Assembly: GCA_025829515.1 (NCBI GenBank) | Contig: GCA_025829515.1_4865.1 | DNA length: 64,000 nucleotides | Direction: 5' to 3' (one strand) | DNA from: a phage | In this document: positions 1 through 64,000 of the stretch, one piece after another | Numbering within the stretch: the stretch's first letter is position 1 | Layout: every line of letters begins with the position of its first letter | Translations under genes and position numbers: made by a program | Notes under the pieces: model-generated | Database searches by the model: none | Seen by the model: only the letters and a program-made list of their open reading frames with translations | What the model was told of the DNA's origin: nothing

Positions 1-1
1 G

Positions 2-2203
2 GTAAACGCCAAAGTTTACAACTCCATGGTGGAGCAATTAACCGGAATCACCAAAGAAATCAAAGAGTTAATTAATGGTGAGACCTTATTAACTGACGCC
101 ACTACCGAAGTTCGTCGTAAATGGTTTACGTTAATGTCAGAATCTGATCTGACGTACGTTGTTGGTTGCTATCGACGTTTGCGTAAACTCGCTTCCAGTT
201 TAAGTGGGGCCATTGAGCACACCGGCCGTAAAATCGGTGAGGCAAAAATGCGCGTGGTGGACGATGAAGAAGATCGTGCACGTTTGGAAGTTCGTTTGAA
301 AGAACTCGATGCTGAGCTTCAGGAATTAAACCGCACAATTGAAGCGAGACCCGGTTTAGATAATGCCGTTTCGGTTGATAGTATCCGGAAACGCATTGCT
401 TCGTTGCAACCGGCTGTAAAACTCATTATGGAACGTTATGGCGTTCTGCCTTCTGACGAACTGATTAACGAGTTTCAAAGTCGTGTGGTTGCCTGGCGTG
501 AGCAAGCTGCCTCTGCTGAAACTGAATGCAACATGTACAATAAAGAGTTGTCACAGCTACTGGATGAGGAGTCGCGTCAAGCGTATCTGATGCGCAACCA
601 TACCGGTCTAAAACAAACAATCGACAGCTTAAAACAGGAACTGGCAACGTTCCAACAGAACTGGATGTTCCCGGCTCTGTTTGAAGGTACCCGCATTGAT
701 GTGGATAGCATTCAGAACGCGTTAAACGATGCCTGTAACTGGAATTTACCGTTGTCCATGCATCTGGACCAGTTAAAGACAACAGATCGCCTGGGAGCGT
801 TAGAGAAGCGTTTACAGGGTATGGATTTAACCTCTGCGGGTCTATCTGAAAAGCTGCAACGTTGTGAGAATGTGCTACACGGTTTATACCACGACCGTCA
901 ACACTTCTTAGAAACTGCAGAAGTTGATTGTCCACAGTGTAACCACCGTTTCCGTCCTGGGATTCGTAAGTCGTTACCTGAAATTGAAAAGGCCATCAAC
1001 GATAATGAAGGTTGGAAGAAGCAGCTGAAAGACGAAATGGATAGTCTTTTGCGTGACCGCAAAGAGATTGAAGAGGACGTCCGTAGCTTACGTACGATTC
1101 GCGAAATCGTCATGTCGTATTCCAACCATCCTGTTGTCGGTTTGTTTTTCCGTAAACTGCAGGAGCTGGATATCTTCACCACGGCGCGGGATCGTTATGG
1201 TGCCATTGCACGTGCCTTTACCGAAGAGTTAGATTCGGCCATGATGTATCTGCGTCAATCAGCGAAGCTTGCAACAGCGGAACGGGAATGGCAAGAGGCT
1301 GTTGCCGCAGTAGGTAATGTTGATGGTGCGCTGAGCCAGAAAATTGAACATATCCGTTCACAACTGGACGGGGCTAACCGTCGACTGATAGAATACCGCA
1401 GACAAGCCAATGAGCTGGAACGCGAAACCACCCAACTGCAACAAACCAAAGAAGCAATCGAACGTTTCCAAAAAGGCTACGAACATCTGGTATCGGAAAT
1501 GAACATCTCCGTTAACAACGTCGTGGTTCGCGAGTTGTTAAACCGACGCGAAGCGAAGCTCGATGCGTACACTTCCGCTCGTGAACGGTTTCGTCAAATG
1601 GAAGGGGCTATTGCACGTTTAGCGGAATTGGAAAAAGAGCAAGCTGAGTTGCTCAAAGAACACCATCATGCCAGATTGATTATCAATGCCGTCTCACCCG
1701 AAAAAGGATTATTGCGTCGTTACTTTTATGCTGCGATTACCCGCATCATGGATTTAATGAATCGGTATATCGAAATGGTGTGGGCATATCCGATGCAGGT
1801 TATTCCATGCGATCTAACCGACGGGGATTTGGATTATACTTTCCCGGTGCGATTAAAAGACCATGAAGAACTGGTGCCGGATGTGAAGAAAGGTTCAAAA
1901 GCACAGCGTATCATTTTCAACATGATGTTTCGTTTAACGGCGTATAAAGCACTTGGTTTACAAAATTATCCTTTGTTATTGGATGAACCATCTGAAGGCA
2001 TGGATGAAGAACACAAAAACCGATTAGTTAACTTCATTAAATCGTTGGCGTTGTCGGGAGAGTTTTCTCAATTGCTGGTCGTTTCGCATGAAGCGGAAGT
2101 TCATTCTAAACTTAACGAAGCCACCTACTGTGTCGTAGAACCAGAAGGTGTAACGCTTCCACCGGTGTATAACGAAGGGGTAATAATCAAATATGCATCA
2201 TAA
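2..2203 (+). CDS. Rad50/SbcC-like coiled-coil ATPase, C-terminal portion (5' end lies outside the window)
   Basis: Frame is open to the window edge; long coiled-coil-like region; CPQC zinc-hook motif at 928-939; Walker B LLLDEP near 1969-1989 and H-loop VVSHE near the C-terminus. Confidence 0.7.
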   Translation, partial: VNAKVYNSMVEQLTGITKEIKELINGETLLTDATTEVRRKWFTLMSESDLTYVVGCYRRLRKLASSLSGAIEHTGRKIGEAKMRVVDDEEDRARLEVRLKELDAELQELNRTIEARPGLDNAVSVDSIRKRIASLQPAVKLIMERYGVLPSDELINEFQSRVVAWREQAASAETECNMYNKELSQLLDEESRQAYLMRNHTGLKQTIDSLKQELATFQQNWMFPALFEGTRIDVDSIQNALNDACNWNLPLSMHLDQLKTTDRLGALEKRLQGMDLTSAGLSEKLQRCENVLHGLYHDRQHFLETAEVDCPQCNHRFRPGIRKSLPEIEKAINDNEGWKKQLKDEMDSLLRDRKEIEEDVRSLRTIREIVMSYSNHPVVGLFFRKLQELDIFTTARDRYGAIARAFTEELDSAMMYLRQSAKLATAEREWQEAVAAVGNVDGALSQKIEHIRSQLDGANRRLIEYRRQANELERETTQLQQTKEAIERFQKGYEHLVSEMNISVNNVVVRELLNRREAKLDAYTSARERFRQMEGAIARLAELEKEQAELLKEHHHARLIINAVSPEKGLLRRYFYAAITRIMDLMNRYIEMVWAYPMQVIPCDLTDGDLDYTFPVRLKDHEELVPDVKKGSKAQRIIFNMMFRLTAYKALGLQNYPLLLDEPSEGMDEEHKNRLVNFIKSLALSGEFSQLLVVSHEAEVHSKLNEATYCVVEPEGVTLPPVYNEGVIIKYAS

Positions 2204-2384
2204 AGGTTGGCGCTTATGGGCTTGGTGGGGTTTTCAGTTCCTTCAGTTTGTTGTGATGGTACTGTACCTCTCCTTTTGTGCAACCGTAGTGGTTATCGCT
2301 GCGGTCGTTTATTTAGCTGCTGCTCTTAAAGAACGTCTGTTCGACACGCGTTGTGAGTGGCGAGATATAGGGGAACGGACATGA
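2193..2384 (+). CDS. small hydrophobic membrane protein (63 aa)
   Basis: ORF with a long hydrophobic stretch (FVVMVLYLSFCATVVVIAAVVYLAAAL); first of a coupled small-ORF cassette. Confidence 0.4.
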   Translation: MHHKGWRLWAWWGFQFLQFVVMVLYLSFCATVVVIAAVVYLAAALKERLFDTRCEWRDIGERT

Positions 2385-2485
2385 TTGAAGGTATCGTATT
2401 AACCGGTATTGCACTGTGGTTGATTCGTGGTGCCTGGGGTTGGATTATCCGCACGAAAGGATGGGCGTTCCATGGCAACACGTAA
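2381..2485 (+). CDS. small transmembrane peptide (34 aa)
   Basis: ATGA overlap with upstream ORF; AGGGGA ribosome-binding site 7 nt upstream; single hydrophobic helix; below the ORF-track size cutoff. Confidence 0.35.
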   Translation: MIEGIVLTGIALWLIRGAWGWIIRTKGWAFHGNT

Positions 2486-2675
2486 ACCACGTCGCTTAAA
2501 ATCTTGGGCGGTTGTGATAATGCACACTGTAGTGTTGCTGGGTATTTTCTTGTCTCGTGCCACGCCTGCCTTTTGGGGCTTAGTTGTTTTGGTGTTCTTA
2601 GAAGGGGTTTACTTCGGTAATCTGTGGAGCAAGCCCCCGCGTTTAAGGGACCCGGCTTATGACAGTCGTGAATAG
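2472..2675 (+). CDS. small membrane protein (about 67 aa, two hydrophobic segments)
   Basis: Internal ATG at 2472 preferred over the track start 2427; basic N-terminus followed by hydrophobic segments. Confidence 0.4.
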   Translation: MATRKPRRLKSWAVVIMHTVVLLGIFLSRATPAFWGLVVLVFLEGVYFGNLWSKPPRLRDPAYDSRE

Positions 2676-2790
2676 TGTCAACGCGGCGATGATTGCAACG
2701 GGTGCGTATGACGGTGCCACATGGACAGATGTTGGTATCACGCTTATCATTTGCGCAATCGGAGCGTTTGTAGCAACATGGTTATTTTAG
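2659..2790 (+). CDS. small transmembrane peptide (43 aa)
   Basis: AAGGGA ribosome-binding site 8 nt upstream of ATG 2659; hydrophobic C-terminal half; overlaps neighbours. Confidence 0.35.
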   Translation: MTVVNSVNAAMIATGAYDGATWTDVGITLIICAIGAFVATWLF

Positions 2791-2885
2791 TGAAATGGGT
2801 TGGGTGTATCGTCTGTAGCCTGATACTAGGAGCGGGCGCATACGCCCTAGGCGCAATCCTTGCATTGACGCAAGGTTGGTTTTAA
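2790..2885 (+). CDS. small hydrophobic peptide (31 aa, GTG start)
   Basis: GTG overlapping the upstream TAG stop (translational coupling); almost entirely hydrophobic; no independent ribosome-binding site. Confidence 0.25.
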   Translation: MKWVGCIVCSLILGAGAYALGAILALTQGWF

Positions 2886-2903
2886 CAGGAGGGTAATTAC
2901 GAA

Positions 2904-3182
2904 GTGGGAGAAACGTCATGTAACAGTGAAACAGTCTCTGATCCCGTGGTCGTGGGTTCAGGGGCGGCCGAGCCAACCCGGCGTATCGTTCTTTCGGGCG
3001 TGGGGATGGCTATAGGGTCTTCAAAGAACCTTCTAGCAGACATCGCGGAAGTCTGCGGGCCGGATGATTTTGCAGTTTCACGTACAGTCGGGGAAGACTG
3101 GCGTGGTAATCAGAAGCGCCATGAGCGAATGTGGCGACGGAAGGTTACCTCAGCATCGCAGCGTTTTCAACGACGTTGTTGA
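2904..3182 (+). CDS. hypothetical protein (GTG start), in a GC-rich patch
   Basis: AGGAGGG ribosome-binding site upstream of GTG 2904; composition atypical for the window, so coding status uncertain. Confidence 0.3.
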   Translation: MGETSCNSETVSDPVVVGSGAAEPTRRIVLSGVGMAIGSSKNLLADIAEVCGPDDFAVSRTVGEDWRGNQKRHERMWRRKVTSASQRFQRRC

Positions 3183-3301
3183 TCAAAGACACGGTTCCGA
3201 TAGAGAACTGGTCTTTACCTGCAGCGGTATACACCGCTAAGCTTTACCGGTAAACTTAAGAAAACACAAACGCAATTCTTCGTTACTCGCTTTCATCGCA
3301 G

Positions 3302-3817
3302 GTGAAAGCTCACTTAGGAATTCAGCTCATGGCCGAAATTGTCATTCTTTCCTCATCCTCAGATTTAACGGAAGCACAAAATAAACAGCTGTTGGGGCTG
3401 CATTATAAATTTCTGAACCACCAACGTACCATACTCCATATCGAAAAAGGTGAGATTCCGAACCTCACTCTGGAGAAACTGTTGGCGGGGAACCGTGCCT
3501 GCGTTGCTCTGGAAGGGGGCACCCCTGTTGGTTACTGTTTGTATCGCGTAATCGCTGGGGTTCTGAAGATTCGTACGATGTTCGTGTCCGAAATGGCACG
3601 CCGTCGCAAAACGATGACGCAGATTTTTGATGCGCTTGATGTGAATGAGCAGTTCACCAGTGCGCATGGGGGAATATACGCTTGCCAGGAAGCTGGTATT
3701 GCGTTCTTTACCGCTCGCGGTTTTGACAAGACCGTCTCTACAGACGGACAATGGCTTGAATTTAAGAAGCAGGTTCCTGCGGAAGCAGATGAACCTTTAA
3801 GGACTGCGGTAGCATAG
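3302..3817 (+). CDS. hypothetical protein (weak acetyltransferase-like resemblance, unverified)
   Basis: ORF in + strand gene array; alternative ATG at 3329. Confidence 0.45.
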   Translation: MKAHLGIQLMAEIVILSSSSDLTEAQNKQLLGLHYKFLNHQRTILHIEKGEIPNLTLEKLLAGNRACVALEGGTPVGYCLYRVIAGVLKIRTMFVSEMARRRKTMTQIFDALDVNEQFTSAHGGIYACQEAGIAFFTARGFDKTVSTDGQWLEFKKQVPAEADEPLRTAVA

Positions 3818-3887
3818 TCCTGTTTTAGCACTCCTTACGATTATGCCTCACTATGAGTGGGGTATTTTTACGCGAGGAGTGCTATTT

Positions 3888-4106
3888 ATGTTTCACCGTC
3901 CTGGGTTTTCAGCTTTAAACACCGATGTCTGTTGGGCTGAGTACGAGCGGGTGAAGGAGTTCTTACCCGTAAATCCTAAACACATCAACGTGGGTACTAT
4001 CGGGCGTGTTGCGTTCGATGATACTCCGCTGAGTACGTGTATTAAAGCAGCGCTTGGTACGCTGCCTGAGCCTCACCACCACGACTGGGAGGCAACTTTA
4101 CCCTAA
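3888..4106 (+). CDS. hypothetical protein
   Basis: GAGGAG ribosome-binding site 8 nt upstream of ATG 3888 (track start 3843 is in frame upstream). Confidence 0.4.
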   Translation: MFHRPGFSALNTDVCWAEYERVKEFLPVNPKHINVGTIGRVAFDDTPLSTCIKAALGTLPEPHHHDWEATLP

Positions 4107-4117
4107 GGAGCATTAAA

Positions 4118-4540
4118 ATGGTTACCGCTATTCGCGAAACAAAATCACTATACGATCATTTATCAGAAGAAGAAACAGCCTTATTCTACGACCTGTTACC
4201 TGAAACCAAAGCAAACGTTCAGTGGTGGTTACGTTTAGCGCTACGTGATAAAGTTGGGGAAACGCCGGTTAGTATTCTCGCGCACACGTTGGACATGACG
4301 CCCATGATTGAAATCGCGATTACCCGCCCTAAATTCTGGCGGCCTGGTATGGTGCGTGAGGCGTATCTACTCCAACGCTTAGGTGTTGACCCGGAGAAGT
4401 GTTGGCGTAAGATGGACGACCATCGCTACCGTGAAGAAATTACGAATAGCCTCAACACTATGTTGGCAATGAAACGGCTCGGTATCGAACACGAAGGTTT
4501 CGAGTCAGCGGTAAAAGCCTGGGTGAAAAGGAATAGCTAA
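4118..4540 (+). CDS. hypothetical protein
   Basis: TAAGGAG ribosome-binding site upstream of ATG. Confidence 0.6.
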   Translation: MVTAIRETKSLYDHLSEEETALFYDLLPETKANVQWWLRLALRDKVGETPVSILAHTLDMTPMIEIAITRPKFWRPGMVREAYLLQRLGVDPEKCWRKMDDHRYREEITNSLNTMLAMKRLGIEHEGFESAVKAWVKRNS

Positions 4541-4789
4541 ATGCAAAAAACAATCATCGGAATAACGGTTGGTTCTTTCTGTGGCTTCCCTACCCCACAA
4601 ACAGAACCCCAATATTTGGGCGCAGGCAAACCTGACCCGGAAGTCCGTAAGTTGCGCGAAGAAGCAAAAGCCAGAGTTCTTACTGAGCTGGAATCGTTGC
4701 TTCAGTCTCCGGTTATTTCACAATGGGGTATGGCAATAGATGTCACTCGAACTGATCGACGAGGCCGTTATCTCCCACGACTTGTTTAA
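4541..4789 (+). CDS. hypothetical protein
   Basis: ORF immediately following the previous stop; overlaps next ORF by 50 nt. Confidence 0.4.
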   Translation: MQKTIIGITVGSFCGFPTPQTEPQYLGAGKPDPEVRKLREEAKARVLTELESLLQSPVISQWGMAIDVTRTDRRGRYLPRLV

Positions 4790-5240
4790 CGCGCCTGAGC
4801 GCTTCAAGGTCGTTACAGTTAACTGCGTTGGTGCAATGGGAAGGGGCATTGCCTTGGCGTGCCGAGAACGCTTCCCATCGCTTTATAATGACTATCGCCA
4901 GAAATGCCGTAAAGAGCAAATCGTTATCGGTGAGGTCTATTGTTATCCTGAGGAAGGGGTAATACTCCTTCCTACTAAAACCCATTTTCGCTATAAATCG
5001 CAGATTTACTATGTCACGTCCGGCATTGATGCGCTGGCGCGACTAGGGGAAGACTTAGAAGGAGGGATTGCGATACCACCCCTAGGGATGGCTAACGGTT
5101 GGTTACGTTACCATGAGCGATTGGAAATCTTTATACACTTACAGAAACGACTACAGCACACGGAGCAGACTTATCGATTCTATTTACCGGACACCTTGCT
5201 GAGGGAAGCAGAGAAAATCATCCCAAATAGTTTCAAATAG
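4740..5240 (+). CDS. macro-domain-like protein (putative ADP-ribose binding or processing)
   Basis: N-terminal VVTVNCVGAMGRGIALA and later IAIPPLGMANG motifs resemble the two macro-domain signature regions, with about 86 aa spacing. Confidence 0.45.
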   Translation: MSLELIDEAVISHDLFNAPERFKVVTVNCVGAMGRGIALACRERFPSLYNDYRQKCRKEQIVIGEVYCYPEEGVILLPTKTHFRYKSQIYYVTSGIDALARLGEDLEGGIAIPPLGMANGWLRYHERLEIFIHLQKRLQHTEQTYRFYLPDTLLREAEKIIPNSFK

Positions 5241-5258
5241 ATATTATCATCAGGGCAC
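5234..5258 (+). promoter_or_regulatory. conserved phage promoter-like element (core AGATATTATC)
   Basis: One of five related intergenic copies, each upstream of a + strand gene. Confidence 0.45.
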
Positions 5259-5339
5259 ATTACAAAGGAGCACAATGCCGTCCGCGCCGTCTTCCCGGAT
5301 TGGGAACGGAAAAGTATAAATCCGTTTGGAGATACATCC

Positions 5340-6062
5340 ATGTTTCGCACCATTTTATTTCTTCTGGTAGCAATGACTACGTTCAACAGCAACGCTTCTT
5401 ACCAGACCACCAGTAACAAACACCAAAAAGAATTCGTCCTTATCCAGGACCAGTTCAATGAGATTAAACCTCTCATCGTCACCGCATCTCGAAAACAAGG
5501 CGTACATGCCGGGATGCTCGCGACCACCATTTATCGTGAATCCCGTTTTAATAAAAACGTGGGTAAGAATAAATCGAGCAGTGCTAGTAGTGTTGTCCAA
5601 ATGACGACAGGCACTAAACGCTCCATGATACGTCTGTATGGGAAACAACTTAACATCCCAAAGAATGCGGACCTTAATAAACCGAAGTATGCTGTACAGC
5701 TTGCTGCCGTTTACATGAAACACATCGAGGATCATCTGACAAAACAACTCAAACGCAAGCCGAGCACAGCCGAAATCGCTTTAGGCTACCGCTTCGGTGA
5801 GGGTGCTGCTGTTGCGATGATTAAAAAGAAATCACCGGTCGGGAAACGCTGGATGGCCAGCTACCGAAAAGACGCAGCATTCTACGGTGCGAAAATGACA
5901 CCACCGAAAGCTGAAACACGTCAGCTTGCTTTTGCGAAGGAAGACCGCGACCAACGCGTCGCTGAGCTTCAGAAAATCTGGGATACGCTGTACACCAAAA
6001 TATCACCTGCGGCCGGTACATTACTGGCAAATAACACTATCATGAAAGGAGCATTGCTTTGA
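5340..6062 (+). CDS. secreted lytic transglycosylase-like protein (SLT domain with N-terminal signal sequence)
   Basis: Hydrophobic N-terminus MFRTILFLLVAMTTF; catalytic-type motif YRESRFN followed by SSASSVVQMTTGT. Confidence 0.65.
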   Translation: MFRTILFLLVAMTTFNSNASYQTTSNKHQKEFVLIQDQFNEIKPLIVTASRKQGVHAGMLATTIYRESRFNKNVGKNKSSSASSVVQMTTGTKRSMIRLYGKQLNIPKNADLNKPKYAVQLAAVYMKHIEDHLTKQLKRKPSTAEIALGYRFGEGAAVAMIKKKSPVGKRWMASYRKDAAFYGAKMTPPKAETRQLAFAKEDRDQRVAELQKIWDTLYTKISPAAGTLLANNTIMKGALL

Positions 6063-6652
6063 CACTCGTAACACGCCCCTGGTATCCAGGTCTTAAAACA
6101 GCCGCACAAATCACCGCCAAAGACGTTTACGAACTGATTCGCGCGGGTGCGGAACACGTTCAAACCAATCCGAACTACGTTGAGCGTCCTATCGGTGAAG
6201 TCGATGGGGAAGCTGTCGAAGCACCTGTCTACGTTGAGTACGGCGAATGGTTCGCAGAGAACCACGGTTTCTACGACGCGTTAAACGCGGCGTTTGGTGA
6301 TGACGAAGACGAAGGTATCGAATTCGACTGGAACGTTAATCTGGCGCTGATGTGGATTTGTGGTTTACGTCCAGCAATTAACGAAACCGAAGCAGGCTTC
6401 GTGCTGACGTGGCGACAGTCGGCGGGTTACGATAAAGAACTCGACTTCAAACAGGCGTATATGGATGTGTCGATTGCACTGCAGAAACTGTTCTTCGGCG
6501 ATCGTGCTTTCTGCCAGCTCAGCTGGTTGACCATCCTGGAAAAACTGGCAACGTGCCACAAACTGTGGCGAGCAGAAGATGCCCCAGAACATCTTTTCGT
6601 GCTCGAATATGCAGTGGTACCGAACCAGCCGTTCTTTGAGGCCGAAGCGTAA
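6059..6652 (+). CDS. hypothetical acidic protein
   Basis: ORF overlapping upstream stop; followed by hairpin terminator. Confidence 0.55.
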   Translation: MTLVTRPWYPGLKTAAQITAKDVYELIRAGAEHVQTNPNYVERPIGEVDGEAVEAPVYVEYGEWFAENHGFYDALNAAFGDDEDEGIEFDWNVNLALMWICGLRPAINETEAGFVLTWRQSAGYDKELDFKQAYMDVSIALQKLFFGDRAFCQLSWLTILEKLATCHKLWRAEDAPEHLFVLEYAVVPNQPFFEAEA

Positions 6653-6657
6653 TTAAC

Positions 6658-6690
6658 GGTCAGACCTTCGGGTCTGACCACCTTTTATTT
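6658..6690 (+). terminator. intrinsic terminator hairpin
   Basis: GGTCAGACC-TTCG-GGTCTGACC stem-loop followed by a T-rich tract. Confidence 0.6.
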
Positions 6691-6703
6691 AATTCTTGGG
6701 TGT

Positions 6704-6970
6704 GTGTTCGTGAAACGTTTAATAAATTTTCTCTACTGGATGGAGAAACGCTATAGCCACAACATTCCGATGATGTATAGTTTGTTATTCTCCACGGTAA
6801 TGTTGGTAATCGGTGCGATCGTCGCACATCTGATGGAACTCACGTCCCCATGGGCGCAACTCTTTCTTACCATCTGGATGTTGTTCTCAGGCTACCACAT
6901 ACGTGGTTTCATAACCCGATTCTTTCGCTGGCGGAGTACCTGGCACGTCTTTAATTCCGACCGTAACTAG
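6704..6970 (+). CDS. small membrane protein
   Basis: Two hydrophobic segments; start codon uncertain (GTG 6704 or downstream ATG). Confidence 0.4.
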   Translation: MFVKRLINFLYWMEKRYSHNIPMMYSLLFSTVMLVIGAIVAHLMELTSPWAQLFLTIWMLFSGYHIRGFITRFFRWRSTWHVFNSDRN

Positions 6971-7030
6971 TTTTTTACAGCAGTAACTAATCATCTGAAA
7001 ATACCATTGACTTTTATAAGGACTATTAAC

Positions 7031-8164
7031 ATGCAATTTCCAATTTCCGTAATCGAAGATATGGCTCGTGTAGTACGTGACCGTGCGTATGTGCTTAGCT
7101 ACGAAGGTATTCGTGCATATTCAGAAGCTCTGATTGCACAACACGTCACTGGCACCGGTGTTATCAACCCGGATCTTTACAATGCGCTGGTCGATAACAA
7201 TGTGGAGGCTTATCTGCCGCTGCCGCACCTGCGTAATAAGTTGTGCCTTTCTTCTCAAACTCTTCAGTTTGATAACCTGCCGCCACTGAAATATTCGCCA
7301 GATGACCGTTGGGGAAGTATGCTGGGCGTAGCTTTCCAAAATTGCCACGCGCCTTATAACTGGTCTATTCTCGTTGAAGGTGTTGATGGCGTCTGGTATG
7401 CCATTGCACATTCTGACGGATTCTTCTTCGAACCAGGTGAGTTGATTAAACCAGTAAGTGCCCCACAAGGCCGTGCTAAGGTTGGGCATTGTTACATTGA
7501 ATTGACTCATGTCCAGTGGACTATCGAAGACTGGCGTGCTGCCTCCGTTATCTTCGGTGACGGTAAACCACACTCAGTTACTTTCGAGCGTTGTGAAGCA
7601 GAGCATGTTGAAGAGACTGACAATGACGAAGTGGGAGATCGTTACGCGCCGCTGGAAGAGTGCCGTAACATCGCGAACATCGACTGGGTGAAAGTCTTTA
7701 CGGCCAACCCCGGTTTCCGTGGCCAGACTATCAACCCCGGCGAAGTAACCTGGGAAGGTTTCGTACAACTCGCAGATAAACTCGGTTATGACGTGTGGGA
7801 TTACACCTACAAACGTCCATACCCGAATGCGTCGGAAGATGAAGACCACGATGAAATCATTCTGGAAAACCTGGCTGATATCGAAAACGTGTTCATCGAT
7901 GATGAAATCTTCATCACCCTCGGCATTGAGCGTCCGAAATCAACCGCATATCCGGTATCGGTTGCCAACGTTATTCAGGAACTGGGCAAGATGCAGGAGC
8001 AGACCGTCGAAGTGAAAATCGACGAAGAGCAAATGCATATCGCTGCACAGGTACAGAAAACTCTGAACCTGGATAAGCTGTACGCGGAAATCCGCAAGCA
8101 GCCGAAAAAGAAACGTACTGCTGCCACAATCAAAGCAATGATGCGTGAAATTATCGGCAAGTAA
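7031..8164 (+). CDS. hypothetical acidic protein
   Basis: AAGGA ribosome-binding site 9 nt upstream of ATG 7031 (track TTG 7007 less likely); followed by bidirectional terminator. Confidence 0.6.
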   Translation: MQFPISVIEDMARVVRDRAYVLSYEGIRAYSEALIAQHVTGTGVINPDLYNALVDNNVEAYLPLPHLRNKLCLSSQTLQFDNLPPLKYSPDDRWGSMLGVAFQNCHAPYNWSILVEGVDGVWYAIAHSDGFFFEPGELIKPVSAPQGRAKVGHCYIELTHVQWTIEDWRAASVIFGDGKPHSVTFERCEAEHVEETDNDEVGDRYAPLEECRNIANIDWVKVFTANPGFRGQTINPGEVTWEGFVQLADKLGYDVWDYTYKRPYPNASEDEDHDEIILENLADIENVFIDDEIFITLGIERPKSTAYPVSVANVIQELGKMQEQTVEVKIDEEQMHIAAQVQKTLNLDKLYAEIRKQPKKKRTAATIKAMMREIIGK

Positions 8165-8170
8165 TGCGAT

Positions 8171-8219
8171 AAAAAATAAAAGCCTACCTACTCCCTTGGG
8201 AGTAGGTAGTTCTTTTTTT
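8171..8219. terminator. bidirectional intrinsic terminator
   Basis: A-tract, 11-12 bp stem CTACCTACTCCC/GGGAGTAGGTAG, then T-tract; lies between convergent genes. Confidence 0.7.
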
Positions 8220-8221
8220 CT

Positions 8222-8845
8222 TTAATTTGTTAACCCGTTATCTTTCAGGATTTTCAACATCGCATCATTCAACGCCTGCAGTTCTTGATTCTGCTTAGTG
8301 AGTGTTGCAACTTGTTCTGTCAGAGGAACCTGCTCACGGATTTTGGCTTTACGCACCGCTTCCATTTGCAAGTGTTCTTCTTCCGTCACCGTCCCTTCGT
8401 AATCCATCGATGTGATGTCCACACGTGCATCGATTCCTAAACCGCGTTCTAAGATGCTTTTCAGGTCGTTCGTTAGCAGTGTGACATCGACGTATTCGGG
8501 TATTAATGCCAGGTCAATAACCACCACATTGCGTCTATAATTTAACCCATTCAGTCCAGGATACGTCTCAATGTACGTATCAGGCAACTCGTAGACTTGA
8601 CCGTCCCTCGACTTTAATGTTACAATCGAGGCTTCGACATTAGCGTCGCTGATATAGTCGTCACGAGTTAGGCCGACAGGTTTATAATACTTGTTATAAA
8701 CGTCAATATTATTACGTTGGAGTTTCGGAAAGTTCTGTACCGCGTCAACACGGTAAATCACTTTATCTGGCAACGTATAAGGTGCCTTAACCTTGAACAA
8801 CCCCTCAAGGTTAACCTGAGGCGTGTTAGGCAACAGTTGTGCCAT
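8222..8845 (-). CDS. hypothetical protein (C-terminal coiled coil)
   Basis: Minus-strand ORF ending at the bidirectional terminator. Confidence 0.55.
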   Translation of the reverse strand: MAQLLPNTPQVNLEGLFKVKAPYTLPDKVIYRVDAVQNFPKLQRNNIDVYNKYYKPVGLTRDDYISDANVEASIVTLKSRDGQVYELPDTYIETYPGLNGLNYRRNVVVIDLALIPEYVDVTLLTNDLKSILERGLGIDARVDITSMDYEGTVTEEEHLQMEAVRKAKIREQVPLTEQVATLTKQNQELQALNDAMLKILKDNGLTN

Positions 8846-8855
8846 TTAACCCTCC

Positions 8856-10235
8856 TTAGGCTTCTGGCTCTGCCGCAGGGACATCCCAAACAGCTTTGCG
8901 GGCCAAGACACGATACTCCACGTTATCGAATTCGAAGACGTAGAAGTAAACGTTAGGATCGACGTCGTCTACGAGCTTCACGATATCCAGCGGGGTGGAA
9001 TGTGGGTGATACTCTTCCGCTGCGATTAACGCCTGGAAGAACAAGTCCAGCCACTCGGTGGTTTTCTTCGACATTCTCGCAATATCTGCATTGTTAGTGC
9101 CGATTAATGCGTAGTCGGGAATCGTATCGTGCAGGGTCGTTTTGCGTGAATCGTTTTCAGGGCCTGCGATAACTACAGCGTTTAGTGATTTATAGATGGA
9201 CGGTAAATCCGTTACATCGGTAGTTGGAGTTGAGATTGCTCCACTATTTTTTTCCGTAATGGTTTGAACAGTCCACTCCCCAAATCGGGAGATTGCTTTG
9301 ACCCAGAAATCATATGGGAGAATCGGCGAGTATAATGCCGCAACGTCTTCCTCATTTGGAATCCCACGAATTGACCAACCGGGAACAATTGTGAACTTGG
9401 TGGTCGTAAAGATTTCTGGGAACACCTTGACACCCAACGCCACAGTAAAACTGGAGTTTGCCAAAATGTAATCACGCAACGCTTGTTTAATCCTGCTCGG
9501 GTTACGACCCGCGCGTCCGTAGATGATAGCCGACATCGGTATCGGTAAGGTGGAATCAAAGTCTTCCTGGTCGTGCCAAGTATAGATGTTAGTAATCAGG
9601 CTAGTGTACGGATAACCGTCAGCTAATTCGTTAATCTTATTATGGTGATCCGGAAGGTTGAACCCTTCCATTGCCTTTTCGACTACAGATTTCACAGCCA
9701 AGAAAGTATCAACCGGTAATATCGGCATTTGGACTTCAATTTCAAATCCGGTATAGTCCTGATTGAAATCTTCATCAGCAAACCAGAGAATAATCTGGTT
9801 ATTCACATCAGATGGGTCTTCGACTTTATCTGCTGTGGTTTCAAGTTTCCAACTGACCCAACGTGGGAACCAGTTACTGTTAGTCTGAATCATCGCGCCA
9901 GACTGAACACCGCTGATGACACTATTAAATTGCCCCAACAGCAAACGCTGGAATTCAACTTCGTCGTTTCTTAAGTTGCCCAGGATAGACTGTTGGTAGA
10001 TCCATTGGGAAACAGTAAGAACGTGGTCGCTAAAGACGGCCGGGGTCTTAATAGGCAACTCGTCACGTTTAGAAGTAAAAGCAACCAGTTCCACCTGCAG
10101 ATTTTCTTTAGTAAAATACTGCTTGCTTTTAGCGAACGAATATGACAGCTCAGACAACTCACCTACCGGAGCGGTGTTGCCAGGGCCATTATCAATCAGA
10201 GCCGCTATTTGAATAAAGCCTTGTAAATCATACAT
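8856..10235 (-). CDS. hypothetical protein
   Basis: Long minus-strand ORF immediately upstream of 8222-8845. Confidence 0.6.
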   Translation of the reverse strand: MYDLQGFIQIAALIDNGPGNTAPVGELSELSYSFAKSKQYFTKENLQVELVAFTSKRDELPIKTPAVFSDHVLTVSQWIYQQSILGNLRNDEVEFQRLLLGQFNSVISGVQSGAMIQTNSNWFPRWVSWKLETTADKVEDPSDVNNQIILWFADEDFNQDYTGFEIEVQMPILPVDTFLAVKSVVEKAMEGFNLPDHHNKINELADGYPYTSLITNIYTWHDQEDFDSTLPIPMSAIIYGRAGRNPSRIKQALRDYILANSSFTVALGVKVFPEIFTTTKFTIVPGWSIRGIPNEEDVAALYSPILPYDFWVKAISRFGEWTVQTITEKNSGAISTPTTDVTDLPSIYKSLNAVVIAGPENDSRKTTLHDTIPDYALIGTNNADIARMSKKTTEWLDLFFQALIAAEEYHPHSTPLDIVKLVDDVDPNVYFYVFEFDNVEYRVLARKAVWDVPAAEPEA

Positions 10236-10253
10236 AATTAAAAACTCTCCGAG

Positions 10254-10769
10254 GTGAGCATGATAGCATCAGTTTTCAAACTGCTTCCATTCTTACAGAT
10301 GCTGTGGGAAGCATTTAAACCGGGCGAGGGGGAGAAAGTAACACGAGCCGGGAAAATAGTGACACTAGTGATAGTGGCACTGATCGCGTTCTCTGCATTT
10401 GTCTCATATGCCTATATTGTTCAATACCACACACTGGTTAGCGTTCAATCGCGTACTCAGTATCTGGAGATATCCTATAAGGAGCTAAAAGAGAAGTCCG
10501 ATCATAGCGAAGTGGAGAACAATAAGTTGTACGATCGTCTCTTCACGTGCCTGGGTTCTCGACCGCCATATGATGGTACCAAATCTCCAACAGGAACAGG
10601 CACTGAGGCCGCGGTTCCGCCTGTAGATCTCAAGCCGGTAACACCGCCGGCACCGTTAAATCCGTCTAGCCCACCTGCCAAGAAATACCAGGCCGCTTCT
10701 CGCCCGGTAGGGTCGCAGGAGGCAAATGATTTCCGACAGGAGATTATCAGTACGCTTAATAATCCATGA
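10254..10769 (+). CDS. membrane protein with transmembrane anchor, coiled-coil segment and Pro-rich tail (i-spanin-like candidate)
   Basis: Hydrophobic helix IVTLVIVALIAFSAFVSYAYIV; heptad-like segment; PVTPPAPLNPSSPP tail. Confidence 0.5.
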   Translation: MSMIASVFKLLPFLQMLWEAFKPGEGEKVTRAGKIVTLVIVALIAFSAFVSYAYIVQYHTLVSVQSRTQYLEISYKELKEKSDHSEVENNKLYDRLFTCLGSRPPYDGTKSPTGTGTEAAVPPVDLKPVTPPAPLNPSSPPAKKYQAASRPVGSQEANDFRQEIISTLNNP

Positions 10770-10778
10770 GGAGTATAC

Positions 10779-11258
10779 ATGAAGTTATTTTTGGTGGCGA
10801 TACTGGTGCTATTGTTGACAGGATGCCCTGGAGCCATCCGTCACGTAGACCCAGATTACTCCTCAACCGGAGATTGGCCTTTTCGTCCTTTAGAACACCC
10901 ACCAGTTTATGCTGGTGGGAACAGTCCTGAGGTGAAAAAGCTGGCAGGGAAAATGTTTGTTGCGGATGTGAACGCTTATGCTTATTACGTTTATCTGTAC
11001 GCTAAGTCGTTGAACAATTACGCAGAAGCTAAGGGGTGGCGCACCCCGATGGCCGCACCGCTTTGTGAAGAGTTTATTCGCCCCACTCTTCATGATATAC
11101 CCTCCGGGATATATCTCGACCCTGGTTCTCGTAGCCCTCAAGACATTAGTCGTGATTTGTCACGACAGATTAAGTCTCTCATTCGCAGCTATCGCGAAGA
11201 CAGAGAGTCTTTTAATCATGCCTACGAACGGCACAAAAGTAGTTGCCTTGTGCAATGA
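10779..11258 (+). CDS. lipoprotein (o-spanin-like candidate)
   Basis: GAGGAG ribosome-binding site; signal peptide ending in lipobox LLTGC. Confidence 0.6.
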   Translation: MKLFLVAILVLLLTGCPGAIRHVDPDYSSTGDWPFRPLEHPPVYAGGNSPEVKKLAGKMFVADVNAYAYYVYLYAKSLNNYAEAKGWRTPMAAPLCEEFIRPTLHDIPSGIYLDPGSRSPQDISRDLSRQIKSLIRSYREDRESFNHAYERHKSSCLVQ

Positions 11259-11263
11259 AAACT

Positions 11264-11302
11264 CCCTCTTACCTTCGGGTAAGAGGGGATTTCCTTTTTT
11301 TA
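11264..11302 (+). terminator. intrinsic terminator
   Basis: CCCTCTTACC-TTCG-GGTAAGAGGG stem-loop followed by TTTCCTTTTTTT. Confidence 0.65.
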
Positions 11303-11317
11303 CGTTAATAGTCAATA

Positions 11318-11336
11318 GTGTGATATATAATCTCGT
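11318..11336 (+). promoter_or_regulatory. promoter-like element (GTGATATATAATCTCG), variant of the AGATATTATC family
   Basis: AT-rich motif between terminator and next gene start. Confidence 0.35.
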
Positions 11337-11347
11337 GGAGAGTTGAA

Positions 11348-12067
11348 ATGACATATCCTAAAATTCTGCCTGTTTTAACACCAACCGTGGTTGTTGGGAC
11401 GGACTTAGAAACTCTGGCCTTGCGTCCAGATGCCTACATCTTAACGTTGGCAAACGTGGCATTCGATGTTCCGACAATGAAAATGATCGGTTCATGTTAC
11501 CACAAAATCGACCCCAACGATGCAAAAGCAAAAGAAATCTTCTACATCGATCCACAAACGGTCGGTTATTGGGAAGGTAAAGGCGACCCCGAATACGCAC
11601 CGAGCGAGAAAGCACGTATTGAAGCGTTTTCTGGGACCACTCCACTGCCAGAAGCACTGTGGGCGGCCAAAAAATGGTTGGATGATCTGGGCAACGTGAA
11701 AATGGTTATCACCATGCGCGGTCCCGATTTCGATGCTCCAATTCTGATGAACGCATTCGCGCAGTGCGATATCCCGCCGGGCAAGTACCGCAAGTTTTCT
11801 ATATTGGACTCTGACCGGACTGCAGAACGTATTGCATATGCGTTTGGCCTGGAACCGAACTGGCACGCAGAAGCGCACCACTGGACCCGTGGCAAAGAAG
11901 CGTACGAGCATAACGCTAACTTTGATGCTGCGAAGGAAGCGTATTCTACGGCACGCATCTATCATTTGGCCCTGGTCGCGCGTACGTACGGCTTCGAACG
12001 CATGTTAGAAGCCCACCGCGAAATGTGCACAGGTGAATACATTCCACCGCAGTTGCGAGGAGAATAA
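11348..12067 (+). CDS. DEDDh-type 3'-5' exonuclease (DnaQ/RNase T-like)
   Basis: Exo I motif VVGTDLET; H-x4-D motif HNANFDAA near the C-terminus. Confidence 0.6.
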   Translation: MTYPKILPVLTPTVVVGTDLETLALRPDAYILTLANVAFDVPTMKMIGSCYHKIDPNDAKAKEIFYIDPQTVGYWEGKGDPEYAPSEKARIEAFSGTTPLPEALWAAKKWLDDLGNVKMVITMRGPDFDAPILMNAFAQCDIPPGKYRKFSILDSDRTAERIAYAFGLEPNWHAEAHHWTRGKEAYEHNANFDAAKEAYSTARIYHLALVARTYGFERMLEAHREMCTGEYIPPQLRGE

Positions 12068-13581
12068 TGAAAGACGTCGACGTAGCGGTTATTTATACCG
12101 ATGGTAGTCATACTGAGTCCCCGAAAGGTTCGGGGGCTGGTATTCATGGTTATTTATTCAACAACGGAGATTTGGAAGACAGTCAGGCTTATAGCCATCC
12201 GGGTGTTTCAGAACGGATTACCACTGTTGGATACAAAAAAGTGCCGCAGGATGTGAAGTGTCCGGAGTTGCCGGACACCGTTCAATTTGTCGACGCCGTT
12301 ATTCCCGTTCCGAAAGAGTTCTACTCAGATGTGGGCGAGTTAATCGCCTTCATCACGTTGTTTGAGAACGCGCCCTTCCGCGCGAAGAACTATATCATCT
12401 ACGTGGATGCCAGTTACGTTGTAAACACTTTTAACGAGTGGATAGACGGGTGGCATAAACGTGGTTGGGTTCGTGCTGACGGTACTCCGCTGGCGAACAA
12501 AGAACTTATTGTTCGTATCTGGGAAATCAAACAGCAGATGAAAAAAGAAGGACGGGGTGTTAAGGTTATCAAAATCAAAGGACACTCCGGCCACTACGGT
12601 AACGACCGGGCGGACGAATTGGCTAGAAAAGGTTCAGCCATCACAGCGACCAACGACGGCGTTCCATATCAGCCGTACTGGTCGAAGGATGAGTTGCCTG
12701 CATCCGCGGAACCCGAGCCCATCGCCGCTGGGATGAACCTTGCGGCATATCCGCCGGTTTGTACGGTTAAATATTGCTATCCGTTGGTGAACGAGGACCA
12801 TCCTACTGTAAAAGTGAAAGATGAAACTTTCTATTACATGTTTGGTGGCAACCATGCAAAGAACAAGGACGACTTGGTGTTTATTGGGAAAATGATTCCT
12901 GATGCACACTTTTCCGTAATGTTCACTAAACAACCGTGGGATAACATCTACACGATTGTAAACAACCACGCCGCCCTGGCATGGAAAGATACACCGAAGA
13001 TGCGGCAGTATGATCCAATCGGTGTTGTTAACAATGAGTTCGTTAAACGTAAGAAGTTCGTTGACGTGGCAGGTGATGGATTACCGGCAGACAAGATGCA
13101 TTTCAGTGGAGAAGATTCCAATGTCTGGTTCTTTGAAGACCTGGCCATCTCCAGAATGCTTCGCCCGCCCTTATTGTCGTACCGTGCGCTGGATATTCGT
13201 GACGAACTCGCTACAACGTTGAGAGATGTTCTGCATCAGGAAAAGGGTTATGTCTTAAATGATATTACTGACTTGTTGTTCGATGACAAAGGTAAGCCTG
13301 TTAAGGAATACTACCGTAGCGTCGATAAGTCAATAACGTTAAAGATTGACTTTCCGATGGGTAAACGACCTGTCTCGGTTATTTTGACGCGTGGTATTGA
13401 TATTCCATCGCGTACGGAAATCAACCGTATTAAAGAACCCGAAGGCCGTTATTACATCGCGGTGTGTCGTCCTGAAAAATACTACATCCGTTACTTCTTA
13501 ATCTATATCGGTAAAGAGTATCATGGGTTGTGGTGTGCGTATTACGCAAACCGTCGCATACTGCGAGAAGAAGAGGTGTAA
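12067..13581 (+). CDS. RNase H-like nuclease fused to a C-terminal domain of about 310 aa with no recognisable motif
   Basis: N-terminal VAVIYTDGSH and IKIKGHSGHYGNDRADELARKG match RNase HI catalytic motifs. Confidence 0.7.
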   Translation: MKDVDVAVIYTDGSHTESPKGSGAGIHGYLFNNGDLEDSQAYSHPGVSERITTVGYKKVPQDVKCPELPDTVQFVDAVIPVPKEFYSDVGELIAFITLFENAPFRAKNYIIYVDASYVVNTFNEWIDGWHKRGWVRADGTPLANKELIVRIWEIKQQMKKEGRGVKVIKIKGHSGHYGNDRADELARKGSAITATNDGVPYQPYWSKDELPASAEPEPIAAGMNLAAYPPVCTVKYCYPLVNEDHPTVKVKDETFYYMFGGNHAKNKDDLVFIGKMIPDAHFSVMFTKQPWDNIYTIVNNHAALAWKDTPKMRQYDPIGVVNNEFVKRKKFVDVAGDGLPADKMHFSGEDSNVWFFEDLAISRMLRPPLLSYRALDIRDELATTLRDVLHQEKGYVLNDITDLLFDDKGKPVKEYYRSVDKSITLKIDFPMGKRPVSVILTRGIDIPSRTEINRIKEPEGRYYIAVCRPEKYYIRYFLIYIGKEYHGLWCAYYANRRILREEEV

Positions 13582-13582
13582 C

Positions 13583-14323
13583 ATGTTGCGAGTCGTGAGT
13601 GAATCGCTCACGCTCCACACACAAAGTCTGATTAACTGTGTGGAGCAATACGGATGGATGTCGTGGATGGCAACGAACCGTGAGTTTGGTGCTGCGCCCA
13701 TGGAAGATTACGACGTGTTGTACAAGTGGGGATTTGAAGCGGCTTGTGATGTTGTGGCAGAGCTGGTTACCGAAACAATTGCGCGTTACAACGCAAGATG
13801 TGATGAACCGATGCCTAAACAAGTCCCGCCGCAAATACCTCCGCTACCGACAATCGATCGTGAGCATTGTCGAATCTGGACAATGGAAGAGTTGTACGAC
13901 GAACACGTTAGAATGCTGAAACCGAACGAGCTAATAACCGGTGCGTTGAACTGGTTCTTACATCGGTTCTGGACAGAGTTGGTCGATGTGGCGGGTGACG
14001 AAGATAATTGTTCTCAGGTTATTTGGTACGATCGAGCGATGTTTCATCGCAGTCTTAAAGATCGTAGTCTCTGCAACCTGTATATTGTTGACCCGTGTGA
14101 AGACATTGTAAAGGTAGCAGAAGGTAACTCTTATTCCGACTTGGTGATGCCCGTGGTAGAAAAACCGATGGGTATTTTCCTGCAGGGAGACGCTTGGGTT
14201 TTAACGGATGATATCTCGGGCTACCTGCTGGACCCGGATGACATTCACTCGGACGAACCTGATACCATCGAGTATTTTCACTTTACAGAACAGGCAGCAC
14301 GCTTCTTGCATCTCTTAAAGTAA
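13583..14323 (+). CDS. hypothetical protein
   Basis: ATG 13583 with GAAGAGGTG ribosome-binding site just after the upstream stop (track start 13523 overlaps the previous gene). Confidence 0.55.
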   Translation: MLRVVSESLTLHTQSLINCVEQYGWMSWMATNREFGAAPMEDYDVLYKWGFEAACDVVAELVTETIARYNARCDEPMPKQVPPQIPPLPTIDREHCRIWTMEELYDEHVRMLKPNELITGALNWFLHRFWTELVDVAGDEDNCSQVIWYDRAMFHRSLKDRSLCNLYIVDPCEDIVKVAEGNSYSDLVMPVVEKPMGIFLQGDAWVLTDDISGYLLDPDDIHSDEPDTIEYFHFTEQAARFLHLLK

Positions 14324-14325
14324 TC

Positions 14326-14351
14326 TGAGATAGATATTATCTACAGGGACG
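14326..14351 (+). promoter_or_regulatory. conserved phage promoter-like element (TGAGATAGATATTATCTACAGGGAC)
   Basis: Contains near-palindrome AGATA-T-TATCT; upstream of gene 14377. Confidence 0.5.
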
Positions 14352-14376
14352 TAACCTTAAGGAGAATTTATTCACG

Positions 14377-15111
14377 ATGCTTAAAGTCGAAGTGCCAGTG
14401 CTTTTAAACCTCACGCCCCAGTTCTTTGAAGCGTTGTTCGAAAAGCATTGGCCCGCGTTCGCGAAGAACGAACTAAAGGATAACCCACAGTGGTATCCAC
14501 TGCGCGATGAATTCAAGTACACAGCCATCAACGTCTGTATAGAAGTCTTCACTGCGTGGTTACAAGAGATGTACGACTGCATCAACACCGAACGGTTGTT
14601 CACGCTAGAACATGTAGAGATTAATGTTGTTGACGTCTACGAAGGTTACACCTACGAAGAAGGCATTACTGCCACGGGGTTAAGCCAACAAGACGTTGAA
14701 GAACAAATCTTTGCGTGGATCGAGTGGTTTACGGAAAAGTTGATGCTGGCTGATTTTGTCACGCAGGTGGAAGATGTATTCATCCCAATGTACGAGCGGT
14801 TAGCTGAGATACGTCGTAACCATCGTCTGCTCGGTTACTGGTATGACACTTATACCACCTCCTCAACACTGTGGTCTTCCGCTACTGCCGCATTTGGCAT
14901 AACTGATGGCGATTACGATGTCGTTCATTCCGGCCCTTGGCAGTATGGTTTCGGCACCCTGTGGCACGAGCTGACCGATGCCATGTGTCTGGACTTTTAT
15001 CTGTGTGAAGGTAAGTTTTACACGGATAACTGCGTGAGCCAAATTCCGAATGGTGCGATGGTGGTGATGTGTCGCATCCGTAAAGAAGTCGCTGAGAAAC
15101 TAAACTACTGA
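14377..15111 (+). CDS. hypothetical protein
   Basis: TTAAGGAG ribosome-binding site; downstream of promoter-like element. Confidence 0.6.
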   Translation: MLKVEVPVLLNLTPQFFEALFEKHWPAFAKNELKDNPQWYPLRDEFKYTAINVCIEVFTAWLQEMYDCINTERLFTLEHVEINVVDVYEGYTYEEGITATGLSQQDVEEQIFAWIEWFTEKLMLADFVTQVEDVFIPMYERLAEIRRNHRLLGYWYDTYTTSSTLWSSATAAFGITDGDYDVVHSGPWQYGFGTLWHELTDAMCLDFYLCEGKFYTDNCVSQIPNGAMVVMCRIRKEVAEKLNY

Positions 15112-15124
15112 AGGAGTATTTAAA

Positions 15125-15502
15125 ATGACGCAAGACGAATTTGAAACGATGGTAAAACAGTATTACAAAGAAGGTGTGATTCTCTATATTGTCGAACCGG
15201 GACAAGAAGCCTGGTTAAATAAAGCAACGCTGAGTGTCGCTATTCGTGGAGAAGTGACAGTAGAGATGCGCAATATGGCACGTCTTATTCGCGATACTGC
15301 GATTACTGGCGGTAAACTGGTGTCTCTTGCGCATTTCAGAACACAGGGTCGCGATCAGGTATCGCTGGATGCTGAAGTTGATGTCGTTGCTACTGTTGGT
15401 TTTGATTTAGATGGTCTTCCAGGCTCGAACCTTGTCACGATTAAGAAATGGCGTGGATACGATGCAATCCCATCGCCAGGGGTGTGGCCGGCAACCAACT
15501 AG
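15125..15502 (+). CDS. hypothetical protein
   Basis: GAAGGAGTATTTAAAATG ribosome-binding context. Confidence 0.55.
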   Translation: MTQDEFETMVKQYYKEGVILYIVEPGQEAWLNKATLSVAIRGEVTVEMRNMARLIRDTAITGGKLVSLAHFRTQGRDQVSLDAEVDVVATVGFDLDGLPGSNLVTIKKWRGYDAIPSPGVWPATN

Positions 15503-15513
15503 AGGTGGTCGCT

Positions 15514-15921
15514 ATGTTAAAGGTGTATAGCGAGTCATTGATGGACTTGCAAGAGTATCTAAAGCATGTGGAAATTAACGGCAACCGTGGAATGATATAC
15601 TCCATGGTTGTCGAGATTTTAATTAAAATCGTGCTTGTTTCATTCCACGTAGCAGAAAACGGCACTGCTGTACCAGGAGATGTTTATAAAGGCGTTATTA
15701 AGCATCTTAGCGAGCGCTACAGTTGTTTACGTGAACCGGATATCTTTAATGAGGTGCAGCGTGTTGTGTTGCTTATCCTCGACAACCGTGAAGACTTGGC
15801 GTACAAACTTGCGCATGAATTGGCAGACACGTCACAGCACGGTGGACAACTGAAATATAACGTTGTGGATCTCGTAGCGTGCAGATACTGGTATACGCAG
15901 CCCGAGGTAAGTAACTTTTAA
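15514..15921 (+). CDS. hypothetical protein
   Basis: ATG 15514 with GAGGTGG ribosome-binding site (track start 15448 overlaps previous gene). Confidence 0.5.
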   Translation: MLKVYSESLMDLQEYLKHVEINGNRGMIYSMVVEILIKIVLVSFHVAENGTAVPGDVYKGVIKHLSERYSCLREPDIFNEVQRVVLLILDNREDLAYKLAHELADTSQHGGQLKYNVVDLVACRYWYTQPEVSNF

Positions 15922-15931
15922 GGAGCATTAG

Positions 15932-16471
15932 ATGCAAATCGTAATTGACTTCGCTCTGTCGGAGTCGAGACGTCAGCTGGATGAAATTCTGTTAGGATTA
16001 AAACGTGACGTGGAATTTGAACTTCACGATGCGTTGGCCGTCCACGAAAATCGTTTGTCTGACGAAATAGGTTCGGGTGTAGATGTGGCTATCTGTGACA
16101 CTGGGGATATGGTAAATCAGCTTATTGAACGTATGTTCACGCGGCTGCGTAACATTCTGAACTATCCCCATCGTTTTGAACTGGTAGAAGGGACGGACCA
16201 AATCACCGACTTATTGAGTGAAGCCTTTGATAAGGTTGGTGAATCTCTGGCGGGGTTACATCAAGAGAACCTGGGCGAGACATATGTTGCTGTGGTCATT
16301 AACGGGCAAACGTCGAACGTTACGGACACGGTAACATGGTCCGATATCGTTGACCAGCCAATCATTGACAAAATCACCAAGTTGTATCGTGAAGCAGAAA
16401 TGAAAGTGCTGGCTATCTGTCGCCGTGAGTTGTTATACCTCGGTGAGAAATACGGGAAACCTATTGAATGA
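15932..16471 (+). CDS. hypothetical acidic protein
   Basis: TAAGGAGCATTAGATG ribosome-binding context. Confidence 0.55.
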   Translation: MQIVIDFALSESRRQLDEILLGLKRDVEFELHDALAVHENRLSDEIGSGVDVAICDTGDMVNQLIERMFTRLRNILNYPHRFELVEGTDQITDLLSEAFDKVGESLAGLHQENLGETYVAVVINGQTSNVTDTVTWSDIVDQPIIDKITKLYREAEMKVLAICRRELLYLGEKYGKPIE

Positions 16472-17010
16472 AAATATTCATTGATTTACTCGATGACGAA
16501 TTTCGTGAAATATTTCCAGCGGCGTTGTTCGAGTTTAAACGCAAGTGTGAAGACTATCTGATACCGAAGAATATCGATCGTCAGCACCTCGCTGGGCTTA
16601 TCTCTGCAGCGTATGTCAATATCGCGGTAAATGAAGTTCATCAACTCGCGCAACGTATTGCGTGTTTCGAATACAACGACGAAGACATTGAAGACGGTTT
16701 CCTGCAGTCTAAGATGGGTCGCTTCTCACTCGAACTCAAGACCGATGAAGTTATTGATAAGGTCGGTAAAGCGTTTGATGAAATGAAAGACATCGAAATG
16801 ATGATTAAGATGTCTGGACCGGAAGCAGGCCCATTGAAAGAAGCGTGGGAACATCTCAACCGCGACGAGTATAAAGAGATGTACATGGGTGAGTTCACCA
16901 CCATGCTACGTCACCTCGAAGCACAGGTCTGGGAGCATATCGTTTCACGTCTGAAAGAAATACTGATTGTGGTCGAGCCAATGCAGCCTCTTGCTATCAG
17001 TAAATTCTAA
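16468..17010 (+). CDS. hypothetical acidic protein
   Basis: ATGA start-stop overlap with upstream gene. Confidence 0.55.
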   Translation: MKIFIDLLDDEFREIFPAALFEFKRKCEDYLIPKNIDRQHLAGLISAAYVNIAVNEVHQLAQRIACFEYNDEDIEDGFLQSKMGRFSLELKTDEVIDKVGKAFDEMKDIEMMIKMSGPEAGPLKEAWEHLNRDEYKEMYMGEFTTMLRHLEAQVWEHIVSRLKEILIVVEPMQPLAISKF

Positions 17011-17020
17011 ATCGGTCCGA

Positions 17021-17082
17021 AATAAAATAAAGCCTACCCACTCCCGTAAGGGGAGTGGGTACTGCTTACTTTTTATTTTTTG
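17021..17082. terminator. bidirectional intrinsic terminator
   Basis: A-tract, stem TACCCACTCCC/GGGAGTGGGTA, T-tract; near-identical stem to the terminator at 8171-8219. Confidence 0.7.
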
Positions 17083-17828
17083 TTTGCTTTCAGGGTCTTG
17101 AGGCGATCACCGGTTACGTTCAGGCATTCTGTCAGTTCATTAATCTGTTTCATAAACAGTCCGAACAGCTCAACCCAGTCAGCACCCATGTCAGCCATTT
17201 TCACTAACTCTGCCGCCACATTAGGATGGACTTGTGAATTAGAGATAATGTCTACAGAGACGTTGATGCTTTCAACTGTACGGTCAATACCTTTCTGGAG
17301 TTTCTTAGTCACTTCCAGGTTCAGCGCTTTGGCACGATTAAACGCAACGTCAATCTCACCTGCACTGTGGTAGGTCTTTTCAATCGCACGCTGGTCGATC
17401 ACGTTGTTGGTATACGACTTCGCCAGTTTCTCAACCAGATCTTTTGGATTGATATTTTTCAGCGGGTAGTTCAGGTCTTTGAACTTAAACCCAATCGGCA
17501 GAGTTAACATGCCCAGGTCATGGGTCATCGCACCGAAACGTTTATCGATGGGTGTTAAAACCCCTTCCTGAATCTTCTGGAGCACAGCCCATACAGATTC
17601 CAACCGTTCTATGTGGTCCATCACATACGTGTTGAAGCCCGGAGGTACGGGTACAAGCATTCCGGTAAAGTTTAAAAACTTCTCTTGCTGCATCCACTTG
17701 GACACATCAGACATGTCGTCATAGGTGGTCAGCGCGAGTTCCTGTTGAGAGCCGCTAAAGGCTTTAGGCAGAATCGTGGATGCTTTGGCAACAAAGCCCG
17801 ACAACGCTGCAAGTGGATTAACATTCAT
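17073..17828 (-). CDS. hypothetical protein
   Basis: Minus-strand ORF ending inside the bidirectional terminator. Confidence 0.55.
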   Translation of the reverse strand: MNVNPLAALSGFVAKASTILPKAFSGSQQELALTTYDDMSDVSKWMQQEKFLNFTGMLVPVPPGFNTYVMDHIERLESVWAVLQKIQEGVLTPIDKRFGAMTHDLGMLTLPIGFKFKDLNYPLKNINPKDLVEKLAKSYTNNVIDQRAIEKTYHSAGEIDVAFNRAKALNLEVTKKLQKGIDRTVESINVSVDIISNSQVHPNVAAELVKMADMGADWVELFGLFMKQINELTECLNVTGDRLKTLKANKK

Positions 17829-17926
17829 TCTATCAACCTCGAATATATAAGGGATTGGGCTACATAGTAAGTCTTTTACGTATCACCCAAACCTTATGTA
17901 CGAGAACTGCATAAAGGTAACATCTG

Positions 17927-18226
17927 ATGAGAATCAAATTACTGACTCGCGCTTTAACCTCTCGTATCGAACCTGAGATTTACACCACCCCGACGAAGAA
18001 GAATACCGATGGTAGTCCGATCGTGGTTGGTAAAATCCTGAACGTGACCACTCGTGCTGATGGTCAGCGCGTTCTGGAAATCGAAATCGACGAACGTAAC
18101 CGTAACCGCTTCAAGGGCATTTCTAATATCAACCCTAAAGATGACAGTCAAGTCACCGAGTGGGCAGAAATGCATTTCGAAGTTTGGCATAAACGTCGTC
18201 TGTTACTCCCACTGAAAAAACGCTAA
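17927..18226 (+). CDS. hypothetical protein
   Basis: ORF with AAAGG ribosome-binding site. Confidence 0.5.
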   Translation: MRIKLLTRALTSRIEPEIYTTPTKKNTDGSPIVVGKILNVTTRADGQRVLEIEIDERNRNRFKGISNINPKDDSQVTEWAEMHFEVWHKRRLLLPLKKR

Positions 18227-18241
18227 TTGACGGAGCGCTAA

Positions 18242-19735
18242 ATGGCAGGTCCAGCTAAACAAGTCATGGGTGAAGTGATTCGCCCTCGTTTTAACGTATA
18301 TACCATCATGGACCACGCTCTCGGTAACTACGAGCGCGGGGAAGATGGCTTGTACTACCTCAACGGTGGTTTTGCCCACATCATGGGCTTCGCAGGTCGT
18401 GGGAACACTTTTAAGTCTACCTTATTAGACTTCTGCATTTTCATGATTCTGCAACGTTATAATGCAGCCTGGGGATCGAAATACGATACCGAAGTTACGG
18501 CAGCATTAAGTCGTCTGGAAACAGGGTACATTTCCGCAGCGAAAGCAAACGGATTAGAAGTATCACCAACGGGCGGCGTGCTGGACCTGATCCACGAAGG
18601 TCGTTACAACATGGTTGGCTCGGATATCATGGCAGGTGAAGAATATTACTCTGCCTATATCCGTGACGAAGTCGAAAAACGTTTCAAAGAGTATATGGCT
18701 GGTAAGGCACGCGAAACACCATTCCCTGACCCAATCCGTCGCTCTGCGAAAAAGATTCTCGACCCGTGGTTGTACTCGATTGACTCCCTGTCCGAATGGC
18801 ACACTTCTTCCCTGGAAGAGAAACATGCCAAATCAGAAGTCGGTGATTCTGAACAGAACATCCTGAACGCCCACGATGCCCTGCAGAAATCGAATATGAT
18901 GAGCCGTTGGCCGTCTGCGTTTGCGCGTGGTGGTTTCTATATGGGCTTCGTTGCTCAGTTGGCCGACGATGCGGGTAAAGCAATGGCGGCAGGTGGCCGT
19001 GGTGGACCGAAGGCGAACGGTAAACTGTTGGACGATGCAGGCGATGATCTGAAGTTTGCGGGTATCCCGCGCCGTCAGTTGTCGTTCTTAACTAACTCCC
19101 TGCTGGTTGCAACCAAGTCTGGTGAGTTGAAGCAGGATCAGACTTACAACGCGAAGACCGGTGTAAACGAAGAGAAATACCCGACTGCGCGTTCGAAAGC
19201 AATGAATGCTTCGGTGAACGACCTGAAAGAAATTGTTTTCACGCAGTACCGTGCGAAGGGTGGTCACACAGGCGTTAAGTTCAAAATGGTCTTCTCGCAG
19301 GAGATGGGTCTGCTTTATCACCTCTCTCTGTGGCATTACCTGAGCGACACACTGAAAGATGAATGGGGCTACAAACGTAGTGGTGCTAACTATACCCTCG
19401 ATTTGCTACCTGGTACATCTTTCATGCGTACCACGATTCGCGACATGTGTGACAGCAACCCGCGTTTGCGCCGGGCGTTGGAAATCACCGCCGCACTAGC
19501 GTACATGCAGAATAACTACCACCGACTGGAAATGAAGTACCATCTCTCACCGGCGGAGCTTTATAAAGTTATCGACGAAAAGTGGGACTGGAATGAAATT
19601 CTGGACAATACAGTGGAATACTGGATGTTCAAGGATCAGGAAGTCAAAGGTGGTAAGCGTTGCTTAACAGCAATGTCATTACTGGCGATGGCCGTGGATG
19701 GTCTGGAACCTAAGTTCTTGACTAAGAAGAAATAA
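18242..19735 (+). CDS. hypothetical protein (possible deviant P-loop GFAGRGNTFKST)
   Basis: Long ORF with GGAG ribosome-binding site; motif noted but unverified. Confidence 0.6.
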   Translation: MAGPAKQVMGEVIRPRFNVYTIMDHALGNYERGEDGLYYLNGGFAHIMGFAGRGNTFKSTLLDFCIFMILQRYNAAWGSKYDTEVTAALSRLETGYISAAKANGLEVSPTGGVLDLIHEGRYNMVGSDIMAGEEYYSAYIRDEVEKRFKEYMAGKARETPFPDPIRRSAKKILDPWLYSIDSLSEWHTSSLEEKHAKSEVGDSEQNILNAHDALQKSNMMSRWPSAFARGGFYMGFVAQLADDAGKAMAAGGRGGPKANGKLLDDAGDDLKFAGIPRRQLSFLTNSLLVATKSGELKQDQTYNAKTGVNEEKYPTARSKAMNASVNDLKEIVFTQYRAKGGHTGVKFKMVFSQEMGLLYHLSLWHYLSDTLKDEWGYKRSGANYTLDLLPGTSFMRTTIRDMCDSNPRLRRALEITAALAYMQNNYHRLEMKYHLSPAELYKVIDEKWDWNEILDNTVEYWMFKDQEVKGGKRCLTAMSLLAMAVDGLEPKFLTKKK

Positions 19736-19737
19736 GC

Positions 19738-19765
19738 ATGGGCGGGGCAACCCGCCTGTTTTTTC
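19738..19765 (+). terminator. intrinsic terminator or attenuator inside a + strand gene array
   Basis: GGCGGG-GCAA-CCCGCC hairpin followed by TGTTTTTTCC. Confidence 0.55.
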
Positions 19766-19780
19766 CCCTGAGGATTAGCG

Positions 19781-20056
19781 ATGCGTTATCAGAAAGATAT
19801 TGTAGAGCGTCTGTGTCTGGGTCTCGCTGGTATTAGCCAGGAACTTAGCACCGCGTTCCATAACGAGTTCTCAGCACCGCGACATGCACTGTCTGAATTT
19901 AGTCATCAGGTAAATGCCCATTACGGCAACCTGATTAATGATAAACCGAAGGTTGATGCGGTCGGTGTGCCTGAACACAATGAAGATATCCCGTACTGGA
20001 TTGAAGACCTGGAACGTGTGGTTCTTCCAGTGCTCCGTGAGAGGATGAAAAAATGA
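19781..20056 (+). CDS. hypothetical protein
   Basis: GAGGATT ribosome-binding site. Confidence 0.5.
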   Translation: MRYQKDIVERLCLGLAGISQELSTAFHNEFSAPRHALSEFSHQVNAHYGNLINDKPKVDAVGVPEHNEDIPYWIEDLERVVLPVLRERMKK

Positions 20057-20721
20057 GATTAGACCCGGCACGGCGAAAAAAAGCAGAAGCTTATGCTTTA
20101 CAGTTACTGAACTTAGTTGACCCGACCGGGATTAACGCGGAAGCTGCCAAGCGCGCTTTCTCACGAATGTCTGACGAAGAGTTCAATCGTCTGCGCGAAG
20201 GGTTGCCTGTTTACAACCCAACTGGTGGCAAGGTCAAAATTGACCATATGCGCAATATTAAAATTTGCGAAGCGATGGGACTGAACTTGTGTCAGCGCCT
20301 GTGGCTCACGGAACCGAAAACCGGTATCCTACAGCGTACCCGTTACCCCCATTTAGTCTTCCGGCTACCTGCACGTCGCCAGACGCAGATGCAAGAGAAG
20401 AAAATGGCGGTGGCGAAGAACGATAAAGTCCGCGATAAACTCTCGGGTCAGGTAGTAGGGCCTTCCAAAGCTTCGGGTGTTTCGTTTCCAGAAGCGTACA
20501 TCATGTACTCGGATGGACACGACTCAACGCTCCAGGAGTTCCTGTGGGCGCGTGGTGGTAACGATACGTTACAACGTGCGTTCTATCAATCGCTACGGCA
20601 AACCGGTAAAGGTCGCATCAACCTGGAAGGGGCTGAGCGTACCAGTTCAAAAGCGCCGCGTACATGGTCTTCGTACTTTAAAGCAATGCACATCGGTAAC
20701 AACTTAGGACGCCCGGAATGA
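20053..20721 (+). CDS. hypothetical protein
   Basis: ATGA overlap with upstream gene. Confidence 0.55.
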   Translation: MRLDPARRKKAEAYALQLLNLVDPTGINAEAAKRAFSRMSDEEFNRLREGLPVYNPTGGKVKIDHMRNIKICEAMGLNLCQRLWLTEPKTGILQRTRYPHLVFRLPARRQTQMQEKKMAVAKNDKVRDKLSGQVVGPSKASGVSFPEAYIMYSDGHDSTLQEFLWARGGNDTLQRAFYQSLRQTGKGRINLEGAERTSSKAPRTWSSYFKAMHIGNNLGRPE

Positions 20722-21446
20722 GATTAGGACGCCGTTTCTTAGTCGATATCGACACAATCTTCGATACACGAATTGGTTGGGCGAAAGTGCTGCAGCCTGA
20801 TGTATTAGAGAAGCTTGATTTAGAAGTGTATCGGATGCGGTTCACAGATGCGTGGGCCGAAGTGGTAGGAATTCAGGACTGGAATAAAAAGTTCGCGGAG
20901 CGTGATAAACGCGCGTTGCAGAACGCGCAGCCAACAGAAATGTTGCTTACGCTAAAGAACGAAGTACAGGCAATGTTAATGACGATACAGATGCACGCTC
21001 CTATTGAGCGACCTGTCTTAACGTTTAACCTGTGGCCATACGCTGATCTCGATGATGAAGAACGTCATGCGTTTTTGGAAGAACTGCGTTACTACTATAA
21101 CGAAGTGCAAGTAGACGTCGTTGTTATTCCTCACAGCGATCTTACACCAGGACGACTTGCTTCTGCATGGGACGGTTGGATAATGTACGATTGGTATCCG
21201 TGGATAGAACAACACGCGAACCATTTCCAGAAACCGATTCCGGATTTCACCATTACCCGACCGAGTATGCTGACCAGCGAATTAACGGAAGAAGCCATCG
21301 CGCAAATAAAAAGAGATAAGGTGAACCCCTTTAAGGAGTCCACCCGTTTTCTTGCTCAATACGTCGGTACTGACGTAAAGGACACTGCGCTGTTTAGTCT
21401 TCGTCGTCATCAGCAGGACGACGACTCGCAAACGCAGACGCCATGA
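20718..21446 (+). CDS. hypothetical protein
   Basis: ATGA overlap with upstream gene. Confidence 0.55.
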   Translation: MRLGRRFLVDIDTIFDTRIGWAKVLQPDVLEKLDLEVYRMRFTDAWAEVVGIQDWNKKFAERDKRALQNAQPTEMLLTLKNEVQAMLMTIQMHAPIERPVLTFNLWPYADLDDEERHAFLEELRYYYNEVQVDVVVIPHSDLTPGRLASAWDGWIMYDWYPWIEQHANHFQKPIPDFTITRPSMLTSELTEEAIAQIKRDKVNPFKESTRFLAQYVGTDVKDTALFSLRRHQQDDDSQTQTP

Positions 21447-21864
21447 TCTGGTCAACGTCAATCTTTTCGCCTACTGGTGCCAACTCACCTTCTTTCGGAG
21501 GCCGTACTGCGGCAATCTGTGGGACGGTGGGTTGGTATCCATTATTTAAATCTTCTTCATCGTCGTGACGTTTGATACCAACGCCAGCACGGGTCATTAA
21601 GAAGCCGTTTAAACTGTTGGCCAAATCTTGAGTCGCCTCAGCGCCTTTCTCAGCAGCTTTAATTTTCCGCTTCGTCATGACCTGTTTGTCGATGCCGTTG
21701 ATTAGGCGTTCGATTCGGTCGACGGCTTTTAAGTCTTTGTGTACTTCACCGTCGTTCACCATATCTGTGACGAGCTTAACGCGTAGCTGTTGTGTTTGGC
21801 GGAGAAGCGAATCTTCGTTGTCCACATCTCCGTCGAACGCTTGGTATTTCACTTCTTCGCTCAT
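21394..21864 (-). CDS. hypothetical acidic protein
   Basis: Minus-strand ORF; its 3' end overlaps the convergent + gene by about 53 nt. Confidence 0.45.
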   Translation of the reverse strand: MSEEVKYQAFDGDVDNEDSLLRQTQQLRVKLVTDMVNDGEVHKDLKAVDRIERLINGIDKQVMTKRKIKAAEKGAEATQDLANSLNGFLMTRAGVGIKRHDDEEDLNNGYQPTVPQIAAVRPPKEGELAPVGEKIDVDQIMASAFASRRPADDDED

Positions 21865-21880
21865 GGGATAACCTCATCTC

Positions 21881-21910
21881 AAAAAGAACTCAGACAGATA
21901 TTATCTATCC
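21881..21910 (+). promoter_or_regulatory. conserved phage promoter-like element (AAAAAGAACTCAGACAGATATTATCTATCC)
   Basis: About 24 of 27 positions identical to the copy at 53881-53910; sits in a divergent intergenic gap. Confidence 0.55.
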
Positions 21911-21940
21911 GAGACAACATCTCATAATAGGATAACACCT

Positions 21941-22471
21941 ATGCTTTTTAAATGGCTTTCAACACTCCTGCGTCGTAAGGCTGTAGAAGCTCGCAGACGC
22001 TCTTTGGAGGCTGAGTTTCATAAGAATACCCATAACACCCTGCACAGAGTGATGGTGGGCTTAGAACTCATTACAGAGCCTCTGGAATATAATGGGAAAG
22101 AATACCTTCCTTTTTCATTGCGTGGACAACTCGAATTACGTATTCGAGATTTTGACACGTTGGTGGAGCGATTGGAATTCTTCATTTCTGAGTATAACCG
22201 TGTATCCAGTAGCAACATTCCCAATCAACGTTGGTTAGAGTTGCCTGAGGCAATCGATAGAAAAGGAGAGAGTTCAGAACCACGATGGCTTGATCATTAT
22301 TTCGGTGCATCCGATCCTGAAGTCGCGCGCGATAAACTGCGCACAGTCTTCGCTATGTTAGAACTGTATCAGCGTGCATTTGATAAACAAACACCCGAAC
22401 AGGATACGCTGTTTAATCAAACCGCACATATCTTCCGCGAGTTAGAAGTGATAGTGGAACACTATCTCTAA
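21941..22471 (+). CDS. hypothetical protein
   Basis: ORF downstream of promoter-like element. Confidence 0.55.
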   Translation: MLFKWLSTLLRRKAVEARRRSLEAEFHKNTHNTLHRVMVGLELITEPLEYNGKEYLPFSLRGQLELRIRDFDTLVERLEFFISEYNRVSSSNIPNQRWLELPEAIDRKGESSEPRWLDHYFGASDPEVARDKLRTVFAMLELYQRAFDKQTPEQDTLFNQTAHIFRELEVIVEHYL

Positions 22472-22504
22472 CTTTTAATCTATTCCCTTGTAACAAGGTG
22501 ATGT

Positions 22505-23383
22505 ATGGATGATGAGAAAAAGCCGCCGCTGAATAGCACACGCGAGCAAATTTGGCACGGTACGCCACCGGCGTCAGATTCCAGCTACCCGTTAAGGAAA
22601 GCTTATTGGAATCTGGTTAAGTTGATGGGTATTAGCGACGGGATATGGAAAGACCTTATCCGTCAACATGTCAACGACCCGGAGTATCTGAAACAGTTTC
22701 GTGACAGCAAACTGACCACGATGACCGACCGCGTTAACCGGCTGAACACCTCACTTACGGGTGGTTCGGTACGTAACCTGACAGTCGATTTTACGTGGAA
22801 ACGTTTCATCGAGGGATTAGTTATCCTGGAGATGCAAACGCTAACAGTCACCCTGCTGACTAAGCGGGGAAGCTTTGACACGAAGTGTTTTGTATTCGAC
22901 AGTACGTTTGTGCGTGAGGACTTCATTAAGAACTTACGTAATGAGAACAGGAAGAAACGTAAAGAGCGTTTCGAGCATCCTGCATCTTACGACGTTAACG
23001 AGTATGTCGCGAACATCGACCACACTATCGAACATGTGATGAAGCACATTCTCCTGCGTTTAATCTACAAAGTTATTCGTGGGTATAAAATCGATGGTGA
23101 TAAACTGGAACGGTGGACGACGAACTACGTCAACAACCCTAAGTTGTGCCCAGGCACATCATCCAAACGTGGGGACAGACGAAACAACATGAAACAGGCG
23201 ATGCGTCACACCGAGGCAATCACCTGGCGTTGGTTTCTAATAATCTTACAAGCGCTGGACGTACGTGAGTTCGAAATCACTTTCAAAGTTCGTCATCGTA
23301 GTGGTAGAGAATATGAGGTCAGCGACGACGTTCCGTTAGCGACGTATAGATTCTGGAGTTCCAATGAAACTGAACAACCTTGA
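22505..23383 (+). CDS. hypothetical protein
   Basis: ORF with AAGGTGA ribosome-binding site. Confidence 0.55.
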   Translation: MDDEKKPPLNSTREQIWHGTPPASDSSYPLRKAYWNLVKLMGISDGIWKDLIRQHVNDPEYLKQFRDSKLTTMTDRVNRLNTSLTGGSVRNLTVDFTWKRFIEGLVILEMQTLTVTLLTKRGSFDTKCFVFDSTFVREDFIKNLRNENRKKRKERFEHPASYDVNEYVANIDHTIEHVMKHILLRLIYKVIRGYKIDGDKLERWTTNYVNNPKLCPGTSSKRGDRRNNMKQAMRHTEAITWRWFLIILQALDVREFEITFKVRHRSGREYEVSDDVPLATYRFWSSNETEQP

Positions 23384-24638
23384 TGGGATTACCAACCAGA
23401 TAAGCAGCACAACGGGCGCAATAGAGAACAAAGTTAACGATGTTCAAAACCGTGTCCAGTCAACGATTGGTAATGCCGAGCGCGGTATTGAAAGTGCTCA
23501 AAATTTGTACAATAACGTAACCGCCAAAGCAGGGGAAACTTTCGACAAGATCTCCAACATTGGCAACACGATAAGTGAAAAATTTGGTAACGTGTTCGGG
23601 GGTGGCGACCAAGTCACGGTAGGTGGTAAAAAGGCAGCAGGTTCAGCGGCTTCCGGAGTATCGCCGCCTCAACGAGTGCCTACTTTTGCTTCCAACACGA
23701 AAGAAGCGCTGCCAGTTATCGATCCACAGAAGCGCGATGTGTCCGAACCCTTTCAGAAGGTAAACCAGGAAGGGAAAACTGCACTGAGCTATCTCTCACC
23801 GGGTGGCGCAGGTAGTCTGTTAAGTAAGGGATGGGATACACTGACTGATCTTCGCGATAGCGCTTTAAGCGCGGTCGGGACAGATTATGCGTCAGTGAAA
23901 GCTCGCCTGGAGTCCACGATGAACATCGCGGGACAGCTTGCCAAACTGCCTGGTGAGGTACAGCGTGAAATCGGTAACTACGTCGATATGGCCAATAGCG
24001 CCAAGTGGCAAGTCACCGCACTGATTGATGATGTTACGCACACGTTTGATAGCTTTAAGGACCTGGACGACTTCTTGTCTATCGACGGGATCATTGATAG
24101 CTTTACGGGCGGGAGTGGGAATTTCTCCTCGCTGGATATCAACACCTCGTCTGCGTTGATATACGGTATGTCCACAAAGCTCAATCAATACGGTCTGCCG
24201 AATCGCATCGATCCGATGATTCAGGCTATCACCGATCCTATTGCACAACAAGCGTTGTACGGCGAACTGATGATACAGGCTGCAGCTGCTGGCAATCTCA
24301 ATTCTGTTGAGTATTACTTGCCTAAACTACAGCCAGGTCAAGGTGCTGAGATTGCAGATACTGTTATTCAGAATCTTCTGATGAACCTTAACGTTGAGCC
24401 GGGTGTGGGTTACAGCACCTACGGTCAGCGACTGTTGACGTTGTTTAATGCGCTTAATCCAAACTGGGATATCTCTAAAACGAATCCTGGAATGGTTGAG
24501 CTTAAGCTTTACACGTACGCCAACAGTAATGCGATTCAAGCACTCCTGACCACCGAGAAACGTCCGTACGTTATCGCCGGTGGTAGTGTCCAATATCAGT
24601 CTGCCAGTACGCTGGTGCAGAGCTATTTCGCCTTGTAA
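23364..24638 (+). CDS. hypothetical protein (Gly/Ser-rich)
   Basis: ORF overlapping upstream gene end. Confidence 0.55.
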   Translation: MKLNNLDGITNQISSTTGAIENKVNDVQNRVQSTIGNAERGIESAQNLYNNVTAKAGETFDKISNIGNTISEKFGNVFGGGDQVTVGGKKAAGSAASGVSPPQRVPTFASNTKEALPVIDPQKRDVSEPFQKVNQEGKTALSYLSPGGAGSLLSKGWDTLTDLRDSALSAVGTDYASVKARLESTMNIAGQLAKLPGEVQREIGNYVDMANSAKWQVTALIDDVTHTFDSFKDLDDFLSIDGIIDSFTGGSGNFSSLDINTSSALIYGMSTKLNQYGLPNRIDPMIQAITDPIAQQALYGELMIQAAAAGNLNSVEYYLPKLQPGQGAEIADTVIQNLLMNLNVEPGVGYSTYGQRLLTLFNALNPNWDISKTNPGMVELKLYTYANSNAIQALLTTEKRPYVIAGGSVQYQSASTLVQSYFAL

Positions 24639-24647
24639 GGTACCTCT

Positions 24648-25499
24648 ATGTCGAAAGATGAAGGTAAGTTTTTGCGTAGTGCGTTGGAACGTCTACGTGT
24701 CGATGGTGCATCGGTGGATGCTTTGGCGGCCGCTTTTGGGTTTACGTTGCCCGCCTCGGTAGAAGCCACATATCCTGTTTTACGTCCCATCCTACCACCA
24801 GAAGAAAAGGAAGCCTTTGTACGCTATTTACTGCGTATGGGTTACCAGAGTACCTTGGTGGATATCACGCCGTCTACAGACGGTCTGAATCACTTCAACA
24901 TCTATTCGCAGGGGCGAACTGAGATAGGTCGGATGGCGAGTAACTTCTATGCTCGCCCTGGTGAGTATTTTGTTACCCCCCACGGACCTTTCCGGACGCT
25001 CGAAGGTTATTATCATTACCTGCGTATTCTGGATTACTTAATGCGTGAAATTGATAACCGCACTTTGGTGATGGAATTTGATATCATGCGACAGGCAGTG
25101 AACACCTGGCCTGATATTGAGAAGTTGCGTGCACTAGATGGCACCGACTGTATCCGGTTAGGTCGTAATCTGAAAGCGGAAATCTACGGAGGAACCAGCT
25201 ATAAGCCCGGTTCATTTACCCCGGTTACAGAAAGCCGTTTTATCCATGCGCTGGTAAATAAGCTCTTTATACTGTCGGTCGACGGGACTTCGTTAGGTAA
25301 TGTGTTTGCGGAGATTCTGCGGGCACGTATCCCGCTTAAGCATTATTACATGATGCAAGGGCGTAAGATATTCCCGGCACACTGGGACTGGCTACCGAAT
25401 CTGATTGAGATGATAGCTGAACATATCGATCCTGAGGACAGTACGTTTGATCGAACCGAACTTTTGAAGAAACTAGGAATCGATGATGGGACTATTTGA
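24648..25499 (+). CDS. hypothetical protein
   Basis: ORF in + strand array. Confidence 0.55.
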   Translation: MSKDEGKFLRSALERLRVDGASVDALAAAFGFTLPASVEATYPVLRPILPPEEKEAFVRYLLRMGYQSTLVDITPSTDGLNHFNIYSQGRTEIGRMASNFYARPGEYFVTPHGPFRTLEGYYHYLRILDYLMREIDNRTLVMEFDIMRQAVNTWPDIEKLRALDGTDCIRLGRNLKAEIYGGTSYKPGSFTPVTESRFIHALVNKLFILSVDGTSLGNVFAEILRARIPLKHYYMMQGRKIFPAHWDWLPNLIEMIAEHIDPEDSTFDRTELLKKLGIDDGTI

Positions 25500-26145
25500 T
25501 ATTCTCAAAAACTTAGACGAGCAGCAGGAAAAAGAAGTCATTACTGTTGCGCGTGAGTCCATCTCTACGGAGAAGGAACGTGAGTATTGCATGTGGGTTA
25601 AACCCACTGAAGAAGGTTGGCAATGGCTGTTTGGTCAGACAGGTGAAACGTTCCTGGATGTCATCATGCCGGTCGTTAACGGCAAACGTCGTGTGCGGTT
25701 GTCCACCGATAAAACCGCAGTCTTAACGTTAAAACGACAAGCATCTGATGGTCGTATCGAAGAGAACTCGGATATCGGGTTTGCTTCGGGTCTGACCTTC
25801 TACGAAGATGGCAATCTTGCACATCTCGTGCGTCGTATCAAACTCGAGCCAGGCGAGCTGGCAGAGCAAGGTGCGAAGCATTGGGATATCGACTTGTTCT
25901 TTAAACTGGCAGGTCACCCAGTTATCGAATCGCAGGCAGGTTTCGAAGACCTTGTCAACGAACTGCGCGACTCCACTACATTCGGTGAGTGGGTAAAAGT
26001 CGAACTGGAAGTTGAGCGATTTGAGCTGACGTCTATCAAGGACGTATTGCCGTTTGCAGTAGAAGACGCTATTCCAGGCAATCCTTCTAACCCAGATGAC
26101 CAAGAAGTCATTCGGGACTACTGGGATAATGAAACCCGCATCTAA
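25483..26145 (+). CDS. hypothetical protein
   Basis: ORF overlapping upstream gene end. Confidence 0.55.
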   Translation: MMGLFDILKNLDEQQEKEVITVARESISTEKEREYCMWVKPTEEGWQWLFGQTGETFLDVIMPVVNGKRRVRLSTDKTAVLTLKRQASDGRIEENSDIGFASGLTFYEDGNLAHLVRRIKLEPGELAEQGAKHWDIDLFFKLAGHPVIESQAGFEDLVNELRDSTTFGEWVKVELEVERFELTSIKDVLPFAVEDAIPGNPSNPDDQEVIRDYWDNETRI

Positions 26146-26149
26146 GTCG

Positions 26150-26188
26150 TGCCCTCTCCTTCGGGAGAGGGTATCTTTATTTTTTATC
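26150..26188 (+). terminator. intrinsic terminator
   Basis: CCCTCTCC-TTCG-GGAGAGGG hairpin followed by a T-rich tract. Confidence 0.65.
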
Positions 26189-26203
26189 TTAAGGAGTATG
26201 TAA

Positions 26204-26566
26204 ATGCAAATCGGCTTCTTCTTTAATCGTCACGGAATCGTGTTTGTTTGTGGTGTTCCGGATAGTGACGGGAGACGTGTACGCACGCTGGAACTCGACG
26301 AAACATCTATGGTCGAGTGGAAAGAGAAACTTGCTCCCTTCGCAGAAGGTAAGTTTCAACTATTGCGACTCTACACGCAAGCTGCGTCGCCACGCGTTGC
26401 TTTCTCCCGACATGGAGACGGCGAAGACACCACACATCTGGTTATCTTCAGTGGGCAGCCTGGTCGTGTATTGTGCGAATTATTGATGGGATTCAACCCG
26501 CCTAGCAAGCCCAGGATGAATACGTACAATGTGCATGACAGTAGTCAAATTCTTATTCTTCGATAA
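26204..26566 (+). CDS. hypothetical protein
   Basis: TTAAGGAGTATGTAAATG ribosome-binding context. Confidence 0.5.
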   Translation: MQIGFFFNRHGIVFVCGVPDSDGRRVRTLELDETSMVEWKEKLAPFAEGKFQLLRLYTQAASPRVAFSRHGDGEDTTHLVIFSGQPGRVLCELLMGFNPPSKPRMNTYNVHDSSQILILR

Positions 26567-26616
26567 TTTACGGCCGCGGCTGTACGTATGTGAATCACCC
26601 ACAAGGAGTATATATC

Positions 26617-26913
26617 ATGCAGACCAACGATCCCGTTAACGATTACATCGACCAATGCATCGATGCTGCAATCGTTTTAAAGAAACATTTTCCTGAGCAG
26701 AAAGAGCGTAATTTCTGGATGCCGTTTAAAACGCTGTACCCGAAACGTCAGCGTATCACCGAAAAGATGTGCAACGACATCATCTCTGTTCTATCGGCCC
26801 GAAAAATCGATTACAAAAGACCTGAAATTGCCGATGGTTTTATTATTACCATAAACCTAGTAAAAAACGCGTTAACCGTAAAACAGGCAACTAGTGCGCT
26901 GAAAGAGGATTAA
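26617..26913 (+). CDS. hypothetical protein
   Basis: CAAGGAG ribosome-binding site upstream of ATG 26617 (track GTG 26590 less likely). Confidence 0.5.
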   Translation: MQTNDPVNDYIDQCIDAAIVLKKHFPEQKERNFWMPFKTLYPKRQRITEKMCNDIISVLSARKIDYKRPEIADGFIITINLVKNALTVKQATSALKED

Positions 26914-26919
26914 ACAACA

Positions 26920-27345
26920 ATGAACAATATAGCATTTACGAAAGACGTTGGCTTACTTCTGAACAACACCATCATCGCTGGCACTAATAACGCTAACTGG
27001 GAAGCGTTAGCACAGCGTCTCAAAGACAAACCGGTGAAAATCGTGGTGACGAGCGAGTTACCGTTAAACGGCACAATGGCAAACTGTGGTCCAATGTTTG
27101 CGGCGTTTAACATCGACTACGATTGCGGCTCCGCTTTCTTACAAAACGCCGCGTTACGTAGCCGTCTGTACAGCTGGCGTTTGCTGGGTCCGGTAAGTAA
27201 GGCCGCTGGCCAGATGGTTAACCAGGGCACACCGATGTCGGGTGTAGAAGACCAGACTATCGCCGTTGTCGTTTCTCGTGCAAGCGGCCAGCTTAACTTT
27301 GCAATCTGCTACGCGTATCAGGAGGAGGAGGAAGCCTGTGTTTAG
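26920..27345 (+). CDS. hypothetical protein
   Basis: GAGGA ribosome-binding site. Confidence 0.5.
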   Translation: MNNIAFTKDVGLLLNNTIIAGTNNANWEALAQRLKDKPVKIVVTSELPLNGTMANCGPMFAAFNIDYDCGSAFLQNAALRSRLYSWRLLGPVSKAAGQMVNQGTPMSGVEDQTIAVVVSRASGQLNFAICYAYQEEEEACV

Positions 27346-28207
27346 TATCGTTCAGCAAGTTCAAGCGGTCGAAGAGTGGTTTCGCAAGACGGATATCTAC
27401 CAACAGAAAGCGACTGAGCGTCAGTTGGTAAAGTATTACGTCACACTCGGCAGGATCTCGGCAGGTGTCGATGAACTGGATAACTTAAAGGTGGCTGCCG
27501 GTATCGGTGAATCGATTTGGACATTTGCCGCGCTGCTACACCTCGGTCCACATTCTAACCTCGGTGATATTGTCGTTCCGTTGAGTGATGCGGTGTCTCT
27601 TCGTACTACAACTGGCACGAAAGAAGGACAACTGCAGCAGCTCATGTTAATTGCAGTCGAGACCGTTAGTGTTGTTTTGCGTGAACCAGAACCTGACCCT
27701 AAGAGTTATAGCGCGCTGCTTCGTAAGTTGATGAGACAGTATCAATTGTTGGCGTGTCGTTGCGGGCTGGAGTTTGACCGTGTTGTTTTTAATGGCCATC
27801 GTAAGCTCGTTAAGACGCCTGAAACGACAAGCACGCTCGGCGAACTGCTCAAAGCATCGTTGCCGTTATCCGACGACGATTTGGCGAAACAAACCTATCA
27901 GGCGGTGTACAAAACCAACGAGTCAGTCCACGACATTATTGTAAATTGCCTTTTGGCCACATCGAATGATTTACAAACCGAACATAACGGTGAAGTCGCC
28001 ATGCCGCAGCTATTGCTGCGGATGGAGGACATTATGAACGAAAAGCTGCAAGAGCTTCTCAAGGCGCACTTTGAACCGTGGATAGTAAGAAAACAAATGT
28101 TGTTCAATCGTAACCCTCGCGTTGATGTTAAGTTCGATGGTAACGCTGTAAACATTTGTGCGAACGACGATTTAAGAGACATTTTGAATTTATTGAAAGG
28201 AAAATAA
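27338..28207 (+). CDS. hypothetical protein
   Basis: GTG 27338 preceded by GGAGGAGGAGGAAG ribosome-binding site (track start 27266 overlaps previous gene). Confidence 0.55.
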
Positions 28208-28209
28208 TT

Positions 28210-29247
28210 GTGAAACAGTATCTTGAGATGATGCAGAACATTCTGGACGAGGGTCATGTTAAGGGCGATCGTACTGGGACAGGGACGCTCTCCGTCTTTG
28301 GTCGCCAAATGCGTTTTGATTTGCGCAAAGGTTTCCCGTTAGTCACGACTAAAAAACTCCACCTGCGTTCTATTATTCACGAACTGCTGTGGTTCCTTAG
28401 TGGCGATACCAACACCAAATATCTGGAAGATAACGGGGTCACAATCTGGCGTGAGTGGCAAGATGAGAACGGTGACCTAGGTGAAATCTATGGTGCGCAA
28501 TGGAGACGTTGGAAAGATGTGAAACTGGTGCCTAAGAAAAATGCAGCTTTACTCGAGAAACTGCAAGATGCAGGATACGTGGATTATGGCGACGCGGACG
28601 ACGGTTCACAAATGTTCGATGCGCGTGTACTTCTGAAACTACACGACCAAATCTCTAAGGTGATTGACCAACTGCGTAACGATCCTGACAGTCGCCGTAT
28701 TATTGTCAGCGCATGGAATGTGGGTGAGTTGGATCAAATGGCGTTAGCGCCGTGTCATGCGTTCTTTCAGTTCTACACTCGTGAGCTGTCTATCGACGAG
28801 CGTCTTGATTGGTTTGAAAAGAACCTTCCAGATCAATTTAACGATTCCCGCTTTAGTAATGAAGCTGTTGCAGACGACGCAGTGTTCCACGTTGAGATGG
28901 ACGCACTTGAAATACCTCGCCGCATTCTTTCATGTCAGCTCTATCAACGCAGTGCGGATTTTTTCCTCGGCGTGCCGTTCAACATCGCGTCTTACGCATT
29001 ACTCGTGCACATGGTTGCCCAGCAGGTTAACATGGTGCCGGGCGATTTCATTTGGACGGGCGGTGACACACATCTCTACTCTAATCATCTGGAGCAGGCC
29101 AAGCTGCAGCTGACGCGTGAGCCGTTACCTTTACCGAAACTGATCATCAAGCGTAAACCGGAATCTATCTTCGATTATAAATTCGAAGATTTTGAGATCG
29201 TTGGGTATCAGTCTCATGAAAAAATATCTGCGCCTGTCGCTATCTAA
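28210..29247 (+). CDS. thyA: thymidylate synthase (ThyA family) with two internal insertions
   Basis: GTG 28210 after AAGGAAA; N-terminal [12 protein letters not shown], active-site PCHAFFQFY, and C-terminal [29 protein letters not shown]...[10 protein letters not shown] matching ThyA as I recall it. Confidence 0.9.
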
Positions 29248-29259
29248 TTAGGAGCGTTT

Positions 29260-29796
29260 ATGGTTGACAACATCGTTCCCTTCAAGCCTAAAGCGGTGGT
29301 TGCTACGGACGAACCGCCGTTTATTCCTGTCAATGGACAGAAGATCATCGAGTTTCCAGACGAACATCGTGGACAACTGCACGTTCCACAACCGGACGGG
29401 ACGATGAAAGCTATCGGTTTCCCGATAGCTGAACAAGAATGGTGGACGCTTCTGGCCATCCAGATGATGTCGCGTGGTCTGGGTGTGTCTACGGAACCTG
29501 TCGTTCGCATTAATACCGACCCGTATATCCACGAACAAGGCAGTTGGATGGAACGACGTCGGACAATGGAGATGCAGATTAGCAAAGAAACGCTTTTGCA
29601 AATCGCAGAATCCACACCTTTCATCCTGACCTCATCTTTTAACGGGGATATGGATGAAGACCTCTACATGCACCTTTCAGGCTTAGCAGCTGAGCACCGT
29701 ATTGCAGAAGAAGAGCCTATCTATACCGAAGCGATGATTATCCATCCGACCGGCTTAGAAGGTAATACCTTTAAACTGATTTGGGTGGAGCTATGA
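29260..29796 (+). CDS. hypothetical protein
   Basis: TTAGGAGCG ribosome-binding site. Confidence 0.55.
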   Translation: MVDNIVPFKPKAVVATDEPPFIPVNGQKIIEFPDEHRGQLHVPQPDGTMKAIGFPIAEQEWWTLLAIQMMSRGLGVSTEPVVRINTDPYIHEQGSWMERRRTMEMQISKETLLQIAESTPFILTSSFNGDMDEDLYMHLSGLAAEHRIAEEEPIYTEAMIIHPTGLEGNTFKLIWVEL

Positions 29797-30044
29797 CTGA
29801 CCGACTCAGTAAAACAATTCGACTACCACAACAGCGTAATGTTCGCAAAGGCGATGTTTTCACGGCGGAAAAATGGGTTGCATTAAAGGCCCTGTTCCCT
29901 GACGAAACCGATTCGCATGTCGTCCAAATGGCATTGAAAGAGTTTGCAAAGAACGCTCCTGAAATGCTGCTGCGTAAGAAAGAAGAAGAACTGAATATGC
30001 TCCGTAACAGCGTAGACGTTCTCTTTAAAACAATGGAGAAATAA
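29781..30044 (+). CDS. hypothetical protein
   Basis: ORF overlapping upstream gene end. Confidence 0.45.
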   Translation: MGGAMTDRLSKTIRLPQQRNVRKGDVFTAEKWVALKALFPDETDSHVVQMALKEFAKNAPEMLLRKKEEELNMLRNSVDVLFKTMEK

Positions 30045-30045
30045 G

Positions 30046-30813
30046 ATGATGAAGCTCTTTGCGTTCTCCGATGAATTCTACACGGTGGAATTCGACGACT
30101 ACGAATACGGGTTATTAGGGGCCGTCGACATGGAAGACGCTAAACGGCAGCTTCCTACTAGCGAAATAGAAATCATTGAGATTGGGGAAACCAATCTTAG
30201 TGGGATTTTGATGCTGGGGCGGCGACCACGACCTGCGGAACCTGAGCAGGAAAGAGAGCAAGCGCAAGCGATTTGTCTGGTTTATGAGCCGATAGACCCT
30301 GCAGCGATAGCGAAGGTGGTCGATACACTACGGCCACAGATTGGCGTCGCGATTGAAAATTATCGCTGGGCTCGTTTCTCAGGCGACACGCCGATATTTT
30401 CGAATAAGCACTGGTTGCTGTGTATCAACAACGACACGATAATGGTACCGTTAACAGGGGAGAAGAATTTTGAAGATAACTTCGTCCCTGGCGAAGAGTC
30501 TGTTATCTTCGAGTATACCCATGTCATCGGAAAGCCGAGCTTCTACCAAGTTCTGATTGATGTCTTGACTCACGTCGGTCGAACCATCGAATACCACTAC
30601 TGGGCACGCCAGGCGCGTTCTAAATGGTTCTCGTTGACGTACGTCGAAGGTTGGGAACGTGTTGTTGAAAAGATTGACGGGCGCTATGAGCAGATTTGGT
30701 TCCTGAACCCGGCATTCCGTGAAGAATTACCCGCATGGGTAAAAGAAGAGGCGAGCAAGCTGACGGTTGGCTTTACTAAGCAGGGTGCGCCGTATATGGT
30801 TAACTACAAATAA
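30046..30813 (+). CDS. hypothetical protein
   Basis: GGAGA ribosome-binding site. Confidence 0.55.
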   Translation: MMKLFAFSDEFYTVEFDDYEYGLLGAVDMEDAKRQLPTSEIEIIEIGETNLSGILMLGRRPRPAEPEQEREQAQAICLVYEPIDPAAIAKVVDTLRPQIGVAIENYRWARFSGDTPIFSNKHWLLCINNDTIMVPLTGEKNFEDNFVPGEESVIFEYTHVIGKPSFYQVLIDVLTHVGRTIEYHYWARQARSKWFSLTYVEGWERVVEKIDGRYEQIWFLNPAFREELPAWVKEEASKLTVGFTKQGAPYMVNYK

Positions 30814-30824
30814 GGTGAAAACAG

Positions 30825-31304
30825 ATGTCTATAACTCGGATCGATTATCGTGCCGTAGTAAAAGAACTGTCCAAAGGTCTTATCGAACTGGACTCCGATG
30901 AAGCCCGCAGCTGTGGCTTCCTGCCACACATTGCACTGAGTGAGTTCCGTACCATCCGTTACGGTGCCGGTCGTCAGAAGGGCGTTACAACACACACCGT
31001 TGATATGTCAGCAAAGTTCCACGGCAGCGTTCTGTATCTGGTCCACAATGAATCGTTACGAAACGAAGTAGTGGAGAAGTTCCATGAAAAGGCCGCCGGG
31101 AACGGTTGGTTGACCGTACACTGTAACTACTTGCCTGAGGGTTGGAAACGCGCGACGGGTGCTGGTATATCCGGCTACGAGAAATTCGGCTTGGTTATTG
31201 TCGACGAAGCGGGTTTCTTCTTCAACAAGTTCAGTTACGATAAAATCTATCGCAGTCTGGTCGACGTAGTAACGCCAGACGTTGTGATACACCTGATTAA
31301 TTAA
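30825..31304 (+). CDS. hypothetical protein (Walker B-like LVIVDEAGFFF)
   Basis: ORF with AAGGTGA ribosome-binding site; motif noted but no canonical Walker A. Confidence 0.5.
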   Translation: MSITRIDYRAVVKELSKGLIELDSDEARSCGFLPHIALSEFRTIRYGAGRQKGVTTHTVDMSAKFHGSVLYLVHNESLRNEVVEKFHEKAAGNGWLTVHCNYLPEGWKRATGAGISGYEKFGLVIVDEAGFFFNKFSYDKIYRSLVDVVTPDVVIHLIN

Positions 31305-31316
31305 GTAGAGGAAAAT

Positions 31317-31505
31317 ATGGCTGGAGAACTCGGTCGTGGGCAAGCCACAACGTTCATGTATCGTGATGGGTTAGGTGCGGATGTAAACATGTCTCCGGAT
31401 GACGAGATGGTTATCCCTGGACTTGACCCGGACGCAGGTGTGGAAGGTGGCGTTGACCCGTCGAAAGACGACGACAACTGCACTGGTGGTGCGTGCAAGA
31501 TTTAA
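31317..31505 (+). CDS. small strongly acidic protein (62 aa)
   Basis: GAGGAAA ribosome-binding site; about 14 Asp/Glu against 4 basic residues; immediately followed by terminator. Confidence 0.4.
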   Translation: MAGELGRGQATTFMYRDGLGADVNMSPDDEMVIPGLDPDAGVEGGVDPSKDDDNCTGGACKI

Positions 31506-31515
31506 AATACGTATT

Positions 31516-31551
31516 AGGGTGTCCATATGGACACCCTACTTATTTTTTTTG
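31516..31551 (+). terminator. intrinsic terminator
   Basis: Palindrome GGGTGTCCATATGGACACCC followed by TACTTATTTTTTTT. Confidence 0.7.
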
Positions 31552-31568
31552 TTTAAGGAGCTATCAAA

Positions 31569-32525
31569 ATGGGCGAACGTTTCATTATCCAGATTCCGTA
31601 TAACGTTATTGTTGAACCTAACCAGTACCTGGCACAGATTAATGAGCTTCTGGCTGGATTCTGCCAACGTCAGTTTGTTAAACCGTGGTCCTTTGAGAAA
31701 CTGTACACCCTGTGCGTGAACAGTGAAACCGGTCACACTTACGTCGAAGGTAAAGTCTTCACAGGCGACCAGCGTTTGGAAATAAATGATTTCGAAATGC
31801 CGTGGACGTTGGAAGGTGTCGAGTATCGTGGTACGGTTGATCGCCCGCGTTACGTACCTTTGTACACCATCCCACAATGTATTACTAACGTTATGGGTTG
31901 GTCTAAAGCGCGTGGTATTCTGGATAACGGCGTCTGGTATAGCCAAGCCACCAAACTCTACGAAGAAGACGGTGAAGCAGCAACCGGCATCAGCAAAACC
32001 AAAGAACGTCTTATCATGGACGGCCTAGGCGATGCAATGGTGGTACTGGTTAACGTCAACGCCTTGGTAGGTATGCCATCCAAGTTGGTTTCTGTCATGC
32101 TGTCCCGTGGGCGCGCACGTCTCGAAAAGAACGTTCCATTTGGCGATGCCCATCGCTTGTTCCACAAAATGCGATTGGCCTTCACGTTGATGCACGATAT
32201 TGTCTATCAAGGGGCCGATCGTCGTAACCAGCACCAGGGGACTTATCGTTTTACCGAGAGTGACGACGATCTGATTATCGAATACGAAGAGCAGATGACC
32301 GTGGCACTCTATTACATGGAAGCACTGGCGCGAGCGTACAACATTACCCTGGAACAGTGCTTCTCACTGGCTTGGGATGAAATCAAAGACCGTAAGGGTT
32401 TCCTGAACGCGGACGGTATCTTCGTTAAAGAAGCAGACATGTCCGCTGCTGAAATCGAAGTAAACGGTTCCCTTACTGTAAAAGATGAGGCGCTTACCGA
32501 TGGCGAAGAAACTGTTCACGGTTGA
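31569..32525 (+). CDS. hypothetical protein
   Basis: TTTAAGGAGC ribosome-binding site. Confidence 0.55.
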   Translation: MGERFIIQIPYNVIVEPNQYLAQINELLAGFCQRQFVKPWSFEKLYTLCVNSETGHTYVEGKVFTGDQRLEINDFEMPWTLEGVEYRGTVDRPRYVPLYTIPQCITNVMGWSKARGILDNGVWYSQATKLYEEDGEAATGISKTKERLIMDGLGDAMVVLVNVNALVGMPSKLVSVMLSRGRARLEKNVPFGDAHRLFHKMRLAFTLMHDIVYQGADRRNQHQGTYRFTESDDDLIIEYEEQMTVALYYMEALARAYNITLEQCFSLAWDEIKDRKGFLNADGIFVKEADMSAAEIEVNGSLTVKDEALTDGEETVHG

Positions 32526-32922
32526 TTACGATGAATACGTTGATCGTTTACTGGTCAACAATATCGTCTGGGAAGACCACGGTCTAATGCCATGGCATCT
32601 GAAACTCCTAGCGGAGCGTTCAGAACAATGCGGTGGTTTGGAGTTCGTACTCACCGACACACCAATTCCGGTACCTCACATTGCGCCGGTAGAAAATCTG
32701 TACTTCTTCGATGCTAATGTGAAGTTATTACAGCAGGTACTCTATACGCATGACTGGCGTGGTGGTTGTCAGTTCCCAGAGAACGTTCTAAAGCTCTCTG
32801 AGCGCTTCGGCACCGACATTGCATACTGTCAAACGTTCCCAAAAGACTTGGGACGAAACAGCGTGGTACTGTGGTATTACCCTCCGGTAAAAGACATCGT
32901 GAAAGTGATTATCGAACGCTAA
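32500..32922 (+). CDS. hypothetical protein
   Basis: ATG 32500 in frame with track ORF 32485; overlaps upstream gene end. Confidence 0.5.
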   Translation: MAKKLFTVDYDEYVDRLLVNNIVWEDHGLMPWHLKLLAERSEQCGGLEFVLTDTPIPVPHIAPVENLYFFDANVKLLQQVLYTHDWRGGCQFPENVLKLSERFGTDIAYCQTFPKDLGRNSVVLWYYPPVKDIVKVIIER

Positions 32923-32977
32923 AAATAAAAGCAAACGAGTACCCCGTTAGGGGTACTCGCGTTACTTATTTTTTTTG
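32921..32977. terminator. bidirectional intrinsic terminator
   Basis: A-tract, GAGTACCCC-GTTA-GGGGTACTC hairpin, T-tract; between convergent genes. Confidence 0.7.
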
Positions 32978-33529
32978 TTACGCTTGAGTCATGTCGGAGA
33001 TGTCATAAACCAGACCGTTCAACTCAGTAACGGTGATCAGTTTACTGATATCGACACCATCGCTCGGAACTTCGGTCAAATAAACTTCAACCGTACCCGT
33101 CCACGCCAGTGACTTTCCATTGAAACGCAAATTGTGTTTCGTGGAAGACGTCATTGACTCCGTCGCATAAATCTCGCTCGCATCAATCAACCAATTGTAC
33201 TTGGCCTGTAACAACGGAACGAGGTCGGCGGCTGTATTGGCGCTACTACCGTCCACAGACAGCACCACGTTTTCAAACAGGTGGGCTACGTCCAGTCGAC
33301 GGTAAGTAAGACCCATCTTACCAAACGTACCTTTCTCAACGATACCAGAAACATCGAGACTGGTGTTCAGTCTGGTGTACTGTTCTGGGTCAGGATCGGC
33401 TGCGGTGATGTGCGACGGGTTACCGAACGACAATTTATCGATGGTCACGCCCTTACCAGTCAGTCCGGGATTCTGGGACACGATAAGATCGTAAACCAAC
33501 TCTTTTGCGGTCTTTCCAAATAAACTCAT
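32978..33529 (-). CDS. hypothetical protein (likely virion-associated by context)
   Basis: Last gene of the long minus-strand block that includes the 2373-aa protein. Confidence 0.55.
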   Translation of the reverse strand: MSLFGKTAKELVYDLIVSQNPGLTGKGVTIDKLSFGNPSHITAADPDPEQYTRLNTSLDVSGIVEKGTFGKMGLTYRRLDVAHLFENVVLSVDGSSANTAADLVPLLQAKYNWLIDASEIYATESMTSSTKHNLRFNGKSLAWTGTVEVYLTEVPSDGVDISKLITVTELNGLVYDISDMTQA

Positions 33530-33551
33530 AATGCGCTACCTCTGTGGTGTA

Positions 33552-35813
33552 CTATCGCGCTTGTGGTAGGAAAATGTTCGCGATTTGTCGTGCCGGTATG
33601 ATATCTAACGCGGCGTTGACGATGCTGCCCTGTGACCAGGCACTTGCCCAGTTCTGCGCCCAGATAGACGCGTTGATTTTAGCCTGCGCGATACCGTTGG
33701 TACGCTCGTAAAGCGTGGCAGCACCCAACACAGACATAAATTCACTGAACTTGTTATCATCATCAAACACACCAATATCAGTTACAATCGGCATGTACAT
33801 AACACGCGACAGGTCACGAATAGTTACCTGTATATCACACGACAACGGCAGACCGTCAGCACGCCACCCTAACCCACCTGTACCAAACTGGAGACTCAAG
33901 TTAGTTACCATGGCATTACGCATGGAATAACGACCACGAGAATAACACTCCAGATAGAACGGGTGCGTAAACGATTGTTTACCGGTTGCTAACGGGCAAA
34001 CTGCCGCTAACCAGAACGACAACGGGACAATCAGATCCTGGAACACATCTAAGTCGTTACCCGACCAACAGCGAAGGGGAATGCTTAGCGAGATATCGTC
34101 ACCTGAGGTGTCTGAGGAGTCCCACACTTCTGGGAAGTCAATCACTGACGAGTTGTACAGCGACATAATCCCTGATAAATGCAAGAAATCGAGTGCGCCT
34201 GTAAAGGCGGACTTCAACCCAGTAATGAGACCATCGACTGCGTCGAAACCAGTCTTACCACCAGAGAGGTTTACTTCCAAAGAACGTGCTTTCTGTGTGG
34301 CGGAGTTAACCGTGCCAGAGATTTCAGGTTCTTTGGTGGTGTTGGAGAACGAACGCCCTACGGTATCACGTCCATCAACACGCCAAGTAATCCACTGCGA
34401 ACCATTGCGTATCTCCGAAGCGATGTTCGAAGTTAACCCATCCATAGCGCCTTCTAAAATATCGATATAGTCTTTGAAGACGCTACCGACAGATTCTTTC
34501 TGGCCTTGGTCCATCCAGTTTTCAATCTTCCCAATGTCGAGATTATTCTCATCCATTGAGTTTGCTTCGGTCTGACTTTTAGCAACTTGAGCCTGGTTCT
34601 TTTCAACCTGTGCCATACGCTCGGCAAGCTCTTTACGTTGCGCATCACCTTCGTTTTCGAAGTTTTCAGCTTTACCTCCTTGTGACTGAGCATCCTGAAT
34701 GCTTCCGTTCATCCCTGCTACCAGTTCGTCTTCTTTGTTATCGACGTTTTCAAAACCGGCATCGTACCCTTTACCGGCTTTGGCTACGTATTCAAGGTTA
34801 CGTAAAGAAACCTCGTACTGCGCAGCTTTCTCCAAATGGGTTGTTGAGTACGTCGCTTCCAGATAGAAGTTTCGCAAACGTCGAGCCATGTCCTCTTCGT
34901 TACTCGACTCTTTACGAATTTTATCGATGGTTTTCGCCTGGTAGTTGGCTAATGTTTGGTAGCGGTTAATCATTCGATAGATATCGAACTCACCATCAGC
35001 TGTCCAGATTTCTGGCAGCATGGAGTACCACTCTTTGCGGTCGCCGTTGTACTTATTAGCAGTACCGCCTTTCTCAGACCCATCTACAGCATTAGCAAGC
35101 TGGAAAGTCCCTAACACACCCGTTGGTACCAATCGGCGATAAACTAACTGGGTGTTGACCATATTCTGCACAGCGCGCAGATACAAGTGCATTGTCGGTT
35201 TCACGTAGTAGTAGCGAGAAGTCTGCTTGTTCAGCACCATCTTCAACATACGTGGTGTAATTAGAATAACCGCAAAGGCAACCGTACCTACTGCGGCCCA
35301 TATTGCTGCGGCGGCAACATACGTCCCCATCGCACGTAACATACCTGGGTAGTCACCTGTGCGCGCCAAATACGCTAGGTTGGAATCGTACATATTCGCG
35401 AAGAATGCAGCTACCCCGATATATCGAGGTTTACCGAAACGACAATGAAGATAAAAACTGTTTTGGTTAATAGCTTCGTAATAGAAAGTCCCTAAACGAT
35501 AGGAACCACGTTGGTCTTGACCTTTAACGTACTTTGAGTACGAGCCACGACCTGCATCAGGTTGTGCAAAAGCACCTGTTGAACTCGGATCAGCAAACAT
35601 CGTAAACTGCGGCGGCGCATTTAACGCTTGCGAACCACCCATCGTGGTATCTTCAAACGAGAGCATCGCGTTAGAGTAACGACGCAAACCCAGGAAGCGC
35701 TCATCGCGCTGTGCGGTTGTACCGCCAAACAGGCCGGTTACCCATCCTGAATCTTTTAGTTGTCTTGCTTCCACGTAAAACCTCTCTGTAAGATGATTAG
35801 GGGGTGTTGCCAC
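33552..35813 (-). CDS. large hypothetical virion-block protein with one hydrophobic segment
   Basis: 753-aa ORF directly downstream of the giant gene; hydrophobic stretch GTYVAAAAIWAAVGTVAFAVILITP. Confidence 0.6.
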   Translation of the reverse strand: MATPPNHLTERFYVEARQLKDSGWVTGLFGGTTAQRDERFLGLRRYSNAMLSFEDTTMGGSQALNAPPQFTMFADPSSTGAFAQPDAGRGSYSKYVKGQDQRGSYRLGTFYYEAINQNSFYLHCRFGKPRYIGVAAFFANMYDSNLAYLARTGDYPGMLRAMGTYVAAAAIWAAVGTVAFAVILITPRMLKMVLNKQTSRYYYVKPTMHLYLRAVQNMVNTQLVYRRLVPTGVLGTFQLANAVDGSEKGGTANKYNGDRKEWYSMLPEIWTADGEFDIYRMINRYQTLANYQAKTIDKIRKESSNEEDMARRLRNFYLEATYSTTHLEKAAQYEVSLRNLEYVAKAGKGYDAGFENVDNKEDELVAGMNGSIQDAQSQGGKAENFENEGDAQRKELAERMAQVEKNQAQVAKSQTEANSMDENNLDIGKIENWMDQGQKESVGSVFKDYIDILEGAMDGLTSNIASEIRNGSQWITWRVDGRDTVGRSFSNTTKEPEISGTVNSATQKARSLEVNLSGGKTGFDAVDGLITGLKSAFTGALDFLHLSGIMSLYNSSVIDFPEVWDSSDTSGDDISLSIPLRCWSGNDLDVFQDLIVPLSFWLAAVCPLATGKQSFTHPFYLECYSRGRYSMRNAMVTNLSLQFGTGGLGWRADGLPLSCDIQVTIRDLSRVMYMPIVTDIGVFDDDNKFSEFMSVLGAATLYERTNGIAQAKINASIWAQNWASAWSQGSIVNAALDIIPARQIANIFLPQAR

Positions 35814-35822
35814 CCCCTACGA

Positions 35823-38800
35823 TTAGCTTGCTTTCCGACTTACGTTTAACGACGGTGTCGGTTGGGTTATTTCCTGCCTACGTGCAGCTGAGCCAGGAGG
35901 AGGCACATTTGCCGCTTGCTGGATACTACCACCCCGTGTGTCGTTTGCCGCTCTTGGATTTGATTTCAAAATATCACGAATCTCTTTCAAGTAATCGCGA
36001 GACTGAATCAGTACCTTGAGCTGCTGAACATCTATCGGGTCACCATTCAGCGTTGGCGTCGATGCTGTAGCATCAGAAGTTGGAGCGGCAACTGGACGAG
36101 CTGCTGCGTTAACCTGCGCTTCCGCGCCTGCTTTCACTTTAGCAACATCCGTCGCAGACAATCCTTCTGCTGCAGCTTGCGACGCTACGGTTTCGGCCGT
36201 TGTTGAGGCATCGGATGTTCCGGTACCGCCTGTGGTTGGTGTAGGTGCTGCTGGTCCTACATTACCTGCGGCGGTAGCCATTGCATCTTGTGCCGCCATG
36301 GCCCCTTTCTGCGTCAATACGTCATCACGACGATTAGCATTATCTGCTGGCAGGTTATCTGCCGGTGACAGACTCGGGTCATTAGCGGCCGGTGCACCCA
36401 TTGCTGCTGCCGGGTTGGTTGGTGAATTAGGCGACAAGCCTGCAACCATATCCTTCGTCTTGCTCGGATCGGCAGCGACTTCGTTGGCGGAAATTGCACC
36501 CATGCGGCGGTTCAGTTCCTGAATAACCCCATCTACGCTACGTATACGACCGTTGCTGTAGAAGACGTTGGCATTCCCTCTCAGTATTGCGGATGTAATC
36601 CCAGGAGCACTCGATGCCGCCATATTCGGATTACGCTTCCATGCTTCCAGGAATTTCTTACCGCCGCCTGCACCCAGGAAGTGGTACAGATAAGCCACGG
36701 CTGGAGGTGGTGCTTTACCACCCAGGTCACGTTGTGCTTTTTGGATGTTGTCACGAATGAACTGTACACCCAAAATAGCATTCGCCCACGGGTCCATCTG
36801 GTTAACACGCGGAATACCGAACTTCCGCGAATACCCCTTCATCATCCCGTCCCACGTACCGTTAACAAACTGGAACAACCCAGACGCCGAAGCATACGGG
36901 TTTTTAGCGGTGTAGTTAAAACCAGACTCCGCTTTTGCCATTGCTAACGCCACAGCAGGTGGCACGCCCATCATGTTCGCTGCATCGGTAATCAATGCTT
37001 TGATATTCGGAACGTTCAACGCACCCTTTCTACCCAACATTTCTATCGGGTATTTTTCAGCCAGTGACTTATAATCACCGTCTTTCACATCACTCAGGTT
37101 AATCGAAGACGAACCAGTGGTCATTGCAGCGTAGTTCCGCACACCGCCAACCGCATCGACGACTTGACCCAAGTTACCCGGCACACCACCACTCGTACCC
37201 GATGGAATGTAGCCTGAGGCGCGAGCACCGTCAGATGACAAAGAATCTCCCGAACTGATGTTCGAGTCTTCTTCATCTTCACCGGTAACTTCCAGAGAAC
37301 TGCGGTTCTTGTTACGATCCTTCCAGCGTGCACGCTTGCCATTATTTTTAATGGCTTTAATCATGTTACGCACGGCAAGGTCAGCTTCTTTTGACAACAG
37401 CTTCAGCGTTTCCAGCTCGGCTTTGATAGACGATGGGTTCGTGTTAGCATCGCCCCCTAATGGGTTGATATTCACTTCCCACACCGACTGTCTTATACCG
37501 CCTTTCAAGCTATAAGCTGTTGACATCATCAAACTGATTTCGTACAGGTAACCGCCGGTCAGTTTCAAGTTCAGCGGATCGGCTGTTGGCAGGTAGCGTT
37601 TCACCCCAACCAAATACGTCATGAATACCGGTAAGAAGCGGTCAAAGAACCACCGTTTCAAACGATCTTCTTTCGGTGTGCCGATAGCGTCTGGAACCAT
37701 CGAAGCGATGGCTTTCTTCCAGTCACCTTTATAACTTGCGGTTTTCACGTCGATGTCTTTGATGACGTTCTTCTCGAATACCGTAATCAACGTGCGTGTG
37801 GCGTTGTCGATGGTGGTAAAACCATAAGTCTTCCAACGTACCGACTCCATCGCATTCATGTCTTTCTGGTCGAGCACCGCGTTCCAGTCTACCTGAATCT
37901 GAACCTGCTCTGTTCCGTCTTCCCAACCTTCTACCTTCGCCAGATTTTTATTACGTTCGTTATCCAACTGTCCAAGTTTGTTGATAGCTTCATCAACACC
38001 CGCGGACTTAATCCCCTCCACGGCCGGTGCCATTCCGTACTTACGTGCTTTCTTATCGTCCATTCTGAACTTGATTGCACGCTCGACTTCATTCTGCACT
38101 TCCATAACCTCTTCACCGCTCAAAAACTCCTTCGGTGTAAAGGTTACAACGTCCCAGGCTTTCGAGAAGAAGCCTTGGTTGACTTTGCGTGGGTCTGTTA
38201 ACGAAGAGAACGCTTTTGCATCCTTAGTCATCTTCATTTTGTTGAAGAGTGTCTGCATGTCCTCTTTCGATACTTTCTTAGCATCGCCGACGTCAGCCAA
38301 CTGGATACTATTCGGCATTGATTTCAGTGCCGTAATCCAGCGGAGATAAATCGGAATAAAGCGCTGAAGCATAAACGCTTGGAAGGCCAACATCTCGCCT
38401 TTTTCCTCAACGTTAATACCGAACCCTTCAGCTAACTTCTGAACGTCTTTTCCACCTAGCCCACGGAGACTGGCTTGGCCATCTTCCGCGTAAGACACAT
38501 ACTCACGCAATGCGTCTTCTAAGTAACGCGCCTTCGCCCCGTCATCCGACGACCACTTATCGTAATCACGGAAACCGTACTGAGCTAAACGCATCTTATC
38601 CAGGTACTGGGTATAGGTAGTCGTTGCGATCTTGTACGCGGCGTAACCTGCCGCGGCGATCGCACCACCGATAAGAATTGCCGGCCAGCCCACTGCTGTC
38701 ACGACGGCAGATGCCGCAGTTGCCACAGCGGACACCGCGGGTGCCGCCAAACGGGTTACTGCGAACTTACCAACATTCCACGCAGCCTTACCTAAAAGAC

Positions 38801-41800
38801 CTACGGGTTTTAACACACCCCATTTCGTGATAGAACCGAGTATATTACCCACAGTTCCCAAGATACTGACGATGGGACCGATGATAGGTAAGCCTTTCAC
38901 CACATCCCACAGACCGCCAGATTTCCCTTTGGAGCCCTGCGCTTTCTCTTTCTTCTCCTTACGTTTCTCACGCCAACGTTTGAAGAAGTTAAAGTAGTCG
39001 CGTTTTTCATCACCTTCAGGTGGCTTGTTACGTTTACCGAACTTCGCAAACATGGTACGGATGATGCCATCGTCACCGCCTGCGCGGGATACTGATTCGC
39101 GCATGGTGTTAAACCACGACATCTCTTGCAAGCCAATCATTCGGTCCAAGCGTTCAAACAATCTTGCACCTGCAGATTTGGCAGCGTTCTTCCCTTTGTT
39201 GATAACCCGACCTGCTGCATCGCGCGCGGTCTCAAGGTCGTCCTTCGCGTCACCGTAGACTTTACGGCCAGAAAGACCACCTTTCGCGTTCAGATGACTG
39301 CGATAGAATTCAGCGACATCATCATCGCGTCCTGCCAATCGACGTTCAACTTCGTAGCGTGTGGCAATGTCGTGTCGTGCTCCACGATATCCGTCGAGCA
39401 TATCCCCAGCCCGGCCTCGGAAACCACTGAACCAACCACGCAGGCGGTCGCGTCCACGACCAAAGAACGCTTTTGTTCTTGACCAACGTCCACCAAAACG
39501 TTCAGACAACGACGATTTCGCACGATCATACGCCCCGCGTACTGCACGACCGATCGTACTACCGCCACCCCCGACACCCTTCTCCATTTCCTCTGTCCAA
39601 CTTTCGTCTTCCGGATCTCCCGGTAAACGTTGATTCAACAGTTTATAGATACGGATAAGAATGTGGTTGGTTTTCTTGCCGGTTGATGAGAAGATACTGA
39701 AACCGCCACCCCCACCATCTTTACGACCTTTCCACCAACGCGTTAGTGGGTTGTCGGTAATCATGTCTTTCAGACGATCGACACCACGTTTCGCAAAACC
39801 GAGCACTTTACCCGGTAAGCTCGTTACGCGGTTGAACGCTTTCTGGAGACGTGTCTTTTCTTCGCCTTCCGGAATCTCGTTCAGCCAGTCCTTAATCTTA
39901 CCAACGATGCTGCCCGCTTTCGGTGACAGGAAATCCAGGAACCTTTTCGGTAGCTTAGCCACCTTATTAAAGCCTAAGCCGATCTTACTGGCCAGACCTT
40001 GGGTCAGCGCTTGGATTTTCCCACCTTTATAGTAGCGGAGTTTACCGGCAGCGGCTAAGTCAGCGGCCGCTAGTACCAGGTTACCTGCGGAGTCAACAAT
40101 ATCACTCCCCAGTTTGATATCGTCCAGCGTTTTCAACTGAACCATTTTACCATCAATGACCTGATAGTATTCCCCAGCTTCCAGACGTGCACCTTGTAGA
40201 ACAACGTTACCGTGGTCATCGTAAACATCGCGGATACCCAGTAGTCCTTTACCGAAGGAACTTACCGCTTCAAAACCACCACGGACACTACCACTGATAA
40301 GGCCACGCATCCGGGTTAAGAAACCAGGACCTTCGCCACCTCCCATGCCTGCGACTTTACCGCGTGCCCAACCACCGAACTGGTTCAGTTTATTCCAGGC
40401 ACCCTTAACACCACGTTTCGCAAAGCCGCCGATTCCTGCTGCGGTGTCGAACAACACACCGCCCCAACGACGAATAAGCCCATCCTCACCGATGATAATA
40501 CGACGGCGTCTACCGCCACCGCTACCACCGCCAGGGCGAGGCGGACCCATTTCTTCATCACCAGAACCAGCACCCCCTGCTAACGAAGCCAGGAGAACCC
40601 CTTCTTCGTCCATACTTCTGACGTGTTCCAGAATTTTCTGGAGGGTGTCACTGTTGTTGTTACCCCGAATCGCTTCGATGATACCGTCAAAGTTATTCCG
40701 TGGTGCTTCTTCGCCACGGTTACGTTGACTCAACAATTCAACAAAGTTAGTCGAAGTTTCACCGTAGAGAACTGCGGCTAGCTGCCGAGGCGACATTCCG
40801 CGGCCTTTACCACCGCCACGTAAAGCCGGCGGCAACGACGTGTCATCGGCACCACCACTTGCCCCTTGGTTCATTCGGCGCAGATAGTCGCCTAACGCCG
40901 AACCATTTTGCAGCTTACGTTGAATCTCCTGGTCACGAGTCAATGCACGCCCGCTGCGTGTCTTACCCATTGCCAAGTCATTAAACAAGGTATAGGGATC
41001 GGACAGGTCTTTATCCACGCCGAAGGTGTCACTCTTCGCGTCGTAGTTAAAGATACCCGCATCACGCAACGCTCGCTCGCCGTAAATATTCACCGCCTCG
41101 TCGATAATTGCCTGACGTTGGGTGATAGATGACTGCACTGTGGAGATTTTGCGAGCCAGTTCGTTACTTAATTCGTTGCTACCACCAGTAAGACTGTCTG
41201 AATGCCCCTGTAACGCTTCCTTAATGCGTTCTGCGGCGTTTCCTGGCATATACCGATGAAGATGCATCGGGTCTTTCAGAATCGCTTCTACGTCGAATGC
41301 GCGGCCCTGCGAGGCACGTGACTCGATATAGTCGGCAAGATGCTGTCGATCCTTCTGCGAGAGCGTTTTGCCACGGTCAACAAAATCCACAGTGCTGTTA
41401 ATGGAATTTTGGAGACGCAGGCGCTGCTCATCGTTTGCAACCGCTTTGCGTACACGGTTACCGACCACTTTGCGGTCCACGAAACCACGACTGGTGATGT
41501 CGTATTCCAGATCGGCATGTTCGCCATAGCCACGACGAACAGATTTGTTAATCTCTGCCAGCCAGGCAGGAATAACTTCAACCAGGCTAAGATACGCTTT
41601 ACGGTCAAACTTCGCCGAGCGACTTAACGTTTCGCCATTACGCTCATCAAGGAAGGCTTTCTCACGGTTTAACGGTTGGACAATACCGAGTTCATTCAGT
41701 ACCCGGAACAAATCCGCCAACGGTCCTTGCGTTTCGCCTGCGATAGCTGAGTTCGAGATAGAGGAAAGATTACCAAAGGTGAACGCGCCCTTCTGCAGGC

Positions 41801-42944
41801 GTTTCATGACCTCTGGATTTTTCTCCATCTCCTCACGAGTCCATTTCTGGAGTTTCTCGATTTGTGGGCCGAGTAGTTTCTTCGCAAGGAATCCGCTACC
41901 CCATGCAGTTGCTTTATCGCGAGCATTTGTTTTGCGACGTTCGGCAGTCAACGAAGAGCTGTCGCTCATGCCGAAACCGTCTTCAACACCCATGCCGAGA
42001 ACAGACTCTAACAAACCACGACCTTCGCCAAATATACCAGAAATTTTCTTCTTGGTATTTTCGCGAATCATGTCCATAAACCCGTCAGCATAACGCAATG
42101 GGTTCATCCATTCCGCAGCCTGGCGTTTAACGTTTGCCCAACGGACTTCTGAGAAATCTTCCTTCGCGTAGTCTGGCAGCGCCGTGTTCTTCACGATGGC
42201 TTCTAAAGCAGGCGTGTTACGATCGAACTCCGACTGCTTCATCTTCACGATGTCTTGAATGGCGAACAGGGTACGGTATTGCAATTCGAGTTTCTTACGC
42301 TCGATGTTTAAGAATACCCCACGGCTTAACCCGGTTAGCAGGTTAATGTCTTTCGCCATCCCAATCATGGTTTGGTGCATTGCATCCGCGCGCATCTCTT
42401 TGATGCTGTCGCGGAGCTTATCCTCTACCATGCGGTCCTGCAGCTGACGTTGTTCGTCGGCGTCCTTTGGCACGCCTGAGAAAACGTCGCCCAGTTCACG
42501 ATCCATCAACGCCTGATTAGGATCGTAATTTTGGTAATCCAACTGGTCAGATTTTGACCACTTGTCGAAGCGCTTAGTAACTGCATCCGGCAAGTATTTC
42601 TTCATCGTCGGACCGAGTTGGCGTGCTTGCATCTTCAGCGTGCGCTCGGTCTTCTCAAGCTCCCCTTTCGTATGGGCGTAAATGTCCTTTGCTGCAGCTG
42701 CCGCTGACTGATAGCCCTCGTATGCATCAGCTGCCGGCTTAGGCATCCCCTTGAGGATAACTTGGTCACGTTTCCCTTCTGGCCAGATAGTTGACAACGC
42801 CGACTTCCTGGCAACATTCAGGGTACTGAGTATCGGGCTTCGTTTTTTCTCGTCTTTGGGACGGGGTGGTTCACCGAAATCATCCCAGTCGTCGAGTCTA
42901 TCTAAATCGATATCATCGAAACCGTCTTTGCCTCTTTTTGCCAT
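35823..42944 (-). CDS. giant virion protein (2373 aa) with C-terminal lytic transglycosylase domain
   Basis: Uninterrupted 7.1 kb ORF; Gly-rich segments; AKAESGFNYTAKNPYASASGLFQFVNGTW (SLT catalytic region) about 380 aa from the C-terminus; Ala/Pro/Thr-rich tail. Confidence 0.85.
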   Translation of the reverse strand: MAKRGKDGFDDIDLDRLDDWDDFGEPPRPKDEKKRSPILSTLNVARKSALSTIWPEGKRDQVILKGMPKPAADAYEGYQSAAAAAKDIYAHTKGELEKTERTLKMQARQLGPTMKKYLPDAVTKRFDKWSKSDQLDYQNYDPNQALMDRELGDVFSGVPKDADEQRQLQDRMVEDKLRDSIKEMRADAMHQTMIGMAKDINLLTGLSRGVFLNIERKKLELQYRTLFAIQDIVKMKQSEFDRNTPALEAIVKNTALPDYAKEDFSEVRWANVKRQAAEWMNPLRYADGFMDMIRENTKKKISGIFGEGRGLLESVLGMGVEDGFGMSDSSSLTAERRKTNARDKATAWGSGFLAKKLLGPQIEKLQKWTREEMEKNPEVMKRLQKGAFTFGNLSSISNSAIAGETQGPLADLFRVLNELGIVQPLNREKAFLDERNGETLSRSAKFDRKAYLSLVEVIPAWLAEINKSVRRGYGEHADLEYDITSRGFVDRKVVGNRVRKAVANDEQRLRLQNSINSTVDFVDRGKTLSQKDRQHLADYIESRASQGRAFDVEAILKDPMHLHRYMPGNAAERIKEALQGHSDSLTGGSNELSNELARKISTVQSSITQRQAIIDEAVNIYGERALRDAGIFNYDAKSDTFGVDKDLSDPYTLFNDLAMGKTRSGRALTRDQEIQRKLQNGSALGDYLRRMNQGASGGADDTSLPPALRGGGKGRGMSPRQLAAVLYGETSTNFVELLSQRNRGEEAPRNNFDGIIEAIRGNNNSDTLQKILEHVRSMDEEGVLLASLAGGAGSGDEEMGPPRPGGGSGGGRRRRIIIGEDGLIRRWGGVLFDTAAGIGGFAKRGVKGAWNKLNQFGGWARGKVAGMGGGEGPGFLTRMRGLISGSVRGGFEAVSSFGKGLLGIRDVYDDHGNVVLQGARLEAGEYYQVIDGKMVQLKTLDDIKLGSDIVDSAGNLVLAAADLAAAGKLRYYKGGKIQALTQGLASKIGLGFNKVAKLPKRFLDFLSPKAGSIVGKIKDWLNEIPEGEEKTRLQKAFNRVTSLPGKVLGFAKRGVDRLKDMITDNPLTRWWKGRKDGGGGGFSIFSSTGKKTNHILIRIYKLLNQRLPGDPEDESWTEEMEKGVGGGGSTIGRAVRGAYDRAKSSLSERFGGRWSRTKAFFGRGRDRLRGWFSGFRGRAGDMLDGYRGARHDIATRYEVERRLAGRDDDVAEFYRSHLNAKGGLSGRKVYGDAKDDLETARDAAGRVINKGKNAAKSAGARLFERLDRMIGLQEMSWFNTMRESVSRAGGDDGIIRTMFAKFGKRNKPPEGDEKRDYFNFFKRWREKRKEKKEKAQGSKGKSGGLWDVVKGLPIIGPIVSILGTVGNILGSITKWGVLKPVGLLGKAAWNVGKFAVTRLAAPAVSAVATAASAVVTAVGWPAILIGGAIAAAGYAAYKIATTTYTQYLDKMRLAQYGFRDYDKWSSDDGAKARYLEDALREYVSYAEDGQASLRGLGGKDVQKLAEGFGINVEEKGEMLAFQAFMLQRFIPIYLRWITALKSMPNSIQLADVGDAKKVSKEDMQTLFNKMKMTKDAKAFSSLTDPRKVNQGFFSKAWDVVTFTPKEFLSGEEVMEVQNEVERAIKFRMDDKKARKYGMAPAVEGIKSAGVDEAINKLGQLDNERNKNLAKVEGWEDGTEQVQIQVDWNAVLDQKDMNAMESVRWKTYGFTTIDNATRTLITVFEKNVIKDIDVKTASYKGDWKKAIASMVPDAIGTPKEDRLKRWFFDRFLPVFMTYLVGVKRYLPTADPLNLKLTGGYLYEISLMMSTAYSLKGGIRQSVWEVNINPLGGDANTNPSSIKAELETLKLLSKEADLAVRNMIKAIKNNGKRARWKDRNKNRSSLEVTGEDEEDSNISSGDSLSSDGARASGYIPSGTSGGVPGNLGQVVDAVGGVRNYAAMTTGSSSINLSDVKDGDYKSLAEKYPIEMLGRKGALNVPNIKALITDAANMMGVPPAVALAMAKAESGFNYTAKNPYASASGLFQFVNGTWDGMMKGYSRKFGIPRVNQMDPWANAILGVQFIRDNIQKAQRDLGGKAPPPAVAYLYHFLGAGGGKKFLEAWKRNPNMAASSAPGITSAILRGNANVFYSNGRIRSVDGVIQELNRRMGAISANEVAADPSKTKDMVAGLSPNSPTNPAAAMGAPAANDPSLSPADNLPADNANRRDDVLTQKGAMAAQDAMATAAGNVGPAAPTPTTGGTGTSDASTTAETVASQAAAEGLSATDVAKVKAGAEAQVNAAARPVAAPTSDATASTPTLNGDPIDVQQLKVLIQSRDYLKEIRDILKSNPRAANDTRGGSIQQAANVPPPGSAARRQEITQPTPSLNVSRKAS

Positions 42945-42974
42945 AATGTTTCTTCCAATTCAGGAGCCTAAAAA

Positions 42975-44588
42975 GTGAGAAAGCTTAACTGGGTAGATTT
43001 TTATCTACTGAACGTTAATAAGTCCCTGGTGTCGCATTTAAAACCAGTTACAACAACAGACACCTTTCAGGGACTGACGAAAAACTTTCACCCTGAAGGA
43101 CTGTATTCAACCGAAATTTTTGGCCTCACAGGGAGCGAAGCACGAGACTCAACGTTCTCGTACATTGATATCAAACTGGATATCATTTCGCCGACCGTTT
43201 GTTTGGCATTGTTCCAGCTGAAACAGCTGTACGAAGAAATCTGTTCCGGGAAGCGATTCGCTATCTGGAATGAGAAAGAAAAAGATTTCGAGCCGGCTCT
43301 GCCCAGTGATAAAGGTGCAGACACCGGCTTCAACTTCTTCCTACGCTACTACGAACAACTGACACCGGGACGCAACGAATCGATGCGTCGCGACGAGACA
43401 GTCGATTTCTTCAATAAGTTCCGTCCGGTCAGTCTCAGCCGCTATGTGCTGGTTCTGCCTGCGGGATTACGTGATTTGGTCATTCGTCAGGATGGCCGCG
43501 ACCAAGAAGAAGAGATTGGCGGACTCTACCGCCGTCTGATTTCTCTGGCACGTGCAATCCCCGACCGCAGTACGCGAACGGAACTGACTGACCCGGTTCG
43601 CTGGAAGCTCCAACAAACCTTTAATGATATCTGGATGTACTTCTTCAACATCCAAGACGGTAAAGGTGGTTTTGCACGTCGTAAAGTGACGTCACGTAAG
43701 TTAATGAACGGTACGCGTAACGTACTGTCTTCATTCTCAACCGGTTCCAAGGTCATGGGTCGCGAAGATGCGATTCGTCCAACGGATACCCGTATCGGTT
43801 TGTACCAAACCCTGAAGGCATTACTGCCTGTGGCTCAATACCACATCCGCGAACGTTACCTCAGTAACATCCGGGCAGGGGACGGCAACTTATACGGCGT
43901 TAACACCAAAACACTCAAGCGTGAGTTCCTGGAAGTCTCCGGGCGGGTGTATGACCTTTTCACTACCGACGATGGCATCGAAACACTCATCAACAGAATG
44001 GAAGCGCGCGAGCTTCGACATAAACCGCTGATGATTGATCCGGACCATTACGTGGCATTAATCTACCAGGACAAACGCAGCTTCAAAATCTTCTACGATA
44101 TTGAAGACCTGCCGGAAGGACGTGACCGTAAGCTTGTCCGCGGACTGAGCTTAGCGGAACTCCTCTATTTGTCAGGTTACGATATTTGGAATGACTACTT
44201 CTCGTTCATCACGCGTTATCCGGTTACGGGACGCGGTTCGACTTACTCCTCGACCATAAGATTGGAGACCACCACCTCTTCCCTCTATTTGCATGAACTG
44301 GAAGACGATTGGGTCACGTTAAAAGAGAAGGGAGCAATTAGCTTCCCTGACCGTACCGTGAAAACCTTTGTGGAATCCATGGCACCACATCCATCCCGAT
44401 TAGGTGGGTTGGGTGGTGACTACGATGGCGACACCGGCTCAGCAAACAGCCCGATGTCAACCGAAGCGCTCGAGGAAAATCGGAAGTGGGTCAGTTCGAA
44501 AAACTACTGGTTTGCAACAGACGGCAGTTTCAAAATCAATCCGGTTAACAACGTGATTAAAAGAACGACTGCTGCGCTGTTGAAATGA
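42975..44588 (+). CDS. RNA polymerase beta-prime-like subunit, N-terminal portion
   Basis: VLPAGLRDLVIRQDGR...LYRRLI and FARRKVTSRKLMNGTRNVLSSFS resemble conserved beta-prime regions; DYDGD (44418-44432) sits where the catalytic NADFDGD motif would be. Confidence 0.7.
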   Translation: MRKLNWVDFYLLNVNKSLVSHLKPVTTTDTFQGLTKNFHPEGLYSTEIFGLTGSEARDSTFSYIDIKLDIISPTVCLALFQLKQLYEEICSGKRFAIWNEKEKDFEPALPSDKGADTGFNFFLRYYEQLTPGRNESMRRDETVDFFNKFRPVSLSRYVLVLPAGLRDLVIRQDGRDQEEEIGGLYRRLISLARAIPDRSTRTELTDPVRWKLQQTFNDIWMYFFNIQDGKGGFARRKVTSRKLMNGTRNVLSSFSTGSKVMGREDAIRPTDTRIGLYQTLKALLPVAQYHIRERYLSNIRAGDGNLYGVNTKTLKREFLEVSGRVYDLFTTDDGIETLINRMEARELRHKPLMIDPDHYVALIYQDKRSFKIFYDIEDLPEGRDRKLVRGLSLAELLYLSGYDIWNDYFSFITRYPVTGRGSTYSSTIRLETTTSSLYLHELEDDWVTLKEKGAISFPDRTVKTFVESMAPHPSRLGGLGGDYDGDTGSANSPMSTEALEENRKWVSSKNYWFATDGSFKINPVNNVIKRTTAALLK

Positions 44589-44606
44589 TACCCATAAGGC
44601 ACATGT

Positions 44607-47600
44607 ATGATTTTTCTGAAACAGTTTAACCAGCGCTTTACCGTGCGCAAGACCGATGAGTTCGGTCGTCCGCGTATTATCCCGCTGGAGAAGCTCCAGC
44701 TCCCACGTGGTTCTATCTACCACACCATCGATTTAGACCAGGTGGTTTTAGCGCCACCGTTAACTACACCGTGTTTTGGCCAGCTGGAAAAACCGGCGAT
44801 GATTCGCCACCACTTCCAGCTGCCTGAAGACGGCATTATTGGCCATCCGCGTAAGAAACCGGTTGTTGGTCAAGAGCGCCAAATCTTCCAGTACCATCGT
44901 AACAACCGTCGTATTCGTCGCATGATTGAAGACGGCGTGGTACGTTCCGATCCGAAAGTGCTGCTCATCGAAAACTACACCCCGATGCTGCCGCATTATT
45001 TCTACCCTGATACTCTGATGTCCTGGTACGAACGTCTGCACAACATTCAGCTGCTGATAACTAACCAGATGAAAACTGACTCACGTGAGTACATGCGTCA
45101 GAACTACTACATCATCGAACTGGGTAACGTACTGCCTTCTTTCGATCGTTTTAAAATGACGTATAACGATCGTGTTAAAACCAAACTGGAGCGCTTTAAA
45201 GACTTTAACCTGCTGTGGTTACTGGAGTTGTTCGGTTGGGTGTACGGAGATCAGCAAGCAACACTGTTTGACGGTATGGACATGAACCAGCTGTCACGTG
45301 TGAACTTTATCTTCACACACAACGGTGGTTTTACATCCATGAACATGGGTGTAATTGAAAGAATGCGTAAGTCTGCCGGTGGTCGTTTGACTGACGTGCA
45401 GATGGGCAGAATGTTCTACCGTACACTGACTACGGTGATGACCACACCGCCGTCTACCGACTACGAAGATGACGAGTTCGTTACACCGGAAGGGGATGAA
45501 CGCGTACATCTGGGAGAGGACGACGATGCTGTTGAAACCGTTGCCAGTAAACCGGAAGAAAGCCTCGATATCGTCGACGATGAAGCAACACAAAGCGACA
45601 ACGTTGACGATACACTGAACGATCATGAGTTCGATGAGAAAGAAGATCTGGTCATCGAAGCGCCGAAAGAAGATGTCAAACCAACCACCATCGTCGTAGA
45701 ACGCACCATCCCACACGATGCTGTGATTAAACAGGAAGTTGAGCGCCTGGCAGAAGCGGGCCGCGTCACCGCCAAAGCGTATCAGTTCCTGAACGAATCT
45801 TCTAAACGTTTCGTAAACTTACCCAACCCGTACAATCCTAAAGAGACGTACGGCGAAGGTCTGACCATCGATCCGAAGAAACTCGAAGTTAAAGCCGAGC
45901 CTAAGAAGATTGAACGCTTAGTTACGGATGAAGCCTGGGCGGAAAATACCACCGACCAAATCATTCGTCAGTACAACCAGGAAATCTTCCCGAAAGATAT
46001 TCTGGGGGCAGTAGCGTCATCCCAACGTCTTGGTTTAGCGATTCACAATCACACTGTTGAGAAAGAGATTTCCGTTACCGGGAATATCGAACACCACACG
46101 TTGCGTATTCAGCCGATTGGCGGAGAACCAACCACGGTACGTTTCTCAATTCCTGCATTAACCGAAGACGGTACTTGGGTTGCAAATGGTGTGGAATATA
46201 CAATGCGTCGTCAGCGTGTTGATCTTCCTATCCGTAAAGTGTCCCACGATACTGTAGCGTTAACCACTGCCTACGGGAAGAACTTTGTCCGTCGCAGTGA
46301 TAAAGTCGTCAATGATTACGGACGTTGGCTCACTAACGCGATTATTACTCGCGCGGTCGATCCAAAGAACACCGAAATCACTGATGCAAAACTGGCGAAT
46401 GTGTTCGATCCGCTGTCTAAACTGCCGCGCCAATATACCGAAGTGGCGCGTCGTGTAGCAGCGTTCAACGCAATTGGGTACCAATGGAGCTTTGACATTA
46501 AACAGAAAGCGGCATTCTTTAACGAAGGGCAACTGGCAGACGCGGACCGTGTCGAGCTGGTACCTGTGGCGAAGAAACCGCGGAGCCATGTCATCGTCGG
46601 TATGGATAAAAACTCCCAGCTTTATCGAGTGGATAAGGATAAGACCGAACCACTGGGTACACTCGCCGAGGTCTTTGGCGTGGACACCTCTAAGGCTCCA
46701 CGTGAAATGACCGAACTGTCACTGATGGGCAAATCAATCTCGCTGGGCTTTGTGTTTGCGTACTATCTCGGATTAACCGGGATGTTGAAACACTTTGGTA
46801 TCAGTTACGAGGTTCTCTCTGTCGGACAACGTATCGATAAAGGTCAGTTCGACTCCATTATTCGTCTCCAGGATGCGAAAATTGCAATTGTCTGCGAGAA
46901 CGATCAACAGAGGATGATTGTCAACGGCTTAGACCGTTACATTAAACACTTTACCACGTATACCGAGTCGGAAGTTGACCGGGAAGACATTTATCTGAAC
47001 CTGTTACGCGATGCAGATGGGCTAACACCACGCTACATCAAAGAGCTGAAACTGATGCGGACCGCATTTGTTGACGACATGCACGCGCGTATCCTCAGGA
47101 AAATGGGCGAGCCGGAAACCTTTATCGGCTTACTGGAGCGTTCTAACGAACTGCTGCAGACGGACCACACGTTACCGGAAATTAACGGTGACGAAATGAT
47201 GTTCATCGGGAACCAACGTATTTCGTATCACATCTACACCGCGATGGTGCGGGCGATGCGTAACTACAACAACGCGCCTAACTCGAATCGTAAGTTTGAG
47301 TTGACGCAGGACATGGTGTGGGGTGCAATTAACTCCGACCCGTCTGTTCTGCTGGCACCTGGCGCAAACCCGGTACAGAACATCAAAGAAAAGGATGTCG
47401 TTACCATGGGCGGTACAGGCGGTCGTAACCGCAAAACCATGGTATACAGTACCCGTGAATTCCAACCGAGCGACCTGGGGATTGTCTCCGGTAACACGGT
47501 CGATAACGGCGACGTAGGTATCACCGCCTTTGCAACAAACAATCCGCGTTACGACACCGTGGACGGCACGACCTTTAAAAAGGACCTCGATAAACTGAAG

Positions 47601-48809
47601 CCAGGTGAGGCACTGTCATTTATTGATGGCTTAGTGCCGGATACCCTGATGGACGATGCTAAGCGTCAGAACTTCGTTGGGATTCAATTCGGTTCTGCGA
47701 CCAGTTGTGTTGGCGCAACCACCACACCGTATCGTACCGAGCAAGAAAAGTTCGTGGCACACCGTACTTCTGTGAAGCACGCACGCGTAATCGATAAACC
47801 TGGCAAGATTGTGGAGGTTCTTAACGACCACGTTAAAATCAAATACGACGGAGAGGAAGAAGCTTTCCCACTGGGCCGTTGGTTCGGTCCGCACGAAGGG
47901 ACTTACTACCCACACACCCTGGTAACGAAATGGAAGCGCGGAGATAAACTCCCTGCCGGTGCCGTTATCACGTACAACGAACAACACTTTGAACCAGACA
48001 TCTACGATCCAACGCAGGTCAGCTTTAAAAACGGGATACTGGCAACTGTCGCTTTGATTGAAGGGGAAGAAGTAATTGAGGACTCCAACGCCATTAGTGA
48101 GCGGTTCGCTGCTAAGGCTGAAGCCGATGTTACCAAACTCAAAGAAGTCACAATGACGTTTACCCAGAACCTGTTGGAGATGGTAAAAGAAGGGGACCAC
48201 GTAGACGTGGATTCAATTCTATGCACCTTCACCGACAACCTGACCGGCGATATGAGCGGGTTCAGTAAAGAAGCAGCGGAAACGCTGCGTGAGTTAAGCT
48301 CCTTTGCACCACGCTCTGGTGTTCGTGGGTTTATCGACAAAATCGAAGTGGTTTACCACGGCGAGGTGGAAGATATGACCCCGTCTTTGGCGGAGATGGT
48401 TCGTAAATACGACCGTATACGTCGGAAGACTGCGCTGGCTCTCAAACGTGACGAGCCGAAGGACGGTCGAGTCAACGGTGATTTTCGTGTTGAGGGGGTG
48501 CCGTTAGCGTACAATAGCCTGTGTGTCCGATTCTACATCACACACCGGGTAGAGATGGCAGCAGCGGATAAGATGGTTATTGCTAACCAGCTGAAAACGA
48601 CGGTTCAGGAAGTGATGTATGGAACCAACAAAACGGAAGACGGGCAGGAACTCGACATTATCTTTGGTCGTGATTCCGTCGACGCACGTATCGTAGGTTC
48701 TATCATGCGCATCGGAACCACCAACGCTGTCGGGTATCGTGGTGGGGAGAATATCGGACGCATCTTAGATGGTGAAGACGTCCCAGCCTTGCCGGCTAAA
48801 ATCAACTAA
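44607..48809 (+). CDS. RNA polymerase beta-like subunit (large, with long N-terminal extension)
   Basis: MGGTGGRNRKT...REFQPSDLGIVSGNTVDNGDVGI (about 47405-47520) resembles the beta LGPGGL...[24 protein letters not shown] region; adjacent to the beta-prime-like gene. Confidence 0.55.
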   Translation: MIFLKQFNQRFTVRKTDEFGRPRIIPLEKLQLPRGSIYHTIDLDQVVLAPPLTTPCFGQLEKPAMIRHHFQLPEDGIIGHPRKKPVVGQERQIFQYHRNNRRIRRMIEDGVVRSDPKVLLIENYTPMLPHYFYPDTLMSWYERLHNIQLLITNQMKTDSREYMRQNYYIIELGNVLPSFDRFKMTYNDRVKTKLERFKDFNLLWLLELFGWVYGDQQATLFDGMDMNQLSRVNFIFTHNGGFTSMNMGVIERMRKSAGGRLTDVQMGRMFYRTLTTVMTTPPSTDYEDDEFVTPEGDERVHLGEDDDAVETVASKPEESLDIVDDEATQSDNVDDTLNDHEFDEKEDLVIEAPKEDVKPTTIVVERTIPHDAVIKQEVERLAEAGRVTAKAYQFLNESSKRFVNLPNPYNPKETYGEGLTIDPKKLEVKAEPKKIERLVTDEAWAENTTDQIIRQYNQEIFPKDILGAVASSQRLGLAIHNHTVEKEISVTGNIEHHTLRIQPIGGEPTTVRFSIPALTEDGTWVANGVEYTMRRQRVDLPIRKVSHDTVALTTAYGKNFVRRSDKVVNDYGRWLTNAIITRAVDPKNTEITDAKLANVFDPLSKLPRQYTEVARRVAAFNAIGYQWSFDIKQKAAFFNEGQLADADRVELVPVAKKPRSHVIVGMDKNSQLYRVDKDKTEPLGTLAEVFGVDTSKAPREMTELSLMGKSISLGFVFAYYLGLTGMLKHFGISYEVLSVGQRIDKGQFDSIIRLQDAKIAIVCENDQQRMIVNGLDRYIKHFTTYTESEVDREDIYLNLLRDADGLTPRYIKELKLMRTAFVDDMHARILRKMGEPETFIGLLERSNELLQTDHTLPEINGDEMMFIGNQRISYHIYTAMVRAMRNYNNAPNSNRKFELTQDMVWGAINSDPSVLLAPGANPVQNIKEKDVVTMGGTGGRNRKTMVYSTREFQPSDLGIVSGNTVDNGDVGITAFATNNPRYDTVDGTTFKKDLDKLKPGEALSFIDGLVPDTLMDDAKRQNFVGIQFGSATSCVGATTTPYRTEQEKFVAHRTSVKHARVIDKPGKIVEVLNDHVKIKYDGEEEAFPLGRWFGPHEGTYYPHTLVTKWKRGDKLPAGAVITYNEQHFEPDIYDPTQVSFKNGILATVALIEGEEVIEDSNAISERFAAKAEADVTKLKEVTMTFTQNLLEMVKEGDHVDVDSILCTFTDNLTGDMSGFSKEAAETLRELSSFAPRSGVRGFIDKIEVVYHGEVEDMTPSLAEMVRKYDRIRRKTALALKRDEPKDGRVNGDFRVEGVPLAYNSLCVRFYITHRVEMAAADKMVIANQLKTTVQEVMYGTNKTEDGQELDIIFGRDSVDARIVGSIMRIGTTNAVGYRGGENIGRILDGEDVPALPAKIN

Positions 48810-48810
48810 T

Positions 48811-48835
48811 GTAGGGCGGGTCGCTCCCGCCCGGT
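48811..48835 (+). other. GC-rich hairpin without U-tract (possible RNA processing or pause site)
   Basis: GGGCGGG-TCGCTC-CCGCCC directly after the beta-like gene stop. Confidence 0.3.
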
Positions 48836-48856
48836 AAATAAACTCCGGAGTTAATA

Positions 48857-49150
48857 ATGGGAATTTTAGATACGCTCAAGCAGCAGCATGGGATTCCGGT
48901 GGGCCGTAATAGCACGAATCCGGAAACGGAAGGTTATTCCCCACAGCAACGCATGAACTTTGTTGTTCTGGGCAATGCGGTTGAATTGGCCACCGAAATT
49001 ATTCACGGACTGCTGAAGGGCAGCAATGGCCTGTCTGACCGCATGGGCGATCAGCGTTTGCTGAAACGAGACATCGCTGATATGGTGGGTGCGCGTATTA
49101 CTGGTCGCATCCAGGATTCTATCAGCACCAAAAACGGGGGTCAGGCATGA
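48857..49150 (+). CDS. hypothetical protein
   Basis: GGAG ribosome-binding site. Confidence 0.5.
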   Translation: MGILDTLKQQHGIPVGRNSTNPETEGYSPQQRMNFVVLGNAVELATEIIHGLLKGSNGLSDRMGDQRLLKRDIADMVGARITGRIQDSISTKNGGQA

Positions 49151-50622
49151 TCAACTTATATTCACTTAATGCTGTCACCAACGCAATGAAACTGGCGAAA
49201 CAACACCAGGTTCGTTTGGAAGCTGACGTTGACAGTCCTGTTGGTCTACTGACAAAAGCGACTACGCAGCAGAGCGTTTTCGATACGCAGATAACCGACG
49301 AAGAGTTCTTCCAGTCTCTGCCGGATATCACTGCACTGAAAACGCCGCAGGCCGGTACAGGCGAAGCGTCTGTAATCGCGGACACGGCAGCGGGTCCAGA
49401 AACGCTGAACGTCGAAGACCACGAACCGACACTGTTCGAACTGAAGCGTATGGCTATCCAGCGTTGTCAGGGTATGCTTGACTTTGCCCGTAACGTTATT
49501 CAGCCGTTTGTTCAACTGGTTATCCAAAACAACCAGGGTATTGAAAACCAGGCAGTTAGCGAAGAATGGGCACTTGTGCCTGCAGGTATGGACCCGGCGC
49601 TGAACTCCCCGGTGGTACAGGCATTAATTGATTCGGTAGAAAACCCGCTGGGCAATGGTACTACGCACCCTGCAGTTAAAGCCAACGTCCCTGCTGATAT
49701 CGAACTGCCAGAAACCGGCAGCAAAGCATACGACGATCTGGTTAAAGAACTGTTGAATGCGCTGGGTTGGAACATCAACGAAGCCGTTCGCAACATGCTC
49801 GAAGGGAACATGCTCTCTCCGGTAAGCGACCAGGCACCACACAACCTGAAACGCAACATTCTGTTTATGCTGCTTTCTGGCTACTACCTGGAAATGCCGT
49901 GGAAAGACTCTGGTCTGAATAGCGGGCAGTGGAAAGCACAGATGCTGCCATTGCATTACAGCTATATCGGTTGGGTTTACGCCTACACCCAGAACATCGT
50001 TACCCGCATCAAGACCGGTAACATTGTCTTCGGATACGACAACGTTGAGAAGAAAGTGTATATCTGTCAGGAAGTGATGGACGACTATCTGGAAAAAGGC
50101 GGTAGCGTTGAAGCGTTACTGGGCGCTATTTACCAGCTGGACGAAGGTGACACCAATGTCTCCACGCGTGTAGCTTCACTGTTGGAAAAACAGAAAGACT
50201 ACATCGCTGCCTGGGGCCACCGTTCTGCGATTCAGCGTGCTAAGCTCGACAGCAATTGGGTAACACGCAATCGCCAGTCACTGAAACAAGCGTTTAACGT
50301 GGCCATCGATGCAACCGATCCTGAACTGTTCTGGCGTGGACAGGACGGTCAGGTAGCAACGCCGGAGTTCGTTAAGAAATCAACGGCAAGCTTCATCGAT
50401 TCGTTCTTCACAACCGACACCACAGACATCACTGAGTTCGTTATCAAAGTCTCCGCGACTGAGGTCTTCGGCGAATACGAACTGTCCAAGCTGATGCTGG
50501 ATATTCATCGTGGCATGATTGCTAACCGTCAACCTGACGAGGTGGCAACCGACTGGATGATTAACTACGTCCTGGATTGGATTTGTGGCGGTGTGGTTAT
50601 TTCTGTACCGAGCAAAGTTTAA
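49147..50622 (+). CDS. hypothetical protein
   Basis: ATGA overlap with upstream gene. Confidence 0.55.
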   Translation: MINLYSLNAVTNAMKLAKQHQVRLEADVDSPVGLLTKATTQQSVFDTQITDEEFFQSLPDITALKTPQAGTGEASVIADTAAGPETLNVEDHEPTLFELKRMAIQRCQGMLDFARNVIQPFVQLVIQNNQGIENQAVSEEWALVPAGMDPALNSPVVQALIDSVENPLGNGTTHPAVKANVPADIELPETGSKAYDDLVKELLNALGWNINEAVRNMLEGNMLSPVSDQAPHNLKRNILFMLLSGYYLEMPWKDSGLNSGQWKAQMLPLHYSYIGWVYAYTQNIVTRIKTGNIVFGYDNVEKKVYICQEVMDDYLEKGGSVEALLGAIYQLDEGDTNVSTRVASLLEKQKDYIAAWGHRSAIQRAKLDSNWVTRNRQSLKQAFNVAIDATDPELFWRGQDGQVATPEFVKKSTASFIDSFFTTDTTDITEFVIKVSATEVFGEYELSKLMLDIHRGMIANRQPDEVATDWMINYVLDWICGGVVISVPSKV

Positions 50623-50631
50623 TAAAGAGAG

Positions 50632-51360
50632 GTGGTCGTGAGCGCCATTGAAACAGCACGTCGTGACGCGACGAAAATTCATGCAGATTTAGTGGACCAA
50701 GGCACGGCCACCATCACCAAAGGGGGATGTTATATTTACATCCCTGTTGGCTTCGTGGCTAAAGAGCTGGCGGTAATTTCTTCGCAAGTCGAAATCGTCG
50801 GCATTTTCGCTATCTCCACTGACCGCAAAACCTACGGGGTATCGAACGTCACGACGTTCATTGAAATTACCCCGTCGGCGTTTGAGGAAATTGATGTTCA
50901 GGGCGTGCCGTATTACGAGTTCCGTTTTGACCCCGGCACGGTGGTGTTCCCCAACCGAATGCTGCAAGTGCTCTCCTCGCCAGTCTACAACATCGCTTCG
51001 TACATCTACGACTTCGGAAACCGGCCTTTCTGGTACACCGCAGTAGATGACGCTGAGCTATTGTCTGACACTAAGACGTGGAACGGCTTTACGGTCTTTA
51101 ACGACCAGATCACCGCTGACTGTTATGCTGCCCACACACAGCGTAAGGTTGGCGACCCGCGGACGTATTTCCGCTACACCCTGAAAAAAGACAGCGATTT
51201 GATGAATCGGGTGCGGTTTATTCCGCTGCGTTCAGGTTCATTGAACAAAACTTCCCGGTTGGCCAAGATTGCAGATGTGGAACTGAAACAGGGTATCCGT
51301 TCTGCACTCCAGGTCGATCCGGTACGTGCAGAGCCACTCGAGGATTTGTATATGAGGTAA
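50632..51360 (+). CDS. hypothetical protein
   Basis: GTG start after AGAGAGGTGG. Confidence 0.55.
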   Translation: MVVSAIETARRDATKIHADLVDQGTATITKGGCYIYIPVGFVAKELAVISSQVEIVGIFAISTDRKTYGVSNVTTFIEITPSAFEEIDVQGVPYYEFRFDPGTVVFPNRMLQVLSSPVYNIASYIYDFGNRPFWYTAVDDAELLSDTKTWNGFTVFNDQITADCYAAHTQRKVGDPRTYFRYTLKKDSDLMNRVRFIPLRSGSLNKTSRLAKIADVELKQGIRSALQVDPVRAEPLEDLYMR

Positions 51361-51422
51361 CTGAGGTAGGGTTATTGTACGTCCCCAATAACCCGCTTCG
51401 GTAATAACAACTGGGGAAACCA

Positions 51423-52226
51423 ATGGAAAACTTGTCACTACGTTATAACTGCGTGGCACTCGCTGGGGTCAATAAAGGGGCAACGCTAAAGAAAGATGCG
51501 GACGGGTATTACTACGTCCTGTTAGGTGCACTGAATATTTTCAACTCTGAGAATATTTACTACGCCTATAACGAGTCAAAACATGTCTTCGAGCGCTCTA
51601 ACGTTTTCATGCGTAAAGTTTTAGCGGGGAATCTCTTCGGTGAAGAAGACCATCCGCAATACGAACAAGGCATGAGCGAAGCCCAGTGGATCGAACGTAA
51701 CGAATGGATCGAAACGCGTAACGTGTGTATGCACATTCGCGAAGTAGAAGTGAAGCCGACCGACCAGATGTGTAACGGTCTGCCGGTGATGGAAATTTGG
51801 GGTTGGATTAAACCTAACCGTGAACGTGGTCCGCTTCTGGCGGAAGCACTAGAGAACCCACATCAGAACGTGTGTTTCTCACTGCGTGCTATCGTTCGCG
51901 AAGGTCGTCTGGGTACGACTATCGTACGCCGTATCGATAAACTGGTCACCTTTGACTGGGTTATTGAAGATGGCCTGCAAATCTGTAACAAATACTCTGC
52001 GATTCAACGCGGTAGTAAAGTGGCACAGGAATCTACTCGCACTTACGTCGACCGCCCTATCAGTCGTCAAGTGTTGGAAGACATTCTGTACAATCCGACA
52101 ACGACCAGCGCTGTTGCCACTGAGTCCCGTCGTGGTGCTCTCCAGCAACTCGCGCAGGAATACCTGCAGCTGGCTCCGAAAGTGTCCAATCTGCGGGTAA
52201 TGGGCATGGGTGTAAGGAGCTGGTAA
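51423..52226 (+). CDS. hypothetical protein
   Basis: ORF preceded by a 9-bp-stem hairpin (GGGTTATTG/CAATAACCC) and GGGGA ribosome-binding site. Confidence 0.55.
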   Translation: MENLSLRYNCVALAGVNKGATLKKDADGYYYVLLGALNIFNSENIYYAYNESKHVFERSNVFMRKVLAGNLFGEEDHPQYEQGMSEAQWIERNEWIETRNVCMHIREVEVKPTDQMCNGLPVMEIWGWIKPNRERGPLLAEALENPHQNVCFSLRAIVREGRLGTTIVRRIDKLVTFDWVIEDGLQICNKYSAIQRGSKVAQESTRTYVDRPISRQVLEDILYNPTTTSAVATESRRGALQQLAQEYLQLAPKVSNLRVMGMGVRSW

Positions 52227-52229
52227 AAA

Positions 52230-52859
52230 ATGGCAGAACATGTCGACCCGTCATTAGAGCGGTGGTGTGAACGCCAGATGCCGCACGTCGCCAAAAAGTT
52301 GACGCTACGTAAACTGACTGAACAGCCGCTGCATTTAAGCAAGTGTAAGATACCGACGTTTTCGCCGCGTATCCCACTTTCGTGCGCGCCAGATGAAGAC
52401 AAGACCGTACCCCGGATTTGCTGCTCGGTAGATTTAGAGCGAGCGATTAAGGGTGCACGTCACAACTTCTCTGCAATCGAAATACCCACACGATTGTATC
52501 TTTACGGTTTTGATGAACGTGATGTAGCGCAGCCTTCGGTCAACCTGACGCAGGAACCGAATCGGGCGGGTGAAGTATGGATTGTACCGCACCGCATGTC
52601 GAACTGGGATATCAAACCGATTTACCTGGGCGAGATGCGGTTGTCAGAACTTCGCAACGGCGGCCACGTTTTTGTCTATCACTTAAGTTTCGGACAAGAT
52701 GTGCGCCTGTCTACCAGTCAACTGCTGAAAGCCGGCGAATTTTATCGACTGATTATCAGCGTCAACTGGGAGCGCAGTGAAGTTAAGGTCTCGGAGGCGG
52801 TCGCCACCGCGCGTACTGCTTTTGATAACGCACTGAACGAATACGTCGTTACACCGTAG
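52230..52859 (+). CDS. hypothetical protein
   Basis: TAAGGAGCTGG ribosome-binding site. Confidence 0.55.
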   Translation: MAEHVDPSLERWCERQMPHVAKKLTLRKLTEQPLHLSKCKIPTFSPRIPLSCAPDEDKTVPRICCSVDLERAIKGARHNFSAIEIPTRLYLYGFDERDVAQPSVNLTQEPNRAGEVWIVPHRMSNWDIKPIYLGEMRLSELRNGGHVFVYHLSFGQDVRLSTSQLLKAGEFYRLIISVNWERSEVKVSEAVATARTAFDNALNEYVVTP

Positions 52860-52914
52860 TGCCTAGTTCGTGGTCTGCAAATCACAACTAAAAACCACTA
52901 CAGTAGGGGGACGC

Positions 52915-53214
52915 ATGAAGGTCGTTAACATCGCAATACCTCCGACCCTTCGTTGTTTGACGCCGGAAGAACTGAAAGCGTTAGCGATCTACGCCATCCA
53001 AGGAAAGGCTGGTAAGGAAGTGCTTGCCGAAATCTTATCGGAACGTTTTGATACAAAACGCAAGGTTAATAACATTATCTCCGGAATCGCGTCGCTAGAT
53101 ATCATGGCACTCTATTGCGACATTAAAGAGGCTGGAGTGACAATCGACTATCGCCGTACTTACTTTCTACTCACTGAGCCATATCGTTCGAATATGGCAA
53201 TAAAGCAGATGTAA
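52915..53214 (+). CDS. hypothetical protein
   Basis: ATG 52915 with AGGGGGAC ribosome-binding site (track GTG 52870 in frame upstream). Confidence 0.5.
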   Translation: MKVVNIAIPPTLRCLTPEELKALAIYAIQGKAGKEVLAEILSERFDTKRKVNNIISGIASLDIMALYCDIKEAGVTIDYRRTYFLLTEPYRSNMAIKQM

Positions 53215-53267
53215 TTTTTTACATGACGTTGGTTTCATGTGTTGGGGAACAAAATAAGGACAAGAAA

Positions 53268-53816
53268 ATGTTTTATCTGGATAGCGATGGCGTTTTTGCA
53301 CGCTGGCGTAAATACGTTTTATCCACACATTTTCCCGGAATGACGATTAAAGAGTTTAACGCATTACCTGAACTCCGCCGTCGTAGTTTGGTTCGTTCGA
53401 TGTATCAGAACGATCCTGACCTGTTTTACAAACTCGAACCAATTGAGGGTGTAGAGCGAATCCTGGAAACGGTAGATAGACTTTGCGACAGTTGGGCAAT
53501 ACTCACCTCTGGGTCAGAAGATCACTACGACCACCAATTGGTTGTGGATTCAAAACAACGGTGGTTCATGAAACACTTTGGGGTACCAGCTGACAAAGTC
53601 ATCGTCACCGAAAGTTCAGGGCAGAAGAAAGCTTACGCCTCGCGAGGTAATTTGCTTGTCGACGATTATGGTCGTAACTGTCGAGAATGGATTTTGCAAG
53701 GTGGCGCGGCAATATGGTCGCGAACTGAAGAACCGAACATTGATGGCATTTGCCTCCAGTGTGAAGCGTTCTACAATGACCCGATTAGTCACTCGGGGAC
53801 ACTACTGCAAGTCTAA
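53268..53816 (+). CDS. HAD-superfamily 5'(3')-deoxyribonucleotidase-like protein
   Basis: ATG 53268 after TAAGGACAAG; N-terminal FYLDSDGVF matches the DxDGV phosphatase motif. Confidence 0.5.
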   Translation: MFYLDSDGVFARWRKYVLSTHFPGMTIKEFNALPELRRRSLVRSMYQNDPDLFYKLEPIEGVERILETVDRLCDSWAILTSGSEDHYDHQLVVDSKQRWFMKHFGVPADKVIVTESSGQKKAYASRGNLLVDDYGRNCREWILQGGAAIWSRTEEPNIDGICLQCEAFYNDPISHSGTLLQV

Positions 53817-53824
53817 ACTCCACT

Positions 53825-53863
53825 AGGCTCATCCTATCTTCGGATACGGGTGAGCCTTTTTAA
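53825..53863 (+). terminator. intrinsic terminator
   Basis: GGCTCATCC...GGGTGAGCC imperfect hairpin followed by TTTTTAATTT. Confidence 0.55.
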
Positions 53864-53880
53864 TTTATTAATTGCATTCA

Positions 53881-53910
53881 AAAAGAACTGAGATATATAT
53901 TACTTAGGTG
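53881..53910 (+). promoter_or_regulatory. conserved phage promoter-like element (AAAAGAACTGAGATATATATTACTTAGG)
   Basis: Near-identical to the copy at 21881-21910; contains TATATTAC. Confidence 0.55.
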
Positions 53911-53962
53911 AGCGTTACACGTTAACGCTTTAATCGACTATTACCCAGAAGGAGTATTTACA

Positions 53963-54361
53963 ATGACTAACCAACTACGCCAAGACCCGTTTGTTGCCAT
54001 GATGCTTTGTGCTAAAGCCGAGAGCAACGAAGCTGATTTAATTCGTCTGTTGACTGATGACGAATACCTTATCTCCGAGCGCGATAAACGTTTAAAAGAA
54101 CTCTACAAGCCAGAAACCGGTGAATCGCTCGGCAATCAAGACGCCTGGAAGTTTCTTATTCTCGTTGCTGATGAAGAGTGGCGAGCAAAAAATCCCATCG
54201 TCTGTGATATTACAGACCTACCGTACAAATACGGCGGACTCATCACTAGCGACCTGCATCTTAAACCGTTCTTTGTTGGTAAAGCAATGCAAGAACTGCA
54301 AGATGTTCTTGTTACAGCAACGAACACTTTGAGACGTTTGCGCGCTGAGCAGCTAATCTGA
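53963..54361 (+). CDS. hypothetical protein
   Basis: GAAGGAGTATTTACAATG context; TTAATCGAC element 33 nt upstream. Confidence 0.55.
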   Translation: MTNQLRQDPFVAMMLCAKAESNEADLIRLLTDDEYLISERDKRLKELYKPETGESLGNQDAWKFLILVADEEWRAKNPIVCDITDLPYKYGGLITSDLHLKPFFVGKAMQELQDVLVTATNTLRRLRAEQLI

Positions 54362-54415
54362 TCTCTCAAAAATCACGAATCGTACAAATCCTTTGACTGT
54401 GTAGGAAGGAATAAA

Positions 54416-54805
54416 ATGAAAATCGCAGAGGGGTTAGTAGATGCGTGCAGAGACCCATTCACGCTATGGGTTCTTTGTGGCTTACGCCGAGACGATCGTT
54501 TCGGTGAGTTTGTTCGAAATCCGGATGCTTTACTAAGCTTCGTAGAAAGCGAGGAGAAGCGTTTAGAGGAGATTAAAGAGGAAAGTAGTACCCTTACACC
54601 AGATATGGTGGTTTATAGCCGTATGACGTCACACAGGTGGCGTACGACCCATCGGCTGAAGGGAACCTCAATGAAGGAATTGATTGAAGGGTTATCAAAG
54701 GCGCTTTCGTCTGATAACATTATCTGGCCGGTGGTGTATACCAACGAAGACCATTCTGATAACGTGAAGGTTACACTGACACGTTGTTATCACACATTCT
54801 CGTAG
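54416..54805 (+). CDS. hypothetical protein
   Basis: GGAAGGAATAAAATG ribosome-binding context. Confidence 0.55.
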   Translation: MKIAEGLVDACRDPFTLWVLCGLRRDDRFGEFVRNPDALLSFVESEEKRLEEIKEESSTLTPDMVVYSRMTSHRWRTTHRLKGTSMKELIEGLSKALSSDNIIWPVVYTNEDHSDNVKVTLTRCYHTFS

Positions 54806-54839
54806 TAGTTAATCGACCATTATCGTAAGGAATATTTAC

Positions 54840-55511
54840 ATGCAGGGCACTGAACTCAACAAACTTTGGGAAAAACTGGTTCGTCAATTCCGCGACTTCT
54901 ATCGTTATACCGATAGTGCGCATCGCATGGATCACATCAACTCAGTTAAATCAAATGCGATTCGTATCGCGTATATGCTTGGGCAAACCGAACACCTGAA
55001 GCTGATACTGATTGCGGTAGCAGCTCACGATATCTTCTCTACCAAAGAAGACCGTGCGTCGCACCACATCAAAGGGTATAGCTGGATACTGGATAACAAG
55101 CCAGTGCTCAAACGTAAGTATAAACTTACCGATGATGAATGTTTGACGATTGCCCATGCAGTCTTAGAACACCGCAGTTCTCACAAAGGGAACTACAACG
55201 GGATTGTCTCTGAGATAGTTGCCGCAGCTGACCGTGGTATACCGTCTGTAGATGACGTGAGTAATTACATGCACCGTTCTTATCTGTTTGCCCGTGAACA
55301 GGGTAAAAGTAAAGGCGATGCAAAATTCCATGCCGTTGGTCACGTCCAACAGAAATTCGGACGCAACGGTGTTAGTAGTGTCCCTAGTTGGTACGGTACG
55401 CTCTTCGCAGAGCGCATTCTGGAACGCAGGGATTTCGTGGAGCAGCTAGATATTAGCTATTTCACAGATACCATTATCGACGACCTCGAAGCTCGTCTTT
55501 CACACGATTAA
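54840..55511 (+). CDS. HD-domain phosphohydrolase-like protein
   Basis: HRMDH and LILIAVAAHDIFS motifs; TTAATCGAC element 31 nt upstream. Confidence 0.55.
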   Translation: MQGTELNKLWEKLVRQFRDFYRYTDSAHRMDHINSVKSNAIRIAYMLGQTEHLKLILIAVAAHDIFSTKEDRASHHIKGYSWILDNKPVLKRKYKLTDDECLTIAHAVLEHRSSHKGNYNGIVSEIVAAADRGIPSVDDVSNYMHRSYLFAREQGKSKGDAKFHAVGHVQQKFGRNGVSSVPSWYGTLFAERILERRDFVEQLDISYFTDTIIDDLEARLSHD

Positions 55512-55537
55512 TCACACTGACCTTAAGGAATATTAAG

Positions 55538-56026
55538 ATGGCTGAAGTAACTTCAATGAAAGCACTGCACAAACTGATCGCTGAACTGGACACGCCGGCA
55601 GCAACCCTGTCCGAAGACCTGGCGCTGAACGCTGACCCGCTGGTTAAGATTTATGCTGACACACTCCCCGTAACGAAAGTTGGGGATGTGGACTATCGCT
55701 TCACACTGGAAGACGCGGACGCTCTGCGACAGCACGACGCAAACTTCACTGAACTGTTCGGTGGCGTTGCCGGCGGTCTGATTGCTGACCGTGCGAAAGC
55801 GGATAGCGATATCGGTGCACTGGACTTAACGCTGGATATCGGTAACGCAGCATTCTCTACCGTGTTCTCTCGCCCGGTTACTGAAAACCCAACGCAGAAA
55901 GAATGGGCAGCGTCCATCTCTTACGGTTTCGGTTCTCCGAAGTCTAAAGCGTTGGAAGGCAAGCTGCGTAAAGAGTTTGCCAAGTCCATGATGGCAACTG
56001 ATGAAGAAGACGAAGACGACGAATAA
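55538..56026 (+). CDS. hypothetical acidic protein (C-terminal DEEDEDDE)
   Basis: TTAAGGAATATTAAGATG ribosome-binding context. Confidence 0.55.
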   Translation: MAEVTSMKALHKLIAELDTPAATLSEDLALNADPLVKIYADTLPVTKVGDVDYRFTLEDADALRQHDANFTELFGGVAGGLIADRAKADSDIGALDLTLDIGNAAFSTVFSRPVTENPTQKEWAASISYGFGSPKSKALEGKLRKEFAKSMMATDEEDEDDE

Positions 56027-56082
56027 TGATTCCGTCCAGCCCACTTGCTGTTAATCCTAAATTTTATCGAGAGGAATACACC

Positions 56083-56238
56083 ATGTCACAGTCAGAAAAC
56101 GCGAAACAAGTTATCGTAGACACCTTGCAGGATTTTGACCCGGGAGAGTTCGGGCCTGATGCCGACGGCGGTGAAGCACGTGCTGCGCACATTGCTGAAA
56201 TCATTGAAGAAGCCTTGAAAGAAAAAGGCTTCCTCTAA
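56083..56238 (+). CDS. small strongly acidic protein (51 aa)
   Basis: ATG 56083 with GAGAGGA ribosome-binding site; about 13 acidic against 4 basic residues; followed by terminator. Confidence 0.4.
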   Translation: MSQSENAKQVIVDTLQDFDPGEFGPDADGGEARAAHIAEIIEEALKEKGFL

Positions 56239-56248
56239 AGAAAACATT

Positions 56249-56279
56249 AGGGTGGTCTTATGACTGCCCTATTTTTTTT
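56249..56279 (+). terminator. intrinsic terminator
   Basis: AGGGTGGTC-TTAT-GACTGCCCT hairpin (two G-U wobble pairs in RNA) followed by ATTTTTTTT. Confidence 0.55.
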
Positions 56280-56294
56280 GATTTTGGAGCTACA

Positions 56295-56837
56295 ATGAAA
56301 CAACTCAATACTCTCGGTCAGGACGATATCAAACCGATCCCGTCTGATATGAAACGTGAAGACATCATTCGCCACATCAATCAAATCGGTGACGTGTTTA
56401 CGTTGTCCATGAAAGCTATACTGGAAGATGCATTCGAAACCATTGCCGAATATCCGGTTGAGATTATTCCGCACACCATCAACGGCTACCAACGTTTCCT
56501 CGACACCATTACCAAAGGTAGTAGCGGGCGTATTATCGCGGGCTTTATCATCCGCTTTAAATGTCTGTTGCAAGTAGAGCTGGGTGACGAGGTACTCCGT
56601 CGGCTGGAACACGAACTCATTAGCATGACCACCAACGACATTCTCGCGGCAGAATCAGGACAAGGTTATAAAGACGGGATGTCTCTCTGGAAGATTGCCC
56701 ACCCTGACTTAGGCGATGTTCAACCACCGTCTGAATTCGATGTGCTCGTAACCTATCTGTTATTGCTGCAAATCAAGAACTTGCTGATTCGTGCCAATGC
56801 GCAGCGTGAAATCGATGCTGGCCAACCGAAAAAATAA
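56295..56837 (+). CDS. hypothetical protein
   Basis: GGAG ribosome-binding site; followed by bidirectional terminator. Confidence 0.55.
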   Translation: MKQLNTLGQDDIKPIPSDMKREDIIRHINQIGDVFTLSMKAILEDAFETIAEYPVEIIPHTINGYQRFLDTITKGSSGRIIAGFIIRFKCLLQVELGDEVLRRLEHELISMTTNDILAAESGQGYKDGMSLWKIAHPDLGDVQPPSEFDVLVTYLLLLQIKNLLIRANAQREIDAGQPKK

Positions 56838-56885
56838 AACGTACCTCTCTCCAGACGGAGAGAGGTAACGCTTGTTTTTTTTTTG
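56830..56885. terminator. bidirectional intrinsic terminator
   Basis: A-tract, TACCTCTCTCC-AGAC-GGAGAGAGGTA hairpin, then a 10-T tract; between convergent genes. Confidence 0.75.
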
Positions 56886-56887
56886 TC

Positions 56888-57763
56888 TTAGCGCATCTGG
56901 TTGGCCATCTGCTCGTCGGAGACAGAGTTGTAGCCACCTGGGGTTGCGTTGACGTCCGGGTTGATACCATCGGTCTGCTGAGACGGAGTGAGCCACAGTT
57001 TGCGTTCGTAAGGACGCAGACCGTACAGCTTCATACGGTCCAGCTCTTTCGCAGCGGCCTGCATCGGACCCCAACCTGTCCATTGCTGGGAGGTAAAGGC
57101 GATCGACAGTTCGTTAATCTGCGGACCGGTGTTGGTTTCACGCTCACCGATATCCTGGCCAGCGGTTTCCGGAATCATGTTCGTTAACCACCACGCGTTC
57201 TGCGGTTTACGCTGATACGCATCCGGTTCGATGAACAGCACGGTCATGCTGTACATATCCGGCAGGTGGTCAGGAACGTTCGGGTTGATTGCGGCCAGGC
57301 CTGGGTGACCAGTCTGGGGATCACAAACACCGTAAACCAGCCACGCCCACAGCATGTTTTGGTACACCTTCCCGAGTTTATCCGGGGTGGTGAAGGTAAC
57401 AGAGGACAGTGCTTCCGTTACCAGACCAGCTTCATACTGGGTACGGTTGTTACGACCCTGCTGAGTTTCAACAGCCGCATGGCTCAGGGTTTTATCCAGG
57501 CCAGTAATCTCGGAGTGAACCTCGATAAAGGACTTGATAGCCTGACGCCACATCTGCGGGTTCGGCATGTAATCCACCCAACGAGGGAATTCCATGACGC
57601 GCGCGATGACGTTACGACGCAGACGAGAGGCGTTAGTAACGAACTTGCCAACCTGTCCAACCGGGCCGTTTTGGCCCGAGGAGAACGCGTTGACCATATC
57701 GTACTGGCCGCCGTCGACGTGCAGACCCTGATCAGGCAAAATGAGACGATCTTTGATTGCCAT
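56888..57763 (-). CDS. hypothetical structural-block protein (tail tube candidate, by size and order only)
   Basis: 291-aa minus-strand ORF immediately downstream of the 681-aa ORF; terminator follows. Confidence 0.55.
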   Translation of the reverse strand: MAIKDRLILPDQGLHVDGGQYDMVNAFSSGQNGPVGQVGKFVTNASRLRRNVIARVMEFPRWVDYMPNPQMWRQAIKSFIEVHSEITGLDKTLSHAAVETQQGRNNRTQYEAGLVTEALSSVTFTTPDKLGKVYQNMLWAWLVYGVCDPQTGHPGLAAINPNVPDHLPDMYSMTVLFIEPDAYQRKPQNAWWLTNMIPETAGQDIGERETNTGPQINELSIAFTSQQWTGWGPMQAAAKELDRMKLYGLRPYERKLWLTPSQQTDGINPDVNATPGGYNSVSDEQMANQMR

Positions 57764-57766
57764 CTA

Positions 57767-59812
57767 TTAGCTCTCCCGACGGTAAACTTTGATAGTGGTG
57801 TTGAACTGGGTGAGCAGCACACCGCCTTCAGCGATCAGGTCCAGCGTCACAGAGTAACCATTGGATTTATCGTCTGCAGTGAAGTACGCCTTCGGAGTGA
57901 CGACAGCAACGTTATCGAGACGGCCTTCCAGACGTTCGATAATTTTGTTCTCAATCATCTTCGCACGTTCATCATCCGTCATGGCCGCTTCGCCAGACAT
58001 GTCCGCCCATACACGGTCGGAAACACGATAGACGTAGGTCATCATGAAGTTGAACAGGGCGTTGTTCAGTACAGAACGATCTTCGCTGTAGATTGACTGA
58101 ATCGCCGGAATGAACAAGCGATAGTAGTCGTAGGAACGGGCAGTGATCAGCGACACATCCCAGTCAGACGCATACACTTCGTTGCCTTTCCACGGCATAC
58201 TCAGGTCAGTCAGATCTTCGATAATCGTCAGTTCGCCACGGCTGAAACGATAAGCCGGTTTTGCACGACCGTCGCCTGCACCCAGGTACTTCGAGAAGAA
58301 GTTCGCCAGGGAGTAGTTCATCGGAACAGGCTTCTTGTAGGAAGAGTTCTTGATGAACGCCGATTGGCCGGTGACCATACCACGTGCAGCCGGAGTGCCG
58401 TAATAGGCAGATTCCGGTACCGCTGTGATCAATTCGATCAGGGCGATTTTTGCACTTTCTTCTGTCTGCTCATCGTTACGGCCTTGGCTGTAAACGTGAG
58501 TCGCCAGCGTCAAGAAGGTGTTACGTGAACGACCGATGAAGTTCACGAGCGCAGCTTTAGTATCGAAGCTAAAGCCAGAGTCCCAGAAACAACCCAGCGA
58601 GTATTTCAGCTCGTTGTCGTAACGGACTTTACCGCCATCCGGGAACAGCAGCATTTCACGGCGAACGAGTTCGTCGTAAACGTCGTTGTTCATGGTACCA
58701 TCGCTACCACCTTGCAGGTAGTGGATGTTGGATGCGGAGAACACAACTTTACCGGTTTCAGTAGCCGGGTTTACCTGAAGACCATCGTAAGGCTGGCCCA
58801 GTAAATCATAGCCGCCAAAGATGTCAACCATATACGGGTCAGCAGGCGCATCAGTTGTGATAGCGGCCTGAGCCAAGCCCAGTACAGTTTCCAGGTTCTC
58901 GCGATACAGATAGAACTGCTCGAAAGGACCATAATCTGGCAGCTCGCCAATGTCAGGCATCGTCTGACGATATGCATCCGCAACAACAACTTCGAAGTCG
59001 AGTTGCGTTCTCATCGGCTGATAGTATGCATCGGGCTTAAAGCTAAAATTGATGCTACTCATGCCAGTGAGAGTTTTCCACACTACCGGAGAAGTCACAC
59101 CTGCCAGGGTTTCGAACCATTGCAGGGTGTAAACACGACCACCGACTTCATTTTGATAGGAGGAGGTCAGTGCCGGGCTGGATTTCTCGCTGAGTGGGAT
59201 CAGTTTGAAACCGAAACCGTTGACGTCAGCACCCGCATACGGGCCTGCGATATCGAACAACGGATACAGCTTCGATTTCGTGCCGCCTTCGCCAGTCATC
59301 GTCCCCTCGATAACCACACCTGCGCCGATGGCCGGGGTAGTTTCGTCGATTACGACAGAACGGAAGACGATTACCAAACCGTCAACTTGTTCTTTGATCT
59401 TGGGCTTGCCCGAGTTGTCGTACTGAACGATCCCGTTGCTGTCGCGTTCGTAGGACGGAACTTTCGTTTCGAGTACGTCGGCGAATACGCGAACACTTGC
59501 GGTTTTCGCATCTTCAGGGATCAAGCGCTGATACATACACTCGTTTGCGTTAGCGTTGAACATCGCCTGATAGGGCGTGTTGAACGTCGCGTAGGGGCCT
59601 CGCAAGTCAAAGACATTGCGACCAAGCAGAGACAGTGCATTATCCCCGGTTAACGGGAACGCCTCGTTGTCTACCCCGCGCGCGGCAAAGGTGAAGATCA
59701 GCGGCTTATGAATTGCGTCACCCGTAGGGGTACGCACAAGCTCGGGGACAGAGTTATCCTGCCAACCTTGCTTGTTATTCAACGGCGCGCCGTTTCGTGG
59801 AATAAAAGTCAT
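57767..59812 (-). CDS. hypothetical structural-block protein (tail sheath or capsid candidate, by size and order only)
   Basis: 681-aa minus-strand ORF in a two-gene unit ending at a strong terminator. Confidence 0.6.
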   Translation of the reverse strand: MTFIPRNGAPLNNKQGWQDNSVPELVRTPTGDAIHKPLIFTFAARGVDNEAFPLTGDNALSLLGRNVFDLRGPYATFNTPYQAMFNANANECMYQRLIPEDAKTASVRVFADVLETKVPSYERDSNGIVQYDNSGKPKIKEQVDGLVIVFRSVVIDETTPAIGAGVVIEGTMTGEGGTKSKLYPLFDIAGPYAGADVNGFGFKLIPLSEKSSPALTSSYQNEVGGRVYTLQWFETLAGVTSPVVWKTLTGMSSINFSFKPDAYYQPMRTQLDFEVVVADAYRQTMPDIGELPDYGPFEQFYLYRENLETVLGLAQAAITTDAPADPYMVDIFGGYDLLGQPYDGLQVNPATETGKVVFSASNIHYLQGGSDGTMNNDVYDELVRREMLLFPDGGKVRYDNELKYSLGCFWDSGFSFDTKAALVNFIGRSRNTFLTLATHVYSQGRNDEQTEESAKIALIELITAVPESAYYGTPAARGMVTGQSAFIKNSSYKKPVPMNYSLANFFSKYLGAGDGRAKPAYRFSRGELTIIEDLTDLSMPWKGNEVYASDWDVSLITARSYDYYRLFIPAIQSIYSEDRSVLNNALFNFMMTYVYRVSDRVWADMSGEAAMTDDERAKMIENKIIERLEGRLDNVAVVTPKAYFTADDKSNGYSVTLDLIAEGGVLLTQFNTTIKVYRRES

Positions 59813-59869
59813 GGAACGTCTCCATATATTCGTCTTAAAGACCTGATGGTCATACTAAGGATCATACTC

Positions 59870-60775
59870 ATGGCACTCGAAAACGCTTACAGCGGTAATC
59901 CCTTTAATGCACTTGACCTTACTCGCACCAAGGCAGACCTGGAATTAGCCCGTAAACTTAACCAAACTGTCTCACAGTCCGATGAAGTTCATTACGTTGT
60001 TGAGACCGCTGATGTAAAACCGTTTCCTTTGCCGATTGTTATCGGCGACGACGTTTATGTATACGCAGCCACGTTTACCACGCTGGATAAGACCAACGAG
60101 CTAAAAATACGAAACCCAGTCGAACACGCATTGCGTCTCGACCAGGCTCGCTGGGAATTGGTGTGGAAACGGAGTAATGGTAAGCTTGCTGCACTGATGG
60201 CACAGATGCCCTACCACCATGAGATTTTCAGCAAATGGGTGTCGGATGCGATTACCCACACGTTTGCACTTGCTCCATATCAAAGTGGGCAAATCAAAGC
60301 GTTGGCTGCATTGTTCTCTGTGGGACAGTTCTATAATCACGTCGAAGATGATGTGAAAGCTTTACGTTTGCAGCAGATGCTGGAGCAACAATTAGGCTTA
60401 CCTGCGGAACTGTTTGAATCAGTGACAGGCCACACAGAATATCTTTTCCCGCGTAATATCGCAGAATTCGTCGAAATGGTGCAGGCTGCAGATATCACTC
60501 CGCGGGTGCGTGACCTGAGCATTCTGTCTCTGCAGCAGATGTTGAATACCAGCTTCTTCGGGGTGAGTTATGAAAAACAACTCGCTACTAGCGCCATCGA
60601 ATATCCGCCTAGTCTCTTCGTTATGATTAAGGCTTGTCTGGATAATAACATGTTTAACCGCAGTCGGTTAGGTGGGATTGTGAAGAAGTCAGACACCGCT
60701 AAGAAACGCGATAAGTTTGAATTCACCTACAACCTTCTGATGAATCAAAACACCAAACCACTGAACATCAAGTAA
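59870..60775 (+). CDS. hypothetical protein
   Basis: ATG 59870 with AAGGA ribosome-binding site (track start 59708 would overlap the minus-strand gene). Confidence 0.55.
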   Translation: MALENAYSGNPFNALDLTRTKADLELARKLNQTVSQSDEVHYVVETADVKPFPLPIVIGDDVYVYAATFTTLDKTNELKIRNPVEHALRLDQARWELVWKRSNGKLAALMAQMPYHHEIFSKWVSDAITHTFALAPYQSGQIKALAALFSVGQFYNHVEDDVKALRLQQMLEQQLGLPAELFESVTGHTEYLFPRNIAEFVEMVQAADITPRVRDLSILSLQQMLNTSFFGVSYEKQLATSAIEYPPSLFVMIKACLDNNMFNRSRLGGIVKKSDTAKKRDKFEFTYNLLMNQNTKPLNIK

Positions 60776-60785
60776 GAGGCCCACT

Positions 60786-63299
60786 ATGGAGAACTGGCTG
60801 GTCGCTCACGCCGTTAAAAATGCGTGGCAGCGTCCGTACCTCGATGGGGTGTTGAACATTGCGCCTTTTCGATTAACTGAAAAGACCGGAGCGATCGGGT
60901 TTTTCAAGCACGGGCGTAATCCGATTCCTTTACCTGGCGAGGGGTGGTGGCACGCGTTTGTAATTGACAAGCTCCACCTCAACTACGGCAACTTGAGTAT
61001 CCCTCCTGAGCGCTGGAAGAAACTTACTACGTGTGTAAATAACTTCCATGCGTGGATGCAGGTGTACAACGAAGATGGGACAATTATCCCGTCGAACTCT
61101 GTGTATTTCTGGCGGACACTCTCTGGTCAGATTTACATGGCGATTCCGCAAACGGAACGCTACAAGTGGTTAGACGACACGCCGTGTTATCTACGCATTT
61201 ATGCTGGTAATGATGGCGGCGAAAACGCTCCTGTTGTTAAACCGACGTTCATCGAACCGTATAATCCGCCGAACCCACAACAGATCCAGATCGTCTTAGA
61301 CCGTTATAATCTGTTGAAAGGCCAGAAAATCGGCTATGTCGATTTCTGGGTAAACGGAAAGATGATTGCTGATCCTAAGCCCGCGGATATCAAAGCATGG
61401 GATGATGTTGAAATTCGTGTCGACGGTCGCATTCGTCGTGTAATTGAATACCGTTGTGGGGATTTGCAAACGTTCTACTCAACGCTTGACCAAACACGAA
61501 AATACCTGCTGCACATTCCAAAAGGGGATGGCATTTGGATTTTCAACAACGACTGTGAAATTCAGTTGTTGTGGAAAGGCGAAGGGCGTTACTACCACCG
61601 CCACCGACATCAAGCCGTGCGTCAGCTGACGTGGAACGATATATCGATTCCTTCGATGAGGATTTCGAAATACCGCACTGCTTTCACTAACCCAATGAAC
61701 GATATCGATGATTTGACGATTCGTTTATTGATACGTGACGATTTCCTTGACCTGAAGCCGCTGTATAACTCTACCCACACACATGACCTGTATCGTCTTG
61801 ACGATGAACAGATCATCGGTGCGATGGTGGGGGCAAACTCCAACGTACCAGAGTGGACCGCAGCAGCGCTCGAGGAATCGGCAGCGAATCGGTTAGCGGC
61901 AGCCAAACTCCGGAACATCACACGCGATCTCTGCACTGATGCGTACGGCTACAATGCCGCCGCACGTTACAGTGCCGACACTCCACAGCGTCTGGAACTT
62001 ACATCTGGTGGCTATCGCGGTACTTTGCCTGACTTACTGGCAACGCTGTCAACTGTATACGAGTACGATGCCGATGGGTTGCTGTTAGAACATCACCGTA
62101 ATGCAGGCTACGATGTTTACATCCCTCGCAATCCAGAAGCACGAATCATCGAGGCTATTGCGGGTGAAGTCTCGGATGCGGTGAAGATTGTTGACAACGC
62201 TCCCGACTTTGAAATTGAGCCAGGTTCAAACGTTGGGTTGTGGATTCGAATGGTCATCGGGGAAGTTCCAACCAACGACTACTACAAAGCCGAGGAAGGA
62301 ACGGATTATACTCGCGACGGAAATAAAATCACCTGGACCGTAGATCGGACACGACGTCACCCGACAGTGATTTACGACGACTTCCATCTGTTCTTCGAAG
62401 TGGATGTTAAGGTGTCGGAAGGTCAGATACGTATTCCGATTGTAGCACGCAACCAAGACGGGCAGCAGCGCACGCTGTGGCTACCGATGGAAACGGTTGA
62501 AGTGTGGTTGAACAACCACCCACTGGTGCACGGTATCGATTACCACACCCGCTGGCCGGAAATTGTGGTGGTTTGTAAAGCGTGGATGGCGGACGGGGAT
62601 ACAAATAAAGTCTCGGTGCGTTGTCGTGGCGTGACCGGTGAACTCCGTATTCCTAAACATGGTTTCGTGTCAAGCGGACTGCTGTCTAATAACAGCCAGT
62701 TTGATTGCCGTGACGACAAAGTGATTCGTGTCGTGGGTGGCGGTTCACTGCTATTGCGTGACGAAGTCGTGTTCCGTGAAGACAACACTGTAGGTGTTGA
62801 CATCGTGCAAGACGGGTTCCCATACTCGGTCGACGATCCGACTATTCCGTTGCGGACGCTGGTAAGCGGCGATACGTACGACTTGCGCGACACTGCCCGT
62901 GATTTGGACACACGCGTCGAGGCTTACCTGTCTAACTGGTTCCCGACACCTCCGCCGGTTAACCCGGTACCGTTGCCGTATCTGTATCACCTCTATTCGC
63001 CAACCCTGAACAAAATCTTGTGGGACTACTTGCAAGGTATTCTGATTCTGCGGGAAGACGATCCGGAGTATCGTATCTCGACGTCACAGCTGGATGACAT
63101 CATGGAGCGTTATAAAGACCTCCTGCCGTTTGACCCGGCCTATATCGGTTACGATAAAGCGTTTGTGAAACTGCATCCGCATGTGAAGTACGAAACGGTA
63201 GAAATCAACGAACTTGGCTTTGCCTTCTTAGACCGCGTCAATGAACGTTATCTGAATGGCGAAGTGCAGCTTAATCAGTATCTGATAATCAAGGGTTAA
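60786..63299 (+). CDS. large hypothetical protein (837 aa)
   Basis: Long ORF with AGAGG ribosome-binding site. Confidence 0.6.
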   Translation: MENWLVAHAVKNAWQRPYLDGVLNIAPFRLTEKTGAIGFFKHGRNPIPLPGEGWWHAFVIDKLHLNYGNLSIPPERWKKLTTCVNNFHAWMQVYNEDGTIIPSNSVYFWRTLSGQIYMAIPQTERYKWLDDTPCYLRIYAGNDGGENAPVVKPTFIEPYNPPNPQQIQIVLDRYNLLKGQKIGYVDFWVNGKMIADPKPADIKAWDDVEIRVDGRIRRVIEYRCGDLQTFYSTLDQTRKYLLHIPKGDGIWIFNNDCEIQLLWKGEGRYYHRHRHQAVRQLTWNDISIPSMRISKYRTAFTNPMNDIDDLTIRLLIRDDFLDLKPLYNSTHTHDLYRLDDEQIIGAMVGANSNVPEWTAAALEESAANRLAAAKLRNITRDLCTDAYGYNAAARYSADTPQRLELTSGGYRGTLPDLLATLSTVYEYDADGLLLEHHRNAGYDVYIPRNPEARIIEAIAGEVSDAVKIVDNAPDFEIEPGSNVGLWIRMVIGEVPTNDYYKAEEGTDYTRDGNKITWTVDRTRRHPTVIYDDFHLFFEVDVKVSEGQIRIPIVARNQDGQQRTLWLPMETVEVWLNNHPLVHGIDYHTRWPEIVVVCKAWMADGDTNKVSVRCRGVTGELRIPKHGFVSSGLLSNNSQFDCRDDKVIRVVGGGSLLLRDEVVFREDNTVGVDIVQDGFPYSVDDPTIPLRTLVSGDTYDLRDTARDLDTRVEAYLSNWFPTPPPVNPVPLPYLYHLYSPTLNKILWDYLQGILILREDDPEYRISTSQLDDIMERYKDLLPFDPAYIGYDKAFVKLHPHVKYETVEINELGFAFLDRVNERYLNGEVQLNQYLIIKG

Positions 63300-63301
63300 T
63301 C

Positions 63302-64000
63302 ATGGCGAAGATTGCGTCCAAATTAATCGACAAGGATCGCGGGTTCGAAGTCTGGGACCCGAGTGAATTGTACGAACCAAACAAACCAACAGGTTACGTA
63401 CCTAACCCACGTGACCTTATCGTGAACGACATGACCTCCGGCTTTGACCGCGTGGTTAGCGTAAACTATTCGGTACCGTCGTGGGAAACAGAACCGTTCG
63501 GTGGCGTTGGTGTGGCAAACCAAGACGGGCGTCTTAATGGTCACTACCCACTACGCTCTGACAGATATCGCGTCTACGTGGACAGCACCAAACTTCCACC
63601 GACGATGGTTATCGATGATGCCGTCACTTTCAACGGTCCCGATATCGACGGTGTGCGTATCCTGCGTGGGTCATCTGTAAACGATGATGCGGAAATCCTG
63701 TCTGGTTATTACAAAGACGGGGTTCTGAAAAAGAACTATCTGCCGGTGCAGACTATCAGTGCGGCTGACGCAGAAACTGTGGTGAAACAAGCGATTCCTG
63801 GGAGCTGTCTGGCTGAAGTCAGTAACGGTGAAGAGTGTACTTTCCTGGTTTACTCCGACACCGGTAACGTTGTTCAGATCGCCCACGGTCACATCATCAA
63901 GACCAATCTGGTGATGGCGCAAGAGACTCCGTCTCGCACTGTGCTAGGTATTAAACTGGTTTCACCGTTCCTGGTAGACGACAATGGTACTACGCTGACG
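63302..64000 (+). CDS. hypothetical protein, 3' end outside the window
   Basis: ATG 63302 after AAGGG; my manual translation stays open to the window end (not in the ORF track). Confidence 0.5.
   Translation, partial: MAKIASKLIDKDRGFEVWDPSELYEPNKPTGYVPNPRDLIVNDMTSGFDRVVSVNYSVPSWETEPFGGVGVANQDGRLNGHYPLRSDRYRVYVDSTKLPPTMVIDDAVTFNGPDIDGVRILRGSSVNDDAEILSGYYKDGVLKKNYLPVQTISAADAETVVKQAIPGSCLAEVSNGEECTFLVYSDTGNVVQIAHGHIIKTNLVMAQETPSRTVLGIKLVSPFLVDDNGTTLT

Follow-up and report, generated by a model that had tools for sequence, protein, structure and literature searches.

What are the five short, overlapping reading frames that follow the SbcC/Rad50-like gene of a Seoulvirus phage, an SPN3US-type Salmonella jumbo phage: chance ORFs, lysis genes, partners of the nuclease, or something else? 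A sequence-only reading of the window, the whole 64-kb stretch of DNA analysed here, had claimed five small plus-strand ORFs after this gene, each encoding a hydrophobic peptide with helices, with three of them below the size cutoff of its ORF list. All five were found where it had placed them, three are indeed shorter than 45 codons, and each peptide contains at least one TM-like segment, with Kyte-Doolittle maxima of 1.7–2.7 across the five in a 19-residue window. The genes concerned are:

1..2203, + strand, 3′ part of an SbcC/Rad50-like ATPase, homologue of SPN3US gp186 (phrog_77, E 1e-77)
2193..2384, + strand, ORF1, SPN3US gp187, 63 aa, ATG start (phrog_16515, dN/dS 0.08–0.30)
2381..2485, + strand, ORF2, 34 aa, ATG start (phrog_13448, dN/dS 0.09–0.29), recognisable in four genera
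2472..2675, + strand, ORF3, SPN3US gp188, 67 aa, ATG start (phrog_18173, dN/dS ~0.18)
2659..2790, + strand, ORF4, SPN3US gp189, 43 aa, ATG start (phrog_29196, dN/dS 0.08–0.16), Seoulvirus only
2790..2885, + strand, ORF5 as earlier noted, 31 aa, GTG start
2778..2885, + strand, ORF5 as revised here, most likely 35 aa from ATG 2778 (MVILVKW...)

Judged by their conservation, the five ORFs are genuine genes encoding predicted membrane proteins of 34–67 residues. Values of dN/dS were 0.08–0.33 in the claimed frames compared with ~1–3 in shifted frames, and a like pattern was seen in Erskinevirus and Wellingtonvirus wherever it was measurable. All five ORFs were intact in 9/9 close relatives, with most variable sites at third codon positions in ORF1 (12/18), ORF2 (6/8), ORF3 (13/21) and ORF4 (13/21), and a minority in ORF5 (3/8). 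Hydrophobic ORFs of 30 aa or more number six in the 770-nt stretch; dinucleotide shuffles (n = 2,000) averaged 1.07, and 0.05% of them held five or more (P ~0.0005). Among 634 sliding stretches of the window, one reached at least five, the array stretch being the maximum with six. The sequence-only reading had directed attention to frames lost from retained DNA, but relatives retaining the DNA keep the frames intact, and missing genes lose their DNA too, as seen for ORF3 in pEa_SNUABM_29, an Erwinia phage, and for ORF4 beyond Seoulvirus. It is thus extremely improbable that these are untranslated ORFs arising by chance in a T-rich, hydrophobic-looking stretch. Their brevity in three cases and their erratic annotation (0 to 5 of the five called per record across twelve GenBank records, with each annotated in at least one related genome) would suit such an origin, but purifying selection is frame-specific, intact frames occur in every relative keeping the DNA, start codons and overlaps are conserved, shuffles seldom reproduce the array, and peptide motifs survive synonymous changes; as far as sequence comparison reaches, chance is refuted. 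Rfam returned no match in 2000–4200 at E up to 1 that would indicate an RNA element instead of genes, and a hairpin inside the 3′ end of ORF5 is not conserved, unlike the peptide motif.

Shine-Dalgarno sequences (GGGG, AAGGA or AAGGGA) lie 6–12 nt upstream of the starts of ORF1–4, and successive genes overlap by 11 nt (sbcC/ORF1), 4 nt (ORF1/ORF2), 14 nt (ORF2/ORF3) and 17 nt (ORF3/ORF4). Of the two start-stop junctions proposed earlier, the ATGA at ORF1/ORF2 stands, whereas the TAGTG at ORF4/ORF5 gives way to a better start at ATG 2778, lengthening that overlap from 1 nt to 13 nt. GTG 2790, in frame and 12 nt downstream, is without a Shine-Dalgarno sequence, and the start was moved to ATG 2778, most likely the true one, because the resulting length fits homologues in other genera (34–39 aa) and the Lh1B annotation; ORF5 homologues are 35 aa long in 6/9 sequences. 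Because every start overlaps the preceding stop, the geometry suggests translation by re-initiation or coupling along the array. Three further features lie downstream:

2904..3182, + strand, ORF6, 92 aa, GTG start with AGGAGG 7 nt upstream (phrog_15402)
3329..3817, + strand, GNAT-type acetyltransferase, SPN3US gp191 (Acetyltransf_1, 21.3 bits versus a cutoff of 20.7)
3828..3887, + strand, nested stem-loop followed by a T-run, between the acetyltransferase stop and the next start codon

ORF6 encodes a soluble protein whose C-terminus is basic (EDWRGNQKRHERMWRRK...), follows the array in all four genera compared below, and probably belongs to its transcription unit. Its dN/dS is 0.22–0.53 against distant relatives, 0.82 versus near-identical SPN3US and 0.26 in Erskinevirus; the different frame annotated here in SPN3US, gp190, is probably wrong. 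By annotation and synteny, the GNAT gene is the conserved downstream boundary of the module. The stem-loop beyond it (folding energy ~-30 to -34 kcal/mol) is unique in the window and its outer stem carries compensatory changes, AGCACTCC/GGAGTGCT versus AGCTCTCC/GGAGAGCT, across Seoulvirus, Erskinevirus and Machinavirus loci, marking it as a likely terminator or translational-control element closing the sbcC-to-GNAT unit. As the start of ORF1 falls within the stop region of sbcC, neither a strong promoter nor a strong terminator lies inside the array, and the hairpin comes only after the GNAT gene, we infer from this geometry that the array is transcribed together with sbcC.

How widely is the array kept? 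Four genera were compared (Seoulvirus, Erskinevirus, Machinavirus and Wellingtonvirus): the array is still found in phages whose nucleotide identity has fallen to ~69%, and a reduced version of it occurs in three more genera, of Erwinia jumbo phages. ORF2 and ORF5 can be recognised in each of the four, where a small TM gene at the ORF1 position always abuts or overlaps the sbcC stop, and the ORF1/ORF2 ATGA overlap is conserved in other genera. ORF3 and ORF4 are additions that can be dispensed with: pEa_SNUABM_29 has a precise deletion of ORF3, and in Erskinevirus loci ORF4 is absent and ORF3′ and ORF5′ are rejoined via an ATGA overlap. Extra genes are present in the slot in Wellingtonvirus. 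The array occupies a clade-specific accessory slot, with the sbcC-like gene on one side and the 92-aa protein and GNAT on the other, a status supported by the restriction of its families to the clade and by its absence 3′ of sbcC in phiKZ, RAY and pVa-21, where no TM gene is found. In Derbicus, a different 2-TM protein occupies the position next to sbcC.

The five peptides are not paralogues of one another, and no functional family was found for any of them in Pfam, NCBIfam or PHROG, identifying them as clade-restricted ORFans. ORF1–4 match PHROGs 16515, 13448, 18173 and 29196 (E 1e-8 to 1e-36), all of ‘unknown function’, and so have existing entries as hypothetical phage proteins; the match of ORF5 was marginal (phrog_8626, E 0.011). 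ORF1 has a basic, Trp-rich N-terminus, then a hydrophobic stretch (~27–38 residues; TM-like segment at residues 19–37 by hydrophobicity) and a charged C-terminal tail in which the motif RLFDxRCEWR is conserved. Its AlphaFold2 model from single-sequence input is a single long helix (pLDDT 87), and among 1.84 billion proteins its family accounts for only 3 representative clusters. In ORF2, a short N-terminal hydrophobic helix is followed by a basic, Trp-rich segment, W.WIIRTKGWAF. ORF3 combines a strongly basic N-terminus with a two-helix hairpin (AlphaFold2 helices 7–28 and 32–53) bearing conserved His18 and Glu44 within the helices, and a conserved C-terminal tail, PPxLRDPAYDxRE; a search of 5.8 billion proteins found only 5 clusters of its family. 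ORF4 lacks Lys and Arg, and joins an acidic, weakly hydrophobic N-terminal half to a C-terminal TM segment (TM-like residues 25–43) ending ...WLF. ORF5 (dN/dS 0.23–0.33) has one TM helix, with Lys/Arg near the N-terminus only, and a C-terminus, ALTQGWF-COOH, that is identical in 7/9 aligned sequences (CLTQGWF in ChrisDB, SLCMGLF in Parshik) and preserved despite synonymous codon changes; pattern scans for this motif matched only jumbo-phage contigs of ~240–250 kb. Its WVGC does not form a lipobox, nor is it preserved in SPAsTU.

The sequence-only reading had offered holin/antiholin, superinfection-exclusion and toxin or immunity roles, none of which is confirmed by a family match. Clusters of several small TM proteins are found where P1, Mu and other phages encode their lysis functions. 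ORF1 and/or ORF3 could be a class II-type holin or pinholin, with the smaller peptides as antiholins or modulators, controlling the Sec-exported transglycosylase gp198. Both fall within the holin size range (~60–150 aa) and have TM helices, and ORF3, possibly also ORF1, lies in the 60–70 aa range of class II holins and pinholins such as phage 21 S68. The resemblance is closest for ORF3, with its two helices in a predicted N-in/C-in hairpin, polar His18 and Glu44 and a charged, hydrophilic C-terminal tail; ORF1 likewise has a charged tail. The transglycosylase (5340–6062) bears a cleavable-looking signal peptide, so that membrane depolarisation alone would suffice for its action, and the genes from sbcC through gp199 all point the same way. 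Nevertheless, we regard this reading as unlikely, as it is weakened by context. The array adjoins sbcC, not an endolysin; the transglycosylase starts ~2.45 kb downstream, separated from the array by seven genes and the conserved hairpin with its T-run; and both a 2-TM 88-aa protein (6704–6970) and a candidate spanin pair (10254–11258, 7.4 kb from the array) lie nearer to it. Furthermore, searches of Pfam, NCBIfam and PHROGs at E up to 1 gave no holin family, a dual-start motif is not apparent, the C-terminal tails of ORF1 and ORF3 carry no net charge, pEa_SNUABM_29 does without ORF3, and ORF2, ORF4 and ORF5, at just 34–43 aa, are to our knowledge below the size of characterised holins. Spanin features were likewise lacking, the periplasmic domains of the five peptides reaching ~24 residues at most. 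The phiKZ lysis cassette gp141–gp144 encodes an i-spanin, an o-spanin, a 131-aa class III holin, a cytoplasmic regulator and an endolysin (Manohar et al. 2026, PMC12894885); it shares with our array a broad phage group and an arrangement of overlapping small, envelope-directed genes, but gp141–143, including the single-TM gp142 beside the endolysin, the one holin characterised in a related phage, have no detectable homologue in the window, and the array is without a lipoprotein, coiled-coil protein or enzyme. The array is probably not the phage’s main lysis locus.

The overlap with sbcC raises a different possibility, namely that ORF1 (gp187), alone or with others, tethers or regulates the SbcCD-like nuclease gp186/gp27. 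ORF1 starts inside the last sbcC codons, its TM counterparts abut sbcC in all four genera, and the Derbicus 2-TM protein sits in the equivalent position. In T4, the gene for gp47.1 (46 aa, a predicted membrane protein) similarly overlaps gene 47 (sbcD), and Miller et al. reportedly suggested gp47.1 as a membrane anchor of gp46/gp47, a role that is a suggestion only. However, 47.1 lies upstream of sbcD whereas ORF1 lies downstream of sbcC, and gp47.1 has no sequence similarity to the array peptides. Moreover, sbcC is conserved across phiKZ-like phages, yet phiKZ, RAY and pVa-21 have no adjoining TM gene, and the nuclease therefore has no general need of such a partner. Phages of this group, SPN3US included, have been reported to build a protein nucleus, and DNA enzymes would be expected inside it, away from the membrane. 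As an anchor would also explain at most one of the five genes, we consider this proposal quite improbable. Both the parallel between gp47.1 and gp187 and the idea of gp187 as an SbcCD partner were put forward by Thomas et al. (2016, PMC5105663), who reported gp186 to be essential.

We tentatively favour a third explanation, itself well short of probable, in which the array is an accessory inner-membrane module of separate envelope modifiers, expressed in the replication phase and of the same kind as T4 Imm and Sp. Transcribed with sbcC and translated by re-initiation or coupling, the peptides would enter the inner membrane of Salmonella while replication is under way and before the final stage of infection, a timing taken solely from gene order. 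Expected orientations, derived from hydrophobicity scales and the positive-inside rule, are an N-in/C-in hairpin for ORF3, N-in/C-out for ORF5 and N-out/C-in for ORF2. Once inserted, the peptides would act as separate envelope modifiers, gained and lost one by one; an obligate five-subunit complex and a lysis holin are both unlikely. T4 Imm and Sp are superinfection-exclusion and envelope-protection proteins, and these would be the most likely kind of function. Like the array, Imm (83 aa, 2 TM) and Sp are small, accessory inner-membrane proteins of a large lytic myovirus, and imm adjoins genes 42 and 43, among replication genes rather than lysis genes, as the array lies beside sbcC. In contrast to the array, imm is a single gene outside any overlapping series, and Imm has no similarity to any of the five peptides (best BLASTP E 0.26 over 19 residues). 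Superinfection exclusion would be just one of several roles fitting small membrane proteins made before lysis.

A further possibility is action on the host. Much like AcrZ, MgtS and KdpF among the small membrane proteins of bacteria, the peptides could individually modulate host inner-membrane proteins, be they transporters, proteases, the divisome or membrane-bound defence effectors. Lengths of 34–67 aa with single-helix or hairpin architecture agree with this, as do gene-by-gene gain and loss tracking genus and host (Salmonella versus Erwinia), strictly conserved short termini resembling interaction motifs (ALTQGWF-COOH in ORF5, KGWAF in ORF2), and accessory neighbours, the GNAT and macro-domain genes, that suggest a host-interaction region. 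On the other side, no specific target can be named, and such modulators are computationally indistinguishable from the accessory envelope modifiers favoured above; we rate this version as doubtful. More speculative still, and very improbable, would be a new type of membrane system, built of modular micro-proteins and associated with the recombination nuclease of nucleus-forming phages, which might connect DNA-end processing, or the hand-over of the genome from early membrane vesicle to protein nucleus, with the inner membrane, or an ORF5 whose periplasmic ALTQGWF-COOH engages a host periplasmic protein that binds C-termini, for example a PDZ protease, and rewires envelope stress signalling. 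Either, if true, would be a mechanism undescribed for any phage. Nothing found calls for more than the familiar class of small accessory membrane proteins of phages, and part of the array is already known: gp187 has been discussed in print, and all five genes are annotated somewhere among relatives.

SPN3US serves as a genetic model for jumbo phages that form a nucleus. Prohead assembly takes place on the inner membrane, a membrane vesicle takes part early in infection, and membrane proteins encoded by such a phage are therefore of interest. Small membrane proteins are systematically under-annotated, and the array is an example: the SPN3US annotation misses two of the five, among them ORF2, which is called with a longer start in SEGD1 and SPAsTU. 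Our comparison fixes gene models for the group of Seoulvirus, Erskinevirus, Machinavirus and Wellingtonvirus, and ORF2 and ORF5 stand out among the peptides for their recognisability across all four.

Across window positions 1800-3400, the sequence shared 95-98% identity with ~34 Seoulvirus genomes, including SPN3US, the SPFM series, Lh1B and SEGD1, which are 240 kb jumbo phages of Salmonella and E. coli and kin of phiKZ. The gene ending at 2203 encodes an SbcC-like ATPase (phrog_77, E 1e-77) and is the homologue of SPN3US gp186, identified as essential with amber mutants (PMC5105663). The five small ORFs that the sequence-only reading had placed 3' of it (ORF1-ORF5, window 2193-2885, + strand) were all found as described, in a run of overlapping genes: sbcC and ORF1 share 11 nt, ORF1 and ORF2 4 nt (ATGA), ORF2 and ORF3 14 nt, and ORF3 and ORF4 17 nt, with purine-rich, Shine-Dalgarno-like sequences 6-12 nt upstream of the starts of ORF1-4. 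The start of ORF5 had been put at GTG 2790; the in-frame ATG 2778 fits better and is, on sequence grounds, most likely the true start, because GTG 2790 lacks a ribosome-binding sequence, the resulting 35-aa product matches homologues in other genera (34-39 aa; 35 aa in 6 of 9 sequences) and the annotation of Lh1B agrees. With this correction, which is new here, the overlap between ORF4 and ORF5 would be 13 nt instead of the 1 nt given by TAGTG. We also considered a single protein produced by programmed frameshifting, and rejected it: every ORF carries a conserved start and a Shine-Dalgarno sequence of its own, and genes have come and gone cleanly one at a time.

Judging from patterns of substitution, all five ORFs are genes. 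In the claimed frames, dN/dS (Nei-Gojobori) was 0.08-0.33 against SPN3US, SPAsTU (69% nucleotide identity) and Erwinia phage pEa_SNUABM_29, compared with about 1-3 when the reading of the same alignments was shifted by one or two bases. All five were intact in nine near relatives, among which third codon positions held most variable sites in ORF1 (12/18), ORF2 (6/8), ORF3 (13/21) and ORF4 (13/21), ORF5 being the exception (3/8). Hydrophobic residues made up 49-71% of each peptide and a hydrophobicity scale placed a transmembrane (TM)-like segment in each of the five. AlphaFold2 modelled ORF1 as one long helix, and ORF3 as two (residues 7-28 and 32-53) with a turn of three residues between them. 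Of 2000 dinucleotide-preserving shuffles of the array region, 0.05% held five or more hydrophobic ORFs with a length of 30 aa or above; along the 64-kb window, 1 of 634 sliding stretches reached this count, the array stretch itself being the maximum with six.

SPAsTU keeps all five genes with the same overlaps as the window, and pEa_SNUABM_29 keeps ORF1, 2, 4 and 5, with ORF3 gone along with its DNA; the converse, frames lost from retained DNA, had been named in the sequence-only reading as an observation that would count against it, and was not seen. More distant relatives were gathered by anchoring on the SbcC C-terminus. Among these, Erskinevirus genomes (Asesino and two from IMG/VR) carry ORF1-, ORF2-, ORF3- and ORF5-type genes, the last two joined by ATGA, and no ORF4. 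In Machinavirus (Parshik, ChrisDB), four small TM genes occupy the same positions, of which ORF2 and ORF5 are recognisable, and in Wellingtonvirus (Kwan, pEa_SNUABM_11) the series consists of an ORF1-like gene, a gene for a soluble HExxH protein of 128 aa, an ORF2-like gene, genes for two more TM proteins and an ORF5-like gene. Array genes of these distant genera were likewise under purifying selection where substitutions were unsaturated. The C-terminal motif of ORF5 is ALTQGWF in three genera, CLTQGWF in ChrisDB and SLCMGLF in Parshik, and the differing synonymous codons that encode it across genera show that the peptide, and not an RNA hairpin, is conserved. The resulting separation of genes kept in four genera from the dispensable ORF3 and ORF4 is new here. 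No such array follows sbcC in phiKZ, RAY or pVa-21, and Derbicus has an unrelated 112-aa protein with two TM segments at this position. The Wellingtonvirus HExxH protein (AHEAVHAAWR), encoded between the ORF1-like and ORF2-like genes of Kwan (locus L017, 3196-3582) and pEa_SNUABM_11 (locus L019, 3196-3585), was itself under purifying selection (dN/dS 0.15) and matched no Pfam family.

Searches of Pfam, NCBIfam and PHROGs returned no functional family for ORF1-5; ORF1-4 are members of four PHROGs of unknown function. ORF3 fell into 5 clusters of a 5.8-billion-protein collection, all from Seoulvirus-type contigs, and an exhaustive HMMER search with ORF1 found 3 matches among 1.84 billion representatives. 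ORF2 and ORF5 are too short for word-indexed search, and tblastn is powerless at this length (an identical match scores 37 bits), so viral, metagenome and genome collections were scanned for a back-translated ALTQGWF-stop pattern from ORF5. True small hydrophobic ORFs with this pattern occurred only on jumbo-phage contigs (about 240-250 kb), and none among 185,579 bacterial and archaeal genomes, where matches were due to chance. The five peptides showed no similarity to T4 gp47.1, Imm, gp46.1 or gp46.2, nor to one another in an all-against-all comparison. Part of the picture was already known, as ORF1 (SPN3US gp187) has been discussed in print, PHROG families exist for four of the five genes, and SPN3US and SPAsTU records annotate three and five of them, respectively; the array is a real finding, yet ordinary in kind.

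The array overlaps sbcC at one end and at the other continues, with no gap, as ORF6 and a GNAT acetyltransferase gene, followed by a hairpin:

2904-3182, + strand: ORF6, 92 aa, GTG start with AGGAGG 7 nt upstream, basic C-terminus (EDWRGNQKRHERMWRRK...)
3828-3890, + strand: nested hairpin 3' of the acetyltransferase stop, outer stem AGCACTCCTTACG...CGCGAGGAGTGCT

A basic protein of 76-107 aa, here ORF6, and then a GNAT acetyltransferase lie 3' of the array in all four genera; ORF6 is under purifying selection. Evidence of selection on all five array genes and ORF6, as read from these alignments, is new here. The SPN3US record instead has a 40-aa ORF in a different frame (gp190, corresponding to window 3131-3253), probably a spurious call. 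The inner part of the hairpin (CCTCAC-TATGA-GTGGGG) precedes a T-run. The outer stem shows compensatory changes between Seoulvirus, Erskinevirus and Machinavirus; in the predicted fold this stem sequesters GAGGAG, which is the ribosome-binding site for the following gene (ATG 3888). Hairpin and T-run plausibly end the transcription unit. The window holds no further copy of the hairpin, and Rfam gave no match to it or elsewhere within 2000-4200. K-mer counting found no conserved AT-rich early-promoter motif, the only over-represented 9-mer (TAACGAACT, 8 copies) lacking common flanks; a sigma-70 scan performed no better than on shuffles, and has no bearing on a phage that uses RNA polymerases of its own. 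At window 4067-4104, ~550 nt carrying gp193 (172 aa) are missing relative to SPN3US (locus L001, 5268-5819), leaving gp194 almost directly 3' of gp192.

In size and topology ORF3 is holin-like, ORF1 less clearly so. Candidate lysis genes lie elsewhere in the window:

5340-6062, + strand: SLT-domain transglycosylase (SPN3US gp198, annotated 'putative endolysin'), seven genes on from the array
6704-6970, + strand: 88-aa protein (SPN3US gp200) with two hydrophobic helices, just 3' of a strong intrinsic terminator (6658-6679)
10254-10769, + strand: i-spanin-like, 171 aa, with a TM helix, a charged helical stretch/predicted coiled coil and a Pro-rich C-terminus
10779-11258, + strand: o-spanin-like, 159 aa, with a lipoprotein signal (MKLFLVAILVLLLTGC) and lipobox LLTGC

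The N-terminus of gp198 resembles a cleavable Sec signal peptide (MFRTILFLLVAMTTFNSNA|SY), which would imply holin-independent export. The 6704-6970 protein, with a sub-threshold match to DUF4231 in Pfam (21.4 bits against a cutoff of 24.7), is a holin candidate nearer the transglycosylase than the array is, and the last two genes look like an i-spanin/o-spanin pair. The recently defined phiKZ lysis cassette (PMC12894885) comprises an i-spanin and an o-spanin, a holin of 131 aa, a regulator and an endolysin; of these proteins, only the transglycosylase domain had homologues in the window, in gp198 and in a domain of a 2373-aa protein. Given this comparison, the overlap with sbcC, the hairpin and the lysis-like genes elsewhere, the array is a poor candidate for the main holin. 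Nothing else in the window matched the transglycosylase domain of phiKZ gp144 as well as the 2373-aa protein (35823-42944, - strand; E 4.5e-18), which is presumably a lysin carried by the virion or a protein of tape-measure type. Vibrio phage pVa-21 shares the window's order of sbcC, macro domain and signal-peptide transglycosylase.

Our preferred reading, held tentatively, is that the array encodes accessory inner-membrane proteins, which would be produced along with the replication and recombination genes and may each act separately, either on the envelope or on membrane proteins of the host; their nearest functional analogues would then be T4 Imm and Sp. Gain and loss gene by gene argues against an obligate five-subunit complex. 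It has also been suggested that gp187 might anchor SbcCD in the manner of T4 gp47.1 (PMC5105663), an idea that fits the conserved adjacency to sbcC, although other phiKZ-like phages have no such neighbour.

Ambiguous bases and apparent frameshifts occur in this region in the records of several relatives (Lh1B, locus L002, 2125-2364; SPFM5-15), as in the altered ORF3 C-terminus of Lh1B, and BLAST matches to these records were broken into 14-24 pieces. These irregularities seem to reflect poor sequence quality, not the loss of genes.

Follow-up and report, generated by a model that had tools for sequence, protein, structure and literature searches.

A gene at 4740..5240 on the + strand of the 64,000-nucleotide phage sequence analysed here (the window) very probably encodes an anti-defence enzyme of the AdfM type: a macrodomain that stands alone and goes back to the N-terminal, enzymatic part of the DarG2 antitoxin. 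The open reading frame, its matches to DarG models and to DarG macrodomain structures, the predicted fold, the identities to named AdfM proteins, the gene order and the corresponding locus of phage SPN3US all bear on this assignment. About half of the chimalliviruses encode AdfM ("anti-DarT factor macro"), a DarG2-like macrodomain, and PhiKZ gp104, PhiPA3 gp108, Goslar gp83 and Asesino gp217 are its named members (Morgan et al., Cell Rep 2026, PMC13309987). The protein described here (the macro protein) belongs, therefore, to a known family whose function was published in 2026, in a study whose main text makes no mention of SPN3US, Seoulvirus or Salmonella (PMC13309987).

The published work on AdfM provides the functional frame for this gene. 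PhiKZ gp104 strips DarT2-made ADP-ribose from a single-stranded DNA oligonucleotide, an activity that is lower in an N23A construct, and DarT2 toxicity is rescued by PhiKZ AdfM (PMC13309987). AdfM-deficient PhiKZ drops in titre by 3-6 logs on hosts that express DarTG2, and PhiPA3 mutants also lose titre (PMC13309987). GFP fusions of the PhiKZ, PhiPA3 and Asesino proteins localise to the phage nucleus, and nuclear import relies on co-evolved surface residues that are recognised by PicA (PMC13309987).

The limits of the macro gene are clear. The sequence-only reading had placed it at 4740-5240, and the program-made list of open reading frames of the window holds an ATG-initiated frame at exactly these coordinates, with 166 codons for a product of 166 amino acids. 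An in-frame TAG at 4737-4739 lies directly upstream of the ATG, and the next in-frame starts are a TTG at codon 15 and an ATG at codon 33. Starting at these later codons would cut the conserved N-terminus, and the ATG at codon 33 would remove Asn28; together with the upstream TAG, this makes the start unambiguous. The G+C content of the gene is 47.5%, vs 48.7% for the window. Its SPN3US counterpart (SPN3US_0196, gp196, AEP84029.1) is annotated as "hypothetical protein", the counterpart in phage SPLA1a (WNT47619.1) is labelled 'phosphatase', and other homologues carry the label 'Appr-1-p processing protein'. Truncated macro proteins in the records of several SPFM phages were considered as possible natural pseudogenes and rejected: the alignment of these records to the window is broken into 33-34 pieces, which marks them as indel-rich assemblies.

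Profile searches place the macro protein firmly among DarG-like macrodomains. The DarG model of PADLOC matches it with an E-value of 4.3e-32 (110 bits, profile positions 7-147 of 329), and the NCBIfam model antitoxin_DarG (NF048014) with an E-value of 1e-30 and 107.2 bits, over profile positions 7-150 of 338 only and against an equivalog cut-off of 250 bits. A full-length DarG combines the macrodomain with a C-terminal DarT-binding domain and should score above this cut-off; the phage protein scores below it and ends at residue 166, and on sequence grounds it is the enzymatic half of DarG without the DarT-binding half. In phmmer searches of the PDB, the best matches were 5m3i (E 1.9e-20) and 5m31/5m3e (E 8.7e-19), which are the DarG macrodomains of Mycobacterium tuberculosis and Thermus aquaticus, respectively (PMC5179494), followed by 7omu, a DarTG fusion of Thermosipho africanus. 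The two motifs that had first suggested a macrodomain are both present, with VVTVNCVGAMGRGIALA as residues 24-40 and IAIPPLGMANG as residues 110-120, and the two DarG models and the PDB matches argue against a resemblance by chance. The general Pfam model Macro (PF01661), by comparison, is weak for this clade and gives a borderline result: the macro protein reaches 21.7 bits, with the cut-off at 22 (E 2e-4, residues 25-118), and Asesino gp217 19.2 bits, likewise below the cut-off, while PhiKZ (30.1) and Goslar (24.1) score above it. Under identical scoring, the PADLOC DarG model gives 133 bits to PhiKZ, 115 to Asesino, 110 to the macro protein and 77 to Goslar.

The predicted structure leads to the same class. 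An AlphaFold2 model built on 57 homologues (mean pLDDT 93.1, pTM 0.89) has the three-layer alpha/beta/alpha architecture and the ADP-ribose pocket with Gly-rich loops that define the macro fold. Structure prediction had been named beforehand as a check that could overturn a macro-domain-like assignment; the fold that it returned, with DarG macrodomains as the top PDB matches, bears the assignment out. The first Foldseek match was 5m3e, T. aquaticus DarG with ADP-ribose (E 2.6e-13, TM 0.76/0.83, rmsd 2.2 A, 32% identity), followed in order by 5m31, 5m3i, 7omu, TARG1 (TM 0.69, 16% identity), alphavirus nsP3 macrodomains, Poa1p (TM 0.63, rank 28) and SCO6735 (TM 0.60). In all, 182 PDB fold matches had an E-value of at most 0.001, and among the matches listed almost all are macrodomains. 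The macro protein is, then, a macrodomain of the DarG/TARG1 class.

This ranking also bears on an older view of such proteins. Phage Macro domains have been proposed, in a survey of jumbo phages, to act in Appr-1-p processing and related roles (PMC7824862), and a housekeeping ADP-ribose-1''-phosphate phosphatase of the Poa1p type would clear by-products of RNA 2'-phosphotransferase or RNA repair, or soluble signals derived from ADP-ribose. The label 'phosphatase' of PHROG 335, which matches the macro protein with an E-value of 1.3e-29, the 'Appr-1-p processing protein' label of homologues and weak phmmer matches to yeast Poa1p all lean this way, but the labels are inherited names with no tests behind them, and the Poa1p sequence match covers only residues 21-59 and is marginal (E 0.05-0.13). 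In fold as in sequence, Poa1p is not the closest relative of the macro protein, and it lies behind DarG (TM 0.76-0.83). Lys80, the catalytic residue of DarG and TARG1, is moreover invariant, and experiments within the family indicate de-ADP-ribosylation of DNA (PMC13309987). We consider the phosphatase role very unlikely.

The active site of a DarG-type enzyme is, on the whole, intact. The 57-sequence family alignment is invariant at twelve positions (T26, N28, G31, M33, G34, G36, A38, Y52, T79, K80, G116 and G120), and conservation of the Gly-rich ADP-ribose loop, set as a test in the sequence-only reading, holds for both loops after alignment. The alignments define a first ADP-ribose-binding region (residues 24-40, 4809..4859, + strand), a catalytic segment T79-K80-T81-H82-F83 (4974..4988, + strand) and a second, diphosphate-binding loop (residues 110-120, 5067..5099, + strand), the last also through the ligand contacts of T. 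aquaticus DarG (PMC5179494). Within these, Asn28 (codon 4821-4823, + strand) corresponds to N22 of T. aquaticus DarG and N23 of PhiKZ AdfM, and Lys80 (codon 4977-4979, + strand) to the catalytic K80 of T. aquaticus DarG and the catalytic lysine of TARG1. Both residues are invariant across the macro protein, Asesino gp217, Goslar gp83, PhiKZ gp104 and the DarG macrodomains of T. aquaticus and M. tuberculosis, so that the macro protein carries the conserved Asn/Lys pair of an AdfM. In T. aquaticus DarG, mutation of the equivalent Asn lowers activity, K80A inactivates the enzyme and W83A has little effect (PMC5179494); the macrodomain of DarG acts as an antitoxin on its own, with K80 as its essential catalytic residue (PMC5179494).

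When the ADP-ribose contacts and mutationally important residues of T. aquaticus DarG (PMC5179494) are placed on the alignments, most of them recur in the phage protein. T20 (T26 in the macro protein), N22 (N28), T79 (T79), K80 (K80), H82 (H82), G117 (G116), N120 (N119) and G121 (G120) are conserved, although Asesino gp217 has His at the N119 position. K29 is conservatively changed to R35, W83 is replaced by F83 with the aromatic character kept, N8 is D14, as in M. tuberculosis DarG and PhiKZ, and G119 is A118, an Ala that is also found in the active PhiKZ AdfM. Q34 (A40) and G122 (W121) differ.

These changes in DarG contact residues (W83 to F, G119 to A, G122 to W and Q34 to A) count against the AdfM reading, and they favour a TARG1-like hydrolase whose main substrate would be something other than DarT2-modified DNA, for instance RNA carrying (e.g. 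uracil-linked) ADP-ribose, or proteins modified by other host ADP-ribosyltransferase toxins or defences, with a secondary role or none on DNA. TARG1 (C6orf130) and SCO6735 share with the macro protein the macrodomain subclass and the mechanism with a catalytic lysine, among solved folds TARG1 comes next behind the DarG entries, and T. aquaticus DarG, SCO6735 and TARG1 all cleave uracil-linked ADP-ribose on RNA (PMC13036486). Searches for DarTG2 in the host genus point in the same direction: a literature search of limited depth found no case of DarTG2 in Salmonella hosts and one passing mention of DarTG, and in a tblastn search against plasmids, whose matches were mostly macro genes of Bacillus, Zymomonas and Rhizobium, no Salmonella record appeared among the matches listed or the ten commonest genera. 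On the other side, DarG is distinctly closer to the macro protein than TARG1 is (about 30% vs 16% identity, E 1e-13 vs 4e-07), and T. aquaticus DarG is less efficient on uracil-linked than on thymine-linked ADP-ribose (PMC13036486). The homologous PhiKZ AdfM has a strong DarTG2-specific phenotype, and, according to the authors of the AdfM study, DNA is the only target whose ADP-ribosylation is counteracted by the DarG2 macrodomains of bacteria (PMC13309987). TARG1 and SCO6735, which can both cleave thymine-linked ADP-ribose as well, are, unlike the macro protein, cellular enzymes that act on proteins or RNA in other roles. A main substrate other than DarT2-modified DNA is, in our judgement, unlikely. 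Since uracil-linked ADP-ribose in RNA is a further substrate of enzymes of the DarG/TARG1 class (PMC13036486), the substrate range of the macro protein may nevertheless extend beyond DNA.

Direct comparison with the named AdfM proteins supports the AdfM assignment. To the translation of the PhiKZ gp104 coding sequence printed in PMC13309987, the macro protein shows 35% identity (E 3e-25), with N28 opposite N23. Its identity to Asesino gp217 is 70% over 166/166 residues without gaps, at a syntenic position, and to the Goslar gp83 locus 30.7%, and homology thus extends to PhiKZ gp104 and to other named AdfMs alike. Because of these identities, the shared gene order with Asesino and a DarG score within the AdfM range, we file the macro protein as an AdfM orthologue. 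Like the macro protein, the AdfMs of chimalliviruses are stand-alone DarG2-like macrodomains (about 160-186 amino acids) of nucleus-forming jumbo phages, with a catalytic Asn and Lys and an LGxANG-type loop.

The phage itself fits this family. Bases 4000-6000 of the window share 99.7% identity with Salmonella phage SPLA1a and 95-99.6% with about thirty SPN3US-like phages. These are members of the genus Seoulvirus, in the nucleus-forming jumbo phage family Chimalliviridae, and the window itself is a Seoulvirus sequence; SPN3US encodes gp244, a diverged homologue of chimallin (PMC9365700). An origin in a chimallivirus and a stand-alone, single-domain protein of 166 amino acids, two features of an AdfM, are both found here. 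Among the neighbours of the macro gene are a GNAT acetyltransferase gene (3302-3817), three small open reading frames with no family match and, downstream, an SLT transglycosylase gene (5340-6062). The order SMC/SbcC-like, GNAT acetyltransferase, small open reading frames, macro and SLT transglycosylase is common to the window and to Asesino.

A darT gene, the usual neighbour of a DarG antitoxin, does not adjoin the macro gene: Pfam searches gave no DarT or ADP-ribosyltransferase family match among eight neighbouring proteins. Without the DarT-binding half and without a DarT neighbour, the macro gene stands in the phage as an orphan that codes for an antitoxin-like enzyme. The same searches bear on the proposal that the macro protein is the eraser of a writer/eraser pair and reverses or tunes marks made by a phage-encoded ADP-ribosyltransferase. 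Some distant homologues in Streptomyces and Arthrobacter phages lie within genes annotated as ADP-ribosyltransferase, and fusions of ADP-ribosyltransferase and Macro domains have been noted in jumbo phages (PMC7824862), but the empty neighbourhood argues against such a pair, as does the absence of any ADP-ribosyltransferase, NADAR or other NAD-linked enzyme from the 255 annotated features of SPLA1a, a weak negative in that most genes there are 'hypothetical'. We regard such a writer/eraser pair as extremely improbable.

The 5' end of the macro gene holds a further conserved feature. An upstream open reading frame of 82 amino acids (4541..4789, + strand), with no Pfam match, runs into the macro gene in another reading frame and shares its first 50 nt. 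It is kept in Erwinia phage Asesino (43% amino acid identity, E 7e-15), where it is unannotated, and the 5' end of the macro gene under this overlap is almost invariant in DNA sequence across three phages. The macro protein differs from other AdfMs in the overlap of a conserved small open reading frame with the 5' end of its gene as well as in host genus and import machinery, and it has F83 in place of Trp and W121 in place of Gly. Given these pocket changes, the His of Asesino and the overlapping small frame, perhaps the AdfM clade of Seoulvirus and Erskinevirus is not a plain copy of PhiKZ AdfM; it might have another substrate range (uracil-linked ADP-ribose on RNA, or DarT-like marks with other base specificity), or a translationally coupled partner that tunes activity or nuclear import. 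We hold this to be quite a long shot, and return to the AdfM reading in its simple form below.

A promoter-like element had been noted just downstream of the macro gene, and it is there as an observation: an AT-rich recurring 10-mer, AGATATTATC, lies at 5239..5248 on the + strand, where it overlaps the TAG stop of the macro gene at the head of the 99 nt that separate this gene from the SLT transglycosylase gene. The window holds three exact + strand copies (5239, 14332 and 21896), all in intergenic gaps, and 10 matches when one mismatch is allowed, vs 2.4 +/- 1.6 expected. Of the exact k-mers of the gap (10-12 nt), a single 10-mer and no 11- or 12-mer recurs in the window, and the recurring element emerged from a listing of the intergenic gaps. 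It is conserved in Asesino and phiEaH2 along with a GGGCAC...ACAAAGGAG...GTCCGCGCCGT block. Jumbo phages that encode RNA polymerases have phage-specific, AT-rich early-promoter motifs of about 10 nt (PMC7598289), and by analogy AGATATTATC is a candidate early promoter of this class. As it lies downstream of the macro gene, it would not be the promoter of that gene but would drive the SLT transglycosylase gene instead; no copy was found within window positions 1-4740, upstream of the transcription unit of the macro gene. A scan of 3200-6800 for sigma-70-type sites found none in the gap 5241-5339 and a count at chance over the scanned region (6 vs 4.6 +/- 2.0), a result that carries no information, since chimalliviruses are transcribed by RNA polymerases of their own. 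A 14-codon open reading frame behind AAGGAG (5264-5269) in the same gap was dropped, as Asesino and phiEaH2 lack its ATG.

Taken as an AdfM, the macro protein would work as follows. Host DarT2, as part of the DarTG2 defence, would place ADP-ribose on thymidines of single-stranded phage DNA at TNTC motifs, and this modification would impair replication of the phage DNA and packaging of the genome. As expected in a nucleus-forming phage, the macro protein would be imported into the phage nucleus, the site of the phage DNA. There, Asn28 and the two Gly-rich loops would hold the ADP-ribose, and Lys80 would attack the bond between ribose C1'' and thymine, so that ADP-ribose is released and the DNA is left unmodified again. 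Because the C-terminal DarT-binding domain is absent, no sequestration of the toxin is expected, and the protein would rely on catalysis alone to erase the mark. The precedents are the DarG macrodomain (PMC5179494) and AdfM, which acts in the same manner during phage infection (PMC13309987). Its substrate (thymine-linked ADP-ribose on single-stranded DNA), the protection against DarTG2 and the nuclear localisation are all predicted here from homologues. The sequence-only reading had offered reversal of ADP-ribosylation imposed by host defence or toxin systems as one possibility and RNA repair or generic processing of ADP-ribose as others; by analogy, the first is supported and can be narrowed to a DNA ADP-ribosylglycohydrolase of the DarG2 type, an AdfM orthologue, and the others, with a marginal Poa1p match behind them, fare less well.

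A comparison with known systems helps to place this enzyme. DarG2 (of T. aquaticus and M. tuberculosis; 5M31/5M3E/5M3I) has, like the macro protein, the macrodomain class, equivalents of N22 and K80 and a conserved ADP-ribose pocket. It differs in its C-terminal DarT-binding domain (its profiles span 329-338 positions vs 166 amino acids), and the macro protein, unlike DarG2, is phage-encoded, has no adjacent darT and would act against DarTG2 rather than within it. AdfN, an orphan, DarG1-like NADAR protein of T4-like phages, follows the same strategy of an orphan antitoxin-like eraser of DarT-made ADP-ribose on phage DNA (PMC11825919), but it has a NADAR fold and removes guanine-linked ADP-ribose made by DarT1 (PMC11825919), and it is not homologous to the macro protein. 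Other anti-DarT factors are AdfA and AdfB, of which AdfB of phage ICP1 appears to neutralise DarT by direct interaction rather than by catalysis and is not homologous to the macro protein.

The assignment has consequences for how these phages are annotated and used. By analogy with the characterised AdfMs, SPN3US gp196 and its orthologues, which databases now list as "hypothetical protein", "phosphatase" or "Appr-1-p processing protein", could instead be annotated as DarG2-like DNA ADP-ribosylglycohydrolases of the AdfM type, and so as anti-DarTG2 counter-defence genes. SPN3US-like phages employed in therapy or biocontrol are predicted to withstand hosts that carry DarTG2, and gp196 is predicted to be dispensable on hosts without DarTG2. 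The distribution of AdfM is, with this gene, extended to the lineage of Seoulvirus and Erskinevirus, in which its gene order is conserved.

The macro gene (window 4740-5240, + strand) encodes a DarG2-like macrodomain in which a residue of the ligand-binding surface differs between close relatives. Residue 119 is an asparagine in the window protein, within the loop GMANG, whereas Asesino gp217, the named AdfM (8707-9204 of the Asesino sequence L003), and its orthologue in a second Erwinia phage, phiEaH2, carry a histidine there, in the loop GMAHG. Because this position corresponds to N120 of Thermus aquaticus DarG, which contacts ADP-ribose, the contact at residue 119 varies within the clade.

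An 82-aa ORF without a family match (window 4541-4789, + strand) runs in another frame into the macro gene and covers the first 50 nt of it. Asesino has an unannotated counterpart of 99 aa (L003:8457-8756; 43% identity, E 7e-15) that overlaps its own macro gene in the same way. Among the three phages compared, the macro gene hardly varies over the ~40 nt of overlap and is ~75% identical at the DNA level elsewhere, a pattern that fits dual coding or translational coupling at the overlap. Seven records of SPFM Salmonella phages (SPFM1, 5, 7, 8, 14, 15 and 20; LR535901, LR535903, LR535904, LR535906, LR535912, LR535913 and LR535917) encode truncated macro proteins of 111-152 aa (P0037-P0052). The records align to this region of the window in 33-34 pieces, and, judged from these alignments, the truncation looks like the product of indel-rich assemblies and not like real gene decay.

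A putative GNAT-family acetyltransferase gene with borderline Pfam scores (window 3302-3817, + strand) precedes the macro gene by ~0.9 kb, a position that it also occupies in SPN3US, the Erwinia phages and an Enterobacter 'plasmid'; at least three additional acetyltransferases are encoded elsewhere in the genome of Salmonella phage SPLA1a. Further upstream, the 1.1-kb stretch that follows the SMC/SbcC-like gene (window 2204-3328) holds only very short ORFs, several with translations that appear hydrophobic and membrane-like by eye, and the SPN3US annotation places four tiny genes of 40 to 67 codons in the matching region. The Enterobacter ludwigii replicon (NZ_CP134650.1, L006; 'plasmid unnamed1', circular, 222,441 bp) was deposited as a non-mobilizable plasmid. 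Its region 17143-25634 holds GNAT, hypothetical, macro and SLT transglycosylase genes in the order of the window, the macro gene being 64% identical to that of the window, and the 'plasmid' is probably a chimallivirus-like jumbo phage genome, either borne by the bacterial isolate or co-assembled with it.

An AT-rich motif, AGATATTATC, recurs on the + strand at window 5239-5248, 14332-14341 and 21896-21905, and variants of it lie close to 11322 and within two gaps (17829-17926 and 53817-53962). Its sites in the window fall only in intergenic gaps, 5' of + strand genes, and it is kept in Asesino and phiEaH2. AGATATTATC is a candidate early (virion RNA polymerase) promoter element of Seoulvirus.

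Beyond the chimalliviruses, tblastn returned DarG-like macrodomain homologues of ~30-37% identity (hits H58-H68, H74, H77 and H80), carried by, among others, phiEco32-like podophages of ~77 kb and Vibrio phage VAP7. In Streptomyces and Arthrobacter phages, the match lies inside a gene annotated as an ADP-ribosyltransferase, and these genes are possibly ART-macro fusions. Orphan DarG-type macrodomains may represent a phage counter-defence of broader spread than the chimalliviruses covered by Morgan et al. (2026; PMC13309987).

Follow-up and report, generated by a model that had tools for sequence, protein, structure and literature searches.

We lean towards the view that the DNA analysed here (a stretch of 64,000 nt, hereafter the window) carries two of the modules of a multigene lysis system that is scattered over the genome of an SPN3US-type jumbo phage. 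The first is an enzyme gene whose product, a lytic transglycosylase with an export signal, is the best candidate for the endolysin. The second is a gene pair for a membrane protein and a lipoprotein, which is likely to be a separated two-component spanin. An earlier note, made from the letters of the window, had suggested that the lysis functions are dispersed, and this is what we find when the window is set against the compact lysis cassette of phiKZ. Since functional gene groups are typically split up in the SPN3US phage family (Thomas et al.), dispersed lysis genes are expected rather than surprising. Most of this lysis toolkit is already known from close relatives, and the toolkit itself is an expected one in a well-sequenced phage.

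As for the origin of the window, positions 4500-12000 were matched over their full length in megablast by Seoulvirus jumbo phages of Salmonella, at 97-99.4% identity, namely MET_P1_082_240, SPLA1a, the SPFM phages and SPN3US, while the ends of the window correspond to SPN3US 169,208-233,373. By these sequence matches, the source is an SPN3US-type (Seoulvirus) giant, or jumbo, phage of Salmonella. The three open reading frames (ORFs) singled out by the earlier note (5340-6062, 10254-10769 and 10779-11258) are all present, the start of the second being revised below. Mapping to SPN3US records also places an SbcC-like gp186 homologue at 26-2203 and the virion/tail genes gp202-gp203 at 8222-10235 on the minus strand; gp203 is essential in SPN3US. 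A sigma-70 promoter scan gave no excess over shuffle expectation, and is not meaningful since these phages have their own RNA polymerases. The literature searched contains no mention of SPN3US gp198, gp204 and gp205 or of phiKZ gp156.

A lytic transglycosylase with an export signal

The 240-aa product of the gp198 homologue (5340..6062, plus strand) is, by homology, a family-1 lytic transglycosylase, orthologous to the catalytic domain of gp144, the essential endolysin of phiKZ. Its SLT domain (PF01464) scores 27.7 bits in Pfam, against a gathering cut-off of 21.3, and it matches the "transglycosylase" family phrog_4067 at 6e-58. A family HMM built from nine homologues of several genera matches the gp144 catalytic domain with an E value of 7.6e-23, and the only relatives found in the PDB are the gp144 structures 3BKH and 9XPS. 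The predicted catalytic Glu67 (codon 5538..5540, plus strand), identified from the alignment and the gp144 structure, is invariant across the nine homologues and is followed by Ser68 in eight of them, Machina having Glu-Thr; the YRES motif to which it belongs aligns with the IES catalytic motif of gp144. The Pfam search found no PG_binding domain in gp198, the N terminus being occupied by a signal peptide instead. With an SLT domain above the cut-off, the conserved Glu67 and this signal, gp198 is what the earlier note had taken it to be, an SLT-type enzyme with a hydrophobic N-terminal signal. The gene is present in each clade member examined, and public SPN3US records already annotate it as "putative endolysin" or "transglycosylase."

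The earlier note had pointed out that an endolysin role would be at odds with the SLT protein being a virion component. This could be looked up in the published mass spectrometry (MS) of SPN3US virions (Thomas et al. 2016, Table S4), in which 83 proteins were detected, gp193, gp202 and gp203 among them; gp198 is not in the table, and neither are gp204 and gp205. A role of gp198 as a virion lysin was discarded on this ground, together with the presence of an export signal and the assignment of the tail lysin role to gp239.

The signal, delimited by homologue alignment to aa 1-19 (5340..5396, plus strand), is composed of an n-region (MFR), an h-region (TILFLLVAMTTF) and a c-region (NSNA, followed by SY), with a predicted cleavage site between Ala19 and Ser20. 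The mature protein would then have ~221 aa, with a pI of 10.2 and no Cys. In eight of the nine aligned phage homologues, the -1 residue is Ala19 and the -3 residue is small or neutral, while the ninth, from CR5, shows an LHA/AMS site at 17-19. All nine have a basic n-region and a core of 10-12 aa rich in Leu, Ile and Phe, although the residues themselves diverge, and the fraction of Gly, Ala, Ser and Thr in the core ranges from 0.17 to 0.33. N-terminal signals with these general features are likewise borne by three metagenomic relatives. On these grounds, we read the signal of gp198 as a Sec signal peptide that is probably cleaved, and not as a SAR anchor.

That gp198 might be a signal-anchor-release (SAR) endolysin, as the earlier note had proposed, would mean that the inner membrane keeps the enzyme anchored, in an inactive state, until the membrane potential is collapsed by a pinholin. 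The general layout is compatible with this idea, since a hydrophobic N-terminal segment precedes the muralytic domain, 23 uncharged residues follow Arg3, and a pinholin-like ORF with two transmembrane domains (TMDs), gp200, lies nearby. However, the SAR domains of P1 Lyz and phage 21 R comprise ~20 or more residues, are Gly/Ala-rich, and stay uncleaved for want of a cleavage site. Taking a SAR-type TMD to be an uncleaved, weakly hydrophobic stretch of ~20 residues rich in Gly, Ala, Ser and Thr, the signal of gp198 does not look to be of this type: its core is just 10-12 residues long, is rich in Leu, Ile and Phe, and is followed by a -3/-1 site with the conserved Ala19. Moreover, gp198 has no Cys with which disulfide caging could be achieved. 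We therefore consider the SAR proposal very improbable and retain a cleavable Sec signal peptide as the preferred reading.

The SLT gene has a conserved partner, the gp199 homologue (6059..6652, plus strand, mapped to SPN3US), whose start overlaps the SLT stop (TTGA). This two-gene unit is closed by a plus-strand hairpin terminator (6658..6679) with a 9-bp stem, a CTTCGG loop and a T-run, and the two genes would be co-transcribed and translationally coupled. gp199 is a conserved acidic protein (pI 4.4), predicted to be cytoplasmic, and its AF2 model, which is confident, has no analogue in the PDB or BFVD. Homology of gp199 to the phiKZ lysis regulator gp143 was considered and dropped (hhalign E value of 0.69). 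A more speculative possibility is that gp199, an acidic orphan, controls the export or activity of the basic, signal-bearing transglycosylase.

A second muralytic candidate, gp158, is encoded outside the window in SPN3US. It is M15-like, matches the "endolysin" family phrog_894 at 2.7e-26, lacks a signal peptide, and has homologues that are annotated endolysins of small Vibrio phages. These features would suit a cytoplasmic endolysin released by a canonical holin, with gp198 acting as an accessory periplasmic murein remodeller, an arrangement that would also avoid the difficulty of squaring timed lysis with a freely secreted active transglycosylase. We nevertheless find it unlikely. gp158 is limited to members of Seoulvirus and Derbicusvirus, and most of the clade lacks it, the phiEaH2, Machina and Wellington types among others, whereas gp198 occurs universally and has as its orthologue the catalytic domain of an essential endolysin. 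Furthermore, there are established precedents for secreted and SAR endolysins under the control of membrane depolarisation, namely fOg44 Lys44, P1 Lyz and phage 21 R. Since the SLT gene is found in all clade members examined while gp158 is patchy, gp198 stays the best endolysin candidate, with a muralytic activity predicted from its homology.

A membrane protein and a lipoprotein encoded side by side

The second module consists of a gp204 homologue (10260..10769, plus strand), which is an i-spanin candidate, and a gp205 homologue (10779..11258, plus strand), which is an o-spanin candidate. The start of gp204 is almost certainly ATG 10260, directly preceded by a Shine-Dalgarno sequence (SD), GAGGTGA, because the upstream GTG 10254 falls within this SD and all homologues begin with MIA or MVA. 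The protein is laid out as a conserved 31-aa cytoplasmic motif, a TMD (aa 32-54), a heptad helix (aa 55-100), a Pro-rich segment (aa 101-150, with 13 Pro in 50 aa) and a conserved C-tail, so that the transmembrane anchor, coiled coil and Pro-rich tail described in the earlier note are all recovered. A charged stretch, EGEKVTRAGK, precedes the TMD, and hydropathy and charge together predict an N-in, single-TMD topology. A continuous a/d heptad runs over aa 52-97, with hydrophobic residues at 9 of 14 core positions; about 45 of the 115 periplasmic residues would be helical, the rest being Pro-rich. Cys97 is invariant in the eight aligned phage homologues. gp204 belongs to phrog_8719, to which no function is assigned.

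gp205 begins with MKLFLVAILVLLLTGC and displays a consensus lipobox (L13-T14-G15-C16; 10815..10826, plus strand), with Pro at +2 and a mature part of 144 aa. This agrees with the earlier reading of the ORF as a lipoprotein with an LLTGC lipobox, and a lipobox is retained in all eight phage homologues, none of which has Asp at +2. When the full library was searched with the family HMM, 39 clusters were found among 1.84 billion representatives. Of the 36 metagenomic sequences retrieved, all but three have a lipobox, as read by eye; in two of these three an ordinary signal peptide is present instead, and the third is a low-complexity match. Cys96 and Cys156 are invariant in an 11-sequence alignment. 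The AF2 model of gp205 (pLDDT 57, i.e., low confidence) shows two long helices behind a disordered tether, and was judged too weak for a fold search.

The two genes form a closed unit, since only 9 nt separate the gp204 stop from the gp205 start, each gene has its own SD (GAGGAG for gp205), and a bidirectional hairpin terminator with an 11-bp stem (11263..11288) lies right after gp205. For each gene there are 73 phage records, and the two sets break down identically by organism. The genes are adjacent at every locus examined, and all public records annotate the members of both families as "hypothetical." In two distant metagenomic relatives (L030 and L032), the SLT gene and the pair are only ~2 kb apart, with the inverted gp202-gp203 module alone between them.

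The pairing is no chance pattern because it is the sole such adjacent pair in the genome. A six-frame scan of the window for lipoboxes, with all start codons allowed, gave no credible lipoprotein besides 10779-11258. Among the annotated genes of the 240-kb SPN3US genome, a lipobox-like N terminus is found in gp205, gp159 and gp180 only. Of these three, none has a C-terminal TMD, and it is for gp205 alone that the neighbouring upstream gene encodes an N-in membrane protein. gp159 and gp180, which have neither a TMD partner nor a C-terminal TMD, were discarded both as two-component and as unimolecular spanins.

We compared the pair with the operational criteria for separated two-component spanins (Summer 2007; Kongari 2018), in which an outer-membrane lipoprotein is recognised by the lipobox [LVI][ASTVI][GAS]C and a +2 residue other than Asp. 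gp205 would provide the o-subunit lipoprotein by virtue of its lipobox and +2 Pro; gp204, upstream on the same strand, would provide the type II single-TMD i-subunit, judging from hydropathy and charge; and conserved periplasmic Cys are present in both (Cys97 in gp204, Cys96 and Cys156 in gp205). A further criterion, an i-subunit whose periplasmic part is mostly helix or coiled coil, is matched in part by gp204, in which the heptad helix takes up about 45 of 115 residues next to the Pro-rich remainder. By its architecture, conservation and adjacency, the pair thus has most of the features of a separated two-component spanin. The CR5 homologues, CR5_183 (168815-169330) and CR5_184 (169340-169786), are listed as separated i- and o-spanins, the former with a coiled coil at 66-99, in the supplementary tables of the Young-lab census, in which the assignment is bioinformatic only (Kongari et al. 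2018, PMC6139136). As for sequence similarity, neither gp204 nor gp205 matches a spanin at E<=1 among the PHROG, Pfam and NCBIfam families.

The phiKZ lysis cassette, for which gp141 was shown experimentally to be the i-spanin, gp141.1 the o-spanin, gp142 the holin, gp143 a regulator and gp144 the endolysin (Manohar et al. 2026, PMC12894885), offers a further comparison. For gp141/141.1, outer-membrane disruption has been assayed in the wet lab, as can be done by complementing lambda Rz-am Rz1-am. The hhalign E value of gp204 against the gp141 family is 0.16, and gp141/141.1 do match generic Rz-like spanin PHROGs, unlike gp204/gp205. Instead, the counterpart of gp205 in phiKZ is gp156, a lipoprotein (LISGC) that shares with gp205 a homologous two-Cys domain at the C terminus (HMM E value of 1.7e-7; hhalign probability of 95% and E value of 2.7e-8; reciprocal PHROG matches). 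It is accompanied by gp156.1, a short N-in membrane protein with an N-terminal motif like that of gp204, the similarity to gp204 being statistically not significant. Both pairs occupy the same slot, between a divergent tail gene (gp203 = gp157) and RNase H (gp207 = gp155). At the position of the phiKZ cassette, a spanin pair and an endolysin are missing in SPN3US, phiEaH2, Machina and CR5.

These relationships allow for another reading, in which gp204/gp205 is a conserved inner membrane/outer membrane (IM/OM) pair of nucleus-forming jumbo phages with some other role in the envelope, for instance in organising the assembly site, in exclusion or in regulating lysis, and SPN3US-type phages breach the outer membrane in some other way. 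We regard this as possible, yet clearly the less probable reading. It draws on the orthology to gp156 with identical synteny between gp157/gp203 and RNase H, on the separate verification of the phiKZ spanin gp141/141.1, on the lack of a sequence link between gp204/gp205 and any spanin family, and on the strong conservation of the cytoplasmic N-terminal motif of gp204. The TnSeq tables of phiKZ add that neither gp141/141.1 nor gp156.1/gp156 tolerates insertions, 156 and 156.1 having zero, which makes the latter pair not obviously redundant. However, no terminator was found between gp156 and the essential gp155, so the lack of insertions may be a polar effect on gp155 rather than a sign of essentiality. 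In addition, the architecture, the Cys residues and the Pro-rich arm fit a spanin, the CR5 homologues are curated as such, no search indicated another function, and gp204/gp205 is the sole TMD-plus-lipoprotein pair in a genome without a phiKZ-type spanin.

Because it is the sole candidate in the genome, shows most of the architectural hallmarks and has a lasting link to the SLT gene, we favour the spanin reading of gp204/gp205. The SPN3US clade would, with fair probability, have lost the gp141-type spanin and come to rely on the gp156-type pair. Since the orthologous gp156.1/gp156 coexists with a verified spanin in phiKZ, a spanin role is likely rather than certain, a caveat for which we found no discussion in the papers searched. 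The earlier proposal of an i-/o-spanin pair is thus upheld by architecture and by the CR5 curation, and weakened by the lack of spanin-family similarity and by the orthology to phiKZ gp156. A more speculative variant, which we rate as rather doubtful, is that nucleus-forming jumbo phages have in this family a second, conserved periplasm-spanning IM/OM pair, which would differ from the classical spanin and be endowed with a cytoplasmic control motif. If this were true, phiKZ-like phages would need two such systems, and SPN3US-like phages would either use the pair for both purposes or lack a canonical spanin.

Holin candidates and the proposed lysis scheme

The earlier note held that no classical holin lies next to either module, which overlooked the gp200 homologue (6704..6970, plus strand), an 88-aa protein with two TMDs, as judged by hydropathy, and an Arg-rich C-tail. 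Its gene sits 640 bp downstream of the SLT gene, behind the terminator at 6658-6679. It has a homologue in SPAsTU and gave no family match in profile searches. In Machina, ChrisDB and Wellington the same slot is filled by non-homologous two-TMD proteins, while phiEaH2, CR5 and Phobos have none there. gp200 can therefore be no more than a holin or pinholin candidate of particular lineages.

The small-peptide cassette at 2193-2885, which the note had named as an alternative source of a holin, fares less well. It comprises, according to the ORF list and hydropathy, gp187-189 and two unannotated tiny membrane ORFs (2193..2885, plus strand) located 3' of the SbcC gene. The membrane ORFs are real, but we found nothing that ties them to lysis, and the cassette follows SbcC in relatives too; it was discarded as a holin source. 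One of its members, gp187, has been suggested as a possible SbcCD anchor, like T4 gp47.1 (Thomas et al. 2016).

A more probable holin is encoded outside the window, at ~85 kb. SPN3US gp84/gp85 are homologues of phiKZ gp139/gp140, and gp86 comes immediately after gp85 in SPN3US, phiEaH2, Machina and CR5, with gp87 and an acetyltransferase next in line. gp86, in which a soluble N-terminal domain of ~100 aa precedes two hydrophobic segments, is positionally equivalent to the phiKZ holin gp142, with whose family it shares weak hhalign similarity (E value of 4.6e-4, 33% probability). Because it is conserved in 72 records, occupies the gp142 position and shows this weak profile similarity, gp86 is the best clade-wide holin candidate. 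gp87 is soluble and was not retained as a gp143 counterpart (E value of 0.41).

Together, these elements suggest a scheme in which the peptidoglycan-binding domain of gp144 has been replaced in gp198 by a cleavable Sec signal peptide. With such a signal, gp198 would take a route to the periplasm that does not depend on holin holes, reaching it on its own, and would cut murein late in infection. gp204 and gp205 would form a periplasm-spanning complex that is freed by murein degradation and then disrupts the outer membrane, while the timing element (holin or pinholin) would be encoded elsewhere, by gp200 or more probably by gp86. Several observations sit uneasily with this scheme, besides the lack of spanin-family similarity and the orthology to phiKZ gp156. 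Conservation within gp204 is highest in the cytoplasmic N terminus, for which the spanin model has no use. If the transglycosylase is soluble once its signal has been cleaved, some restraint against premature lysis would be required. Seoulviruses also encode the M15 endolysin-like gp158. Finally, gp86 is only weakly similar to gp142, and no similarity links gp87 to gp143.

The biological implications stem from the comparison with phiKZ, for which it took until 2026 to trace lysis to a compact cassette of five genes. The SPN3US clade would have dismantled a cassette of this type, its gp144-type enzyme gaining a secretion signal and moving ~90 kb away. With the phiKZ-type spanin missing, the sole spanin-like pair of the clade appears to be the orthologue of a second, uncharacterised pair of phiKZ. 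Settling the function of this pair would improve the annotation of ~70 jumbo phages that are therapeutic candidates, and could show if two systems that span the envelope are at work in nucleus-forming phages.

Comparison with known lysis systems

The closest known counterpart of gp198 is phiKZ gp144 (PDB 3BKH), a protein from the same phage family, with a catalytic domain homologous over ~160 residues and the same Glu-Ser motif. The two differ in that gp144 has an N-terminal peptidoglycan-binding domain and no signal, depends on a holin, and is found in virions, whereas gp198 bears a Sec signal, was undetected in virions and is not encoded beside holin or spanin genes. Compared with the phiKZ cassette gp141-gp144, the corresponding position in the SPN3US clade holds gp86-gp87 only.

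For the pair, CR5_183/CR5_184 are direct homologues of gp204/gp205 (about 39% and 30% identity), sharing gene order, a spacing of 9-10 nt, lipobox, TMD, coiled coil and synteny. phiKZ gp156.1/gp156 resembles gp204/gp205 in its genomic slot, in the homologous two-Cys lipoprotein domain and in the small N-in membrane protein encoded upstream; in contrast to gp204, gp156.1 has 96 aa only and no Pro-rich arm, and phiKZ, unlike the SPN3US clade, has gp141/141.1 as an additional, verified spanin. With the spanins of lambda (Rz/Rz1) and T4 (PseT.3/PseT.2), gp204/gp205 shares the combination of a type II IM subunit and an OM lipoprotein, with periplasmic Cys, and the T4 genes are in the same separated arrangement. 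However, there is no sequence similarity to these spanins, and the Pro-rich region is found in the IM subunit, with long helices in the lipoprotein. The mature part of gp205 is large (144 aa) and predicted to be helical, while Rz1 is short and Pro-rich. gp204 also differs from the lambda and T4 subunits by its long and conserved cytoplasmic N-terminal motif.

Lastly, the export proposed for gp198 has parallels in Lys44, P1 Lyz and phage 21 R, muralytic enzymes that are exported in a holin-independent and Sec-dependent manner. Among these, it is Lys44 that gp198 resembles in having a cleavable-looking signal, and not a SAR domain, although the host of gp198 is Gram-negative.

Gene neighborhood of the SLT gene

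The SLT gene (5340-6062) is immediately preceded by a gene encoding a macro-domain protein (4740-5240), predicted to bind or process ADP-ribose, which is homologous to phiKZ ORF104 and whose position next to the SLT gene is kept across the clade. Three strong hairpin terminators delimit the SLT-gp199 (6658-6679), gp200-gp201 (8184-8209), and gp204-gp205 (11263-11288) units. All three display CTTCGG-type tetraloops, two of them being bidirectional. Terminator-like hairpins are in excess in the window, with 25 observed vs. 10.4 expected from shuffled sequence.

Farther upstream, the window lacks gp193, a 172-residue protein detected in SPN3US virions. When window positions 3843-4118 are compared with 3877-4601 of the SPN3US locus L003, ~550 bp of SPN3US sequence are missing (~513 bp net), and the C terminus of the gp192 homologue differs from its SPN3US version. 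The same gp193-less arrangement is found in SPLA1a. Directly 3' of the SbcC-like gene lies a series of very short membrane ORFs, four or five in number, that overlap one another (2193-2885); two of them (2357-2485 and 2721-2885) have no annotation in SPN3US. The metagenomic relative L032 also exhibits membrane ORFs, of 59 and 46 residues, in the region after its SMC gene.

SPN3US genes outside the window

The gp158-gp159 locus (SPN3US 136982-138114, i.e., 38982-40114 of locus L008) lies outside the window. There, gp158 encodes an M15-type peptidase that resembles endolysins and has no signal; it occurs only in Seoulvirus and Derbicusvirus members. Next to it, on the opposite strand, is a lone lipoprotein gene, gp159 (LAGC lipobox). 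Separately, the three small proteins gp180-gp182, whose N termini resemble a signal peptide or a lipobox, are clustered just upstream of the window (SPN3US 165783-167095).

Comparison with phiKZ-like phages

In addition to the verified spanin gp141/141.1, phiKZ-like phages possess a second pair, gp156.1/gp156, in which an N-in membrane protein is adjacent to a lipoprotein with a LISGC lipobox and two conserved Cys residues (10185-10897 of the phiKZ locus L004; phiKZ-like loci L018-L021). This pair is "hypothetical" in every annotation, and our literature search found no published mention of it.

Also outside the window, gp86-gp87 (SPN3US 84978-86286, i.e., 35978-37286 of locus L007) are located directly after the RuvC-like gene and are kept in 72 phage records. 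A soluble N-terminal domain followed by two hydrophobic segments makes up gp86, which matches the phiKZ holin gp142 weakly (hhalign, E 4.6e-4). In SPN3US, gp86 and gp87 fill the slot occupied in phiKZ by gp142 and the regulator gp143.

Follow-up and report, generated by a model that had tools for sequence, protein, structure and literature searches.

The window analysed here is a stretch of 64,000 nucleotides which, by megablast, belongs to the group of SPN3US-like Salmonella jumbo phages of about 240 kb (genus Seoulvirus). Its closest relative is Salmonella phage 1252, with 99.3% identity, and the next relatives are the Erwinia jumbo phages, with identities of 60-80%. The phages of the SPN3US group are nucleus-forming relatives of phiKZ and encode two multisubunit RNA polymerases. 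Four copies of one promoter-like element were found in the window. They are referred to below by the first position of their match to the motif model (5227, 14320, 21884 and 53883) and are listed here with their predicted transcription starts.

5219..5256, plus strand: predicted promoter, a weaker variant; TTTCAAATAGATATTATCATCAG then GGC; +1 = G 5254
14312..14349, plus strand: predicted early promoter of class B; TCTGAGATAGATATTATCTACAG then GGA; +1 = G 14347
21876..21913, plus strand: predicted early promoter of class B; atcTCAAAAAGAACTCAGACAGATATTATCTATCC then GAG; +1 = G 21911
53875..53912, plus strand: predicted early promoter of class A; cattCAAAAAGAACTGAGATATATATTACTTAGGT then GAG; +1 = G 53910

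A repeated promoter-like element in five copies had been reported in the first-pass annotation of this DNA. The element is real and the quoted sequences are present, but only four of the five copies belong to one motif family. The string TCAAAAAGAACT, which represents the -30/-20 portion of the promoter, occurs exactly at 21879-21890; the second copy is located at 53878-53889, one base earlier than was given, and the copy placed at 5234 in fact starts at 5237. The two long copies had been described as nearly identical. They share an exact 12-mer and agree at 24 of 31 positions in an ungapped comparison, and should be called related only. All copies were said to lie in intergenic gaps just upstream of plus-strand genes. 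Each of the four sites does face a plus-strand gene and three are intergenic or nearly so, but the 5227 site overlaps a coding sequence by 14 nt.

The fifth copy, 11318-11336 (GTGATATATAATCTCGTGG, plus strand), had been listed as a related core. Its best PWM score is -1.8 bits (11281-11360), and it was rejected as a member of the family, with an A in place of the near-invariant T at -9, no -20 block, and a would-be +1 inside the Shine-Dalgarno sequence.

The 21884 site (21884-21913, 33.7 bits on the plus strand) occupies a 76-bp gap between divergent genes, and its predicted targets are the 176-aa gene 21941-22471 and the long run of plus-strand genes that it heads. The site is kept in the orthologous divergent gap of STsAS, pEa_SNUABM_29, Asesino, phiEaH2, ChrisDB, Machina and Kwan, which represent four genera. 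Its 26-nt core AAAAAGAACTCAGACAGATATTATCT is invariant in six of these seven relatives (seven of eight phages including that of the window). The four spacer bases which follow the core vary (ATCC, CACT, AACT, TCAT, TGAT), and the GAG is kept. The 53883 site (53883-53912, plus strand, 32.6 bits) has as predicted targets the 132-aa gene 53963-54361 and the genes after it; at the orthologous position it is retained in SPAsTU, phiEaH2 and Asesino with scores of 26.5-31.3 bits. The 14320 site (14320-14349, plus strand, 32.0 bits) overlaps the last 4 nt of the upstream coding sequence, stop codon included, and its predicted target is 14377-15111. In SPAsTU and Asesino the orthologous gene is preceded by a counterpart of this site, which scores 21.6 and 27.6 bits, respectively.

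The fourth site, 5227-5256 (plus strand), scores 23.4 bits in the window and 10-17 bits in orthologues. It shares 14 nt with the end of the coding sequence 4740-5240, with an SLT transglycosylase gene, 5340-6062, downstream; transglycosylases are a gene type often associated with the virion. The core AAATAGATATTAT-N5/6-GGGCAC of this site is kept in phiEaH2, Asesino, ChrisDB and Machina, and among the orthologues it is retained with or without overlap of the upstream stop codon. Altogether, the four window sites and the promoter before the gene for the beta subunit of the non-virion RNA polymerase (nvRNAP) all have counterparts at the orthologous positions of related phages. In the genera of Erwinia phages, four of these five sites are kept, among them three of the four in the window, and the substitutions are concentrated in the N spacer. 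The leader 5254-5339, in front of the transglycosylase gene, is better conserved than the flanking genes; Rfam gave no match on this leader or anywhere in the window.

Phage 1252 (243,229 bp, 260 features, 93% coding, 48.5% GC) was used as the reference for genome-wide counts. The motif model is a 30-nt PWM which was built iteratively and whose consensus at convergence is AAAATTTCAGATAGATATTATCTAAGTGAG; its training set consists of 28 hits, some of them minus-strand reads. The genome-wide motif search which had been proposed along with the element was run on this genome and returned 24 distinct sites scoring 22-41 bits, at most three of which touch a coding sequence, with everything else at or below about 10 bits. 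In 30 first-order Markov genomes of 243 kb the best score was 8.2 bits on average and 16.3 bits at most. Within the window, the pattern ATAKATATTAY-N6-G with up to one mismatch has five matches against 0.5 expected, and none of 100 shuffles reached five. These values bear out the earlier statement that such conservation is unlikely to arise by chance. The short core GATATATTA with one mismatch gave no excess in the same comparison (four matches, nine expected), and the non-randomness of the motif is visible only with the full-length pattern. In an unbiased k-mer comparison of intergenic with coding DNA, ATAGATATTATCT and AGATATATA rank high among the intergenic words; nine of the 11 copies of the former and all seven of the latter lie between genes. 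The words ranking above them are terminator T-runs, hairpin loops and Shine-Dalgarno words.

When the sites are aligned on the conserved G, each promoter extends from about -33 to +3 and the overall consensus is tC.Aaaaaa-TtT-cAGATA-k-ATATTAy-(N6)-G(+1)Ag. It is composed of an A-rich -30 block, tC.Aaaaaa, at -32 to -24; a T-rich -20 block, TtT-cAGATA, at -23 to -15; and a -10 block, k-ATATTAy, at -14 to -7. Within the last of these the near-invariant ATATTAY (-13 to -7) carries 1.0-1.9 bits per position over the 24 sites. A loosely conserved spacer of 6 nt leads to G(+1)Ag. The G at the predicted +1 is present in 26 of the 28 training hits and is invariant in every orthologue examined.

Two classes can be distinguished among the 24 sites. 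Class A (seven sites, including 53883) reads TCAGATATATATTACCTAGGT-GAG and carries the octamer TATATTAC exactly; a 5'-terminal hairpin usually comes after it. The 15 sites of class B, with 21884, 14320 and 5227 among them, read GAGATAGATATTATCTnnnn-GAG and are near-palindromic. The two remaining sites are hybrids which join classes A and B into one family. The near-palindrome AGATA-T-TATCT, proposed earlier as the core of all copies, is a perfect 11-bp palindrome in the three class B copies of the window, but the 53883 site (AGATATATATTAC) lacks it. The 53883 site carries TATATTAC, which had been noted in one copy, and it contains TATATTAC-N6-G as in phiKZ.

In phage 1252, 21 of the 24 sites are wholly intergenic. 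Another two run into the end of the upstream gene, and the last is inside a gene, 274 nt ahead of the next one; for at most three sites touching a coding sequence in a genome that is 93% coding, the binomial p is 8e-22. All 24 are co-oriented with the downstream gene, and the predicted leaders, counted from the conserved G up to the start codon, measure 26-261 nt, with a median of 51. No PWM sites are present in the blocks 67-112 kb and 145-175 kb of this genome. The first genes downstream of the sites are mostly of unknown function according to PHROGs and Pfam. The gene immediately downstream of one site is homologous to PHIKZ071, the nvRNAP beta subunit (E = 1.9e-29), and the gene immediately downstream of another to PHIKZ068, the sigma-like fifth nvRNAP subunit (E = 2.8e-6). 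The promoter before the PHIKZ071 homologue is kept in Asesino, ChrisDB, Parshik and Wellington, again four genera. The operons headed by the window promoters include genes for thymidylate synthase and a MazG-type pyrophosphohydrolase. A 617-aa gene which follows two other sites was tried as the nuclear-shell protein and gave no match to the PDB, to Pfam or, by BLASTP, to PHIKZ054.

The surroundings of the 53883 and 21884 sites contain several further elements, all on the plus strand.

53825..53867, plus strand: intrinsic-terminator-like hairpin with T-run (RNA fold of -21 kcal/mol, then TTTTTAATTT)
53910..53930, plus strand: 5'-terminal hairpin of the predicted transcript, beginning at +1 (GAGCGTTA-cacgt-TAACGCTT, -7.7 kcal/mol)
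53932..53943, plus strand: leader box AATCGACTATTA, 28 nt before the start codon (CGACTAT to ATG)
54811..54822, plus strand: second leader box TTAATCGACCATTA, before the internal operon gene 54840-55511
21911..21923, plus strand: short 5'-terminal hairpin of the transcript predicted to start at 21911 (GAGA-caaca-TCTC, -3.0 kcal/mol for the stem alone)

The terminator-like element ends the upstream operon about 25 nt before the 53883 promoter. It was missed by a simple terminator scan because its stem is bulged. The order terminator, promoter, hairpin, CGACYAT box and Shine-Dalgarno sequence is common to the orthologues of the 53883 site. In these the stem sequence of the hairpin at 53910 has changed and the pairing is kept (AGATTA/TAATCT). 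For the 21911 transcript, the 32-nt leader has a folding z of -4.0, and the GAGA...TCTC arms are kept in six of the seven orthologues of the 21884 site. In phage 1252, 11 of the 24 predicted transcripts start with a hairpin of 6-9 bp with z below -1.5, mostly exactly at +1, and compensatory changes in these hairpins are seen both between copies and between orthologues. The 5'-terminal hairpins fit the predicted start and suggest protection of the 5' end. The leader-box word came out of the k-mer enrichment with 9 of 12 copies intergenic; the AATCGACYAT box is found 17-28 nt ahead of start codons of these operons and is kept in the orthologues of the 53883 site. This box is not part of the promoter PWM.

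It is important to consider which polymerase could read these promoters. Mass spectrometry of SPN3US virions identified a five-subunit virion RNA polymerase (vRNAP) made up of gp241, gp240, gp218, gp42 and gp244 (PMC5694885). Three genes of the window are putative counterparts of these subunits.

20053..20721, plus strand: gp218 match, putative vRNAP subunit, 222 aa (size 25.2 kDa (PMC5694885), gene order and annotation)
42975..44588, plus strand: gp240 match, putative vRNAP subunit, 537 aa (size 59.6 kDa, gene order and annotation; no PDB match)
44607..48809, plus strand: gp241 match, putative vRNAP subunit, 1400 aa (annotated 'RNA polymerase beta subunit' in SPLA5c)

The gp241 of SPN3US virions was detected by mass spectrometry as a 159.1-kDa protein (PMC5694885), which agrees with the 1400-aa gene of the window. 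Because this gene has no sequence match in the PDB, its assignment as gp241 is based on annotation, size and gene order. The gene 20053..20721 is annotated in relatives either as an RNAP beta subunit or as a virion structural protein. None of the three genes has a PWM site upstream, as would be expected for late genes, which should lack early promoters.

The nvRNAP genes, two of which follow sites in phage 1252, are early in phiKZ and AR9, where they are read by the injected vRNAP (PMC7598289). According to the same review, every RNAP-encoding jumbo phage has an AT-rich motif of about 10 nt near -10 before its presumed early operons; this motif was confirmed wherever transcripts were profiled, and transcription in phiKZ, AR9 and phiR1-37 is independent of the host RNAP (PMC7598289). 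The logic of gene classes is not absolute, since some nvRNAP genes of 201phi2-1 have no adjacent early promoter (PMC11512511). The elements of the window are very probably early promoters of an SPN3US-like jumbo phage which would be read by its injected multisubunit vRNAP. The suggestion in the first-pass annotation that the phage's own polymerase may recognise the motif agrees well with the likeness to known early promoters: the register is that of AR9, and the -10/-20/-30 layout is that of phiKZ and 201phi2-1. From this likeness we infer the vRNAP as the reader, the start of transcription at the conserved G, and early expression. The literature searched contained no data on transcription start sites, timing, or dependence on rifampicin or protein synthesis for phages of Seoulvirus or Erskinevirus, and a literature search with the motif strings returned only unrelated primer matches. 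Among the points that count against the vRNAP reading are the weakness of the 5227 site, which precedes a transglycosylase gene, the dyad of class B, which is not seen in the early promoters of phiKZ or AR9, and the likeness of the class B -10 block to the sigma-70 hexamer.

The class B sites carry TATTAT at -12 to -7 from the conserved G, a match to TATAAT at five of six positions, and this hexamer (TATTAC in class A) might be the -10 element of a host sigma-70 promoter serving the Salmonella RNA polymerase right after injection. We consider this very unlikely. In a consensus scan of the 21884 and 53883 regions, the coding strand had no pair of sigma-70-type hexamers across the motif, in line with the earlier remark that the element does not look like a sigma-70 promoter. 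Class A has C at -7, so that the critical T(-7) is lost; neither a TG at -15/-14 nor a TTGACA-like -35 block is present, and conservation falls instead at -20 and -30, which is the phiKZ pattern. In addition, phiKZ, AR9 and phiR1-37 are transcribed without the host RNAP (PMC7598289). It is also improbable, though somewhat less so, that the dyad AGATA-T-TATCT, which can be extended to about 25 bp, serves as an operator bound by a dimeric regulator of the phage or host, with the promoter elsewhere or overlapping. The perfect 11-bp palindrome in class B copies would fit such a site, as would the symmetry about -10, which in the consensus holds for some 9-10 of 12 position pairs and in the 21889-21913 copy for 11 of 12. 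However, the class A sites have the same -30/-20/-10/+1 layout and score only about 10 bits on the other strand, and the phiKZ sites have no dyad. Positions -17/-18 are strongly conserved and their mirror positions -3/-2 nearly free, and the spacer bases of the right arm vary in orthologues without tracking the left arm. The strict co-orientation with downstream genes is what one expects of a promoter and not of a symmetric operator. The dimeric regulator offered earlier as an alternative is therefore superfluous, the features common to all copies being asymmetric and both class A and phiKZ lacking the dyad. Such a regulator could still act on the palindromic copies in addition to the polymerase.

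A different reading concerns the 21889-21913 segment, which a terminator scan flags on the minus strand as a hairpin of 11 pairs with a 3-nt loop and a T-rich tail; it would then be a minus-strand intrinsic terminator, followed by TTCTTTTT, and not a promoter. This is extremely improbable. The stem is AT-rich, with G-C in 4 of 11 pairs, its variable positions show no covariation among orthologues, and the nearest minus-strand gene upstream (to the right) is more than 10 kb away. The T-run corresponds, on the other strand, to the A-rich -30 block which is common to the 24 sites and to phiKZ, and the 53883 motif was not flagged by the scan, which covered the 21884 and 53883 regions.

If the elements are taken as vRNAP promoters, the near-palindrome of the 21884 site has another consequence, since read on the minus strand it scores 31.0 bits.

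21889..21918, minus strand: mirror reading, possible divergent promoter; CTCGGATAGATAATATCTGTCT then GAG; +1 = 21891

The candidate target of this mirror reading is the minus-strand gene 21394-21864. In phage 1252, palindromic sites whose opposite-strand reading also scores 20 bits or more are over-represented at divergent gene junctions (3 of 5 against 1 of 19; Fisher p = 0.018), and for this reason the 21884 site may fire both ways. Bidirectional firing should be regarded only as a possibility, because in the Erwinia phages the minus-read score of the site drops to 16-26 bits. A wider proposal, which is speculative and in our opinion rather unlikely, is that class B sites are bidirectional vRNAP promoters built on one -10 element and that A and B are distinct early sub-classes, with class A equipped with a leader module of hairpin and CGACYAT box. 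If this were true, divergent transcripts would begin at two Gs separated by 20 bp (plus strand, 21911; minus strand, 21891), a few minus-strand genes would gain early expression, and the class A leader module would control mRNA stability or translation.

In the scheme that follows from the vRNAP reading, the vRNAP would be packaged in the head and injected along with the DNA, and about 24 promoters per genome would turn on the first wave of genes without the host RNA polymerase. This wave would comprise small host-takeover genes, nucleotide-metabolism operons and the subunits of the nvRNAP, which would then transcribe the later genes. SPN3US is a genetic model of giant-phage head assembly and vRNAP packaging. 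To our knowledge, the vRNAP holoenzyme and the determinant of its specificity still await characterisation. The present sites provide a map of predicted first-wave transcription units for Seoulvirus, Erskinevirus, Machinavirus and Wellingtonvirus, with about 24 promoters per genome and their predicted starts, which may be used in early-gene annotation, in phage engineering and in the design of templates for vRNAP biochemistry. The match to phiKZ over about 35 nt suggests that promoter recognition by the vRNAP is conserved across distant Chimalliviridae.

Early promoters of the phiKZ virion RNAP were reportedly described by Ceyssens in 2014. It had been stated in the first-pass annotation that they contain TATATTAC. 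This is correct: the initial 50 kb of the phiKZ genome contain seven copies, each of which lies between genes, is oriented on the coding strand and continues into N6-G. One of them precedes the nuclear-shell gene PHIKZ054, and the PWM from this clade scores 22 bits on that early promoter, whose transcription start has been mapped by dRNA-seq (PMC8244752). The phiKZ early promoters were refined by dRNA-seq (PMC8244752) and ONT-cappable-seq (PMC10914365), and the known -10 elements of phiKZ-like early promoters are AT-rich, about 10 nt long (PMC7598289), and read TATATTAC or ATATATTAT. The two systems share an A-rich -30 block, a T-rich/AGAT -20 block, TATATTAC at -14 to -7, the N6 spacer and the G start; the phiKZ blocks TTTAAa and T.AAA.A are in register with the -20 and -30 blocks of this clade. 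In phiKZ the promoters are likewise intergenic and co-oriented with early operons, and number about 28-32 per genome. However, the -20 block of this clade (CAGATAk) is longer and richer in G/C, the GAG start is conserved, and the majority class has T at -7 (ATATTAT) and is near-palindromic. The phiKZ sites have been mapped experimentally, while those of this clade are known from sequence.

AR9 has uracil-containing DNA and is not nucleus-forming. Its 41 early promoters, which were mapped by dRNA-seq and have the consensus AAATATATATTAT-(6N)-G+1, work without new protein synthesis, and the same study places the starts in phiKZ and phiR1-37 likewise 6 nt after the element (PMC5312081). AR9 has the same -10 element as class B (ATATTAT), the 6-nt spacer, the G start and an injected multisubunit vRNAP. 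It differs in that its upstream part is a pure A/T run and dyad symmetry has not been reported for it. In 201phi2-1 the early promoters are conserved at -10, -20 and -30 and, as in this clade, stand before small hypothetical genes and some nvRNAP subunits (PMC11512511). The base preferences differ at some positions, and several nvRNAP genes of 201phi2-1 have no adjacent early promoter, whereas here the homologues of gp71 and gp68 each have a site directly upstream.

Coliphage N4 also injects a virion polymerase which uses a small set of early promoters (PMC4496689), and an extruded hairpin, centred near -10 and with a loop of 3 nt, is conceivable for class B copies. The N4 enzyme, however, is a single-subunit T7-like RNAP which needs a DNA hairpin (PMC4496689). 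Such a hairpin is not a defining feature here, because class A and the promoters of phiKZ and AR9 have no inverted repeat of this kind. The early-promoter class to which the present elements are assigned is already known from phiKZ and AR9, and no new kind of system is involved.

Several elements were found downstream of the predicted early promoters (the ~35-bp virion RNA polymerase motif) of the window and of its closest relative, Salmonella phage 1252:

Window 53910-53930 and 21911-21923: 5'-terminal hairpins
Phage 1252 sites 7428, 15933, 43853, 45553, 66281, 114217, 117986 and 198651: 5'-terminal hairpins
Window 53932-53943 and 54811-54822: leader box (T)AATCGAC[CT]AT(TA), an intergenic-enriched word
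Window 5254-5339: conserved leader from the 5227 promoter to the SLT transglycosylase gene

A hairpin of 6-9 bp opens 11 of the 24 predicted early transcripts (z below -1.5). It begins exactly at the predicted +1 in most of them and at +2 to +4 in three. The sequences of the stems vary among copies and orthologues, while the pairing is preserved. The hairpins are found mostly with the long-leader (class A) promoters. Divergent genes flank the class B promoter at 21889-21918 (both strands). This promoter forms a near-palindrome of 25 bp, with nearly equal scores on the plus and minus strands; it was also flagged as a terminator-like hairpin on the minus strand. A weak sigma-70-like match, TTTAAA-17-TATTAT, is present on the minus strand at 21952-21924.

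The leader box, with about 12 more copies in the phage 1252 genome, is retained in orthologues and is fixed 17-28 nt 5' of the start codons, immediately 5' of the Shine-Dalgarno sequence. It occurs both after early promoters and ahead of internal genes in the same operons. The box may serve in translation or in RNA binding; alternatively, it may represent a second class of promoter.

The leader at 5254-5339 is unusually highly conserved, and consists of GGGCAC..ACAAAGGAG..TGTCCGCGCCGT, followed by a variable hairpin and then by ACGGAAAAGTA. In Machina-type phages the BLAST match is confined to this leader, the flanking genes being unmatched. The tiny ORF that it contains (5275-5319, MPSAPSSRIGNGKV*) is not kept as a reading frame in relatives, and no family matching the leader was found in Rfam.

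One full-strength copy of the motif (30 bits) lies at position 219534 of the phage 1252 record (19534-19563 of its piece L006), within the coding sequence of the homologue of PHIKZ068, a non-virion RNA polymerase subunit of phiKZ. The next gene (566 aa) starts 274 nt downstream, and this copy is possibly an internal promoter.

Outside the window, the phage 1252 record has two long gaps without annotation, 192210-193979 (1.8 kb; L005:42210-43979) and 195520-196767 (1.2 kb; L005:45520-46767). Repetitive sequence of very high AT content (AATATAATAATA...) is present in one of them. An HNH endonuclease gene with an early-promoter motif ahead of it also lies in this region. Phage 1252 also has an extra gene of ~519 bp (record 125610-126128) compared with the window (~4107-4118) and the related phage SPLA5c, which was detected through a 513-bp shift in the coordinate offset. 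The difference from the window is a single-gene indel between phages that are 99% identical elsewhere.
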